Part shown: positions 1-32,000 of the stretch, piece by piece
Numbering within the stretch: position 1 is the stretch's first letter
How the letters are laid out: each line of letters opens with the position of its first letter
NCBI GenBank assembly: GCA_001766815.1
Contig: LYOS01000003.1
Span: forward strand, 85,254-117,253
DNA length: 32,000 bases
Reading direction: 5' to 3'
Origin: Candidatus Syntropharchaeum caldarium
GTDB lineage: Archaea; Halobacteriota; Syntropharchaeia; Syntropharchaeales; Syntropharchaeaceae
Position numbers and translations under genes: made by a program
The notes under the pieces: model-generated
Told to the model about the DNA's origin: nothing
What the model saw: the letters and a program-made list of their open reading frames with translations, nothing else
Databases searched by the model: none

Positions 1-1251
1 ACAGCGGGATTGATCATCCATGTGCTCTAAAACTTCGAGCGCATCCTCAAACTTACCCGCTTTAGCGAGCTTGGAAGCAATTCTATGCAAAGCCCATGAA
101 CGCCTCGTCTCATCATCTATACATTCTGCAAACCCAAGAGCTTCTTCAAGTATATCTCTGTATGGTTCACCGGCACCGGTAAGTTCCAGTGCAATCCCAC
201 ATAACGCCGATGAGCGCTGCGATCTATCACTTATACATCGTGCAACCTCGAGCGCTTCATCAAAAATCTCTTTAGATGGTTCACCTGCCCTGGCAAGCCC
301 TGATGCAGTATTACGTAATGCCCAGGAACGCCGAAGCTCATCCTTTATACTCCTTGTAGCCTCCAGTGCTTCTTCAAGTATATCTCTGTATGGTTTGCCT
401 GCCTCAGCAAGCCCTGATGCGATCACACGCAGGGGCAATGAGCGCAGATATTTGGTATTTATACTCCGTGCAACCTCGAGTGCCTCATCAAATTCTCCAG
501 CTTCAGCAAGCCCCACCACAACCTTGCGCAAGGCCCATGAAGAGTGGAAATCATCACATATACGTCCTGATATCTCAAGTGCCTCATCAAATTCTCCAGC
601 TTCAGCAAGCCCCACCACAACCTTGCGCAAGGCCCACGAACGCTGGTATCTATCTTCTATCTGCTCTGCAAACTCAAGTGCCTCATCAAGTACCTCTTTG
701 TACGGTTTCCCGGCTTCGGCAAGCCTCAGTGCGATCTCACGCAGTGCTTCCGCAACTCGGTGTCCATCACCTATACGCCGTGCAACCTCAAGCGCCTCAT
801 CAAATTCTCCAGCTTCAGCAAGCCCAGCTGCAATCTTACTCATAGCCTCCAGATGCTGATATCTATCCTTTATCCTCTCTGCAACATCGAGCACTTCTTC
901 AAGTACCTCTTTGTACGGTTTGCCGGCTTTGGCGAGCCCCACTGCAATCTTGAGCAAGGCTTCAAGACGCCCAAACTCATTGCTTATACTCCGTGAAATC
1001 TCAAGCGCCTCATCAAGTATCTCTCGATAGGGTTTCCCGGCTTCGGCAAGCCTCAGTGCGATCTCACGCAGTGCTTCCATTCGCTGATATTTATTTACTA
1101 TGCGCCCTGATATCTCAAGCGCCTCATCAAACTCTCCAGCTTCAGCGAGCCCCACTGCAATCTCACGCAGTGCTTCCATTCGCTGATATTTATCGGTTAT
1201 ACGATCTGCAACCCCCAGAGCTTCTTCAAGATAACGCCCCACAGCACCCAT
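1..1251 (-). CDS. alpha-helical tandem-repeat protein (TPR/HEAT-like); N-terminus in window, C-terminus runs off the left edge
   Basis: My own minus-strand translation from ATG 1251..1249 stays open for all 417 codons down to position 1. It reads MGAVGRYLEEALGVADRITDKYQRMEALREIAVGLAEAGEFDEALEISGRIVNKYQRMEALREIALRLAEAGKPYREILDEALE... There are at least 11 tandem units of 33 or 38 aa with the core LAEAG(EF or KPYxEIL)DEALE. It is missing from the ORF track because no stop lies in the window. The plus-strand ORFs at 20..1319 are Ser/Ala/Pro-rich antisense shadows. Confidence 0.75.
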   Translation of the reverse strand, partial: MGAVGRYLEEALGVADRITDKYQRMEALREIAVGLAEAGEFDEALEISGRIVNKYQRMEALREIALRLAEAGKPYREILDEALEISRSISNEFGRLEALLKIAVGLAKAGKPYKEVLEEVLDVAERIKDRYQHLEAMSKIAAGLAEAGEFDEALEVARRIGDGHRVAEALREIALRLAEAGKPYKEVLDEALEFAEQIEDRYQRSWALRKVVVGLAEAGEFDEALEISGRICDDFHSSWALRKVVVGLAEAGEFDEALEVARSINTKYLRSLPLRVIASGLAEAGKPYRDILEEALEATRSIKDELRRSWALRNTASGLARAGEPSKEIFDEALEVARCISDRSQRSSALCGIALELTGAGEPYRDILEEALGFAECIDDETRRSWALHRIASKLAKAGKFEDALEVLEHMDDQSRC

Positions 1252-1457
1252 ATTCTTCTCAAGCAACCACACCACCCACTTTTTTGGTGATCTTACTTCA
1301 CCCTGTTAATACGTACTGATTATTCAAGCTCAATTGATAAATACCTTCGCCTTCAACCGATCAACGATATTTGTTGCATCCCTGCTCGTTCTAATTTTGA
1401 AAATATCCCCTAAAGCATCACTTCACCATCAGGGTAAGAACACAACTATACCCACCG

Positions 1458-1463
1458 AAAAAA
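1458..1463 (-). terminator. oligo-T (T6) archaeal-type terminator candidate just downstream of repeat copy A
   Basis: On the minus strand the sequence reads TAG-aagatca-TTTTTT-cggtggg. The T6 run lies 7 nt after the relic stop codon at 1471..1473. Oligo-T tracts are the usual archaeal termination signal. Confidence 0.4.
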
Positions 1464-1600
1464 TGATCTTCTACTCTTCCCTCAACCTGTCCCCCACAGA
1501 TCGGATCTGATTCGCTGATTCATTCAGTCTTCCGCGCATCTTCATCAGTTCTCTACCAGCATCCCTCTCCTCTGATCCCTCTATCCGCGCAAGTTTTGTG
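1463..1600 (-). repeat. 138-bp direct repeat copy A: orphan copy of the last 43 codons, stop and 8 nt of 3' flank of the 343-aa gene at 5056..6087
   Basis: Base-by-base comparison with 5048..5185 gives 137/138 identical, with the single mismatch at 1576 (t) versus 5161 (c). The reading frame is closed upstream by a stop at 1612..1614, so this copy is a non-functional gene fragment. Confidence 0.9.
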
Positions 1601-1730
1601 TCCCCATCATTTTATCCCAGATCGCCCTTCCGCTTCCCCAATAAAGTTCTGTAGCCATATCCTCACAACAACCAAGCTCATCATACCTCGCTGGATCTCC
1701 TACATGATTCAGAAGCGGTATCATATCACC

Positions 1731-4502
1731 TCATGTGGTTGTTCCAGGCATCAGGTGCTCTTCGGTCAGGAAAGTCCAGTAGCCATACCCTGGCGTCATA
1801 TCTATGAACTCAGAGATTCCTGGAGCGGGTGGATAGCTGTACACGAGCCTGAGATCTGTAGATGCCATTCCCTGGTACTCGACCGTTGATAGCATCGTTG
1901 CCTTATCACTGAGTCCTGTGGCAAGGACAAACTCCTCAACAGTCCAGCCCTCATCTGTGATATGACCGATCATGTTCCAGCCAACATACAGCTCCTGTAC
2001 CGGTGGCACCAGGGTCGTTGTATCATAGTGGACACAGATCATCTCAGGTGCGACCTTATAGACCCAGTACCCTTGACATGGATGAACGATTATAGCACCG
2101 TCATTGATCCAGGAATCTGTTGCTGCATCGTAGTAATGTGCGCTCTCACCCATTGAAAGGTTGAAGAGTGTTACGGCATCGACCGGTATGATCGGTTTTG
2201 GAACAGATACGAGGTTCCACCCTGCCTCAAGGAACAGACAGAATCCGTCATCCACCGTCACATTCCTTGTTGTTGTGTTGGTTAAGCCGTCATTGTCTGT
2301 TATGGTTAAGGTTATATTATAGGTGCCTGGTTCTGTGTATGCATGGGTTATTACAGGATCTGAAACGGTTGTGGTGTTGCCATCATCGAAGTTCCAGGTG
2401 TAGTTGGTGATAGAGCCGTCATCGCTGGAGAGGGAGGCGTTGAAGGTGATGACTTGGTTAACGGGAGGGTTTTGTGGGGTGAAGGTGAAGGAGGTGGTTG
2501 GGGGTTGGTTTGCTGCAACATCCACCCAGATCGGATTCGTGTAACAGCGATATTGTTCGTTGTTTGTTGTGTTTGAATATGCCTCAACACGATAATAACA
2601 TGATTCATTTGGTGAGATTATCAATTCGTGTTCATCGCAAAGAGTGTTTTTTCCAATAGAAGATGGCTGGATCACTGTGAAATTGCTTTCCTCAGTTCCA
2701 TTGATCACTCCCTTCTTAACGATGATCTTGTTTATATAACCAAATTCTGGAGTGCTTATCCACTGGATATTTAATGTAAGATTGTCTCCAGAAATTGCAT
2801 CGCCGATAATTGCTGTATGCCCAGATTTGTTGGTAATATTAAATACTACCAACGGACCATCAGTCATTACAGAATGACCATGTCTAAGAGCATTGAGGAT
2901 TCCATCATCACTGAAATTCTCTGTGTACACATAGGTCCTTACTTTTCCAAAAGCATTGTTTGATTCTTTAGTGAATGGAGGGATTGTATAAGATATTGAA
3001 TGGCTAAAGTCGCCATGAGCATCGGTGCCACCAATAATAAACACATCTTTACGTCCATTCAATAACAAACGTTTCCATTGTTCTAACCCGTCGTCTCGTT
3101 CAGTCATCCAGTTTGTATCTTGAGTGCATTTTCCATTCCACACTTGAAGACCATTATACCCCATCAAATCATAGTCTTCGGTTATCCAAGGCACTCTATC
3201 AAAAGGCAAGGCTTCTACTCCACGATGTCCTTCTGGATGTGCCGCATAACTAACGCCACCCTGAGAATTAACTATATCAATAACATCTTCGAGATTCCAT
3301 GTTGGGTCATCACACCATGGATCATCATGACCTCCGGGGATGAAGTCCAATCCAGTTCCTCCAACATTGGTGAAATTTTCCATTCCAAAGACCAAAAAAT
3401 GAACAACACCTCTTGGGACTAAAGGATTAGGAGGGTTCTCATGTCCATAACAAGAGACTTCCTCTCCAAGAATAAGTTTGTACGAACCAGTGGTGTAAGA
3501 GCTGACCTCACTTTTAAGGGCATTCCACTTGTGGTTAGGGTCTGCTGTTCTACTATCTTTTATATCAAAAGAATGATCTGTAATCGCGTTCCAGTCAAGT
3601 CCAATAGCTTTTCCAGCTTCTACTGTAGCTTCTACTGGAAAGCCAAGTTCCACTAAATTATCGGTATAACTACTGTGATAATGCGTGTCGCCGGAATACC
3701 AGTTATTAAGGTGTGGCAGAGTTTCATTTGCAATGGTAACATTGAAATGGCTGTGTGCATCAGAATCCCAATCCCAGAATCCACCAATATCCCTAATTAC
3801 TACATGGAAACTAACATCCCCACTTAACCCATATTCAGATGGATCCAAATAAGTAATGCCATACCAATCGCCAGGATAATATAGATTATAAAATGATTCA
3901 TTTACTGTAATGCCATTCCATTTTGTTACAGTTTCTAAAAGAATATCATCTGCTTCATTATTATCTTTATCATAATCTTCATCTAAGTATATTTCTACAT
4001 TTCCCAAATCATAATCACCACAATACCAAATATCGGCATCTTTAATCATAACAAGAATGGGTATCCTGCCGGATTGAACTCTCCATGGTGCATCAGCAAA
4101 CACCTCTTTACACAAAGTATTAATCATTTTTACAGTTACTGTATTATTTGATGGTGAGACTTCATAATTGGAGCCTTCGTTGTCGAGTTCCCATATCGTT
4201 CTATGTCCATGTAACCGAACATATAGTTTATATTCCCCAAGAGGAACCGAAACATTCATATCTTTTTGTTCAGTGATATCAAATTCGCTGAAAACCTCTT
4301 CCTTTGTACCCTCTGTTCTAACCACTGTAACATGCATTGGAGAAAATTCTGGGTAGGTATATGAGGTATATGGAATTGAATCAGGAGAAACATCCAATAA
4401 TAGGGTTCCGGAATCTTCAGCATAAACGACGGATATCGTACAGAACATTCCGATTATGCAAACTATTCCGGCTAAACACAGTCTAAGGCAATTTTTCGTC
4501 AT
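1731..4502 (-). CDS. secreted PHP-domain metallohydrolase-like protein with a PKD domain and a C-terminal GW..GYW repeat region
   Basis: 923-aa ORF. The N-terminus is a hydrophobic signal/anchor (MTKNCLRLCLAGIVCIIGMFCTISVVYAEDSG). PHP-type metal motifs are present: GDTHYHSSYTDN (about 3657..3692), ITDHSF, AAHPEG and GGTDAHGDF. A classic PKD domain (TFTPQNPPVNQVITFNASLSSDDGSITNYTWNFDDGNTTTVSDPVITHAYTEPGTYNITLTITDNDG) lies at about 2265..2515. The start overlaps the upstream gene stop by 4 nt. Confidence 0.85.
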   Translation of the reverse strand: MTKNCLRLCLAGIVCIIGMFCTISVVYAEDSGTLLLDVSPDSIPYTSYTYPEFSPMHVTVVRTEGTKEEVFSEFDITEQKDMNVSVPLGEYKLYVRLHGHRTIWELDNEGSNYEVSPSNNTVTVKMINTLCKEVFADAPWRVQSGRIPILVMIKDADIWYCGDYDLGNVEIYLDEDYDKDNNEADDILLETVTKWNGITVNESFYNLYYPGDWYGITYLDPSEYGLSGDVSFHVVIRDIGGFWDWDSDAHSHFNVTIANETLPHLNNWYSGDTHYHSSYTDNLVELGFPVEATVEAGKAIGLDWNAITDHSFDIKDSRTADPNHKWNALKSEVSSYTTGSYKLILGEEVSCYGHENPPNPLVPRGVVHFLVFGMENFTNVGGTGLDFIPGGHDDPWCDDPTWNLEDVIDIVNSQGGVSYAAHPEGHRGVEALPFDRVPWITEDYDLMGYNGLQVWNGKCTQDTNWMTERDDGLEQWKRLLLNGRKDVFIIGGTDAHGDFSHSISYTIPPFTKESNNAFGKVRTYVYTENFSDDGILNALRHGHSVMTDGPLVVFNITNKSGHTAIIGDAISGDNLTLNIQWISTPEFGYINKIIVKKGVINGTEESNFTVIQPSSIGKNTLCDEHELIISPNESCYYRVEAYSNTTNNEQYRCYTNPIWVDVAANQPPTTSFTFTPQNPPVNQVITFNASLSSDDGSITNYTWNFDDGNTTTVSDPVITHAYTEPGTYNITLTITDNDGLTNTTTRNVTVDDGFCLFLEAGWNLVSVPKPIIPVDAVTLFNLSMGESAHYYDAATDSWINDGAIIVHPCQGYWVYKVAPEMICVHYDTTTLVPPVQELYVGWNMIGHITDEGWTVEEFVLATGLSDKATMLSTVEYQGMASTDLRLVYSYPPAPGISEFIDMTPGYGYWTFLTEEHLMPGTTT

Positions 4503-4918
4503 TTTATCAACACCTTCTTACCTATCACAGTTATTAAAAGACCAATCCCAATACCGATCATTATGCCGAAAAAGGTTGGCATTCCAACAAACCATATAAT
4601 AAAGAGAAGAAGTGACAATATACCTGCTAACGCAGTGGAAATTAAATGGGTAAGATATGCCGGTAAACAGATAACTTTTAAACTTTCTGGAAAAACAAAT
4701 TCATGCCCTGCAAATCCTTCTGCAAAGATCCCCCATGCGTAAAGAATTCCTGTGACAAGACCCCATACTCCGCCAACAATCGCCCCTCTTTTTGTCCACT
4801 TGCTCGTTTCAGTTTGCGATGGCTTATTTATCAAAAATATCAATAACAGACCAGGTAATCTTCTACCCAATATCATCCCCAGAACCACCTCTCCACCACG
4901 ACTATAAGAATGCTCCAT
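4499..4918 (-). CDS. small integral membrane protein (3-4 predicted TM helices), function unknown
   Basis: 139-aa ORF with several hydrophobic stretches (LPGLLLIFLI, AIVGGVWGLVTGILYAWGIF, ALAGILSLLLFIIWFVGMPTFFGIMIGIGIGLLITVIG). It has a 4-nt ATGA overlap with the 923-aa gene, and a TATA-like box lies 20-35 nt upstream. Confidence 0.7.
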   Translation of the reverse strand: MEHSYSRGGEVVLGMILGRRLPGLLLIFLINKPSQTETSKWTKRGAIVGGVWGLVTGILYAWGIFAEGFAGHEFVFPESLKVICLPAYLTHLISTALAGILSLLLFIIWFVGMPTFFGIMIGIGIGLLITVIGKKVLIK

Positions 4919-4938
4919 ACCAGTAGGAGTGGTGTGTG

Positions 4939-4953
4939 CTTATAATATATAAA
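4939..4953 (-). promoter_or_regulatory. TATA-box candidate for the 139-aa/923-aa gene pair (probably a leaderless or very short-leader mRNA)
   Basis: The minus strand reads tttatatattataag, centred about 28 nt upstream of the ATG at 4918. That is typical archaeal TATA-to-start spacing for leaderless transcripts. Confidence 0.5.
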
Positions 4954-4962
4954 CTTGACGAG

Positions 4963-4972
4963 CCCCCCCCCC
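4963..4972. repeat. C10/G10 homopolymer tract
   Basis: The sequence agCCCCCCCCCCag was counted directly. It lies 9 nt upstream (in the minus sense) of the TATA candidate at 4939..4953. Confidence 0.9.
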
Positions 4973-5047
4973 AGCGTTATGTTATATCGCCATACCCACC
5001 ATGAACCATCTTCAAAATCGCTATCAGATCACGCATCTCGCACGTAG

Positions 5048-5185
5048 ATGATCTTCTACTCTTCCCTCAACCTGTCCCCCACAGATCGGATCTGATTCGC
5101 TGATTCATTCAGTCTTCCGCGCATCTTCATCAGTTCTCTACCAGCATCCCTCTCCTCTGACCCCTCTATCCGCGCAAGTTTTGTG
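5048..5185 (-). repeat. 138-bp direct repeat copy B: the functional 3' end of the 343-aa gene plus 8 nt of flank
   Basis: 137/138 identical to 1463..1600. It encodes the C-terminal ...TKLARIEGSEERDAGRELMKMRGRLNESANQIRSVGDRLREE* of the 5056..6087 product. Confidence 0.9.
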
Positions 5186-6087
5186 GCAATAGTGTTTATC
5201 GATCGTGAAGTATCTTCGATAGTGGATGAGACCTCTTTAAGCTCAGAAGCGAGTGCCGCCATGTCAACTCCGCCTTCCTTACCCTTCAATGCATAGACAA
5301 AGCCACCACCGACTATGATACCAAGTACGATCGCAAGAATAACATAAAGGAGGACCGGGGGCGGAGCTATATCCTCAGATAGTGCTTTGTAATCCTCTGA
5401 GAGAATTAATGCCCATCCTGGATGCCCTTCTTCATAGAGACGTCTTATATTCGATTCAAGCTCACTCTCGCCGATTGTTTCACTCGCACTTGCAAGATTT
5501 GCTTCCATCTCCTCTCCTGCATCATCCAGAGCCTCACTTGTTGCGTAAAATTCCATGGACGGTACAAGCTTCTGCACGACTCGTTTTAGCGTACTGCCAT
5601 CTGTTGTGGTTCCGATCGTCAACGTCACATACACTCTCTTTTTCCCAATTCCTGTGAGATCCACGGACTCAAAATTAGGCTCTCTGACCTGTATCACGGC
5701 TTCGGGAACAGTTCCAGCGAGAATTATCGTTGGAGGGGTGAGTGCATGCTCCGCTTCTCCCTTCCATGTAATGACTGTGGCAGATGTATAGATATCCTGG
5801 CCATACTGCCATTCTGGATCTTCAAGGTTCGTCCGAAGCTCCAGGACGTACTCATCAGATATCGGATTATCCGTCTTCTCGATTGCGATGTGAAACTCAA
5901 GGTCATGCCCTTCAAGCTGTTCGCTATCTATGAAATCGGAGTACGGAATCTTACTACCTGTGTGCATATCGATGACGTATGACTTTGCCTCATCAATCCT
6001 CAGGATATCCTGGGCTGCAACACTACCACTCAGGATGTAAAAGAGTACAAACGCTATCAGAAGCGTCTTCTTCATTTTTTTCTTCAT
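5056..6087 (-). CDS. type-I membrane protein: signal peptide, ~220-aa ectodomain, single TM, ~75-aa cytoplasmic coiled-coil tail (last gene of the tubulin-like operon)
   Basis: 343-aa ORF. The signal peptide is MKKKMKKTLLIAFVLFYILSGSVAAQD. The TM segment is PPPVLLYVILAIVLGIIVGGGFVYAL, near aa 245-268. The C-terminus is charged and helical. It has a 4-nt ATGA overlap with the 863-aa gene. Confidence 0.8.
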   Translation of the reverse strand: MKKKMKKTLLIAFVLFYILSGSVAAQDILRIDEAKSYVIDMHTGSKIPYSDFIDSEQLEGHDLEFHIAIEKTDNPISDEYVLELRTNLEDPEWQYGQDIYTSATVITWKGEAEHALTPPTIILAGTVPEAVIQVREPNFESVDLTGIGKKRVYVTLTIGTTTDGSTLKRVVQKLVPSMEFYATSEALDDAGEEMEANLASASETIGESELESNIRRLYEEGHPGWALILSEDYKALSEDIAPPPVLLYVILAIVLGIIVGGGFVYALKGKEGGVDMAALASELKEVSSTIEDTSRSINTIATKLARIEGSEERDAGRELMKMRGRLNESANQIRSVGDRLREE

Positions 6088-8675
6088 TCTGCACGCTCCA
6101 TTATATCTCTTAGATCTTTTAACAGGAGCAGGATCTTTGCAAGAGGTGATCCAAGCTCCTTCATGAGCCTTATTGCATCCTTTGTGCCCATGTTGATCTT
6201 CTCAATCTCACTGTTTGCCTGAGCAATGTGGCGTATCACACTTGAAGTTGTCTCTTCTGAGGGGATTCTTCCAAGAAAGTCCTGTACGTTGTGTATCGCA
6301 GTCTGAACGTCGTCATTGAAGCTTTTGGAAAGGTTATCGATGACATCGATCAGGATCTCAACGTCTCTGTAGGTTTCATTCAGCATTCTGAGTAGTCTGT
6401 CACCATCTTCAAAGGCTTTTGCACCTTTTAACTTCTCTATCGTATCTTTAAAGTTTTTATCGATTGAGAGGTAGGTTTTGTACCCTTCCTCGAGCCCCTC
6501 CTGAAGTTTATCGATCTTAAGGCTGGCATTCTCAAGATCCTGTACCAGCATCGTTATATTTGCAATCGAGAAGCTTTCGGGTATGCGCATATCTTTTATT
6601 GCTTCTGCCATCTCGATACTTGAGATGAGGCGATCAAAGGAGTTTAAAGCTGATGCAAGCAGGATTGGTACCGTGGTCCAGATCGCTCTCTCTTCGATGA
6701 TCTCGTAATCTTTCCAGAAAGCTGTCACATTCTCGCGGTTTAAGTCGTCTTCGCCTGGTTTGTAGTCAATCCCTGTGATCACCGAGAACGGCTTTGGTGT
6801 CCCATAGAAGAGCGAATGGTGGCGCTGCAATTTGGAGAGATCGCTCGTGTCATACGCCTTCCCAAGCCACTCAAGCTCCCTTAGCCTTGGTGGAAGATCG
6901 GGGGCAGGTTGCCATGGCTGAAGACCGATCATGAGCGTGTAAATCGCGAAACTGTGAAGGCGTGCGGGTGTGTTGAGCTTCAGGATGTCAGCATCCTTTG
7001 CAAAGCGTTCTGTAACCATACTCCTGAAAGCAGTGTCACCGAGTCTCGCATCATCAAAGTTATCCATCCTGCTGCTCAGGACCGCTACAAAGTGCCCGAA
7101 CTTCTCCTCCTCATTTATCACATTGCCCTGTGCATCCAGTGCGAGGAAGCCGTACCTGTTCAGCGTCTCGAAGTACTTTGCAGTTGATGCGTTCTCGACC
7201 GATGGACGATAGTTCACCATCGGGTTGAAAATGATATCACCCTGATTGATCGGTGCGTGTGTCCACCTGAAGTATTCCTCCTCTCGCCCAAGTTTTCGCA
7301 TAATCTCCAGGAATGAGAGGTTCTTCAGGTCTTCACGATCTTTCTTTAGCTGCTTCACCTCATCCTCTGTAAGCTCGATCTGGTGATAACTTCTTGTGTT
7401 GAACGGCGAGGTAATCTCCCTCAGCGTCCTGTTCTTGATCGCCTTCAACTTCTCGATATCCTGCTCCACCATTCTGCGAGTCTCTTCGAGGTCGTTTGTG
7501 CGGATCTCAAGGTTAAAATCATCCTCCTTAAGCTCAGATAGCTTTCTCCTGGCACGATCAAGCCTGGACTTTGCATCTGATAGTGCTTTTCGATTAATAT
7601 ATGAAAATACTCCCTTTTTAGATTCGTAGGCGTCTATCTCTCGCTGGATCTCACTTATCTTCGCCTCAAGTCCCTGGAGTTCGATGCGCTTGGAATCGGC
7701 CTTATCACGGATCTCACCAAGCCTCGCGTCAATCTCGACAAGCTTCTCACGCATTCTTGGAATCTCATCCTCGATCTCATAGTAAAGCTGGAGTTTATCT
7801 GCCGGAAAGACGCACTCATAGTATCCAAGCGTTGAGAATCGACTCTCATACTCTCTTGCACGGTTCTGGAGATCGTTTAGATCGAGCCATTTGCCCTTTG
7901 CCTCGATGCCACCGCCTGGGACAAATCCGAGATCGAGCAGAAACCGTGAAATCGCCCTCTCAAGCTCGTCATCTCTATTCTGACCCTGTAGATCCCTTCC
8001 AAGCAGGAATACGATCTTGAATGGGTTTGAGTAGTTTTTATCCTCGATTATCATGTCCTGCTGGTGTGACATCAGAAAATGAAGCTCCTTTAAGGTTGCA
8101 TATCCATTTCCCATCGGTAAACCTGATTCGTTGCTTGATGGCAGGATCGTTATCCCGAAGATCAGAGGACCGGATCCAAACTGCTTTGTTATCCAGTCTC
8201 GTATATCGATCGCGATGTCAAGAAGCATGCTCGAACCTGTGCCACCACCGAGCGCAGATACCATCAGGATCAGAAAGTCCTTGCCACCCGTACGGTTACG
8301 AAGGTCTGAAGTGGCAGAGCCTATTGCATTCATGATGCGCTCCCTGTGGACGTTGTACATTGCTCTCCCGTATATCCTGTGCTGACCACATCCCGCCCCT
8401 GCTGCCATCAGGTATGGATCTGGGAGCCATCGATTCACGTTCTTCATAACGACCGTATCGGGCCTTGAGAGCACGATCTTTCTACGCTCCTCTATCTCTG
8501 TGCATGCATTTGCAGACGCCTGATCTGTATCAATGATCAGAAACTCCTCATTTCTTGGTATTCTATCACTTTTCAGGATGCTCAGTATGTTATTTACGAT
8601 CTTACTACCCTGCCCCCCTATTCCGATGATGAGTCTGTTTGTCGTGTCTTCTTTCTCAGCCACGTCCATACTCAC
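6084..8675 (-). CDS. large tubulin/FtsZ/CetZ-superfamily GTPase-like protein with a long coiled-coil/helical C-terminal extension
   Basis: 863-aa ORF with these tubulin/FtsZ-type motifs: LIIGIGGQGSKIVNNI (8601..8624, T1-like), AAGAGCGQHRIYGR (T3-like), ALGGGTGSS (8229..8249, tubulin/FtsZ signature GGGTG[ST]), GITILPSSNESG..GYATLKEL (T5-like, close to CetZ GILPGSDEGG.YTLNAA) and KWLDLNDLQN (T7-like). From about aa 300-420 the sequence is heptad-rich (EKLVEIDARLGEIRDKADSKRIELQGLEAKISEIQREIDAY...). The remaining ~440 aa are helical with no recognised motif. Confidence 0.75.
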   Translation of the reverse strand: MSMDVAEKEDTTNRLIIGIGGQGSKIVNNILSILKSDRIPRNEEFLIIDTDQASANACTEIEERRKIVLSRPDTVVMKNVNRWLPDPYLMAAGAGCGQHRIYGRAMYNVHRERIMNAIGSATSDLRNRTGGKDFLILMVSALGGGTGSSMLLDIAIDIRDWITKQFGSGPLIFGITILPSSNESGLPMGNGYATLKELHFLMSHQQDMIIEDKNYSNPFKIVFLLGRDLQGQNRDDELERAISRFLLDLGFVPGGGIEAKGKWLDLNDLQNRAREYESRFSTLGYYECVFPADKLQLYYEIEDEIPRMREKLVEIDARLGEIRDKADSKRIELQGLEAKISEIQREIDAYESKKGVFSYINRKALSDAKSRLDRARRKLSELKEDDFNLEIRTNDLEETRRMVEQDIEKLKAIKNRTLREITSPFNTRSYHQIELTEDEVKQLKKDREDLKNLSFLEIMRKLGREEEYFRWTHAPINQGDIIFNPMVNYRPSVENASTAKYFETLNRYGFLALDAQGNVINEEEKFGHFVAVLSSRMDNFDDARLGDTAFRSMVTERFAKDADILKLNTPARLHSFAIYTLMIGLQPWQPAPDLPPRLRELEWLGKAYDTSDLSKLQRHHSLFYGTPKPFSVITGIDYKPGEDDLNRENVTAFWKDYEIIEERAIWTTVPILLASALNSFDRLISSIEMAEAIKDMRIPESFSIANITMLVQDLENASLKIDKLQEGLEEGYKTYLSIDKNFKDTIEKLKGAKAFEDGDRLLRMLNETYRDVEILIDVIDNLSKSFNDDVQTAIHNVQDFLGRIPSEETTSSVIRHIAQANSEIEKINMGTKDAIRLMKELGSPLAKILLLLKDLRDIMERAE

Positions 8676-9109
8676 TTGCCCCCACGTAATTCATAGGATC
8701 TTGTTCGCTCTCGCATCTCCTCCAGTTCATCGGCAAAGTAGGCAAGCTCTCGCTCACCCTCTCTTATCTCACTCTCGACGCCGCCAACAACGCTATCCAT
8801 CGTTCGTGCCTGGGCAAGAACCCCTTTTGAACTCTTCTCGCCCCTGAACCAGACCAGTATACCGATTAAACCAAGCAGAACCCCGATTATGATTGTGCCA
8901 TAGACAAGCGCAAAGATTGCAGCTTCAGAGAGAGATGTGAAGTAGCGATCGCTGTATTCATTCAATACAAATGCAATCGAGAGAAAGATCACCCCGATAA
9001 TCGGAAACAGAAGCAGCATCTTCTCAACTTCCAGTCTCAAAAGCATGATGACAATCTCAAGAACGAATACGACAATTAGTATCAGTGTGATAATGCTGAG
9101 TGCATCCAT
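8672..9109 (-). CDS. small polytopic membrane protein with a short charged C-terminal helix (tubulin-like operon)
   Basis: 145-aa ORF with about 4 hydrophobic segments and the C-terminus ESEIREGERELAYFADELEEMRERTRSYELRGGK. A GAGGAG RBS (9116..9121) lies 6 nt upstream of the ATG. The stop overlaps the 863-aa gene start by 4 nt. Confidence 0.7.
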   Translation of the reverse strand: MDALSIITLILIVVFVLEIVIMLLRLEVEKMLLLFPIIGVIFLSIAFVLNEYSDRYFTSLSEAAIFALVYGTIIIGVLLGLIGILVWFRGEKSSKGVLAQARTMDSVVGGVESEIREGERELAYFADELEEMRERTRSYELRGGK

Positions 9110-9149
9110 GAATATCTCCTCAAGTTAGATACACGTTAATCGTTTAAAT

Positions 9150-10379
9150 TTATTTGCTGATAACATCCAGCCTGTCCCGGTCATATTCCAACCTGGAGTT
9201 TGCATCTTCGATGAGTGCTTCATACCTCAGCATAAACTCACCGAGCTGCTCGATCGTTTGTAGATCAAGAACATCCTGCATCCGATCGGCTCCCCAGTAA
9301 TCGACAGGATACTCTTCAGATGATGGTTCCTTATCTCTTATCTTTGCTTCAAGATCGAATATATTCTTATAAATCGCTTCAAGGGTCTCGATGGCTGTAA
9401 CTCGCAACTCTGCTTCGCATTCTTTCAATATATTCTGCTGTGATGGGGAGTCTGTATGCTCGATCCTCGCCTCTATCGCACGAACTTTCTCACCATCTGC
9501 GACCTTTTTAACGACACCGACCATCTCCAGCAGCATCTCCTTGTACTGATTGAACCCATCAGCGGTCTCATCGATGATGCGTTCCATCACATTCCTGAGG
9601 ATGCCCGCGGCAGCATCATAGTTTCCCCGCTCCATATTCTGCTCTGCAATCTTGATATCAGTCCTGATCCTTGAACGATCCCTTATCGTCTTTGAGCCTG
9701 ATTCCACTGCTTTCACCTCACGAAGCGAAGATTCGATCGCGTCATCAAAGATCGAGGTCAGATCACCCAAAAAGTGGGCGAGGTTCAGGATATCGATCTC
9801 AATATCTTCAAGGATCATCGCTTCAATACGCCTCATCTGATCGCCTATCCCTCTGTAACCCGCTGCTTCAAGCTCTCTCAGACGATCAAGATACCTTTCT
9901 CCCTGCTCAATGACCTTTCCATAGATCGTTGGTTCGTATCGATCTTTGATGCTCTCAATCTTCAGTTTGATCTCTTCGATATCAGAAGATCTCGCCTTTT
10001 TAAGCTTCGCTTTATCAAAATGGACTTCACCGTTTACAAGACACCCGATTGAGGATAGATCTGCCTTTACGGCGCTAAGTTCATCCCTGAACCCCCTTGT
10101 GACAATGTGATACTGGTTTTCAAAGTTAGAAAGCTCCCGCAAAAGTTCGATCAGGTTGTGAGCGATGCGCTTAAGATCCCGCTCAAGCACCCGGGTTTTT
10201 ATACTTTTTCCGCGCACTTCGGTCAGGTAGATTATGAAAAACGAGACGATTACCATCACAGGGATTAGAAGCAGGATTAACGTTATCGCAAGATCCGATC
10301 CCGTACCAAATAGCAGGAGAATTCCAATGAGGATTAAAATACCGAATAATATCGATCCGATTATCCCATATCGCCTCAT
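9150..10379 (-). CDS. membrane-anchored (2 N-terminal TM) all-helical/coiled-coil protein (tubulin-like operon)
   Basis: 409-aa ORF. The N-terminus MRRYGIIGSILFGILILIGILLLFGTGSDLAITLILLLIPVMVIVSFFIIYL gives two TM helices. The remaining ~340 aa are charged and helical, with no enzymatic motif. It has an ATGA overlap with the upstream 299-aa gene. Confidence 0.8.
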   Translation of the reverse strand: MRRYGIIGSILFGILILIGILLLFGTGSDLAITLILLLIPVMVIVSFFIIYLTEVRGKSIKTRVLERDLKRIAHNLIELLRELSNFENQYHIVTRGFRDELSAVKADLSSIGCLVNGEVHFDKAKLKKARSSDIEEIKLKIESIKDRYEPTIYGKVIEQGERYLDRLRELEAAGYRGIGDQMRRIEAMILEDIEIDILNLAHFLGDLTSIFDDAIESSLREVKAVESGSKTIRDRSRIRTDIKIAEQNMERGNYDAAAGILRNVMERIIDETADGFNQYKEMLLEMVGVVKKVADGEKVRAIEARIEHTDSPSQQNILKECEAELRVTAIETLEAIYKNIFDLEAKIRDKEPSSEEYPVDYWGADRMQDVLDLQTIEQLGEFMLRYEALIEDANSRLEYDRDRLDVISK

Positions 10380-11275
10380 ACTCGCCCACCAATCTGCTTA
10401 TGTGCTTTGAATTCCTCAAATGAGTACGTAAAGATCACTGTTATCGATACGATATTGCGTCTCGTCTTCCTGATATCGATCGTTGATCTCGTGGTATATC
10501 TCTGCATGAGATCCTCCACCAGCGCCTGATCGATCGTATCAACTCTTTCTTCCGGGACATTTATCAATGCAGCGCCCTTCACCGATCCAATCGGGTCATC
10601 AAATACGGTTAGCTTCTCAAGTGCAACTCTGAGCATCGTCCTTATGTCGATCTCATGGTGTGGGATTATCGGGATAATATAACCAAGTAACCCCTTTGTA
10701 AGCTCTGATGAACGCGCAACCGCAGCATAGCCTGCTTCCCCCTCAAATGAAAGGCTTTTGAGCACGTCATCGATCGATTGCGCCTCGAATATATCCTTCA
10801 GGATCGATGCCACATACTCGTTATACTGATCATAGTAGTTCTCAAAATAGGGGAGATGAGATAGTTTCTCGTTGTCAACGATTATCACACCATTTGCCCT
10901 CGTTTTAAGTTCATTGAGAGCTTTGAATGCCAGATTGATCGAATCACGATCTGTTCTTCGTGTTGCTGGAATTATACCAACGACATATCGATGAAAACCT
11001 GCATCTTTCGCTATTTTCGCAAGATCCAGTGTCACAGTTCCTCCAATTTCCCCTCCAAGTCCTGCAAAAAGGAAGACGTTTTTCACGCCATTCTTGAGAT
11101 GTTTTTTGAAAAGTTCTTCACTTTCAGGCGATTTGTGGCTGATTGTAACGCTATCTGCGATTTTTTTCATCCCTGGATGGTAACGCCATAGTGCATCAAG
11201 CAGGCGGCCTCCAGCAGTCCCGATGCCAGCGATGAGATTGGGTCTTGCCACACATATCTCTTTACCGTATTCCAT
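10376..11275 (-). CDS. compact FtsZ/CetZ-like protein with a degenerate nucleotide-binding signature (first gene of the tubulin-like operon)
   Basis: 299-aa ORF with these FtsZ-type motifs: NLIAGIGTAGGRLLD (G-box 1), FLFAGLGGEIGGTVTLDLAKIAK (11036..11062 encodes GLGGEIGGT where FtsZ has GGGTGTG), YVVGIIPA....NGVIIVDNEKL (FtsZ has VVTKPF...DTLIVIPNDKL) and VKGAALINVPEE (FtsZ has AKGVLINITGG). It has no C-terminal tail. Confidence 0.7.
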   Translation of the reverse strand: MEYGKEICVARPNLIAGIGTAGGRLLDALWRYHPGMKKIADSVTISHKSPESEELFKKHLKNGVKNVFLFAGLGGEIGGTVTLDLAKIAKDAGFHRYVVGIIPATRRTDRDSINLAFKALNELKTRANGVIIVDNEKLSHLPYFENYYDQYNEYVASILKDIFEAQSIDDVLKSLSFEGEAGYAAVARSSELTKGLLGYIIPIIPHHEIDIRTMLRVALEKLTVFDDPIGSVKGAALINVPEERVDTIDQALVEDLMQRYTTRSTIDIRKTRRNIVSITVIFTYSFEEFKAHKQIGGRV

Positions 11276-11311
11276 AAAACTATATCTGCTCTGCTAACTC
11301 CCGGGTTGGAT

Positions 11312-12373
11312 CTAACGACTCATGCCAGGCACCAGAAACACCCTGTCATCGATCTTAACAATCCTGACCTCTTCTCCTGCACCCTCCGTTAAAAACAGTG
11401 GCTTTTTGATCGTAACAGCCCTGAACGTCTCAGGATCAAGTATTTCTACCTCCTTCTCATAAACCATGAGAAGCACAGCCTCCTTCGCCTCAGAAGCCTT
11501 CATGCAGAATTTCAACTCTGATAAATCTATTTTTCCTGCCTGTGTGCCGTCTTCGAGGTAGATTCCACCTGCATGTTTTGCTATCGAGGTAATAAGCATA
11601 ATTTTTCCCATGTGATATGCGATATCGCCCACAACAAGTCCAGGAAGCCTGACAACGATCGTCAAACGGTAGATGTTCTTTCCATTACGCTTTCCTACAA
11701 GTTTAGGTGATGTAATGCTCTTTCCACCAAATTGCTTGATGATTTCCTTTGCTCCGTCCTGTGCAGCGCCCTGATCACCAACATAGATATCAACCCCTGT
11801 CTTTACGTCGCGGAGTTTTGTCACAAACGAGTCATGATGTGCAATACGATCATCAAGGATCCTGAGGCAGGCATCGATCTCCTCATCTGTGGGTATGCGG
11901 TCTTTGGCCCTTATCTGGACTGTTGCCTCGTAATAACCCCCCGCTATCCTGCTGCATCGTGTGCAACTCTCACGGATAATTTTAACCTCGATATCCTGTT
12001 CCTTTTCAAACGGTTGATCGCAGATCCTGCCACTGATGTGAAGACGCGCTGGAATGAGACCGACAGGTGCATCCCCAATCTCACAGTCAAGCGAAAGTTC
12101 AAACTCATCGAGCAACGCTGAGATCTTCACAGTCTTCAGGATCTCTTCCCGGATAGACGTTGTGAGATCGCCATATACCCATCTTCCATGGCAATAATGT
12201 GCACCACAATTTGGACAAAATCTGATTTCTACTCGTTGTATCTCCTCGATTGGGCTGAATGCCCTGGTGAAGCAATTCCTGCAGACACCATCTATGAGTT
12301 CCTCGACATCAGCCCCGCAATTTGGACAGAATTTTAAGTCAGTTACCCCCTTCATCGTGGTTCGTCTCATCAT
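11312..12373 (-). CDS. NMD3-family protein (archaeal homolog of the 60S export adaptor NMD3, COG1499-type)
   Basis: CxxC pairs are FCPNCGADVEELIDGVCRNCF, FCPNCGAHYCHGRW and CTRCSRIAGGYYEATVQIR, the last containing the NMD3-typical YEAxxQxR motif. The ORF track extends it to 12427, but that part overlaps the topA 3' end. Internal ATGs at 12373, 12370 or 12355 (MKGVTDLKFCPNCG) are more plausible starts, so the exact start is uncertain. Confidence 0.85.
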   Translation of the reverse strand: MMRRTTMKGVTDLKFCPNCGADVEELIDGVCRNCFTRAFSPIEEIQRVEIRFCPNCGAHYCHGRWVYGDLTTSIREEILKTVKISALLDEFELSLDCEIGDAPVGLIPARLHISGRICDQPFEKEQDIEVKIIRESCTRCSRIAGGYYEATVQIRAKDRIPTDEEIDACLRILDDRIAHHDSFVTKLRDVKTGVDIYVGDQGAAQDGAKEIIKQFGGKSITSPKLVGKRNGKNIYRLTIVVRLPGLVVGDIAYHMGKIMLITSIAKHAGGIYLEDGTQAGKIDLSELKFCMKASEAKEAVLLMVYEKEVEILDPETFRAVTIKKPLFLTEGAGEEVRIVKIDDRVFLVPGMSR

Positions 12374-14387
12374 TTTCTTTCTTCTTTGAATCCTGCCATG
12401 CCATGAAGTTGCAGAGTGGGCATCCAAGATCCCATGGACGTTTTCCCTTATTTATGATCCTCAATTTACTCATATTGCCGTGTTCCTTACAGACCTCGCC
12501 TGTTACGATTATTTTACCTGTCTTTGGTAGGGGCAGAGAATAAGTACAATCAGGATAACCAGAGCAGCCAACGAACCTTGATCCTCTCCTTGATCTGCGA
12601 ATTATAAGTTCCTTTCCACAGTCTGGACATTCTCCAACGACCATGTCGGCCCTCATACCTTCTTTGATTGTTGTTGCAATCGCCTCTTCATTCGATTTCA
12701 GGTCCTCAAATATCTGATTTAAAATCTTTCGTGACTCTCCGATGATCTCTTCTTCACTCACATTGCCATCTGCAATTCTATCCATCGCTTCTTCAAGCAT
12801 ACGAGTCATTTCTGGATCTGTGATCATCGAAGCATACTTTTCAAGGGCATCAATCACGCCATAAGCCTTTCTGGTTGGTTTCATTGGATTCCCAACAATA
12901 TAAGCCCTTGAATACAACTTTGAGATCGTTTCATGCCTTGTACTTTTTGTTCCAAGCCCGAGTTCCTCCATCTTCTTGATAAGTCGCCCCTGGCCATAGC
13001 GGGATGGTGGCTTTGTCTCCTTTTCGAGCACAGCAATCTCGATCAGGTTGAGCAGATCACCAACTGAAAGTTGAGGCAGGATGCGCTCTTCGATCTTCAA
13101 ATATGGATAAAATGCTCGCCATCCATATTCTTCGATAATTGCACCGTTTACCTTGAATGGTTCATCCTTTATATCGATCTTAACGCCCATCGTAAGCCAT
13201 TGTGCAGGCTCTGCGAGTGTTGCAAAGAAGCGCCTGACAACAAGCTCATAAATCTTCCATTCGTCCTCTTTCAGATCTGATTTCGCTACATAGGATACCG
13301 GATAGATCGGGGGATGATCGGTCGTCTCTTTCTTGCCGCGTGATGGTTTAAGTTCGTTCTTCGCAAGAAGCTTTTTCGCCTCTTCCTTGAATACACCCTT
13401 CTTAAAGAGGGCTACGATACCTCTGAGGTCGATGCTCTCTGGATACACCGTGTTATCGGTTCGTGGATATGAGATAAAACCGTTCACATAGAGCGTTTCA
13501 GCTATTCTCATCGCATTTGCGGCTGAAAATCCGATTGAACTTGCAGCACGAAGGAACTCCGTTGTGTTGAACGGTATTGGCGGGCGATCAACCTTCTTCT
13601 TCTTTTTAATATCGGTTACTCGCCCCTCCTTTGCACCTTCAAGCTTTTTCAGGCATTTTTCAACCTCATCATGCTCGAGAAATCTGTTCTTTGCGTGTTT
13701 TGCCTCAAATCCATCGAATTTTGCATGAATTTCCCAGTATGGTGTGGGAACAAACGACTCGATCTCCCGCTCACGATCCACAAGCAGTGCAAGTGTGGGC
13801 GACTGAACCCTCCCTGCTGAGAGGAAGTTTGACCCAAGCGAACGCGATACAAGCGAGATAAATCTCGTAAGTGATGCACCCCAGACCAGATCGATAATCT
13901 GACGTGTCTCTGCTGAGTGAGCGAGGTTATAATCAAGTTCGACGAGGTTCGAGAACGCTTTCTCAATCTCCTGTTTTGTGATCGCACTGTAACGTGCGCG
14001 ATTCACTCTAACCGACTCATTCTGTTCTTTTATGATCTTAAGCGCCTCAAGTCCAATGAGTTCGCCTTCCCGATCAAAGTCTGTTGCGATCGTAACCTCA
14101 TCAGCCTCTGGCGCAATCTCCTTCAGAAGTGAGATGATCTTGTCATTTAGTGGCGTTGTGACGATCTCGGCATTAACCAGAGACGCCGCATCGACCTCCT
14201 CCCATCTGCTGTACTGCGGTGGAAAGTCCACACCAATGATATGCCCGCTAAGTCCGATAACAGCAAGATCTTCATTGATATAGAAGAGATTCGCACCCTT
14301 TATACGCTTCTGCTTTGCTTTACCCCCAGATAAGATCTCTGATATTCGCTTTGCGGTATTGTGCTTCTCTGTTATGATATATCGCAT
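12339..14387 (-). CDS. topA: DNA topoisomerase, type IA (archaeal TopA/topoisomerase I-III family)
   Basis: 682 aa. It has a Toprim N-terminus (MRYIITEKHNTAKRISEIL, TDFDREGE), the active-site Tyr motif GFISYPRTDN, and C-terminal zinc ribbons (CPDCGKELIIRRSRRGSRFVGCSGYPDCTYSLPLP; CKEHG...CPLC). Confidence 0.95.
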   Translation of the reverse strand: MRYIITEKHNTAKRISEILSGGKAKQKRIKGANLFYINEDLAVIGLSGHIIGVDFPPQYSRWEEVDAASLVNAEIVTTPLNDKIISLLKEIAPEADEVTIATDFDREGELIGLEALKIIKEQNESVRVNRARYSAITKQEIEKAFSNLVELDYNLAHSAETRQIIDLVWGASLTRFISLVSRSLGSNFLSAGRVQSPTLALLVDREREIESFVPTPYWEIHAKFDGFEAKHAKNRFLEHDEVEKCLKKLEGAKEGRVTDIKKKKKVDRPPIPFNTTEFLRAASSIGFSAANAMRIAETLYVNGFISYPRTDNTVYPESIDLRGIVALFKKGVFKEEAKKLLAKNELKPSRGKKETTDHPPIYPVSYVAKSDLKEDEWKIYELVVRRFFATLAEPAQWLTMGVKIDIKDEPFKVNGAIIEEYGWRAFYPYLKIEERILPQLSVGDLLNLIEIAVLEKETKPPSRYGQGRLIKKMEELGLGTKSTRHETISKLYSRAYIVGNPMKPTRKAYGVIDALEKYASMITDPEMTRMLEEAMDRIADGNVSEEEIIGESRKILNQIFEDLKSNEEAIATTIKEGMRADMVVGECPDCGKELIIRRSRRGSRFVGCSGYPDCTYSLPLPKTGKIIVTGEVCKEHGNMSKLRIINKGKRPWDLGCPLCNFMAWQDSKKKENDETNHDEGGN

Positions 14388-14554
14388 CTACTCTCCCTCT
14401 CTATTTTACTCCCACATCTTTTACAGATGCAGAAGGTACCCTCAAGTTTCACCGACTTGAAGCAGAGCCTCACTTCTGGATCTTCGATGATTCGGATCTC
14501 CTTTGAGCCACATGCTGGGCATCTTATCTCCACGAAAAATCTTTTGGAGTGCAA
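14372..14554 (-). CDS. putative small zinc-ribbon protein (CPxCG...CxxCG), overlapping the topA start by 16 nt
   Basis: 60-aa ORF with a TTG start at 14554; an alternative GTG at 14533 gives 53 aa (MEIRCPACGSK...CKRCGSKIE). It has four Cys in two knuckles. The TATA-like box at 14557..14565 sits about 28 nt upstream of the GTG, which fits a leaderless mRNA. There is no homology evidence. Confidence 0.4.
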   Translation of the reverse strand: MHSKRFFVEIRCPACGSKEIRIIEDPEVRLCFKSVKLEGTFCICKRCGSKIERESRCDIS

Positions 14555-14556
14555 TC

Positions 14557-14565
14557 ATATATAAG
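14557..14565. promoter_or_regulatory. TATA-like element in a divergent intergenic region (small Zn-ribbon/topA leftward, CoA-ligase gene rightward)
   Basis: atatataag is the only AT-rich TATA-like element in the 46-nt gap between the divergent genes. Confidence 0.35.
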
Positions 14566-14603
14566 ATAGATCGATAAAAGAGCAGTTATCGGTAAAGGGT
14601 TTG

Positions 14604-16025
14604 ATGATGAACTGTGAGATCAATGGCATGTTTGATCCCGAATCGCTCGTTGTGATCGGTGCATCAAGCAAGCGAGATTATTACTTTCTGAGGTGTCACG
14701 AGAATTTTAAAGGTAAACTCTATGCCGTCAATCGGAACGAAGAAGCAGGACGGGAGGTTATTCCAGGTGTCAAATTCTACAGGAGCGTGCTTGACATACC
14801 TGAAAAGATCGATTTCGCCATCATCGAGGTTCCAGGAGAAGAGATACCAGCAATCATCAGAAAGTGTGGAAAGCGAGGTGTGAAGTTTGCAACGGTCTTT
14901 GCATCAGGCTACAGTGAGCTTGGTACAGAAGCTGGAAAACACGCAGAAGAGGAACTCATCGAGGCGGCAAATGCTGCAGGGATTAAAATAATAGGTCCAA
15001 ACTGTATGGGGATCTACTATCCTGCAAAAGGCATGAGTTTCAGGTTTGATCTTTCAACAGAATCTGGTGAAGTATCATTTGTATCACAGAGTGGTGGACA
15101 TGCCCTGAACTTCTCGTTACTTGGAAGTATTCATGGTATAAAATTTGATAAGGTGATAAGCTATGGCAATGGGGCGATGATCGATAGCACCGACCTGATC
15201 GAGTACCTTATGCACGATCCGTCGACAGGAATCATCGCAGCCTACATCGAGGGTGTGAAGGATGGGAGAAGGTTTCTGAGTGTCCTGAAAGAGGCGGCAC
15301 AGATCAAACCTGTTATAATATGGAAAGGCGGAGTAACAGATGCAGGCGCATCCGCTGTCACGTCTCACTCTGGTTCACTGGCAGGTGATGCACGGATATG
15401 GGATGCGGCACTGAAGCAGGCTGGTGTGATCAGGGTGGATGATATGGATGAACTGATAGATGTCACAAGCACGCTCACAACTTCTCCACTTCCAGAAAAC
15501 AGGCGCGTTGGAATCATCTCGATCAGTGGTGGGCAGTGTGTTGTGCTCGCTGATCTTGCATCCAGATATGGCTTCAGGATACCTCCGCTTGGGGATGTGA
15601 CACGCGAAAAGCTCTCAAAGCTCATGCCCAACGTCGGAACAAGCATCAAAAACCCGATAGATGGTGCTGCATCATGGGCAAATCTGGGTACCGTGAAGGA
15701 GACGATAAGGCTTGTGATGGAGGATGAAGGGATCGATTCAGTGCTTATTGAGATCTCAATTCACTACATGCTTCATATTTTCTATCATAACGAGGAGGAC
15801 AGAATGAGTAGACTCTATGAAATCCTCTGTGAGCTTAAAAACCAATCGAGAAAGCCCTTCTTTGTGATACTCTCGCCTTCGAACTACTGGCATGAACGGA
15901 GACTGCTCGAAGAAAAACTTATTGAAAGCGGCGTTCCGGTATTCCCAGGATTTAAACGAGCTCTTAAAACACTTAAAAACCTGCTCCACTATAAAGAAAG
16001 GGGAGGAAGATCACTTTATGAATAA
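14604..16025 (+). CDS. ADP-forming acyl/acetyl-CoA synthetase alpha-subunit-like protein (CoA-binding plus succinyl-CoA-ligase-like flavodoxin domains)
   Basis: The CoA-binding N-terminus is LVVIGASSK..., followed by IIGPNCMGIY, SQSGG and the phosphohistidine-type segment VTSHSGSLAGD. The track begins at TTG 14601, and ATG 14604 is the first ATG. No ATP-grasp beta subunit is adjacent. Confidence 0.85.
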   Translation: MMNCEINGMFDPESLVVIGASSKRDYYFLRCHENFKGKLYAVNRNEEAGREVIPGVKFYRSVLDIPEKIDFAIIEVPGEEIPAIIRKCGKRGVKFATVFASGYSELGTEAGKHAEEELIEAANAAGIKIIGPNCMGIYYPAKGMSFRFDLSTESGEVSFVSQSGGHALNFSLLGSIHGIKFDKVISYGNGAMIDSTDLIEYLMHDPSTGIIAAYIEGVKDGRRFLSVLKEAAQIKPVIIWKGGVTDAGASAVTSHSGSLAGDARIWDAALKQAGVIRVDDMDELIDVTSTLTTSPLPENRRVGIISISGGQCVVLADLASRYGFRIPPLGDVTREKLSKLMPNVGTSIKNPIDGAASWANLGTVKETIRLVMEDEGIDSVLIEISIHYMLHIFYHNEEDRMSRLYEILCELKNQSRKPFFVILSPSNYWHERRLLEEKLIESGVPVFPGFKRALKTLKNLLHYKERGGRSLYE

Positions 16026-16998
16026 AGACGATGCATTGCGTTTGATCCTGCGGAATACGCAGGAGGTTGTTAAAGAAGATGAGCTCAGGGCACTTCTTGA
16101 GAACGAAAGGACACCAATCGCCTATACAGGCTATGAACCCAGCGGAAAGATCCACATGGGGCACATGCTCACCGTAAACAAATTACTCGATCTCCAGAAA
16201 GCTGGATTCAAGATAATTGTCCTTCTTGCAGACCTTCATGGTTATCTGAACGAGAAGGGATCGTTTGATGATGTCCAGAGAATTGCCGAGATGAACAGAA
16301 GGGCTTTCATCGCGCTTGGACTTGATCCAGAAAAGACTGAGTTTGTGAAGGGGTCGAGTTTTCAGCTTGAACCTGATTATATGCTTAACATCCTTAAGCT
16401 TGCAAGAGATACGACCCTGAACCGTGCAAAGCGTTCAATGGATGAGATCTCAAGGGGGATGGAAAACCCAAAGGTCTCACAGATGATCTATCCGCTCATG
16501 CAGGCGATGGATATTGCAAGACTGAATGTCGATCTTGCAGTAGGTGGGATCGATCAACGAAAGATTCACATGCTTGCACGCGAGAACCTGCCCCCTCTTG
16601 GCTTCAGAGCGCCGACATGCCTCCATACGCCCATCCTGCTGGGCCTTGATGGCGAAAAGATGTCATCATCCCAGGGTAACTACATCTCGGTCGATGATGA
16701 TGTGAACGCGATAAAGAAGAAGATCAGGGGTGCGTTCTGTCCTGCAAAGGTTATTGAGGATAATCCAATCATCGAGATCTTCCGCTACCACATATTTCCT
16801 CGCTTTGAGCGAATTGTGATCGAGCGACCTGAGAAGTACGGCGGCAATCTTGAGATTGAGAGCATTGAGGAACTTGGCAGAATTTTCAGTAAAGGAGAAC
16901 TTCATCCAATGGATTTAAAAAATGCAGCAGCCTCGTATCTAAACGAGATCATTGAACCTGTGAGATTGAAGATCGGAGAGGTAGATGATACGAGATAG
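16018..16998 (+). CDS. tyrS: tyrosine--tRNA ligase (archaeal type)
   Basis: From ATG 16018: MNKDDALRLILRNTQEVVKEDELRALLENERTPIAYTGYEPSGKIHMGHML (HIGH-like HMGH) and GEKMSSSQGN (KMSKS-like). The product is 326 aa. The track's extension back to 15892 lies inside the preceding gene and is rejected. Confidence 0.95.
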   Translation: MNKDDALRLILRNTQEVVKEDELRALLENERTPIAYTGYEPSGKIHMGHMLTVNKLLDLQKAGFKIIVLLADLHGYLNEKGSFDDVQRIAEMNRRAFIALGLDPEKTEFVKGSSFQLEPDYMLNILKLARDTTLNRAKRSMDEISRGMENPKVSQMIYPLMQAMDIARLNVDLAVGGIDQRKIHMLARENLPPLGFRAPTCLHTPILLGLDGEKMSSSQGNYISVDDDVNAIKKKIRGAFCPAKVIEDNPIIEIFRYHIFPRFERIVIERPEKYGGNLEIESIEELGRIFSKGELHPMDLKNAAASYLNEIIEPVRLKIGEVDDTR

Positions 16999-18178
16999 CT
17001 TTACGCTGGCTTACAGGAATATAAGAGAGCGGAAGTTTCGTTCATTTTTAACATTGCTTGGTATCTCTGTCGGGATTGCAGCAATAATCGGGCTTATCGC
17101 GATTGGAAGTGGAATGGAGGGTGCGATAACAGGACAGCTCACAGAGATGTCTGATCTTATAGTTGTTATGCCTGGGGAGATGACCACAGGGATGTACATC
17201 GAGCATGGTAGCTTCACGCAGCAGGATCTGAGAGACGTTGGACGGATAAGCGGCGTGAAGGATACAACAGCCATAACATGGGATTCCGCAACGGTTGAGT
17301 TCAGAAGATCAAAACGAGTAATTCAGGTTATCGGCGCAGATCCAGAAGATTTCTGGGTGATGTATGAGGGTAACGTCGACTTTGCTGAGGGTAGATGGCT
17401 CAGAAAGAACGATCATACAGGATGTGTTGTGGGGCATAACGTTGCAAATGACTATTTTGATGAAACAGTCCATGCAGGGGATAGAATAGATATAAACGGG
17501 CATAAGTTCGTTGTGATCGGGGTCTTTGAGAAGGGGAATGCGCTCACATCGAATGACGTTGATAACTACATCTACATTACTGATCGGGCTTCGAAGGGTG
17601 TGCTCGGGACAGACAAGATCTCATTCATCTATGTGACAGTTTATGATATTGATGATGCAGAGAAGATCGCTGATAAAATCGAGAAGGTCGTTGATAACAA
17701 CCACAAGCTCGATGATTTCACGAACGCAATGACGATGGGAAGTTTCATTGATCAGATCGGTGGGATCTTCAAGGTTATACAGGTTGTTCTTGTCGGGATT
17801 GCCGCAATTTCGCTGATTGTTGCCTCAATCGGGATCATGAACACAATGATGATGGCGGTGATGGAACGCACACACGAGGTTGGGATCATGAAGGCGATCG
17901 GTGCACGAAACAGAGATATTCTTATGCTCTTTCTGATTGAAGCTGGGGTTGTGAGCCTCATCGGGGGGATTCTCGGATGCATACTTGGTGCAGCTATGGC
18001 AATCGGTGCAGGTCGCGTTGCAACAGACTATGCAGGACTTGATGTGCCTGCTCCGATTACACCAGGACTTATTGCACTTGGTCTTGCAGTTGCATTGATT
18101 GTCGGGATTGGATCGGGTCTATACCCTGCGATGAAAGCTGCACGGATGAGCCCTGTCGAGGCTGTGAGGTATGAGTAA
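16985..18178 (+). CDS. ABC transporter permease, FtsX/MacB-like family
   Basis: The N-terminus MIRDSFTLAYRNIRERKFRSFLTLLGISVGIAAII is typical of MacB/LolCE permeases. It has a large periplasmic-type loop, and its C-terminal three TM helices contain MKAIGARNRDILMLFLIEA. It overlaps the tyrS stop by 14 nt. Confidence 0.9.
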   Translation: MIRDSFTLAYRNIRERKFRSFLTLLGISVGIAAIIGLIAIGSGMEGAITGQLTEMSDLIVVMPGEMTTGMYIEHGSFTQQDLRDVGRISGVKDTTAITWDSATVEFRRSKRVIQVIGADPEDFWVMYEGNVDFAEGRWLRKNDHTGCVVGHNVANDYFDETVHAGDRIDINGHKFVVIGVFEKGNALTSNDVDNYIYITDRASKGVLGTDKISFIYVTVYDIDDAEKIADKIEKVVDNNHKLDDFTNAMTMGSFIDQIGGIFKVIQVVLVGIAAISLIVASIGIMNTMMMAVMERTHEVGIMKAIGARNRDILMLFLIEAGVVSLIGGILGCILGAAMAIGAGRVATDYAGLDVPAPITPGLIALGLAVALIVGIGSGLYPAMKAARMSPVEAVRYE

Positions 18179-18204
18179 GAAGAGGAAAAAATTAACATGA
18201 TAAA

Positions 18205-18576
18205 TCAGATCACTTCGATGTACTCCTGAACTGTATTTACAAGCTCATCTGGATCAAATGGCTTTGTCAGATAATCGATCACGTACTCCTGTAGACCTTC
18301 TATCTTCTTACCTGGATCTTCCCTTGCCGTAAGCATGGCAATCAGATTCCCCTCAAAAAGCTCTTTATCAATCATCGCACGTATCGTATCCCACCCGTCC
18401 ATCTCTGGCATCATGATGTCCATCAATATGACACCCCGAAAACCTTTCTCCAGCGCTTCGATACACTCCTCTCCATTGCTGGCGGTCAAGATTGGTATAC
18501 CTTTTAATTCAAAGGCGATCTTAACTGCAAGCAGGATATCTGGGTCATCATCGACCACCATGACTTGTTCATCCAA
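18205..18576 (-). CDS. stand-alone response-regulator receiver (CheY-like) protein
   Basis: VVDDDPDILL...GVILMDIMMPEMDGWDT...LTAREDP...YLTKPFDPDEL contains the receiver acidic pocket, the phospho-acceptor D and the conserved K. The track start is TTG 18576; ATG 18561 (MVVDDDPD) is an equally plausible start. Confidence 0.9.
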   Translation of the reverse strand: MDEQVMVVDDDPDILLAVKIAFELKGIPILTASNGEECIEALEKGFRGVILMDIMMPEMDGWDTIRAMIDKELFEGNLIAMLTAREDPGKKIEGLQEYVIDYLTKPFDPDELVNTVQEYIEVI

Positions 18577-18768
18577 CTTAAGTCCCCTGATTAAAAGATA
18601 ACGATCTCAAAGCTTTTAAAATTTACCCTGATCACCCACCAACCATCGATATGAAGCGTATGAAAAGGTCAAACATTGAGAGTGCTTCCAGCATGAGGTG
18701 CATCTCACCTCTACAGTCAGACCTGGCCCTACCGCAGGTGGGCGTTTTGATGTGCGAAGGTGGGTGAA

Positions 18769-19302
18769 TCACGACACTCTGTAGTGTTTGTAGAGATATG
18801 CGATTCGCTGGATTGCTGAGAGGTGTGTCATCACCGCGATGATGGCAAGTCCTATATTGAGGTGGATAAATGAGAAGAGCAGGATCGTAATTATTGTCTC
18901 AGGTCTTCCAAAGAATCCAACGGCCTCGATTGGATCGTTTATCTTTCCGCTCACCCGACTTCTGTATCCAATCTCTGCGTAAACAACTGGTTTTATAAAG
19001 GTATTGATGAATGAACCGAAGAGCGCAAAGAGTGCAATTCGAGCATCCACGCCTCCAAGTGCGATGCCGATGATCACGAATGCATCAATGTACTTATCGA
19101 TGATCCAGTCGATTGCAGCGCCAAAATCTGATGAGTGTCCGATCCTGCGTGCAACATCTCCATCAAGAAGATCGAGTATAGATGAGATCAGTAGAAAAGC
19201 AGCACCACCTGCTGGATACGTTTTTGCATAAAAAATCGCCGCCACCACTCCTGAGATGAGTGAAAGTAAGCTCAACTGGTTTGGCGTAAGTCCAACCCGC
19301 AC
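18769..19302 (-). CDS. CDP-alcohol phosphatidyltransferase family protein (archaeal polar-lipid headgroup transferase)
   Basis: The full signature is present as DGDVARRIGHSSDFGAAIDWIIDKYID, matching D-G-x2-A-R-x8-G-x3-D-x3-D. The protein is polytopic and hydrophobic. The start at 19302 is GTG. Confidence 0.85.
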   Translation of the reverse strand: MRVGLTPNQLSLLSLISGVVAAIFYAKTYPAGGAAFLLISSILDLLDGDVARRIGHSSDFGAAIDWIIDKYIDAFVIIGIALGGVDARIALFALFGSFINTFIKPVVYAEIGYRSRVSGKINDPIEAVGFFGRPETIITILLFSFIHLNIGLAIIAVMTHLSAIQRIAYLYKHYRVS

Positions 19303-19495
19303 AGCAAATGCTGAAGCAGGGCGCAGCAGATAGGTAATCCTGTCTCGATGATCTGTTAGATTCAGTTATCAATCCCTCAACCCCTTGTTGCGGTTCTTAC
19401 ATATAATCTTTGCGTTAACTTTATATACTATATCAGGTGTAAGTAGAGCAGGAGGTTAAAGCGTTTTATGTAATTCTGGGTTTTGAGGTGTTGAC

Positions 19496-20458
19496 TTGGG
19501 GCTGAAAAAAGCTGAGAATACATCTGAGAACGAACTTGGCGATTATGATGACGTGATGCATGAGTGTCCTGAGTGTAGCAGCCACAATCTCATCCATGAT
19601 TACGAACGTGCAGAACTTGTTTGCGATGACTGTGGGCTTGTGATAGATGAGGCGTTCATCGATATGGGTCCTGAATGGCGGGCTTTTGATGCAGATCAGC
19701 GCTCAAAGCGTGTACGAGTTGGGGCGCCGATGACACTGACAATCCATGATAAAGGTTTGAGCACGATGATTGACTGGCGAAATCGAGATTCTTACGGAAA
19801 GTCAATCTCATCGAAACATCGTGCACAACTTTATCGGCTTAGAAAATGGCAGAGACGGATCAGAGTAAGCAATGCAACGGAGAGAAACCTTGTATTTGCC
19901 CTCTCAGAGATTGACAGGATGGCGTCATCTTTACGACTACCAAAGAACGTAAAAGAAGCTGCTGCAAAATTATACAGAGAGGCGGTGGAGAACAACCTGA
20001 TAAGGGGCAGGAGTATAGAGGGTGTCTCGGCTGCTGCTCTATATGTTGCATGTCGGGAGTGTAATGTTCCGCGAACCCTCGATGAGATTGGAAGTGTATC
20101 AAGGGTTGACAGAAAGGAGATTGGGCGAACCTATCGTTTTATTGCACGGGAACTCGGGTTGAAGCTACAACCCACATCACCGATCGATTACGTGCCTCGA
20201 TTCTGTTCAAGCCTAAATATGAGTGGCGAAGCACAGTCAAAGGCGATAGAGATACTGGCTCAGGCTGGTGACAAAGAGTTGACAGGAGGTAGAGGTCCAA
20301 CCGGGGTCTCTGCTGCTGCAATTTATATCGCATCGGTCATCTGTGGTGAGCGAAAGACGCAACGAGAAGTTGCGGAGGTTGCAGGTGTCACAGAGGTCAC
20401 GATAAGAAATAGATACAAAGAACTGGCAGAGGAGCTCAATATCGATATAATCCTCTGA
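19496..20458 (+). CDS. tfb: transcription initiation factor IIB (TFB)
   Basis: It has an N-terminal Zn ribbon ([26 protein letters not shown]), a B-finger/linker and two cyclin-like repeats ([18 protein letters not shown]... and [17 protein letters not shown]...). The TTG start has a GAGGTG RBS at 19485..19490. Confidence 0.95.
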
Positions 20459-20473
20459 TCCAGTAACCTTATT

Positions 20474-20482
20474 TTTTATATA
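20474..20482 (+). promoter_or_regulatory. TATA-box candidate upstream of rpl11 (the preceding T-run may also terminate tfb)
   Basis: The sequence ccttaTTTTTTATATAc lies about 40 nt upstream of ATG 20518, and an AGGTGA RBS is at 20505..20510. Confidence 0.45.
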
Positions 20483-20517
20483 CGAGATCGAAGTATGGGT
20501 GCTCAGGTGAAGACAAT

Positions 20518-20991
20518 ATGGCAGAGGTTATAGAGGCACTTGTCACTGCCGGGAAGGCAACCGCGGGACCGCCGCTGGGTCCTGCACTCGGCCCGCTGGG
20601 TGTCAACATCATGGAAGTCGTGAATGAGATCAACAGAAAGACTGAAGGCTACGAAGGAATGCAGGTACCTGTGATCATCACTATCGAAGGAGGGAATGTC
20701 GATATCTCAGTAGGATCTCCCCCCACTTCAGCGTTGATCAAGAAGGAACTGGGGATCGAGGTTGCAAAACGAGAGAGTATCGAGGATATCGTCGGCAATC
20801 TCACGATCGAACAGGCGATAAAAATAGCAAAGATGAAGTTTGATGCGATGCTCTCGATCACGCTCAGGAGTGCACTGAAAGAGGTTGTGGGAACCTGTGT
20901 TTCGATGGGTGTGACAGTTGACGGTGCAAATCCAAAGGTGATTCAACGCAGGATTGATGATGGCGTGTACGATCATCTGCTCACATCATGA
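20518..20991 (+). CDS. rpl11: 50S ribosomal protein L11 (uL11)
   Basis: MAEVIEALVTAGKATAGPPLGPALGPLGVNIMEVVNEINRKT is the canonical uL11 N-terminal domain. Confidence 0.97.
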   Translation: MAEVIEALVTAGKATAGPPLGPALGPLGVNIMEVVNEINRKTEGYEGMQVPVIITIEGGNVDISVGSPPTSALIKKELGIEVAKRESIEDIVGNLTIEQAIKIAKMKFDAMLSITLRSALKEVVGTCVSMGVTVDGANPKVIQRRIDDGVYDHLLTS

Positions 20992-21115
20992 GCGATAGAT
21001 TGAAATACTGTCATTGAGAAGATGAGTTCAAATTAGATTGTGTAACATATCCGTAGCAGGCTAATGGCCGAAGAGGAATGTTTTATAAATCATTCTGTGA
21101 CTACGGGAGGATGAT

Positions 21116-21790
21116 ATGTCCAGCAAGAATAAAAAAGACGTTAAAGGTGATGGTGAGGTTTATTCAGTCCGTGATGGGATTGAGCGGGTTTTAAATGACT
21201 CACCAGAGCGAAAGTTCAGGGAAAGTGTGGAACTGGCGTTTAACCTCAGGAATGTGGATATGGAAAAACCTGCAAATCGTATTGATGAAGAGATCCTCCT
21301 TCCACATGGTACAGGCAAAGATCGAAAGATCGCGGTATTTGCAGGTGGTGAAGTTGCATTGAAAGCTGAAGAAGCGGGTGCAGACGCCCTCTCAGCAGAG
21401 GCAATCGCAAAACTTGCCGAAAACAAGAAGAAAGCAAAGGCTTTTGCGAATAAATATGACTTCATCATCGCGGAGGTCTCCATGATGCCCGAGATCGGTA
21501 AGAAACTTGGTATTGTACTTGGGCCAAGGGGTAAGATGCCCACCCCACTCGCGCCGGGTGTTGATGTTGCACCGATCATTGAGCGGATGAAGAAGACAAT
21601 ACGTGTCAGATCGCGGGATAAGACAACCTTTCACGCCCTGATAGGAACTCGTGATATGAGCACGGATGAACTTGCAGATAACGCCGAGACCGTGATAAAG
21701 CGCATTGTTTCAAAGCTGGAAAACGGGGCGCAGAACATCAGGTCGGTCTATGTCACAACGACGATGGGTACAGCAGCGAGGGTGATGTAA
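21116..21790 (+). CDS. rpl1: 50S ribosomal protein L1 (uL1)
   Basis: 224 aa. FRESVELAFNLRNVD...IAVFAGGE...FDFIIAEVSMMPEIGKKLGIVLGPRGKMP is typical of uL1. A GGGAGG RBS is at 21105..21110. Confidence 0.95.
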   Translation: MSSKNKKDVKGDGEVYSVRDGIERVLNDSPERKFRESVELAFNLRNVDMEKPANRIDEEILLPHGTGKDRKIAVFAGGEVALKAEEAGADALSAEAIAKLAENKKKAKAFANKYDFIIAEVSMMPEIGKKLGIVLGPRGKMPTPLAPGVDVAPIIERMKKTIRVRSRDKTTFHALIGTRDMSTDELADNAETVIKRIVSKLENGAQNIRSVYVTTTMGTAARVM

Positions 21791-21791
21791 T

Positions 21792-22850
21792 ATGACAGAA
21801 AGCGATGTAGCAAGAGGAGGCGTGCGTCACACAACACATATCCCGCAGTGGAAGCTTGATGAGGTTGCAGAGATCAAGCGCTTGATTGAGGAGTACAATG
21901 TATTTGGGCTTGTTGCACTACGTGGGATAAGTTCAGGGCAGTTACAGAAGATCAGAAGGGAGACGCGGGGTAAACTTGTGATCAAGGTAGCCAGAAACAA
22001 CCTCATCAGACGTGCCCTGACAGATATAGGCGGTGAGGTAACGAAGATGATCGATTACATCGAAGATCAGACTGCGATCGTCTACTCGAACCTCAATCCG
22101 TTCAAGCTTTACGATATACTTGAGAGTATGAAAGTGCCCGCTCCGATAAAAGGTGGGACTGTTTCACCAATCGATATTACGATTGAGAAGGGGCCAACTC
22201 CTTTCAACCCAGGTCCGATTGTAGGCGAACTCCAGAAGGCCGGGATACCCGCGGCAATCGAAGGCGGCAAGGTTGTGATAAAGACAACAAAAACCGTGGT
22301 GCACGCGGGAGAAACCGTATCGAAGGAGCTTGCATCGATGCTTACAAGGCTTGAAATATATCCTCTGACTGTTGGGCTTGATGTGAGAGCTATCTATGAG
22401 GATGGAATGGTCTTCGAGCCTGAAATGCTTGTAATAGACGTGGCGGCAACGGTGGCGAAACTCGCGCAGGGATACCACGATGCGTTTAACCTTGCGATGC
22501 ACTGTGCATACCCAACCGATGAGACGATCATACCGCTCATCCAAAAAGCATTTAAAGAGGGATACACTCTTGCATTAGAGGGTGCAATACCAGCACCTGC
22601 GATCATAGGGGATCTTCTACAGAGAGCACACAGAGATCTCATCCAGATCGCATCACTGCTTGCAGATACAGATGCACTTGATGAGGATCTGAAGGCAACT
22701 CTGGAGCTGGCCCCCAAATCTCTAACTCCAGTGAAAGAGGCTAAAGAAGTAGTTAAAGAAACTAAAGAGGCTACTGAAGAAGCAGCGGAGGACGAGGAAG
22801 AAAAAGTAGATGAAGAAGCAGCAGCGGGTCTTGGCTCGCTGTTTGGTTGA
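21792..22850 (+). CDS. rplP0: 50S ribosomal stalk protein P0 (uL10)
   Basis: 352 aa. It has the uL10 N-terminal domain and the acidic stalk tail ...[24 protein letters not shown]. The start lies 1 nt after the rpl1 stop. Confidence 0.95.
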
Positions 22851-22867
22851 GTAAGGTGGTAATAATT

Positions 22868-23194
22868 ATGGAATACGTATATGCAGCACTCCTGGTACAT
22901 AAAGCAGGTGGCGAGATCACAGAGGATGCAATAAAGGCAGTACTGAACGCAGCCAATGTAGATGTGGAGGATACACGGGTTAAAGCCCTTGTTTCTGCAC
23001 TTGAAGGGATTGATATCGATGACGCACTCTCAAAGGCAACGGTCATCCCGCAGGCAGCTCCGGCAGCAGCGGGTTTAGCTGTAGAGGAACCTTCTGCACC
23101 AGCTGAAGAAGCAGCAACAGAAGAGGAGGAAGCCAAAGAAGAGGAAGCTGCTGAAGAGAGTGGAATGGAAGGTCTTGGGGCGCTCTTTGGTTGA
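22868..23194 (+). CDS. rpl12: 50S ribosomal stalk protein P1 (archaeal L12)
   Basis: From ATG 22868: [31 protein letters not shown]... ending ...[23 protein letters not shown]. An AGGTGG RBS is at 22854..22859. The track's TTG at 22847 is less likely. Confidence 0.95.
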
Positions 23195-23204
23195 GCGCTC
23201 CGCT

Positions 23205-23279
23205 GCTCCGGTAGTGTAGCTCGGCCAATCATTCCGGCCTTTCGAGCCGAAGACCCGGGTTCAAATCCCGGCCGGAGCA
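23205..23279 (+). tRNA. tRNA-Glu (anticodon UUC)
   Basis: Manual cloverleaf, 75 nt. The acceptor GCTCCGG pairs with CCGGAGC. The anticodon arm is CCGGC-CTTTCGA-GCCGA, and the loop CT-TTC-GA gives UUC. The T arm is CCGGG-TTCAAAT-CCCGG, and the discriminator is A. No CCA is encoded. Confidence 0.9.
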
Positions 23280-23288
23280 TGGAAATAC

Positions 23289-23363
23289 GCTCCGTTAGTG
23301 TAGCTCGGCCAATCATGCAGGGCTCTCAATCCTGCGACAGGGGTTCAAATCCCCTACGGAGCA
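23289..23363 (+). tRNA. tRNA-Glu (anticodon CUC)
   Basis: Manual cloverleaf, 75 nt. The acceptor GCTCCGT pairs with ACGGAGC. The D arm is identical to the upstream tRNA. The anticodon arm is CAGGG-CTCTCAA-TCCTG, and the loop CT-CTC-AA gives CUC. The T arm is AGGGG-TTCAAAT-CCCCT. No CCA is encoded. Confidence 0.9.
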
Positions 23364-23406
23364 TTTAATAAAGAAGATGTTTACTTCCAGCCTCAGACCA
23401 CGCACG

Positions 23407-23415
23407 TTATATAAA
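23407..23415 (+). promoter_or_regulatory. TATA box of the tbp promoter
   Basis: The sequence cgcacgTTATATAAAgg lies about 50 nt upstream of ATG 23464. The expected TSS near 23437 leaves a short leader carrying the AGAGGT RBS at 23451..23456. Confidence 0.6.
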
Positions 23416-23463
23416 GGTATATATACTTGAAGGCAATCACTCTATAACTAAGAGGTAATTTAG

Positions 23464-24012
23464 ATGCCGAAAATTAAAATTGAGAATGTTGTAGCTTCAG
23501 CCGTTATAGGGGATTCACTTGATTTGATAGAGATCGACGTAAAGTTTGATAACGCTGAATATAAGCCTAAAAAGTTCCCAGGGCTTGTATTCAGAACAAA
23601 AGATCCAAAAGCAGCCGCTTTGATATTTCGTTCAGGGAAAGTTGTTTGCACAGGTGCAAAATCCATCAAGGATGTAAATATAGTGGTGAGGCGAATCGCA
23701 GATCTTTTAAGAGAAAAAGGGATTAAGGTCTGGGATGAGCCCACGCTCGTTGTCCAGAATATCGTTGCATCTGCAGACTTAGAGCAGGAACTCAATCTAA
23801 ATGCAATTGCAATGAGTCTGGACCTCGAGAATATCGAGTATGAGCCTGAACAGTTCCCAGGGCTTGTCTATCGCCTCAAGGATCCAAAGGTTGTCGTCCT
23901 TCTCTTTGGGTCGGGCAAACTTGTAATAACCGGCGGCAAGAAACCCGAGGATGCTGAGATAGCGGTGGAAAAGATCAGAAAGGAGCTTACGAAACTGACG
24001 CTCATGGTTTAA
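23464..24012 (+). CDS. tbp: TATA-box binding protein (TBP)
   Basis: 182 aa with two direct repeats: [14 protein letters not shown]...[30 protein letters not shown] and [14 protein letters not shown]...[29 protein letters not shown]. Confidence 0.97.
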
Positions 24013-24025
24013 AGTCCTGTTACTG

Positions 24026-24532
24026 ATGGTTTCCCGTGCAATATACTCAACCCTGCTCAATCGATATCTACTATTGACCAAAGAAGAGGGCGGCCTCAGG
24101 CTTAAAATAATAAAGCCTGAAGAATGGATCACTTCAGACCAGTTAAAGGAGAAAAAATGTGAAGATAAGGAATTGTTGCGAGTGATACGTGGTATCAAGG
24201 CTTATTTAGGAGGTCTGAAGGTAGATTTTGGTGGTTGCATGATCAGCATGGATGGGTTAACAGCATTTGAAAGAAATGTCCTGGAGAAGGTTAGAACGAT
24301 CCCCTACGGCATAGTCTGTACATACGCCGATATCGCCAGTTCAATTGGTAATTCAGGTGCTTATCGTGCAGTGGGTACGGCTCTTGGTAAGAATCCTGCA
24401 CCGATCATCGTTCCCTGCCACAGGGTAGTTGCAAAGAATGGTATCGGAGGTTACGCCTTTGGAATCGATATTAAAACTAAGTTACTGAGCCTCGAGGGTA
24501 ACACGATCTGGGGTGATAGAGTTGGTGGGTGA
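24026..24532 (+). CDS. ogt: methylated-DNA--protein-cysteine methyltransferase (Ogt/MGMT)
   Basis: The active-site motif is IIVPCHRVV, preceded by IPYGIVCTYADIA and YRAVGTALGKNP. Confidence 0.9.
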   Translation: MVSRAIYSTLLNRYLLLTKEEGGLRLKIIKPEEWITSDQLKEKKCEDKELLRVIRGIKAYLGGLKVDFGGCMISMDGLTAFERNVLEKVRTIPYGIVCTYADIASSIGNSGAYRAVGTALGKNPAPIIVPCHRVVAKNGIGGYAFGIDIKTKLLSLEGNTIWGDRVGG

Positions 24533-26141
24533 TGACGTATCACCAGAGGAGATACAGGAGTCGAATCTTCTCATAGCGCGTGTTTTTGAGGATATTTTCA
24601 GAACACTTCTTGGGCCAACCGGGGCAAGCAAGCTCATCACTAAAGATATGACAGAAGATGATGTGAGGGAACTTGTATCAAGCAAAGGTTTGTCTATTGC
24701 GCGAGAACTTGCATACGACCATCCAACTGCAGATATACTAATAAAGGCAGGGCGTACACAGGGCAAAGAAGTTGGGGATGGCGTCACGTCTGTATTTATA
24801 CTTACAGGAGAGCTTGTCAGGTTGGGTTTTGAGCTTAAGAAGCTTGGTGTACATCAGAATACAATCATAAAAGGCTACCAGATAGCAGCAGACGAAGCAA
24901 CCCAGTTTATCAGTAAGACTGCAAAACAAGAGCCCGACAACCATGATATCCTGAATGTCGCTCGTTCAGCATTCAAATCTGAAAGAGGGAAGGATGTTGC
25001 AGGTGCTGTCGTTGAAGCACTCGTGCATATCAGGGACGAGGAGAGCGGTGAGATCGACGTTGATGATATCACAATCATTGTTGAGAGTGGCGGGCGTGAA
25101 TCAGAGACCGAGTTTTTTGATGGTGTTATCATAGATCGGAGCGTGCTTGATGATGCTATGCCACACGATCTCGAGGATGCGCGCCTCTTGTTGCTAAATT
25201 TCCCGGTGGAAAAACGGATGCCCCATATCAAAGATCTTAAAGACTTCGATCTTTCAATCACGCCTGGAAGCCCATCAGATATCAAGAGGTTCAGGAATGC
25301 AGAGCAGGAGACGCTTGATAGGATATTTCGCAAAATCGCTGATACAGGTGCGAACGTCCTCTTATGCCAGCAGGCGGTCGATGATGCGATCCTCAATGAT
25401 CTTTCTGCAGCAGGGATTATGACACTCAAGCGCGTCAAGAATACAGATATGAAACGGCTTTCAAAGGTTACAGGGGCGAAGATCGTTGATAAGATCGAAG
25501 ATCTCACTCCTGAAGTGCTCGGTAAAGCCAGACGTGTGTATGAGAAGGATGTTGGGAATGAGAGAATGGTTTTTGTCGATGCGCCAGTCAAAGCAGCAGC
25601 TTCGATTATTGTTCGCGGTGCCACTTCGCATGTGATCGAGGAGGTCGTCTCAGAAGTTAAGAACAGCCTCCATGCTACAAAACTCGTTCTGGAGGGTGCA
25701 CCGATTCTTCCCGGCGGTGGTGCCGTTGAGATTGAGCTTGCAGAGCACCTTAGAACATTTGCAAGGTTATACCCTTCCAGAGAACAGCTTGCGATATCTG
25801 CGTTTGCAGATGCTATCGAGGCAATTCCAGCGGCACTCGCCGAAAATTGTGGCATGGATCCACTTGATACCTTGTTACACCTACGCGCAGCACACGCAGA
25901 GGGTAGAACTACCCGCGGAATCTCTGCTATGCACCATGAACTGAGAGATATGATCGAGGAGGGCATACTTGATCCACTCGATATCAAGCAGACGATGATT
26001 CGGATTGCAACAGGTACAGCATCTGCGATTCTCAATATAGATGATCTTGTCATAGCAAAACGAGAGGTGGATACACGGCTTGATATTGAGAAACGGGCAC
26101 CAGAGCATACATATAAAGGGGGTCGGATAAAGTACGGATGA
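24513..26141 (+). CDS. ths: thermosome (group II chaperonin) subunit, divergent paralog
   Basis: LLGPTGASKLI, DHPTADILIKAGRTQGKEVGDGVTS, ANVLLCQQAVDD, IIVRGATSHVIEE, ILPGGGAVEIELA and ENCGMDPLD align colinearly with thermosome motifs. The GTG start at 24513 overlaps the ogt 3' end by 20 nt, so the start is uncertain (TTG 24522 and GTG 24525 are alternatives). Confidence 0.85.
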   Translation: MIELVGDDVSPEEIQESNLLIARVFEDIFRTLLGPTGASKLITKDMTEDDVRELVSSKGLSIARELAYDHPTADILIKAGRTQGKEVGDGVTSVFILTGELVRLGFELKKLGVHQNTIIKGYQIAADEATQFISKTAKQEPDNHDILNVARSAFKSERGKDVAGAVVEALVHIRDEESGEIDVDDITIIVESGGRESETEFFDGVIIDRSVLDDAMPHDLEDARLLLLNFPVEKRMPHIKDLKDFDLSITPGSPSDIKRFRNAEQETLDRIFRKIADTGANVLLCQQAVDDAILNDLSAAGIMTLKRVKNTDMKRLSKVTGAKIVDKIEDLTPEVLGKARRVYEKDVGNERMVFVDAPVKAAASIIVRGATSHVIEEVVSEVKNSLHATKLVLEGAPILPGGGAVEIELAEHLRTFARLYPSREQLAISAFADAIEAIPAALAENCGMDPLDTLLHLRAAHAEGRTTRGISAMHHELRDMIEEGILDPLDIKQTMIRIATGTASAILNIDDLVIAKREVDTRLDIEKRAPEHTYKGGRIKYG

Positions 26142-26165
26142 AGTAAAGAGAGCGGTGATTGAGAG

Positions 26166-27002
26166 ATGAAAGTATCTGATCTGATGACGAAGGAAGTGTA
26201 TTATGTCACGCTTCCAGGTAGCAGGGACGATGTCCTGAAAATCCTGACCGAGAAACAGGTATCAGGAGTACCTGTTTTGAAAGATGAAAAAATTGCTGGT
26301 ATTGTGACCAGGTCTGACCTGTTTGATAATCCAGAAGAGGATCAGCTTGCACTCCTTATGACGCGTTACCTGGTAACGATCGATCCCGATGCATCGATCA
26401 GGGACGCTGTTACACTTCTTGTTGAGTATGATATCAGGCGACTCCCAGTCATAACGATCGATGGTACACTCGTTGGTATCCTCACTGTAGAAGATCTGAT
26501 AAAACTCATTGCAGAGTGCAACTTTGATGAGGAGATAAAACCGTACCTCACACGGGGAGTTTTGACTGTATGGGAGGAAACACCGCTCACAGTTGTTGGA
26601 AGAACAATGGAACTGGCAGGAGAGCGAGCGGCATGTGTAATCAACTCAAATGAGAGGCTTTCAGGACTTATCACCGATCGCGATCTGATACAAGCAGCGA
26701 TCGTCAAGGATTCAACTGAGCGTTCAGATAGCACAGGTACATCTGATATGGATTCATGGTCATGGGAAGGGGTGCGAGACATGCATACATTTTACTATGG
26801 CGTCTCACGAATTCGGTTACCTCCTATTCCTGTAAAAGATGTGATGATACGGGATTTAGTTACCGCATCCACGGATGCTGGCGTGAGTGAGTGCGCAAAA
26901 AAAATGGTGAAGTACGATTTTGACCAGCTCCCAATAATAGACGAGAATAACCGATTGATCGCACTTCTTAGAGATAAGGATCTTTTGAAGGTATTGATAT
27001 AG
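26166..27002 (+). CDS. CBS-domain protein (four tandem CBS motifs)
   Basis: The CBS pattern recurs, for example DLMTKEVYYV...SGVPVLKDEKIAGIVTRSDL, ...RRLPVITIDGTLVGILTVEDL, ...AACVINSNERLSGLITDRDL and ...DQLPIIDENNRLIALLRDKDL. Confidence 0.85.
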   Translation: MKVSDLMTKEVYYVTLPGSRDDVLKILTEKQVSGVPVLKDEKIAGIVTRSDLFDNPEEDQLALLMTRYLVTIDPDASIRDAVTLLVEYDIRRLPVITIDGTLVGILTVEDLIKLIAECNFDEEIKPYLTRGVLTVWEETPLTVVGRTMELAGERAACVINSNERLSGLITDRDLIQAAIVKDSTERSDSTGTSDMDSWSWEGVRDMHTFYYGVSRIRLPPIPVKDVMIRDLVTASTDAGVSECAKKMVKYDFDQLPIIDENNRLIALLRDKDLLKVLI

Positions 27003-27008
27003 TGTAAT

Positions 27009-29417
27009 ATGAACACCACGCTCGATATGTACTTTCATGATGTGGCAACAGATCACAACCTGCAGAGTATGACCACCGAGTTTGGGATCACACAGATCGG
27101 ATACAGCCTTGATGAGGAAGGGTATCCACTGATAAATCTCTATTGCAGAGACAGAACTGGCGAGTTCAGGCAGATCGATGTCACCGGGTTTCAGCCGTAT
27201 TTTTACATCGCAGCCAGTCCAGAGGAGATCTCTGAGTTGATTGAAGATCCACGCGTTGTGGATATTGTTGAGGATGATTACCGCACGATCAACGACATAA
27301 AAGTTTACAAAGTCATAACAAAAAAACCTTCTGATGTTAAGGAGTTGAGAGAAGGTTACAAACATTTTGAGGCGGATATTTTATTTACGACTCGTTTTTT
27401 GATTGACACTGGGATCAAAAGTGGAGTAAAAGCTCCAGATAAGGATATGGTCCATGTCAACGATCTTGAGCCTGTAGAGATCGATTATCCATGCCGCATC
27501 AGTGTAATTGATATTGAATGTGATGATAGAAACGGCTTTCCACAACCAGAACGCGATCCCGTCATCTGTATAACTGCATGGGATAGTTTTGATGACGAGT
27601 ACACCACATTTATCTGGCCATATAAGCAGAAGAGTGAGGAACAAATGTTTGAGGCATTTCTTGCCTATATACAGGCAAAAGATCCTGATATACTTACAGG
27701 CTGGAACTTCACAAACTTCGATGCGCCGTATATAATCGATCGACTGAAAGCGCTCGGAATCGATCCATCTCCGCTCTCAAGAGAGGGTGTTGTGAAAACC
27801 AGATCAGGACAGTTCTCGCCCGCGATGATAAAGGGGCGTGTACTCTTCGATCTTCTCTATGGATACAAGAAAATGCAACCCACGCAGAAAGAGAGCTACA
27901 GACTTGACTGGATCGCAGAAAATGAACTTGGCGAGCAAAAACACCATTTTGCAGGTAGTCTGGGCGATTTATGGGAGAAAAATCCCGAAGAGCTTATAAA
28001 ATACAACCGCAAGGACGTTGAACTCTGCGTTAAGATTGACCAGAAGAATGATATAATCGGGTTCTCGAAGGAGGTTGCAAACTTTGTGGGGTGCACGATC
28101 GAGGATACGCTTAACTCGTCACGGGTGATCGATACGTACGTCCTCAGAAAGTCCTATCGCAGGTTTGTCCTGCCGTCAAAACAGGGTGAGTTTAAAGGGG
28201 AGTTCGAGGGCGCGGTTGTATTAAGCCCAATCAGAGGTGTTAGAGAGAATGTCATCGTTCTCGATCTTGCATCGCTTTATCCAATGTCAATGATGACTCT
28301 GAATGCTTCACCGGAGACCAAAGCTCCAGATGGTGAGATTGTTGCACCGAATGGTATTCGCTTCAGGAAATCTCCTGATGGACTCACAAGGTCAATTTTG
28401 AAGGAGCTCATTGAGTCAAGGGATGAGAAGAAGGCAATTCGGGATCGGTATCCATTTGGATCGGATGAGTATCGGAGATACGATCTCCAGCAGGCTGCGA
28501 TCAAGGTAATAACAAATTCATATTATGGCGTGAGTGGTTACCCGAGATTCAGGCTCTATGATCGGGATATTGCATCAGCAACAACTTCTGTTGGCAGAGC
28601 GATCATCCAGCACACGAAATCAGTGATCGAAGGACTTGGATATGAGGTTGTTTATGGTGATACTGACTCCTGCATGGTAACAATTGGTCCTGGGAAGAGT
28701 CTGGATGAGACTATTGAGACGGGGCAGATGATCGAGAAGCGGGTGAACGAGAGTTATGATGAATTTGCAAAAACCCTCAACGTCGATCATCACTACTTCA
28801 GAATCAAGTTCGAGAAGGTTTATTCAAGGTTCTTTCAGGCAGGTAGGAAGAAGCGATACGCTGGTAAACTTGTCTGGAAGGAGGGTAAGTTCACAGATCA
28901 GCTTGATATTACTGGTTTTGAGTTCAAGCGCAGTGATTTCCCGACAATCACAAAAGAGGTCCAGAAAGAAGTTATAAAGCGTATCCTCGATGGCGAGGAT
29001 TTTAATGAGATTGGAGAATACCTGAGAGGTGTAATCTCAAAATTTGAGAAGGGTGAGCTATCGCTCGATGATATCGGAATCCCAGGAGGAATACAGAAGC
29101 GTCTTTATAGCTATGCAAACGATGATGCCCATATACGCGGTGCAAAATATGCAAATACGCACTTTGGAACGAACTTTGGTAGAGGTGGTAAGCCAAAGCG
29201 AATTTATATCGCACGCGTTCCTGAAGGTTACCCACGAACCGACGTTATCTGTTTTGAGTATGAGGATCAGGTGCCAGATGGGTTTGTGCCAGACTGGAAG
29301 ATGATGCTTGAAAAGACAATCAAAAACCCGATTGAGCGGATACTTGAGGCGATGGGTTGGTCGTGGACTGAGATCAAGTCGGGTAAGAAGCAGATAGGAT
29401 TGGATGGGTTTTTTTGA
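27009..29417 (+). CDS. polB: DNA polymerase, family B (PolB)
   Basis: Exo I is VIDIECDD, Exo II is GWNFTNFDAPYI and Exo III is YNRKDVEL. Pol motif A is DLASLYPMSMM, motif B is KVITNSYYG and motif C is VVYGDTDS. The product is 802 aa with no intein. Confidence 0.95.
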   Translation: MNTTLDMYFHDVATDHNLQSMTTEFGITQIGYSLDEEGYPLINLYCRDRTGEFRQIDVTGFQPYFYIAASPEEISELIEDPRVVDIVEDDYRTINDIKVYKVITKKPSDVKELREGYKHFEADILFTTRFLIDTGIKSGVKAPDKDMVHVNDLEPVEIDYPCRISVIDIECDDRNGFPQPERDPVICITAWDSFDDEYTTFIWPYKQKSEEQMFEAFLAYIQAKDPDILTGWNFTNFDAPYIIDRLKALGIDPSPLSREGVVKTRSGQFSPAMIKGRVLFDLLYGYKKMQPTQKESYRLDWIAENELGEQKHHFAGSLGDLWEKNPEELIKYNRKDVELCVKIDQKNDIIGFSKEVANFVGCTIEDTLNSSRVIDTYVLRKSYRRFVLPSKQGEFKGEFEGAVVLSPIRGVRENVIVLDLASLYPMSMMTLNASPETKAPDGEIVAPNGIRFRKSPDGLTRSILKELIESRDEKKAIRDRYPFGSDEYRRYDLQQAAIKVITNSYYGVSGYPRFRLYDRDIASATTSVGRAIIQHTKSVIEGLGYEVVYGDTDSCMVTIGPGKSLDETIETGQMIEKRVNESYDEFAKTLNVDHHYFRIKFEKVYSRFFQAGRKKRYAGKLVWKEGKFTDQLDITGFEFKRSDFPTITKEVQKEVIKRILDGEDFNEIGEYLRGVISKFEKGELSLDDIGIPGGIQKRLYSYANDDAHIRGAKYANTHFGTNFGRGGKPKRIYIARVPEGYPRTDVICFEYEDQVPDGFVPDWKMMLEKTIKNPIERILEAMGWSWTEIKSGKKQIGLDGFF

Positions 29418-29582
29418 GTGGAGAGATCCAGGGTTTCGTGATTTTCCACAGGGGTTTGAGATAGCACGGCAATCTCGAGTAGCCACTTAGAAATGGGATT
29501 TTTCAGCCGATTTTAGCCTTACTTTCTCAAAATGATATTTAGTAAGTTTCATATAATTTGTGGTTGTTAAATCTGTGGAGCG

Positions 29583-30731
29583 ATGAGTATGAGCACAAGT
29601 ATGAGGTTAGAATCTTTAGATATGGCCACAACCCGCTGGGAGGATGAACTCAAGGACAATATTAATTCGATCAACGATCTGAAAGAGTATGTAAAACTGT
29701 CACCACAAGAAGAAAAAAAACTCCAAAAAGTTGTGGAAAGGCACCCGATGAGTGTCAGCAGATATTATCTTTCCTTGATCGATTGGGACGACCCGAACGA
29801 CCCCATTCGGCGTATGGCGATACCACACGCAGATGAACTTGACCTTGCGGGTTCTTATGATACGAGTGGTGAGCGTGAAAATACAAAGATGCCGGGCCTG
29901 CAGCATAAGTACGCCCAGACAGCTCTTATTCTGGCTACAAACAGGTGTACAACCTACTGCAGGCATTGTTTCAGGAAACGGTTGATCGGTCTGCCAAACC
30001 ATGAGGTGATAAGCAGGTTTGAGGTTGCAGCAAAATACATCAGTGAACATGAATCGATCAACAACGTCCTGATCAGTGGTGGTGATCCCCTTCTGTTGCC
30101 AACAGACGTAATCGAACGGATGCTTGAAATACTGAACGAGATTGAACATATTAAGTTCATTCGATTTGGTAGCAGAGTTCCTGTGACGTTTCCTGCACGG
30201 ATTTTAAAGGATTGTGAACTCCTCGATTTGTTAAAGGTTCACTCGCGTGAAGATAGGCGAGTATATGTTGTCACCCAGTTCAACCATCCGCGTGAGATCA
30301 CAAACCAGTCAACTGGGGCTGTGGATCGCCTGATAAGATCGGGTGTTCCTGTGAACAACCAGACGGTTTTGCTCAGAGGCGTGAACGATGATCCAGCGAC
30401 CATGGCAGAACTTCAGAACAACCTGATTGCAATCGGTGTAAATCCATACTACGTCTTCCAGTGCAGACCTGTGAAGCGTGTTAAGCACCACTTTCAGGTT
30501 CCATTGGCCAGGGGATATGAGATTATCGAGAATGCCAAGAGCAGCCTCAACGGTCATAGCAAGCGGTTCAGGTACATCATGTCCCACAAATCTGGCAAGA
30601 TCGAGATCGTTGGAATCATGGATGACGAGATCTACCTCAAATACCATCAGGCAAAAAACCCCAGGAAGATTGGAATGTTTTTCAAGCGAAAACTGACGAG
30701 AGATGCCGGCTGGCTTGATGATCTAAAGTGA
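29583..30731 (+). CDS. KamA-family radical SAM aminomutase-like protein (lysine 2,3-aminomutase family)
   Basis: The radical-SAM cluster is CTTYCRHCFRKR (CxxxCxxC). The KamA-type context includes LQHKYAQTALILATNRC, VLISGGDPLLL, IRFGSRVPV, VTQFNHPREIT and NQTVLLRGVNDD. Confidence 0.8.
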   Translation: MSMSTSMRLESLDMATTRWEDELKDNINSINDLKEYVKLSPQEEKKLQKVVERHPMSVSRYYLSLIDWDDPNDPIRRMAIPHADELDLAGSYDTSGERENTKMPGLQHKYAQTALILATNRCTTYCRHCFRKRLIGLPNHEVISRFEVAAKYISEHESINNVLISGGDPLLLPTDVIERMLEILNEIEHIKFIRFGSRVPVTFPARILKDCELLDLLKVHSREDRRVYVVTQFNHPREITNQSTGAVDRLIRSGVPVNNQTVLLRGVNDDPATMAELQNNLIAIGVNPYYVFQCRPVKRVKHHFQVPLARGYEIIENAKSSLNGHSKRFRYIMSHKSGKIEIVGIMDDEIYLKYHQAKNPRKIGMFFKRKLTRDAGWLDDLK

Positions 30732-30740
30732 GTTTTAGCT

Positions 30741-30752
30741 CTTTTTATTTTT
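30741..30752 (+). terminator. oligo-T terminator candidate after the radical-SAM gene
   Basis: cTTTTTaTTTTT begins 10 nt after the stop codon (30729..30731). Confidence 0.45.
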
Positions 30753-30830
30753 AAACTGAGGTGCCTGGTGTATTTTAGTTAACCATAGTTAAGAGTGTAG
30801 CTTTAAAAAAAGACGTTTGAAATCGAAAAG

Positions 30831-30839
30831 TTTATTAAT
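30831..30839 (+). promoter_or_regulatory. TATA-like element upstream of the multihaem cytochrome gene
   Basis: aaagTTTATTAATgc lies about 55 nt upstream of the ATG cluster at 30888/30894/30900, with a GGTGG RBS at 30882..30886. A second TATA-like element, actatataagaa at 30867..30878, could instead drive a leaderless start at 30900. Confidence 0.35.
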
Positions 30840-30887
30840 GCAGCATCGTGATGTTGAGTCAGCTATACTATATAAGAATATGGTGGA

Positions 30888-32000
30888 ATGAGAATGAAAA
30901 TGACTGTCAAATCATTCGGATTAGTGTTAATGGTGATATTACTTCTATTGCTGGCAGGGACTGCATCTGGTTCTTCAGAGCAGTGTAAAGCCTGTCACAG
31001 TGATATCTACGAGAGCTGGGCAGAGACAGACCATGCCACAACTGTCGGAGACGAATCTCTCGGTCTTAGTTGTGAAAACTGTCATTCAACGACCTATTCA
31101 GATGGTACCACCGCAAATGGAGTTCAGTGTGAGCGTTGCCACGAAGTTGGACCTGATCATCTTGCAACAGGTGCAGTGACAGAGGGAATGATCGACTGGT
31201 CTGCTGATCTCTGCGGAGACTGCCATAGTGGTGGTCATGCCGGACAATACGATGGATGGAAGCTATCTGGACATGCAAGGTCGCTGGAGATTACCGATCC
31301 AAAGTGCCGCTCATGTCACGTTGGACAATCAGCAACGATGGAACTCTTTAATGGAAAGACTAAAATGCCCCCTGTTGACAATCCTCAGCCAATTGACTGT
31401 CAGACCTGCCATGACCCCCATGGTAGCGCAAACCAGAACGATCTGAGAGCACCGCTCGATGAAATCTGTGAAAAGTGTCACACAACAAAGGATGTTAAAT
31501 TACGTGGAGAGGTGGAGCATCCTCAGGCAGCTATGTATGAGGGTAGCATCATGGATCAGTATGGTGTCAAGTGTTATGACTGTCATGCTTACACGAACCG
31601 AACTGGATACGAACCCAAACTTCTTGGTGGGCATACCTTCAAGCCGGCTATGGCGTCGTGCATAGACCCAAATTGTCATCCAGACAAAGATATTGAATGG
31701 AGTGAGCGATCGGTTGAGGTTGCACAAGATGCGATCAGAGATAAGATCGAAGAAACTGCTGCTTTGGTGAATGCAGTTGATGCAGCGATCTCGAACGCCT
31801 ATCCTTCATGGGATGGAACCGCTGAAAGTATAGCAACAGAGGATGCTAACATTAATACAGCGGTTGAAAAGTTCATTGAGGCGCGCGATAAACTTGCGTT
31901 CGTGGAAGGTGATGGATCATTGGGCTTCCACAACCGCATTAAGGCACAAAAAATGCTTGAGGAGGCGCAGGAACTTGCACATGAAAGTATAGTACTCCTT
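30888..32000 (+). CDS. secreted multihaem c-type cytochrome (8 CxxCH plus 1 CxxxxCH in the visible part); 3' end runs off the right edge
   Basis: My own translation: MRMKMTVKSFGLVLMVILLLLLAGTASGSSEQCKACHSDIYESW... The frame is open for 371 codons to the window end. Haem motifs are CKACH, CENCH, CERCH, CGDCH, CRSCH, CQTCH, CEKCH, CYDCH and CIDPNCH (30984..31679). A signal peptide is present. The C-terminal helical part with GSLGFHN resembles the NrfA/octahaem cytochrome family tail. It is not in the ORF track because no stop lies in the window. The start could be 30888, 30894 or 30900. Confidence 0.85.
   Translation, partial: MRMKMTVKSFGLVLMVILLLLLAGTASGSSEQCKACHSDIYESWAETDHATTVGDESLGLSCENCHSTTYSDGTTANGVQCERCHEVGPDHLATGAVTEGMIDWSADLCGDCHSGGHAGQYDGWKLSGHARSLEITDPKCRSCHVGQSATMELFNGKTKMPPVDNPQPIDCQTCHDPHGSANQNDLRAPLDEICEKCHTTKDVKLRGEVEHPQAAMYEGSIMDQYGVKCYDCHAYTNRTGYEPKLLGGHTFKPAMASCIDPNCHPDKDIEWSERSVEVAQDAIRDKIEETAALVNAVDAAISNAYPSWDGTAESIATEDANINTAVEKFIEARDKLAFVEGDGSLGFHNRIKAQKMLEEAQELAHESIVLL

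Follow-up and report, generated by a model that had tools for sequence, protein, structure and literature searches.

The five genes at positions 5056-11275 of the DNA analysed here (a stretch of 32 kb from a methane/alkane-oxidising archaeon, called the window below) form a composite of two modules, T-M2 and M3-Z-S. A protein encoded by the second belongs to FtsZl1, the family that has diverged furthest within the tubulin/FtsZ superfamily. We favour, with some reserve, the reading that the cluster is a membrane-tethered FtsZl1 filament system built from the two joined modules and coupled to cell-surface proteins.

Organization of the locus

T, M2, M3, Z and S are co-directional minus-strand genes of 299, 409, 145, 863 and 343 aa, and the coordinates, strand and lengths given for them in the first-pass annotation were all reproduced:

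10376-11275, minus strand: T, small degenerate CetZ-like protein of the tubulin superfamily; 299 aa from the ATG at 11275
9150-10379, minus strand: M2, two N-terminal transmembrane (TM) helices and a cytoplasmic helical domain of about 350 aa; 409 aa; its start overlaps the T stop (ATGA)
9116-9121, minus strand: GAGGAG, Shine-Dalgarno-like motif inside the sole intergenic gap (9110-9149)
8672-9109, minus strand: M3, three TM helices and, at the C-terminus, a charged heptad helix (residues 111-140); 145 aa
6084-8675, minus strand: Z, FtsZl1 family (Pfam Tubulin_2); 863 aa from the GTG at 8675, or 861 aa from the ATG at 8669
5056-6087, minus strand: S, type-I membrane protein with a signal peptide, an ectodomain of about 210 aa, a TM helix at about residues 243-266 and a 75-aa cytoplasmic heptad helix; 343 aa; its start overlaps the Z stop (ATGA)

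Three ATGA overlaps had been described between these genes: two were found, at 10376-10379 and 6084-6087, but the third junction (8672-8675) reads GTGA. All database gene calls place the Z start at the ATG of position 8669, for a product of 861 aa, and the arrangement becomes TGAgtATG; the M3/Z junction, though not an ATGA, is still tightly coupled. The 40-nt gap with its GAGGAG motif was borne out, and we infer that it marks the boundary between modules T-M2 and M3-Z-S.

The five genes are real and not chance open reading frames, since orthologues occur in the same order in approximately 20 independent contigs and since comparison with a 98.5%-identical relative gave 71 synonymous versus 19 non-synonymous codon differences. 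All five are under purifying selection. According to the NCBI annotation in the relative, the T start is probably the GTG at 11251 (291 aa) rather than the ATG.

The window as a whole is a chromosomal housekeeping context. Rfam and tRNA scans gave no match inside the cluster, and a scan for sigma-70 promoters and intrinsic terminators, models not applicable to an archaeon, stayed at chance level. Two genes downstream of S (139 aa and 923 aa) were rejected as members of the operon: neither occurs in locus L005 or in any ANME-1 locus, and both lie within an inserted segment of 3.45 kb bounded by a duplicated 3' end of S.

Z belongs to the FtsZl1 family

Z matched PF13809 with 95.9 bits (3.8e-27; cut-off 27) over residues 15-299, and the same annotation is found on nearly all of its 79 homologues. 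Against the canonical FtsZ model TIGR00065 it scored 10.7 bits, below the cut-off of 295.2. A sequence search of the PDB with Z alone returned nothing informative. The AlphaFold2 (AF2) model of Z was obtained with a pLDDT of 87.5 and a pTM of 0.80; in Foldseek it matched CetZ1 (4b46) and CetZ2 with a TM-score of 0.73, normalised to the target, and FtsZ was matched as well. The placement of the 863-aa protein in the tubulin/FtsZ superfamily is thus upheld by both profile and structure comparison. The Foldseek alignments run over approximately 590-645 query columns against CetZ and FtsZ chains of approximately 300-360 residues; the model therefore indicates that both tubulin domains are present and that a coiled coil is inserted in the C-terminal one. 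The following regions were delimited:

7800-8639, minus strand: Z residues 11-290, GTPase domain (invariant columns of alignment A4; AF2 secondary structure)
7410-7802, minus strand: Z residues 290-420, hairpin of antiparallel coiled-coil helices that interrupts the tubulin C-terminal domain (AF2, heptad score, Foldseek span)
6705-7388, minus strand: Z residues 428-655, helical sub-domain together with what alignment span and TM-scores suggest is the rest of the tubulin/FtsZ C-terminal domain, strands as well as helices (AF2, Foldseek)
6090-6692, minus strand: Z residues 660-860, C-terminal alpha-helical domain of four long helices (AF2; fits the family description in PMC2875224)

The GTPase domain carries T1 (GIGGQG), T4 (GGGTGSS) and a T7-like WLDLNDL with D263 and D266, followed by strand S7. 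Among 26 Z homologues, down to 28% identity, G16, G18, G19, G21, the GGGTGS of residues 141-146, D263 and D266 are invariant. The hairpin consists of AF2 helices 290-350 and 360-420, and weak SMC and coiled-coil profile matches were obtained over residues 300-450. Its heptad score, which exceeded that of 99.9% of shuffles, served as the positive control. In the ANME-1 orthologues an acidic linker is found together with a conserved C-terminal peptide, ELPDLSL, which recalls the C-terminal peptide of FtsZ and which is missing from the Z of this window.

The FtsZl1 family was defined by Makarova and Koonin in 2010 (Biol Direct 5:33; PMC2875224) and corresponds to Pfam PF13809, Tubulin_2. Z has the diagnostic architecture of this family: its N-terminal FtsZ-like GTPase domain contains GGGTGS, an extended coiled coil comes next, and the C-terminal domain is alpha-helical. 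The first-pass annotation had rightly named FtsZl1, but only as the closest concept; by its PF13809 score and architecture, Z is an actual member. The 2010 analysis could not find T6-H7 or a tubulin-like C-terminal domain in FtsZl1 proteins (PMC2875224), whereas the AF2 model and the Foldseek matches of Z indicate a whole tubulin fold with a coiled-coil insertion and a conserved D-x-x-D.

Genes for vWA-domain proteins, diverged P-loop GTPases, protein kinases or OmpA-family proteins are frequent, though not universal, neighbours in FtsZl1 operons. Neither the five genes nor the rest of the 32-kb window nor the ANME-1 loci contain any of them, in agreement with the earlier remark on the missing vWA, OmpA-type and extra GTPase genes. 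Their absence does not exclude Z from the family, because the remaining genes of FtsZl1 operons often encode lineage-specific TM proteins (PMC2875224). Such operons were already noted in that work, which predicted FtsZl1 in membrane-associated complexes, and the Z locus resembles many of them in having lineage-specific TM-protein neighbours; it differs in pairing Z with a degenerate CetZ-like protein and with three particular membrane proteins. The claim that the cluster is not a described system stands in so far as no characterised system is named in the papers or libraries searched, but the novelty is smaller than supposed, the family of Z and its TM partners being known. The literature searched yielded no experimental study of any FtsZl1 protein and nothing on the family beyond the sequence-based prediction of 2010.

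T is a degenerate CetZ-like protein

T passed the PF00091 cut-off marginally (36.5 bits; cut-off 33), over residues 53-140 only. When a profile of the wider T family was compared with the PDB, CetZ1 and CetZ2 were the best matches (5.6e-30), FtsZ following at about 1e-19. An AF2 model computed from an 11-sequence alignment reached a pLDDT of 57, with only the N-terminal domain usable, and the top Foldseek matches of this poor model, CetZ and FtsZ with TM-scores of 0.3-0.4, are weak support if taken alone. Together with the PF00091 score they agree with the assignment of the 299-aa protein to the tubulin/FtsZ superfamily. T scored 30 bits against TIGR00065 (cut-off 295.2) and, like Z, falls below the FtsZ equivalog model.

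All motifs quoted in the first-pass annotation for the 863-aa and 299-aa proteins were found in the translations. Those of T, presented as tubulin/FtsZ/CetZ hallmarks, are present in degenerate form: the T2-T3 segment is missing, the T4 signature loop reads GLGGEIGGT, and the T7 region is shortened to I-D-D. Three residues of the T4 loop are deleted in all eight ANME-1 T orthologues that were aligned. The protein is conserved regardless, with 69 invariant columns. Given the loss of T2-T3 and a signature loop that is altered here and deleted in the ANME-1 orthologues, T is unlikely to be a working GTPase and probably is not a GTPase at all. A recent origin of T as a paralogue of the GTPase domain of Z was rejected (hhalign probability 26% over 74 columns), which places the two on separate branches; judged by sequence, T and Z are only remotely related.

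CetZ proteins (PDB 4b46, 4b45, 3zid) are the closest to the wider T family by profile, and the models of both T and Z match CetZ first in Foldseek. CetZ function needs GTPase activity, and the CetZ clade has reportedly been delimited by Brown and Duggin in 2023. T differs from CetZ in being approximately 100 residues shorter, in the loss of T2-T3 and in a T4 loop that is degenerate or deleted. CetZ genes accompanied by membrane partners of the M2, M3 or S type are not reported in the literature searched.

Membrane partners M2, M3 and S

The topologies of M2, M3 and S were derived from hydropathy. One heptad segment was detected in each protein just past the last TM helix (M2 61-95, M3 111-140, S 273-315), scoring above 99.9% of shuffles; the heptad score is a crude one, compared with shuffled sequences. 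The description of the three partners as membrane proteins with cytoplasmic helices agrees with both results.

ANME-1 orthologues of M2 are 38-41% identical and always follow T; the ANME-1 orthologue of M3 is 45% identical, and M3 is always located directly upstream of Z. S comes after Z in every locus with enough sequence, including those of Altiarchaeales (25% identity). M2 and S have no relative in Pfam or, searched with family profiles, in the PDB, the M2 profile giving only designed-repeat and Cmr4 noise. A relationship between S and the divergent 325-aa neighbour was rejected (hhalign probability 0.6%).

The two modules and their distribution

The order T-M2-M3-Z-S was found in approximately 20 loci from ANME-1, Methanospirareceae and Syntrophoarchaeum contigs, so that the genes proposed as a five-gene operon are adjacent and syntenic across a whole archaeal class. 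The cluster is nevertheless a fusion of two modules, each of which also occurs alone: M3-Z-S in approximately seven ANME-1 loci, beside unrelated housekeeping genes (radical-SAM, HMGL or RNase III), and T-M2 without Z in locus L004. T-like genes without any FtsZl1 occur in ANME-2c and in one other lineage (L049), where they keep the pair of surface-protein genes of 325 aa and 650-810 aa; in L049 an M2-like protein is fused to extracellular prealbumin-like domains. In most relatives two divergently transcribed surface-protein genes with Ig-like repeats (u325/u811) lie beside T-M2; both are absent from this window. In Altiarchaeales, Z and S are also adjacent, beside another PF00091 tubulin. The system is confined to ANME-1 and Syntrophoarchaeum; the Z-S pairs of Altiarchaeales are distant.

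These separate occurrences would be expected if a CetZ-like T-M2 system (with u325/u811) and an FtsZl1 M3-Z-S system were independent and merely adjacent, with no interaction, as would the fact that the only non-overlapping junction in the window falls exactly on the module boundary. We regard such independence as unlikely, because the modules lie side by side, on one strand and in unchanged order, in approximately 20 loci from two orders whose proteins are 37-65% identical, because the 98.5%-identical segment of another Syntrophoarchaeum spans both modules as a single block, and because the FtsZl1 locus of Altiarchaeales too lies beside a second tubulin paralogue. As each module is found apart from the other in some genomes, their functional coupling is putative.

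Proposed function

In the favoured reading, that of a membrane-tethered FtsZl1 filament, Z would bind GTP, assemble head-to-tail and hydrolyse GTP upon assembly, as is to be expected from its complete two-domain core, intact nucleotide loops and T7-like acidic pair. The short cytoplasmic heptad helices of M3 and S probably dock on the hairpin and the C-terminal four-helix region, both predicted to project from the core, and would in this way keep the Z polymer at the membrane. Through its exposed ectodomain of approximately 210 residues, S would link the intracellular position of the filament to the cell surface. T, without the phosphate-sensing T2/T3 and with a crippled signature loop, most likely serves in a non-catalytic way, as a structural partner, an adaptor or a cap and not as a GTPase that polymerises, and M2 would be its two-TM partner with a large cytoplasmic helical domain.

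Such a polymer, held at the membrane via a peripheral part of its subunit, would resemble FtsZ with FtsA, ZipA or SepF; the candidate tethers here differ in being unrelated integral membrane proteins, one with a large ectodomain. The overall role is most likely membrane or envelope organisation (cell shape, placement of the envelope or sheath, local membrane remodelling), a role that would resemble that of CetZ. A link to cell shape or the sheath may be drawn only from the lineage distribution, ANME-1 being sheathed rods (PMC11576556).

In a more specific version, which we consider quite improbable, T and Z would work together as a heterotypic machine of two tubulins: T, as a pseudo-tubulin free of nucleotide but retaining a tubulin-like longitudinal surface, would cap, nucleate or template the GTP-dependent FtsZl1 polymer at a transmembrane complex of M2, M3, S and the Ig-like surface proteins. 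If this were true, the cytoskeleton of these archaea would have a mechanical connection across the membrane to the sheath or surface layer, and the pair would be a prokaryotic parallel to the catalytic/non-catalytic pairing of alpha- and beta-tubulin or to nucleation of the gamma-tubulin type.

The cluster is less likely to be the primary machinery of cell division than to organise the envelope, and a dedicated accessory of FtsZ-based division, which would position the septum or sheath segments, is very unlikely. Division is a known task of tubulin-superfamily proteins, the rods of ANME-1 and relatives are sheathed and segmented, and the partners would be membrane tethers, as for FtsZ. Yet neither T nor Z is a canonical FtsZ by TIGR00065, the cluster lacks SepF and other divisome genes, and FtsZl1 co-exists with conventional FtsZ and was judged unlikely to have a direct role in division (PMC2875224).

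It is highly improbable that the cluster is a mobile cassette for conflict or defence or that it segregates DNA in the manner of TubZ: the 98.5%-identical five-gene block is sharply bounded and found in two different chromosomal contexts, the duplicated S 3' end flanks an inserted segment, and TubZ is among the structural matches, but none of seven proteins (the five and the two extra neighbours) significantly matched PADLOC-DB 2.0 (sole match CARF_HEPN, E=0.0023, with no passing stretch), a scan of IMG/VR viral contigs with the Z family alignment found no relatives, the block contains no DNA-binding adaptor, integrase or transposase, its partners are membrane and surface proteins in a chromosomal housekeeping context, and synteny across the whole class is vertical in pattern. 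A Foldseek search of BFVD gave two weak tubulin-like matches only. TubZRC partition systems reside on plasmids or phages and combine a TubZ-like GTPase with centromere repeats and TubR, an adaptor that binds DNA; the cluster differs from them in having no HTH or DNA-binding gene, a chromosomal context and no relatives on viral contigs.

Significance

The confident model of Z indicates that FtsZl1 has lost neither the complete tubulin fold nor a T7-like catalytic pair, a point which sequence analysis in 2010 could not establish, and GTPase activity coupled to polymerisation becomes an expectation that can be tested. Near-term impact is limited because the hosts lack genetic tractability. The locus supplies a compact, conserved set of candidate membrane tethers, and the natural pairing of Z with a degenerate CetZ-like protein bears on how prokaryotes use non-catalytic tubulin paralogues. 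Being restricted to ANME-1 and Syntrophoarchaeum apart from the distant Altiarchaeales pairs, the system may bear on the unusual envelopes of these uncultured, sheathed syntrophic methane and alkane oxidisers.

Organization of the gene cluster

The first-pass annotation had described five minus-strand open reading frames, and all were present in the window, with every peptide motif cited for them found in the translations.

Open reading frames of the cluster
10376-11275, minus strand: T, small CetZ-like tubulin-superfamily protein, 299 aa
9150-10379, minus strand: M2, membrane protein, 409 aa
8672-9109, minus strand: M3, membrane protein, 145 aa
6084-8675, minus strand: Z, large FtsZl1-type protein, 863 aa
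5056-6087, minus strand: S, membrane protein, 343 aa

ATGA overlaps had been proposed at three junctions. Those of T/M2 and Z/S were found as described; at M3/Z the sequence is GTGA, and in all database gene calls Z begins two codons downstream, at ATG 8669 (861 aa, junction TGAgtATG). The 40 nt separating M2 from M3, the sole gap of the cluster, do carry the reported GAGGAG sequence (9116-9121).

The start codon of T is probably GTG 11251 (291 aa) and not ATG 11275: the T gene of the 98.5%-identical Syntrophoarchaeum relative is annotated by NCBI as 291 aa, one homologue cluster begins at the same GTG, and nucleotide identity to this relative starts 7 nt upstream of that codon. The TATA-like sequence AGATATAG, located 30-37 nt upstream of GTG 11251 (window 11251-11300), suggests by its position that T may have its own promoter and a very short leader. 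The gap between NMD3 and T is just 36 nt, so that the cluster could also be transcribed by read-through from topA-NMD3.

Z is a member of the FtsZl1 family

Z matched Pfam Tubulin_2 (PF13809) with 95.9 bits (cut-off 27), which PMC9871819 equates with the FtsZ-like family that Makarova and Koonin described. All three elements of the FtsZl1 architecture were present: the GTPase domain, the coiled coil and the alpha-helical C-terminal domain. FtsZl1 had been named earlier as merely the closest concept; the family is indeed the relevant one, and Z belongs to it.

The AlphaFold2 model of Z, built from 26 homologues, was confident (pLDDT 87.5, pTM 0.80) and contained the following regions.

Regions of Z in the AlphaFold2 model
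Residues 11-290: Rossmann-like GTPase domain
Residues 290-350 and 360-420: hairpin of two long helices
Residues 428-655: mixed alpha/beta region
Residues 660-860: four long helices

The top PDB match of this model by Foldseek was CetZ1 (4b46; E 1.6e-10, target-normalised TM-score 0.73), followed by CetZ2, Methanosaeta CetZ, FtsZ, TubZ and tubulins. The alignments covered approximately 590-645 query columns of Z against targets of approximately 300-360 residues; this span, together with the TM-score, suggests that Z would contain both tubulin domains, strand S7 being followed by an insertion made up of the hairpin and a helical sub-domain. The model thus adds to the 2010 description of the family, in which T6-H7 and a tubulin-type C-terminal domain could not be identified from sequence (PMC2875224).

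In the family alignment of Z, which extends down to 28% identity, the T1 glycines (G16, G18, G19 and G21), the T4 loop (G141-G-G-T-G-S146) and both aspartates of WLDLNDL (D263 and D266) were invariant. The D-x-x-D sequence directly precedes a short helix that comes after the core helix, a spacing which we take to be that of the two catalytic T7/H8 aspartates in FtsZ (D209/D212, E. coli numbering). With conserved T1 and T4 loops and a T7-like D-x-x-D, Z is therefore plausibly an assembly-activated, polymerising GTPase.

The ANME-1 orthologues of Z (locus L001 and others) run about 35-45 residues past the Syntrophoarchaeum protein (columns ~965-1000 of the alignment), through a variable acidic linker to a conserved ELPDLSL peptide. 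Both are absent from the window Z in this alignment; they recall the linker and C-terminal peptide that bind FtsZ to its membrane tethers.

T is a degenerate CetZ-like protein

The match of T to PF00091 was marginal (36.5 bits, cut-off 33, residues 53-140), and just 65 relatives at E<=1e-3 emerged when 1.84 billion representative proteins were searched exhaustively with a profile. The nearer relatives are archaeal proteins of 345-465 aa with the canonical motifs GxGQAG, GGFGKNP, GLGGGTGxG, NAW, VDN and IDxxD. Against the PDB, the wider T-family profile matched CetZ1/CetZ2 best (5.6e-30), with FtsZ at about 1e-19. T is only remotely related to Z.

Tubulin/FtsZ hallmarks had been claimed for both proteins, which holds for the invariant loops of Z but less so for T. 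Compared with its canonical relatives, T lacks the entire T2-T3 segment, its T7 region is shortened and its signature loop is a degenerate GLGGEIGGT; in 8/8 aligned ANME-1 orthologues this loop is shortened by three residues (GLGD---). Even so, T is intact, and its conservation (69 invariant columns in 12 sequences) marks it as a maintained CetZ-like protein that is probably non-catalytic. Its AlphaFold2 model was poor (pLDDT 57), and the Foldseek matches to CetZ/FtsZ (probability 1.0) count as supporting evidence only, since their TM-scores were just 0.3-0.4.

The three membrane partners

In the hydropathy analysis, M2 begins with two TM helices and continues for about 350 helical residues; M3 has three TM helices ahead of a charged tail; and S combines a signal peptide with an ectodomain of about 210 residues, a single TM helix and a tail of 75 residues. 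The positive-inside rule would place the helical parts of all three in the cytoplasm. Each protein has a single heptad segment scoring above 99.9% of shuffles (M2 61-95, M3 111-140, S 273-315) directly after its last TM helix, by a crude score for which the Z hairpin was the positive control. Hydropathy and heptad scores thus agree with the earlier description of TM segments joined to charged cytoplasmic helices. No relatives of M2, M3 or S were found in Pfam, NCBIfam or the PDB.

Gene order and the two modules

Conservation of the neighbourhood, a check proposed by the first-pass annotation, was surveyed in 38 genome loci retrieved by means of Z. About 20 contigs from ANME-1 (Methanophagales), Methanospirareceae and Syntrophoarchaeum kept the order T-M2-M3-Z-S, with identities to the window proteins of 37% (T), 38% (M2), 45% (M3), 65% (Z) and 49% (S).

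Most relatives with upstream sequence, including the 98.5%-identical Syntrophoarchaeum, carry a divergent gene pair upstream of T. The first gene (u325) codes for a protein of about 325 aa and the second (u811) for one of about 810 aa that has a signal peptide, contains Ig-like/NEW3 repeats and ends in a TM helix. The same pair also lies beside canonical T-like tubulins in ANME-2c and one other lineage (L049).

M3-Z-S occurs alone in about 7 ANME-1 loci, behind unrelated genes (e.g. radical SAM, HMGL-like, RNase III-like), and T-M2 occurs without Z in one locus (L004). Two modules are therefore joined in the "operon", one formed by T-M2 and the divergently oriented u325-u811, the other by M3-Z-S; the only non-overlapping junction of the window cluster is the module boundary. 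That T-M2 and M3-Z-S act as two independent modules is a less likely alternative to a single five-gene unit: their separate occurrence speaks for it, and the recurrence of the full order speaks for the unit.

In the ANME-2c loci (L047/L048) and L049, the surface/membrane pair flanking the T relatives codes for proteins of 322-330 aa and 657-684 aa; these loci represent a broader "CetZ-like plus surface protein" neighbourhood that is so far undescribed. L049 also has a pair of tubulin paralogues (453 aa and 451 aa), Ig-like surface proteins and an M2-like protein fused to extracellular prealbumin-like (CarboxypepD_reg) domains.

Among the Altiarchaeales, recognisable conservation was limited to Z (34%) and S (25%). 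In WOR_SM1_79 (L003, 1372-11728), upstream of a distant FtsZl1 and S-like pair, are a 213-aa protein with four TM segments and a pair of soluble coiled-coil paralogues (341 and 724 aa, ~50% identical to one another). A separate 461-aa PF00091 tubulin (66 bits) lies nearby in divergent orientation, so that an FtsZl1 gene beside a second tubulin paralogue is not confined to Syntrophoarchaeia.

Genomic setting of the five-gene block

Identical proteins were found on two contigs assembled independently of each other, SRR3669912 and SRR3679449; in both, topoisomerase I and then NMD3 precede T-M2-M3-Z-S. The remainder of the window is chromosomal housekeeping (ribosomal L10, L11 and L1, TFIIB, TBP, thermosome, PolB). 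Two neighbouring tRNA-Glu genes (UUC, CUC; 23204-23363, plus strand) lie between the ribosomal L10 region and TBP.

The nearest named genome, Candidatus Syntrophoarchaeum sp. 12019_3 (L005/L050, JAOQII010000001.1), showed 98.5% ungapped identity to the window over 5062-11258, exactly the five genes, with unrelated flanks on both sides. The 91 differences over 6197 nt affect 71 codons synonymously and 19 non-synonymously. In 12019_3 the block has divergent 323-aa and 807-aa genes upstream (ANME-1 type) and a TPR gene downstream; in the window topA-NMD3 is upstream. Both contexts have independent support, and the comparison indicates that translocation, duplication or exchange has probably affected the block as a whole.

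The last ~46 codons of S, with the stop codon and ~11 further bases, form a direct repeat (1466-1611, minus strand, and 5046-5185). The intervening 3.45 kb carries a 139-aa membrane ORF (4499-4918) and a gene for a 923-aa secreted PKD-domain protein (1731-4502), neither of them present in related loci; repeat and insert together look like an insertion or recombination scar. One independent assembly ends inside S, as expected for a repeat. A TPR-like repeat protein gene (1-1320, minus strand), with units such as ALREIAxGLAEAGEFDEALE and tandem DNA periodicities of 99 nt and 213 nt, continues past the left window edge.

Relation to described systems and proposed function

Membrane-remodelling complexes have been predicted for FtsZl1, in whose operons the remaining genes often code for TM proteins specific to a lineage (PMC2875224). 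The window cluster likewise has membrane partners, but none of the neighbours typical of FtsZl1 (vWA, P-loop GTPase, kinase, OmpA) was found in the window; for vWA, OmpA and the GTPase the first-pass annotation had remarked the same. In the literature searched there were no experiments on FtsZl1 and no description of the T-M2-M3-Z-S set or of a degenerate CetZ-like partner. The cluster is of a known, uncharacterised kind; the gene set with its CetZ-like partner appears to be new.

From the folds, motifs, topologies and synteny observed, we infer polymerisation of Z, its tethering and any physiological role. Z would polymerise in a GTP-dependent manner; M3 and S would anchor it to the membrane, their helices contacting its hairpin or its C-terminal helices; coupling of the assembly to the cell surface would fall to S and, in other loci, also to the Ig-like proteins; and T with M2 would serve as a non-catalytic adaptor or cap. 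Taken as a whole, we consider this reading somewhat the likelier one. The cluster might alternatively be a division-specific accessory. PADLOC, viral-contig and genomic-context evidence speaks against a mobile, defence or DNA-partition cassette.

The lineages that carry the cluster are rod-shaped syntrophs with a sheath (PMC11576556), which makes a role in envelope or shape organisation attractive, through a link that is correlative only.

Follow-up and report, generated by a model that had tools for sequence, protein, structure and literature searches.

The FtsZl1 family was defined in 2010 by Makarova and Koonin as a set of proteins composed of an FtsZ-like head, an extended coiled coil and an alpha-helical C-terminal domain (PMC2875224). 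It has been equated with the Pfam family PF13809, Tubulin_2 (PMC9871819), and its NCBI name is 'tubulin-like domain-containing protein'. In the wider FtsZl1 family, no C-terminal similarity was found in 2010, and the T6-H7 region was not identifiable (PMC2875224). The operons have been described as encoding membrane-associated proteins, often together with vWA, P-loop GTPase, Ser/Thr kinase or OmpA-like ones. The family has also been described as coexisting with a conventional FtsZ in the same genome, a role in membrane remodelling has been predicted for it, and reviews consider that FtsZl1/Tubulin_2 proteins may not form filaments. This branch is among the most divergent of the tubulin superfamily; in the searchable literature, it has been described by computation only, and no biochemistry is found for any FtsZl1 protein.

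In this work, we focus on an 863-aa protein encoded in a 32-kb window (the whole stretch of DNA analysed) from the alkane-oxidising archaeon Candidatus Syntropharchaeum caldarium. The protein is real, but it is of a kind already described, and its architecture is not new. It shares with FtsZl1 the GGGTGSS signature, the coiled coil that follows the GTPase region and the helical C-terminal part, as well as the lack of an FtsZ_C or Tubulin_C domain detectable by sequence, co-encoded membrane proteins and vWA genes beside its distant relatives. A preliminary description had presented a tubulin-type head on a long stalk as an unusual architecture; the same organisation had been published in 2010 (PMC2875224). 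As a database finding it is therefore ordinary, being also recognised by a Pfam model. The differences lie elsewhere. The archaeal subfamily shows a DxxD motif of T7 type and, at the level of the model, an S7-S10 domain; in 2010, neither T6-H7 nor a C-terminal domain could be identified in the family. No vWA, P-loop GTPase, Ser/Thr kinase or OmpA gene is found in the window, where the cassette has instead a degenerate FtsZ-like gene as its second tubulin relative.

Table 1. Positions of the cassette genes and of the proposed elements of the 863-aa protein in the window
Feature	Position	Strand	Length or basis
Cassette gene 1, degenerate FtsZ/CetZ-like protein	10376..11275	minus	299 aa
Cassette gene 2, N-terminal transmembrane segment(s) (predicted), long charged cytoplasmic region	9150..10379	minus	409 aa
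Cassette gene 3, multi-transmembrane protein (predicted), charged C-terminal tail	8672..9109	minus	145 aa
FtsZl1/Tubulin_2-family gene	6084..8675	minus	863 aa (GTG) or 861 aa (ATG at 8669)
Cassette gene 5, bitopic membrane protein (predicted)	5056..6087	minus	343 aa
GTPase domain of tubulin/FtsZ type at the N-terminus, including core helix H7 (aa 13-250)	7926..8639	minus	Pfam, invariant columns, Foldseek
T1 loop GIGGQG (G18-G23)	8607..8624	minus	conservation
T4 signature GGGTGSS (aa 143-149)	8229..8249	minus	sequence and conservation
Proposed further loops: T3 GAGCGQHR, T5 LPSSNE (E183), T6 N190	within 7926..8639	minus	conservation
T7-like loop WLDLNDL (D265, D268), predicted H8 (aa 266-276) and strand S7 (aa 280-289)	7806..7892	minus	model, conservation, CetZ alignment
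Predicted hairpin of two antiparallel coiled-coil helices (aa 292-351 and 358-422; turn 352-357)	7410..7802	minus	heptad score, AlphaFold2
Predicted small helical subdomain inside the insertion (aa 430-525)	7101..7388	minus	conservation, model
Predicted C-terminal tubulin domain, second half: S8 (526-535), H10 (547-557), S9 (559-568), S10 (575-585)	6921..7100	minus	model, Foldseek
Predicted helical linker region (aa 586-661)	6693..6920	minus	conservation, model
Predicted elongated bundle at the C-terminus, made of four long helices (aa 662-862)	6090..6692	minus	model

The gene and its subfamily

The coordinates first given for the ORF and for its GGGTGSS signature are exact. The GTG start and the stop of the gene upstream share the sequence GTGA, and an in-frame ATG lies two codons 3' of the GTG; a 99%-identical database protein of 861 aa (P0001) fits the ATG start. 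In Pfam, the protein scores 95.9 bits on Tubulin_2 (cut-off 27; E = 3.8e-27), over aa 15-299 and profile positions 1-346 of 356. The Tubulin model reaches 32.1 bits, which is under its gathering cut-off of 33; these two were the sole significant matches in the Pfam search, and FtsZ_C and Tubulin_C were not matched. The NCBIfam search gave no FtsZ or CetZ match. The assignment to FtsZl1 is secure.

A search for full-length homologues, as the preliminary description had proposed, retrieved 79 database clusters, with E values between 0 and 1e-101, all co-linear with the protein over its full length. Together with the Tubulin_2 match, these clusters rule out a chance ORF. The homologues belong to ANME-1/Methanophagales (about 65% identity) and to Altiarchaeales and further uncultured lineages (28-34%). 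They form a compact subfamily, of which some 45 representatives, taken at 50% identity, match from end to end and whose members come from Syntrophoarchaeum, ANME-1, Altiarchaeales and a few further uncultured lineages. The bulk of the Tubulin_2 family, with proteins of 1000-1200 aa, matches the subfamily profile only at positions ~10-200, so that the structural conclusions given below may hold for the archaeal subfamily only. In the databases, some of the homologues are named 'CetZ', and one bears the UniRef name 'Chromosome partition protein Smc'. Tubulin_2 proteins are also present on Borg elements and bacterial megaplasmids.

The GTPase head and the T7-like loop

Residue conservation was counted in two sets, alignment A1 (19 homologues) and 37 subfamily representatives, and the names of loops T1-T6 were assigned by analogy with FtsZ. 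In T1, G18, G20, G21 and G23 are invariant in A1. In T4, A141 and G143-S148 are invariant in the 19 homologues and nearly so in the 37 representatives, all of which keep G20, G23, G145, G147, N190, R100 and E197. GxGGxG, GAG, GGGTGS, LPxxxE and N190 are conserved in the head, and the nucleotide-binding loops T1-T6 are shown or predicted to be kept. When the full-length model was searched with Foldseek, the 37 best matches were all CetZ, FtsZ, TubZ, BtubA or tubulin. Along with the Pfam result, this bears out the early view of the head as a tubulin/CetZ-type domain rather than another Rossmann or P-loop family.

The closest structures are those of CetZ. PDB entries 4b46, 4b45 and 3zid are the best structural matches of the model (target-normalised TM 0.66-0.73), 3zid is also the best PDB match by sequence profile (E = 1.2e-5), and the LPxxxE motif of T5 and a D-L-x-D...TLGYY stretch are common to both. 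However, structure-based identity is only ~11%, and the PDB CetZ proteins are 349-395 aa long, against 863 aa with an insertion here; we know of no coiled-coil insertion in CetZ proteins. An identity as CetZ, which would imply a contiguous two-domain protein of ~350-400 aa that groups with CetZ by sequence, was rejected on account of this size and insertion, the Tubulin_2 match, the lack of a match to CetZ or FtsZ models and the 11% identity.

The stretch LDLNDL (aa 264-269, nt 7869..7886) had been read as T7-like, and this reading stands. Among the 37 representatives, D265 is D in 32 and E in 3, and D268 is D in 31. The AlphaFold2 model places both residues between H7 (aa 235-248) and H8, and the T7-H8-S7 stretch is co-linear with TDLGDF...TLGYY of CetZ in a sequence-profile alignment that is below threshold. 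At the level of prediction, the conserved DxxD occupies the position of the T7 loop. In tubulins, the acidic residues of T7 work across the head-to-tail interface.

A C-terminal tubulin domain apparently split by an insertion

In the preliminary description, the C-terminal tubulin/FtsZ domain seemed to be replaced by a heptad-rich segment followed by helical sequence. The structural comparison argues otherwise, the two-domain reading being drawn from one AlphaFold2 monomer model (pLDDT 85.1, pTM 0.77), built from only 19 sequences, and from Foldseek summary scores. The top match is CetZ1 (E = 7.9e-11, target-normalised TM 0.73; the alignment has 610 columns, the target 330 aa), followed by CetZ2 (0.72) and Staphylococcus aureus FtsZ (0.63-0.70 over ~585 columns); the model also superposes on whole TubZ and tubulin chains. 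Whole two-domain CetZ and FtsZ chains are thus matched with a TM of 0.63-0.73 across ~585-610 query columns, whereas alignments limited to ~285-296 query columns, which stop short of the far side of the coiled coil, reach only 0.52-0.55. Since the alignments to whole chains span ~600 query residues, the coiled coil would be an insertion between S7 and S8. The order of elements in the model is H8, S7, insertion, S8, H10, S9 and S10, the last four following the coiled coil at aa 526-585, where N539, Y579 and G584 are conserved. When this region was modelled without the N-terminal half, its pLDDT dropped below 50. The C-terminal tubulin domain looks to be present in the model, split by an insertion of ~235 aa; at the sequence level, profiles detect no significant similarity outside T4-T5.

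This insertion consists of a hairpin of ~130 aa and a helical subdomain of ~95 aa, and the bundle at the C-terminus adds ~200 aa. The heptad-rich segment reported earlier is recovered, both by a crude heptad score (aa 298-399) and as two long helices in the model; being a monomer model, it fits an intramolecular hairpin and an intermolecular coiled coil alike. Alignment gaps are concentrated at the turn. There, closer homologues have G-hydrophobic-F/L residues (GVFSY, GMFSH, GWFGK, GLVSA), a motif that is not kept in distant members of the subfamily. An identity as SMC, a protein type with a split ABC-ATPase head, a hinge and ~50 nm of coiled coil, was rejected, the matches being of 14.7-19.7 bits against cut-offs of 300-729 and confined to aa 300-453. 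M459 and Y489 are conserved in the helical subdomain, and Y608, W654 and Y657 in the linker; no specific structural relative of the bundle (aa 662-862) was found. The remainder of the protein had been described as helical, which holds for most of it, except for the three beta-strands of the model (526-535, 559-568 and 575-585). A normal two-domain core with a disordered tail had been put forward as the opposite case; in the model the core is present, and the extra parts are structured rather than disordered.

Like FtsZ, TubZ and tubulin, the protein would fold into two domains, with loops T1-T7 and, in T7, an acidic residue that should complete the active site of the neighbouring subunit; it would differ from them by the insertion at S7/H9 and by the C-terminal bundle. 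In the model, the insertion sits where helix H9 and the M-loop of tubulin lie; the M-loop mediates lateral contacts in microtubules. Because of the insertion at this site and of the bundle, canonical lateral packing is unlikely on the model.

A cassette shared with ANME-1

The gene is the fourth of a five-gene cassette that is translationally coupled and conserved in ANME-1. At three of its four junctions, neighbouring genes share 4 nt between the stop of one and the start of the next: the 409-aa gene starts within the end of the 299-aa gene, the 145-aa gene stops in the start of the 863-aa gene (GTGA), and the 343-aa gene starts in the stop of the latter (ATGA). Transmembrane segments are predicted in three of the products, and in neither of the two tubulin-like ones. 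The 299-aa protein keeps T1, and its T4 is degraded to LGGEIGG. The cytoplasmic region of the 409-aa protein appears coiled-coil-like by eye. The 343-aa protein is predicted to consist of a signal/anchor (aa 8-26), an external domain of ~220 aa, a transmembrane segment (245-263) and a cytoplasmic tail of ~80 aa, and it is the most widely conserved partner.

The five genes are present in most of the ANME-1 loci examined, with 37-65% identity per gene, and the pair of 863-aa and 343-aa genes is retained even at 28-34% identity (loci L001, L004 and L005). In L004 and L005, vWA genes adjoin these distant relatives. Around the cassette, the chromosomal neighbours are housekeeping genes (topA, NMD3, TFB, ribosomal proteins and PolB), and the window contains no canonical FtsZ.

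Proposed mechanism and alternatives

The best reading, to which we give slightly better than an even chance as a whole, is that of a cytoplasmic member of the FtsZl1 branch of the tubulin/FtsZ superfamily, from a compact subfamily, acting in a GTP-dependent, membrane-tethered cytoskeletal or membrane-remodelling module. The protein would bind GTP and form head-to-tail assemblies, which would be dimers at the least and probably protofilaments; within them, each subunit would use its T7 aspartates to activate hydrolysis of the GTP bound by its neighbour. From the polymer, stalk and bundle would project sideways and, as gene linkage suggests, might link it to the three membrane proteins of the cassette through their cytoplasmic tails, the whole being anchored to the membrane. 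The 299-aa protein, with its degraded GTP motif, is probably a non-catalytic partner, such as a cap, a nucleator or an adaptor.

The model suggests that the archaeal subfamily retains the full apparatus for polymerisation and GTPase activation (T7 loop and C-terminal domain). If the insertion reading holds, a tubulin fold with a lateral stalk would be a previously unreported arrangement, with concrete targets in residues D265 and D268, in the junction of S7 and S8, and in two of the partners, the 343-aa and the 145-aa proteins. One can tentatively go further, with a proposal that we regard as rather unlikely: a complete polymerising tubulin whose M-loop position has turned into a long lateral stalk would form a two-tubulin system with the 299-aa protein, coupled across the membrane by three transmembrane adaptors. 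Such a pair would loosely resemble alpha/beta-tubulin or BtubA/B, or a tubulin with a dedicated cap or nucleator. If true, archaea that oxidise alkanes and methane would have a cytoskeleton coupled to the envelope that had not been recognised before, and the system would answer the question raised in 2010 of whether FtsZl1 forms canonical longitudinal contacts.

Alternatively, and with a similarly low probability, the protein could be a GTP-gated, non-polymerising dimer that remodels membranes in the manner of dynamin or BDLP, in which nucleotide-dependent dimerisation of the heads would drive tethering, fission or fusion while an antiparallel helical stalk and its tip or the C-terminal bundle engage the membrane or partners. 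In its favour are the head-plus-hairpin layout of the model, the residues at the turn in closer homologues, the conserved partners, which are all membrane proteins, and the remodelling role predicted for the family; by analogy only, the GTPase head on an antiparallel helical stalk, the association with membrane proteins and the possible remodelling role recall BDLP, atlastin and GBP. However, those have a TRAFAC GTPase fold, the head here is of the tubulin type, and no sequence or structural match links the two. In tubulins, moreover, the acidic residues of T7 function between subunits arranged head to tail. Distant subfamily members do not conserve the turn motif, and the protein has no predicted transmembrane or amphipathic segment of its own.

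The preliminary description's own reading, a head-only GTPase that lost its C-terminal domain to a coiled coil and a novel helical region and serves as a dimerising ruler or tether instead of a protofilament subunit, now appears improbable. It agrees with the missing FtsZ_C and Tubulin_C matches, with sequence profiles that give no significant similarity to PDB tubulins outside the T3-T5 region, and with the 2010 account of the family (PMC2875224). Against it stand the alignments of whole CetZ/FtsZ chains across the insertion (those of ~285 columns reach only ~0.53 in TM), the four strands and two helices modelled in canonical order around it, and the DxxD conserved at the T7 position.

A TubZ-like or SMC-like motor for the segregation of DNA or mobile elements is very unlikely. 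The Smc name of a homologue, TubZ among the Foldseek matches, weak coiled-coil-level matches to SMC/ASRP models and the presence of the family on Borgs and megaplasmids would suggest it, but the SMC matches (15-20 bits against 300-729) concern the coiled coil only, the cassette encodes membrane proteins and no DNA-binding or centromere-binding partner, and the locus lies amid housekeeping genes. An anti-virus defence or conflict system with a tubulin-like sensor or effector, which a multi-gene cassette with flanks that vary between lineages could evoke, is hardly credible: PADLOC gave no match for the five proteins except one below threshold, no nuclease, protease or toxin domain is encoded in the cassette, the neighbourhood is a housekeeping one, and ANME-1 has widely retained the cassette, at identities that are typical of vertical inheritance.

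Family Assignment and Distribution

The 863-aa protein is a further member of a known, uncharacterised family. Its residues 15-299 score 95.9 bits on Pfam Tubulin_2 (PF13809), whose cut-off is 27, and the classical Pfam Tubulin model ends just under its own cut-off (32.1 bits against 33). Santana-Molina et al. 2023 (PMC9871819) identify Tubulin_2 with Makarova and Koonin's "FtsZ-like" family, and the architecture that the preliminary description had considered unusual is already published as FtsZl1 (PMC2875224). We found no experiment on FtsZl1 in the openly searchable literature; subscription journals lay largely outside this search, and an experimental study is possible. What we add to this family is modest: a predicted split-domain layout, conserved T7 aspartates, and a five-gene cassette with a second, degenerate tubulin-like gene.

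Homologues carry unreliable names in the databases. One of these, "Tubulin-like protein CetZ", fails because CetZ and FtsZ models do not match the 863-aa protein. "Chromosome partition protein Smc" fails as well: the SMC matches score 15-20 bits, against cut-offs of 300-729, and cover the coiled coil only. A single-sequence phmmer search of the PDB sequences gave only a spurious coiled-coil match, to KKT4 (E = 0.43).

The open reading frame is no chance product, since 79 protein clusters align with it over the full length (E 0 to 1e-101) and 19 of them are co-linear from end to end in our alignment A1; a word-indexed search repeated with this alignment recovered these clusters again and no added diversity. 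Its GTG start shares GTGA with the stop of the upstream gene. An in-frame ATG lies two codons further on, and a database protein of 861 aa at 99% identity (P0001) fits a start there.

At 99% identity, the closest protein found comes from a Candidatus Syntrophoarchaeum sp. MAG. The full-length profile was run exhaustively with HMMER against 1.84 billion representative proteins and gave 3632 hits at E <= 1e-3, of which 702 reached E <= 1e-10 and 55 reached E <= 1e-30. Matches over the whole length (profile positions ~5-860) came from about 45 representatives, and the bulk of the Tubulin_2 family (typically 1000-1200 aa) was matched only at profile positions ~10-200. The close group includes, among the matches listed, ANME-1/Methanophagales (~65% identity), Syntrophoarchaeum, an Altiarchaeales MAG (34%) and a Thermoplasmatota fragment (39%), and its taxonomic spread, taken from a GTDB genome scan, is at least this wide. 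In plasmid and phage collections, the only matches were distant ones to the N-domain, from bacterial Tubulin_2 proteins. Two further records seem to owe their labels to contamination in MAG binning and not to a wider taxonomic range. One is a 4.5-kb contig assigned to Nitrosotalea sp. (L009) with the ANME-1-type cassette at 66% identity, the other a 715-aa fragment assigned to Desulfuromonadales bacterium (P0070), a homologue at 61% identity.

The ends of the protein vary within the subfamily. Some full-length members of 1009-1055 aa (P0118, P0121, P0125, P0128, P0129) have an additional ~180-200 aa ahead of the tubulin head. ANME-1 and some distant homologues (P0003-P0068, P0074, P0076, P0077) carry an added acidic C-terminal tail of ~35 aa (A1 columns ~970-1018) that terminates in a conserved (E/D)LP(D/E)LS(L/T)-like peptide and recalls the linker and C-terminal peptide of FtsZ; it is absent from the window protein and from its 79% identical homologue P0002.

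Coordinates of the cassette genes, and of the modelled elements and conserved residues of the 863-aa protein
Feature	Position	Strand	Basis
FtsZ/CetZ-like gene, 299 aa, opens the cassette	10376..11275	-	profile vs PDB: FtsZ E = 8e-7, CetZ2 E = 8e-6
409-aa gene, N-terminal transmembrane segment(s)	9150..10379	-	
Multi-transmembrane protein gene, 145 aa	8672..9109	-	
FtsZl1 protein gene, 863 aa	6084..8675	-	ORF and full-length homologues
Bitopic protein gene, 343 aa: signal or anchor segment, second transmembrane segment aa 245-263	5056..6087	-	
GTPase domain	aa 13-226		AlphaFold2 model
H7	aa 235-248		AlphaFold2 model
Long loop with D265 at its end	between H7 and H8		AlphaFold2 model
H8	aa 266-276		AlphaFold2 model
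S7	aa 280-289		AlphaFold2 model
Two turn-linked helices, 60-65 residues each (stalk)	aa 292-351 and 358-422		AlphaFold2 model
Helical subdomain	aa 430-525		AlphaFold2 model
Three strands and one helix	strands aa 526-535, 559-568, 575-585; helix aa 547-557		AlphaFold2 model
Short helices	up to aa 656		AlphaFold2 model
Four long helices (bundle)	aa 662-862		AlphaFold2 model
Invariant residues	G20, G23, R100, G145, G147, N190, E197		conserved 37/37
Near-invariant residues	T146, S148		conserved 36/37
T7 acidic residue	D265		32 D + 3 E, n = 37
T7 acidic residue	D268		31 D + 4 N + 2 T, n = 37

Predicted Fold

The AlphaFold2 model of the full-length protein, built on the 19-sequence alignment, has a mean pLDDT of 85.1 and a pTM of 0.77. 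In a Foldseek search of the PDB, its 37 best matches all belong to the tubulin/FtsZ superfamily, led by CetZ1 (4b46; E = 7.9e-11, target-normalised TM 0.73, 610 columns over a 330-residue target) and followed by CetZ2, CetZ, S. aureus FtsZ, BtubA, TubZ and tubulins. Together with the Tubulin_2 match, this bears out the tubulin-type head that had been proposed from sequence. The coiled coil proposed with it is also recovered, as a simple heptad score flags aa 298-399 and the model places its two long helices there.

Past T7, the tubulin/FtsZ fold runs H8-S7-H9-S8-H10-S9-S10 (Löwe and Amos; Nogales et al.). The model keeps this order, with the coiled-coil hairpin and the helical subdomain replacing or extending H9. 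One alternative is that of the preliminary description, in which the protein would be a head-only GTPase whose C-terminal domain has been replaced. It agrees with the sequence-level comparisons: a spliced profile (aa 1-291 + 520-665), made to test C-domain homology, matched CetZ (3zid) at E = 1.2e-5 in the T4-T5 region, with significance confined to T3-T5, its T7-S7 stretch was co-linear but sub-threshold (lDlnDl...FstlgyyEv against TDLGDF...GTLGYYQA), and S8-S10 gave no alignment with it. The model argues against replacement, since Foldseek alignments of ~285-296 columns, too few to pass the coiled coil, reach a target TM of 0.52-0.55, against 0.63-0.73 for those spanning ~585-610 query columns. 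We thus favour a two-domain fold with an insertion, which is predicted at the level of the model rather than of the sequence, because sequence profiles fail to extend past T7-S7. When aa 423-863 are modelled alone, S8-S10 drops below pLDDT 50 and the terminal bundle remains at 83-93, which is consistent with S8-S10 depending on S7 and H8 of the N-terminal half.

The bundle found no significant structural relative with Foldseek, from either the full or the C-terminal model, and we regard it simply as an elongated bundle of helices. The best matches for the aa 423-863 model (E ~1e-2, TM 0.1-0.25) are long helical bundles of a generic kind, namely ClyA-type toxins (Hbl-B, AhlB, MakE), designed bundles and MukF. 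A ClyA-like or pore-forming identity for this part was rejected, as nothing fell under E = 1e-2 and TM values were just 0.1-0.25.

Catalytic Residues and Possible Assembly

The signature GGGTGSS (aa 143-149) lies exactly where it had first been read, at nt 8229..8249. Conservation was scored in 37 subfamily representatives, one per 50%-identity cluster, and there the two aspartates of LDLNDL (aa 264-269) are largely retained, in keeping with its initial reading as a T7-like loop. The acidic T7 residue of FtsZ and tubulin works on nucleotide that is bound by the next subunit of the filament, so the conservation of these aspartates would be most simply explained by head-to-tail association. A less likely alternative is a dynamin-like dimer that would not polymerise. 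In a 2011 review, the function of FtsZl1 is given as unknown and filament formation as possibly lacking (PMC3160578).

A Conserved Five-Gene Cassette

The FtsZl1 gene lies in a cassette of five minus-strand genes, from 11275 down to 5056, with 4-nt start/stop overlaps at three of the four junctions. The first product, of 299 aa, retains an intact T1 loop. In its T4 loop, GGGTG is degraded to LGGEIGG, and in ANME-1 to LGDC/LGVR with a deletion; no T7 acidic pair is obvious by eye. A word-indexed search with it returned just 12 clusters, and hhalign aligned its family with the spliced profile in the T4-T5 region only (probability 27%). This protein probably serves the FtsZl1 protein as a partner of pseudo-GTPase type.

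The cassette is conserved. ANME-1 loci with enough contig mostly have the identical five-gene order, with partners at 32-50% identity, and only the 145-863-343 core is visible in L012, L015 and L022. In relatives at 28-34% identity (L001, L004, L005), the homologue of the 343-aa gene is still found 3' of the FtsZl1 gene (E 8e-20 to 5e-30), with a further PF00091 tubulin gene in the vicinity; L004 and L005 have vWA genes, and a small membrane protein gene precedes the FtsZl1 gene in L001.

In this last locus (Altiarchaeales), two paralogous genes upstream of the FtsZl1 gene (5852..9204; 341 and 724 aa) substitute for those of 299 and 409 aa, and their products have ~100-aa repeats (...ISRISxDTWEITDGN..YEI.D...) and then a coiled coil. 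Its PF00091 tubulin gene (461 aa) is on the opposite strand.

Possible Mode of Action

The published description of FtsZl1 reports operons that also encode vWA proteins and membrane proteins, and predicts a membrane-remodelling function (PMC2875224). In the window, three of the cassette products are membrane proteins. GTP binding could drive head-to-tail assembly of the 863-aa protein with T7-dependent hydrolysis, the 299-aa protein acting as a non-catalytic partner. The S7-H9 loop of tubulin is the M-loop, which makes lateral contacts; the stalks would project from this side of the assembly, and microtubule-like lateral packing would thus be precluded. Stalk and bundle may bind the three membrane partners by their cytoplasmic tails, and a membrane-tethered filament or a remodelling device would result. 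A segregation motor is an unlikely rival, as these partners are membrane proteins.

Chromosomal Setting

The cassette is surrounded by archaeal housekeeping genes (topoisomerase I, NMD3, TFB, TBP, ribosomal proteins L11/L1/L10, thermosome, PolB and an aminoacyl-tRNA synthetase), so the locus is core chromosome, neither mobile element nor defence island. A role as a defence system is opposed by this setting and by PADLOC, which returned no defence-system match above threshold.

The two genes directly downstream, at 4499..4918 and 1731..4502 on the minus strand, encode a membrane protein of 139 aa, with four transmembrane segments, and a secreted protein of 923 aa that contains a PKD domain. Their frames overlap by 4 nt; they were rejected as cassette members, as they are not conserved with it. 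Among the flanking genes, two pairs of listed ORFs overlap: NMD3 (11312..12427, minus strand, TTG start) with topoisomerase I (12339..14387, minus strand) by ~89 nt, and a CoA-ligase-like gene (14601..16025, plus strand) with a class I aminoacyl-tRNA synthetase gene (15892..16998, plus strand) by ~134 nt. The upstream starts listed for these ORFs are probably too early.

What the first reader, a model, noticed from the sequence alone, without database searches (positions are those of the whole stretch)
10376..11275. Compact 299-aa FtsZ-fold protein with a degenerate nucleotide-binding signature (GGEIGGT instead of GGGTGTG): possible pseudo-GTPase partner
The protein is colinear with FtsZ through both domains: G-box 1, T4 region, the IIVDNEKL strand and VKGAALINVP in the C-terminal domain. 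However, the T4 glycine-rich signature at 11036..11062 encodes GLGGEIGGT, with Glu and Ile where Gly and Thr contact the phosphates. The NxDxxD T7 synergy loop is not evident (only SIDDV). There is also no C-terminal tail of the kind FtsZ uses to bind SepF/FtsA-type anchors. As the first gene of an operon that also encodes an apparently intact tubulin-like GTPase, it may act as a non-catalytic capping, nucleating or heterodimer partner, loosely analogous to alpha/beta tubulin asymmetry.
Basis: partly seen in the sequence, partly recalled or inferred. Interest (0 to 1): 0.65.

Follow-up and report, generated by a model that had tools for sequence, protein, structure and literature searches.

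The report
Tubulin-fold protein lacking its GTP pocket
This gene encodes a well-conserved relative of the cell-skeleton proteins FtsZ/CetZ that has lost the loops that normally hold GTP, and that always sits next to a membrane-anchored helical partner in alkane- and methane-oxidising archaea, so it probably acts as a static, membrane-tethered scaffold rather than a dynamic filament.

Summary
A confident AlphaFold model (pLDDT 87) matches FtsZ/CetZ in both domains (TM 0.64-0.70). The degeneracy is a family trait, not noise. All ~100 relatives, found only in Syntrophoarchaeum and ANME-1, lack a canonical T4 loop; the ANME-1 proteins have lost three more residues and most of the glycines there. 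All also lack the T2-S3-T3 segment (~45-60 aa). An invariant Arg-Arg replaces the T5 'EG', and only one T7 acidic residue is mostly kept. The gene is under purifying selection (dN/dS 0.22). A neighbour-joining tree nests the family inside an unnamed sister family of CetZ that has intact GGGTG[SC]G.

The one invariable neighbour is not the 863-aa FtsZl1-type GTPase. It is the next gene, a two-TM helical protein whose start overlaps the stop in 38/38 loci and whose homologue also follows the intact relatives. Two divergently transcribed envelope proteins lie upstream everywhere except in this window. The FtsZl1 module follows in 23 of 36 informative loci.

The pseudo-GTPase reading is supported by sequence. 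The reading as a heterodimer partner of the 863-aa protein is possible but not specifically supported. This is a new variant of a known kind, and no biochemistry exists.

The parts
10376..11275 (-). Zl299: a 299-aa tubulin/FtsZ-fold protein with a degenerate nucleotide site (the finding).
   Evidence: dN/dS is 0.22.
11207..11236 (-). T1 / G-box 1, LIAGIGTAGG. G19 and G22 are (nearly) invariant; the third Gly is variable.
11120..11146 (-). Site of the family-wide deletion. S2 (TISH) runs almost directly into H3, and the T2 loop, S3 and T3 loop (~45-60 aa in relatives) are absent.
   Evidence: Alignment with intact relatives and E. coli FtsZ. The AF2 secondary-structure order shows no S3 or H2.
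11036..11062 (-). Degenerate T4 loop, GLGGEIGGT, in place of GGGTG[ST]G.
   Evidence: The ANME-1 orthologues are 3 aa shorter here and carry D/E plus S/C.
10949..10969 (-). T5 region, PATRRTD. R106-R107 are (nearly) invariant and replace the (H/x)EG of intact relatives.
10793..10891 (-). S6-T6-H6/H7 block, IIVDNEKLSHLPYFENYYDQYNEYVASILKD. This is the most conserved stretch of the family. D134, N135, H140, L141, P142, Y151, N152, Y154 and D161 are (nearly) invariant.
10760..10783 (-). T7 remnant, AQSIDDVL. The position aligned to FtsZ D209 is S/P/Q/H. The position aligned to D212 (D170) is D/E in 86 of 100 members.
10646..10732 (-). S7 plus a family-specific insertion after it, at the place of the M-loop: R-x-SELTKG-x-x-GY-x-x-P...H...D. 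The sequence is highly conserved but the model confidence is low (residues 196-202).
9150..10379 (-). TM409: an N-terminal hydrophobic hairpin (about residues 2-57) followed by a helical domain of ~350 aa. Its start overlaps the Zl299 stop (ATGA).
   Evidence: No Pfam, PDB or PADLOC family matches.
8672..9109 (-). TM145: a small polytopic membrane protein with a charged C-terminal tail, and the first gene of the second sub-operon. Its position resembles family 'A2' upstream of archaeal FtsZl1 genes.
   Evidence: Compared by position only with PMC2875224 supplement 5.
6084..8675 (-). FtsZl1/Tubulin_2 protein (863 aa): an N-terminal GTPase domain with intact T1-T4 and a T7-like WLDLNDL, then a coiled coil and a helical C-terminal domain.
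   Evidence: dN/dS is 0.08.
5056..6087 (-). SP343: a signal/N-terminal TM segment, an ectodomain, a TM segment and a coiled-coil tail. Its start overlaps the FtsZl1 stop (ATGA). It is the last gene of the block.
5062..11264 (.). A 6.2-kb block, 98.5% identical to Ca. Syntrophoarchaeum sp. JAOQII010000001.1. Both flanks differ from that genome.

Best explanation
SHOWN. The ORF encodes a selectively maintained member of the tubulin/FtsZ superfamily. The family is restricted to Syntrophoarchaeum and ANME-1 (Methanophagales). In a neighbour-joining tree it is nested inside an unnamed sister family of CetZ whose other members have intact GTPase motifs. Along this lineage four changes occurred. The T2-S3-T3 segment was deleted. 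The T4 glycine loop decayed to GGE[IVL]GG in Syntrophoarchaeum and was shortened by 3 aa, with most glycines lost, in ANME-1. The T5 'EG' became an invariant Arg-Arg. The first T7 aspartate was lost. Constraint has shifted from the former nucleotide-binding domain to the H6/H7 block, the loop after S7 and the C-terminal domain.

INFERRED. The protein no longer binds or hydrolyses GTP in the canonical way. It works as a nucleotide-independent structural or adaptor subunit rather than a dynamic polymer.

SHOWN. Its constant partner is the next gene, TM409, a two-TM hairpin followed by a long helical domain. The stop and start codons overlap in 38/38 loci. TM409 is homologous to the gene that follows the intact relatives in Hydrothermarchaeota-type contigs. 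Two divergently transcribed type-I envelope proteins (~317 and ~826 aa) lie upstream in every locus with enough flank except this window and its twin contig. They have weak but significant homologues next to the intact relatives.

INFERRED. Zl299 and TM409 form a stoichiometric, membrane-tethered cytoplasmic platform of a module that spans the cell envelope. In 23 of 36 informative loci, including this one, a second coupled module (TM145, FtsZl1, SP343) follows. The platform may position, seed or cap the GTP-competent FtsZl1 polymer.
For: Fold: pLDDT 87; FtsZ/CetZ, TMq up to 0.70.

Family-wide degeneracy. T4 positions 77-78 are deleted in 95/95 ANME-1 proteins and position 79 in 92/95. R106/R107 are kept in 99/100 and 96/100 members.

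Deletion of T2-S3-T3: alignment; secondary structure.

Purifying selection: one search gives dN/dS 0.22, against 0.21-0.26 for TM409 and 0.08 for FtsZl1.

Shift of constraint: one search gives 8% invariant positions for residues 1-135 and 21% for residues 136-299.

Descent from intact relatives. The Zl family is monophyletic in 100/100 bootstraps and Zl plus the full-length family in 99/100, while the full-length family alone is never monophyletic (0/100). Its nearest neighbours, P0107 and P0110, have half-degenerate T4 loops (GGVTGSG, GGTLGCG), though that placement has only 55% support. P0103 matches CetZ1 4b46 over its full length at E 2e-19.

Partner: searches show adjacency in all loci. 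One search shows overlaps of -4, -8 or -14 nt in 38/38. One search gives hhalign probability 95.5%, E 1.5e-8, over 291 columns against the 454/475-aa proteins of L047/L052.

Wider cluster.

Distribution: 41 genome loci, nearly all titled Syntrophoarchaeum, ANME-1/Methanophagales or a broader archaeal rank that includes them; one contig sits in a MAG titled Nitrosotalea; 105 proteins; only 32 representative clusters below E 1e-10 among 1.84 billion.
Against: No binding or activity data exist, and I could not inspect model coordinates or run multimer predictions.

G19 and G22 of T1, N135 of T6 and N152 of H7 are still conserved. The new Arg-Arg could bind phosphate, so non-canonical binding of a nucleotide or another anion is not excluded.

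An acidic residue at the position aligned to FtsZ D212 is kept in 86% of members.

The Zl299-TM409 interaction is inferred from gene order only.

In this window the two upstream envelope genes are absent, so here the module is either incomplete or split across the genome.
Confidence: 0.5

Rival explanations
1. Zl299 is a non-catalytic longitudinal partner of the 863-aa FtsZl1 GTPase, acting as cap, seed or heterodimer half in the manner of alpha/beta-tubulin or BtubA/B asymmetry. Either its T7 face docks on the GTP of FtsZl1, or the T7 of FtsZl1 docks on its empty top face and gives a non-hydrolysable, stable end.
For: The two genes share an operon in 23 of 36 informative loci, including both Syntrophoarchaeum genomes. 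Related clusters with intact relatives also pair two tubulin-fold genes: L047 and L052, and three in Halorussus L050. An acidic residue at the position aligned to D212 is kept in 86/100 members. The H6/H7 block, which in FtsZ lies on the nucleotide-side interface, is highly conserved. The partial correlation of evolutionary distances between Zl299 and FtsZl1 is 0.55, though that test is weak.
Against: FtsZl1 is not adjacent in 13 loci (about 10 distinct), where Zl299 and TM409 persist. The two genes lie in separately coupled sub-operons 24-277 nt apart. FtsZl1 carries its own invariant T7-like WLDLNDL and all GTP loops, so it needs no T7 supplied in trans. FtsZl1 evolves almost three times more slowly (dN/dS 0.08 against 0.22). 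FtsZl1 proteins also occur widely without any Zl299-like gene (PMC2875224).
Confidence: 0.25
2. Zl299 still binds a nucleotide, or another phosphorylated ligand, in a remodelled pocket. T1 and the new Arg-Arg would replace T4, and the protein would polymerise on its own as a slow or non-hydrolysing filament, tethered by TM409.
For: The T1 glycines, N135 and N152 are conserved, and Arg-Arg was gained exactly where T4 was lost. Both faces of the fold keep conserved blocks.
Against: The T2 and T3 loops, which hold the gamma-phosphate and Mg, are deleted. T4 in ANME-1 carries acidic residues and is 3 aa shorter. The N-terminal domain is the least constrained part of the protein.
Confidence: 0.17
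3. It is a decaying or functionless duplicate, a pseudogene in the making, and the motif degeneracy is neutral erosion.
For: The Pfam score is marginal (36.5 against 33), and several ANME-1 members have no recorded PF00091 hit.
Against: ORFs of constant length are intact in 41 genomes. dN/dS is 0.22. Eighteen columns are invariant and about 65 more nearly invariant across 103 sequences. Gene order and translational coupling are conserved. The AF2 fold is confident.
Confidence: 0.02

Closest known systems
CetZ (archaeal tubulin-superfamily cell-shape proteins, e.g. H. volcanii CetZ1/CetZ2, PDB 4b46/4b45; M. thermophila CetZ 3zid)
   Same: These are the best structural and sequence matches: TMq 0.69-0.70 and 4b45 as the top PDB sequence hit. 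The intact relative P0103 aligns to CetZ1 over its whole length. There is no FtsZ-type C-terminal anchor peptide. The family is the sister clade of CetZ in the NJ tree.
   Different: No member hits CetZ_C (PF21011), neither the 103 sequences of alignment A2 (100 Zl299-family proteins plus three intact relatives) nor the six further relatives tested. T2-S3-T3 are deleted and T4 is degenerate. The loop after S7 is specific to this family. The protein has a dedicated two-TM helical partner and envelope-protein neighbours not reported for CetZ (PMC9856176).
Unnamed full-length sister family of CetZ (P0103-P0133, P0213-P0268). Source names include Hydrothermarchaeota, Halorussus, Altiarchaeales and Micrarchaeota. 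They are called 'non-canonical tubulin-superfamily proteins' at best.
   Same: Zl299 is nested within it (99% bootstrap). The two share family motifs: VDNxxI, YNxY[IV]A, the loop after S7, and T[KR]RN[IL]xxxT. The gene neighbourhood is also shared: two divergently transcribed SP+TM proteins, and in the Hydrothermarchaeota-type loci L047/L052 also the TM-helical partner and a second tubulin.
   Different: Those proteins are 370-540 aa long, with intact T1-T7 (GGGTG[SC]G, GGFGKNP, VIDxxD) and an acidic C-terminal tail. Zl299 has lost all of these.
FtsZ
   Same: It has the two-domain fold, recognisable T1, T4 and T6 positions, and the VDN strand.
   Different: TIGR00065 scores 30 bits against a cut-off of 295. 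There is no GGGTG[ST]G, no NxDxxD and no C-terminal peptide, and 45-60 aa of the GTPase domain are missing.
FtsZl1-centred 'membrane remodelling' operons (Makarova and Koonin 2010, PMC2875224)
   Same: The 863-aa neighbour has the FtsZl1 architecture and hits PF13809. As in archaeal FtsZl1 operons, a small membrane protein lies just upstream of it and membrane proteins surround it. An 'uncultured archaeon' FtsZl1 is already in their list. I suspect it is from ANME-1, but that was not checked.
   Different: That paper lists no second tubulin-fold gene in its FtsZl1 neighbourhoods. The vWA protein, GTPase and OmpA components it describes are absent here. FtsZl1 here shows a clear T7-like motif.
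Alpha/beta-tubulin and BtubA/B heterodimers (own knowledge)
   Same: Two diverged tubulin-fold paralogues are encoded or used together, one of them catalytically asymmetric.
   Different: Both tubulin partners still bind GTP and have complete loops. No evidence here shows that Zl299 contacts the second tubulin-fold protein.
Plant ARC3, an FtsZ-like domain protein that regulates chloroplast FtsZ (PMC12232670; that its FtsZ-like domain lacks GTPase function is from my own knowledge)
   Same: It is precedent for an FtsZ-derived domain that has given up polymer and GTPase function and acts on, or beside, a true FtsZ-family GTPase.
   Different: ARC3 is eukaryotic, fused to MORN repeats and evolutionarily unrelated to this case. 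It is a diffusible regulator, not a protein coupled to a membrane anchor.

Membership tests
Tubulin/FtsZ superfamily | Two-domain tubulin/FtsZ fold: a Rossmann-like N-terminal domain, helix H7 and a C-terminal domain. | tested here: met
   The AF2 model has pLDDT 87. Foldseek gives E 5e-15 and TMq 0.64-0.70 to FtsZ/CetZ over about 320 columns. One edge strand (S3) is missing.
Tubulin/FtsZ superfamily | Pfam PF00091 at or above the gathering score. | tested here: met
   36.5 bits against 33, over residues 53-140 only. 95 of 103 alignment members hit it at E <= 0.001.
Tubulin/FtsZ superfamily (as GTPases) | Signature GGGTG[ST]G (T4). | tested here: not met
   The motif is GGEIGGT here. It is GGE[IVL]GG[TR] in Syntrophoarchaeum, and 3 aa shorter with D/E and S/C in 95 ANME-1 proteins.
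Tubulin/FtsZ superfamily (as GTPases) | T2 and T3 loops that contact the gamma-phosphate and Mg. | tested here: not met
   About 45-60 aa including T2, S3 and T3 are absent in all family members.
Tubulin/FtsZ superfamily (as GTPases) | T7 synergy loop NxDxxD, or an equivalent catalytic acid. | tested here: inconclusive
   The first Asp position is S/P/Q/H. The second is D/E in 86/100 members and D170 here.
Tubulin/FtsZ superfamily (as GTPases) | Binds and hydrolyses GTP. | not testable with these tools
   This needs ITC or mant-GTP binding and GTPase assays on purified protein.
FtsZ proper | NCBIfam TIGR00065 at or above its cut-off, and a C-terminal anchor-binding peptide. | tested here: not met
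   30 bits against 295.2. The protein ends right after the last helix.
CetZ | CetZ_C domain (PF21011). | tested here: not met
   No hit in any of the 103 sequences of alignment A2. True CetZ proteins score 158-205 bits.
Unnamed full-length sister family of CetZ | Phylogenetic placement within the family. | tested here: met
   NJ tree, 300 columns, 100 bootstraps. Zl plus the full-length family is recovered in 99/100, and the full-length family alone in 0/100. The method is distance-based only.
Unnamed full-length sister family of CetZ | Shared neighbourhood: two divergently transcribed SP+TM proteins, and a TM-helical gene downstream. | tested here: met
   up317 against 308 gives E about 1e-8, and up826 against 674 gives 1e-5 to 1e-8. 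TM409 against 454/475 gives hhalign probability 95.5%. The relevant loci are L047, L052 and L054; L054 has the upstream pair but no TM-helical gene downstream. In this window itself the upstream pair is missing.
FtsZl1 / Tubulin_2 (applies to the 863-aa neighbour, not to the finding) | [quoted passage not shown] | tested here: met
   PF13809 scores 95.9 bits against 27. Weak matches to coiled-coil families (best E 0.0022) fall at about residues 300-450. The architecture is as described in PMC2875224.

The most novel reading that the evidence does not exclude
A tubulin-fold protein that carries no nucleotide has been kept throughout Syntrophoarchaeum and ANME-1 as the membrane-anchored seed or cap (through TM409) of a GTP-driven FtsZl1 filament. 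It would work inside a machine that spans the cell envelope and includes three type-I envelope proteins. This would be a prokaryotic counterpart of the division of labour between nucleator and polymer, or between the alpha and beta subunits, in eukaryotic tubulin. It could organise the unusual cylindrical envelope, or the cell-cell contacts, of these syntrophic alkane and methane oxidisers.
Probability: 0.2. Interest if true: 0.8.

Novelty: new variant of a known kind. Interest (0 to 1): 0.6.

Why it matters
Every characterised member of the FtsZ/tubulin superfamily works through GTP-dependent assembly. Here a family has been kept under purifying selection in more than 40 species-level genomes after it deleted or rewrote most of the GTP site. 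It would show what the tubulin fold can do without a nucleotide. Because close relatives with intact sites share the same gene neighbourhood, it also offers a natural before-and-after pair for experiments.

The work also defines a conserved cluster of four to seven genes, with one or two tubulin-fold proteins, a dedicated membrane anchor and three envelope proteins. The cluster occurs in ANME-1 and Syntrophoarchaeum, which matter for the methane and alkane cycles and whose cell biology is almost unknown. I found no mention of this family in the searchable literature.

Tried and rejected
- First AF2 run with only 13 sequences: pLDDT 58 and an unreliable C-terminal domain. It was replaced by the 103-sequence run.
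- First NJ tree: invalid, because the Kimura correction produced NaN above p = 0.85 and gave a caterpillar tree in input order. It was discarded and redone with Poisson distances. An earlier Biopython attempt timed out.
- My own hypothesis of 'complementary halves', in which FtsZl1 lacks T7 and Zl299 supplies it: rejected, because FtsZl1 here has an invariant WLDLNDL and all GTP loops.
- Mirror-tree and partial correlations of evolutionary distances among the seven cluster genes: all raw r values are 0.81-0.98. The partial values rest on 14 genomes and do not discriminate.
- The 826-aa protein of L002 as a hidden FtsZl1: no similarity.
- TM409 against Pfam, NCBIfam, PADLOC, PHROGs and a PDB profile search: only matches driven by composition, to designed helical repeats.
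- Anti-phage defence or viral origin: no PADLOC or PHROG hits for Zl299, and none among IMG/VR contigs.
- Pseudogene reading: rejected.
- Literature searches for ANME-1 with CetZ, and for a pseudo-GTPase FtsZ: nothing relevant.
Full report
**1. The observation**

The minus-strand ORF 10376..11275 is 299 aa long. Residues 72-80, GLGGEIGGT, are encoded at 11036..11062, exactly as reported.

Pfam finds only PF00091 Tubulin, just above threshold (36.5 bits against 33) and only over residues 53-140. NCBIfam FtsZ (TIGR00065) scores 30 bits against a cut-off of 295. The best PDB sequence hits are CetZ2 (4b45) and several FtsZ entries, at E of about 1e-4.

An AlphaFold2 model from a 13-sequence alignment was poor (pLDDT 58). 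With 103 sequences it became confident, with pLDDT 87 and pTM 0.87. Foldseek then matched FtsZ and CetZ structures over about 320 columns, with E 5e-15 to 1e-13 and TMq 0.64-0.70; the best by TM-score are CetZ 3zid, 4b45 and 4b46. The tubulin/FtsZ fold in both domains is therefore confirmed.

**2.

A word-indexed search found 12 relatives. A profile search found 105. A scan of one genome per species found 41 loci. An exhaustive profile search of 1.84 billion representatives found only 32 clusters below E 1e-10. The close family occurs only in Ca. Syntrophoarchaeum (60-99% identity to the query) and in ANME-1, that is Methanophagales and Methanospirareceae (32-40% identity). One of the 41 contigs sits in a MAG titled Nitrosotalea; I did not follow this up. 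The window itself is 98.5% identical over 6.2 kb to a Ca. Syntrophoarchaeum sp. MAG.

None of these proteins has GGGTG[ST]G:
- Syntrophoarchaeum proteins have GGE[IVL]GG[TR].
- In all 95 ANME-1 proteins the loop is shorter (positions 77-78 are deleted in 95/95, position 79 in 92/95) and reads G/S, then D/E/N, then S/C/G.

An alignment with intact relatives and E. coli FtsZ shows that the whole family lacks about 45-60 residues between S2 and H3. That segment carries the T2 loop, strand S3 and the T3 loop. The AF2 secondary-structure order agrees, with no S3 or H2.

Other positions:
- The T5 '(H/x)EG' of intact relatives is replaced by Arg-Arg. R106 is kept in 99/100 members and R107 in 96/100.
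- T6 Asn135 and H7 Asn152 are retained.
- In T7, the position aligned to FtsZ D209 is S/P/Q/H. The position aligned to D212 is D/E in 86/100.

Across 20 orthologues, residues 1-135 are 8% invariant and residues 136-299 are 21% invariant. The most conserved parts are IIVDNxxxxHLPxFExYYxxYNxYxAS, an insertion after S7 (SELTKGxxGYxxP...H...D) at the position of the tubulin M-loop, and TxRNIxxIT.

**3. The gene is functional**

ORFs of constant length are intact in 41 genomes. The median pairwise dN/dS (Nei-Gojobori) is 0.22. That is similar to its membrane neighbours (0.14-0.30) and higher than FtsZl1 at 0.08.

**4. Where it comes from**

The next-best hits, P0103 to P0105 (396 aa, 27% identity), and about 60 further clusters form a full-length family with intact motifs: GVGQCGG, INSxxxDL, GGFGKNP, GGGTG[SC]G, LPAxxEG, VIDxxD and an acidic tail. 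Source names place them in Hydrothermarchaeota, Halorussus, Altiarchaeales, Micrarchaeota and others.

P0103 aligns to CetZ1 (4b46) over its full length at E 2e-19. However, neither this family nor Zl299 hits CetZ_C (PF21011), which true CetZ proteins hit at 158-205 bits.

An NJ tree (300 columns, 100 bootstraps) gives these results:
- Zl299 family monophyletic: 100.
- Syntrophoarchaeum and ANME-1 subclades: 100 each.
- Zl299 family plus full-length family: 99.
- Full-length family alone: 0.
- CetZ is the sister group.

The nearest full-length neighbours are P0107 and P0110, with only 55% support. They have half-degenerate T4 loops (GGVTGSG, GGTLGCG) and eroded T3 regions, which suggests stepwise loss. 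This is a distance tree only, and maximum likelihood is still needed.

**5. Gene neighbourhood**

A tblastn census over 49 loci defines this cluster:

up826(-) up317(-) | Zl299 -> TM409 -> [TM145 -> FtsZl1 -> SP343]

- TM409 follows Zl299 in every locus with sequence available. Stop and start overlap by 4, 8 or 14 nt in 38/38 loci, and by ATGA in the window.
- TM409 has an N-terminal hydrophobic hairpin (about residues 2-57) and a helical domain of about 350 aa. It matches no known family.
- It is homologous to the 454/475-aa proteins that follow the intact relatives in L047 and L052: hhalign probability 95.5%, E 1.5e-8, 291 columns.
- up317 and up826 each have a signal or N-terminal TM segment, an ectodomain and a C-terminal TM segment. 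They are divergently transcribed upstream in every locus with enough flank, except the window and its twin contig L049. They have weak but significant homologues upstream of the intact relatives.
- The three-gene extension is present in 23 loci and absent in 13, about 10 of them distinct. It is a separate coupled unit. TM409 to TM145 is a gap of 24-277 nt, TM145 to FtsZl1 is 2-16 nt in most loci, and FtsZl1 to SP343 is an ATGA overlap in 15/20.

The 863-aa protein is an FtsZl1/Tubulin_2 protein (PF13809, 95.9 bits) with the architecture described by Makarova and Koonin (PMC2875224). Its N-terminal domain is 67% invariant across 21 orthologues. The invariant positions include GIGGQGS, AGAGCGQ, ALGGGTGSS and a T7-like WLDLNDL. 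The Hydrothermarchaeota-type clusters also hold a second tubulin-fold gene, and a Halorussus cluster holds three.

**6. Interpretation**

Shown: Zl299 is a conserved tubulin-fold protein whose GTP-contacting loops are deleted or rewritten. It descends from intact relatives and is always coupled to a two-TM helical partner.

Inferred: it no longer uses GTP canonically and serves as a static subunit tethered to the membrane by TM409, as part of a module that spans the envelope. The FtsZl1 sub-operon, where present, supplies the GTP-driven element.

The specific heterodimer or cap relation to the 863-aa protein is neither excluded nor favoured. Three points speak for it: frequent co-operonic linkage, recurrent pairing of two tubulin-fold genes in related clusters, and the retained acidic T7 residue. 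Four points speak against it: the 13 loci without FtsZl1 nearby, the separate translational coupling, the self-sufficient motif set of FtsZl1, and the very different evolutionary rates.

Non-canonical ligand binding through T1 and the new Arg-Arg cannot be excluded. I could not inspect coordinates or run multimer models.

**7. Known or new**

Sources name these proteins 'hypothetical', 'Tubulin-like protein CetZ' or 'cell division GTPase FtsZ'. The CetZ survey (PMC9856176) and the FtsZl1 paper do not describe them. Full-text searches for ANME-1 with CetZ, or for a pseudo-GTPase FtsZ, found nothing relevant.

I rate it a new variant of a known kind: a nucleotide-site-degenerate offshoot of the tubulin/FtsZ superfamily with a dedicated membrane partner. 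Interest is 0.6. It would surprise specialists and can be tested with recombinant proteins, but the mechanism is still inferred.

**8. Context of the window**

Only 5062..11264, which holds the five genes from Zl299 to SP343, is collinear with the Syntrophoarchaeum MAG. One break falls at about codon 5 of Zl299 (N-terminus MEYGKE here, MSHIFKW there). The other falls at the stop of SP343. Here NMD3 and topoisomerase I lie upstream in place of up317 and up826. An independent ENA contig reproduces this arrangement.

Noticed in passing
window 5062-11264 against L005 10000-16202: The five-gene block from Zl299 to SP343 is 98.5% identical to Ca. Syntrophoarchaeum sp. JAOQII010000001.1, but both flanks differ. 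The upstream break is at about codon 5 of Zl299 (N-terminus MEYGKE here, MSHIFKW there). Here NMD3 and topoisomerase I replace the conserved divergent up317/up826 pair. An independent ENA contig (L049) shows the same arrangement, so this is probably a real operon-sized relocation and not a misassembly.
   Followed up: partly
window 1463-1600 and 5048-5185: A 138-nt direct repeat (99% identical) copies the 3' end of the SP343 gene. The two copies flank 3.6 kb that carry a 923-aa PKD-domain protein (1731-4502, minus) and a 139-aa membrane protein (4499-4918, minus). This looks like an insertion with duplication of the target gene's end.
   Followed up: partly
window 12-1230: A degenerate array of 99/114-nt (33/38-aa) repeats, with 9 or more copies at 60-80% identity, runs off the window start. 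It probably encodes a repeat protein on the minus strand. In L005 a TPR-like gene follows SP343.
   Followed up: no
window 6084-8675 (residues about 258-270 of the 863-aa protein): The FtsZl1 protein has an invariant WLDLNDLQNRA with the D-x-x-D spacing of the FtsZ T7 loop. The 2010 description of FtsZl1 could not identify T6-H7 elements with confidence.
   Followed up: partly
L047 10001-13838, L052 7001-11031, L054 4754-9149: Intact-GTPase relatives sit in the same kind of cluster: ~677-aa and ~310-350-aa SP+TM proteins divergently transcribed upstream, then tubulin A. In L047 and L052 a TM-helical protein (454/475 aa) and a second tubulin-fold protein (424/446 aa) follow. In L054 a PcrB gene follows instead, and a 431-aa tubulin-fold gene lies further upstream. 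This appears to be an undescribed, recurrent archaeal module with two tubulin-fold proteins.
   Followed up: partly
L050 (Halorussus litoreus QLVG01000060.1) 1375-15206: One co-directional cluster holds three PF00091 genes (581, 401 and 406 aa), interleaved with large proteins that have no known domains.
   Followed up: no
P0107 (L053) and P0110 (L054, L055): The nearest full-length neighbours of the Zl299 family have partly degenerate T4 loops (GGVTGSG, GGTLGCG) and eroded T3 regions. They may be evolutionary intermediates in the loss of the GTP site, but the tree support is only 55%.
   Followed up: partly
window 11312-12427 and 12339-14387 (minus): The longest NMD3 ORF (TTG start) overlaps the 3' end of the topoisomerase I gene by about 89 nt. 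An internal Met (the MMRRTTMKG region) is a more likely start. Only 36 nt separate the NMD3 stop from the Zl299 ATG.
   Followed up: no
window 5056-6087 (SP343): There is a weak PHROG hit to an Rz-like spanin (phrog_739, E 4.6e-4) over the TM and coiled-coil tail. It is probably driven by composition or architecture.
   Followed up: no
window 23204-23363: Two adjacent tRNA-Glu genes (anticodons TTC and CTC) lie on the plus strand.
   Followed up: no
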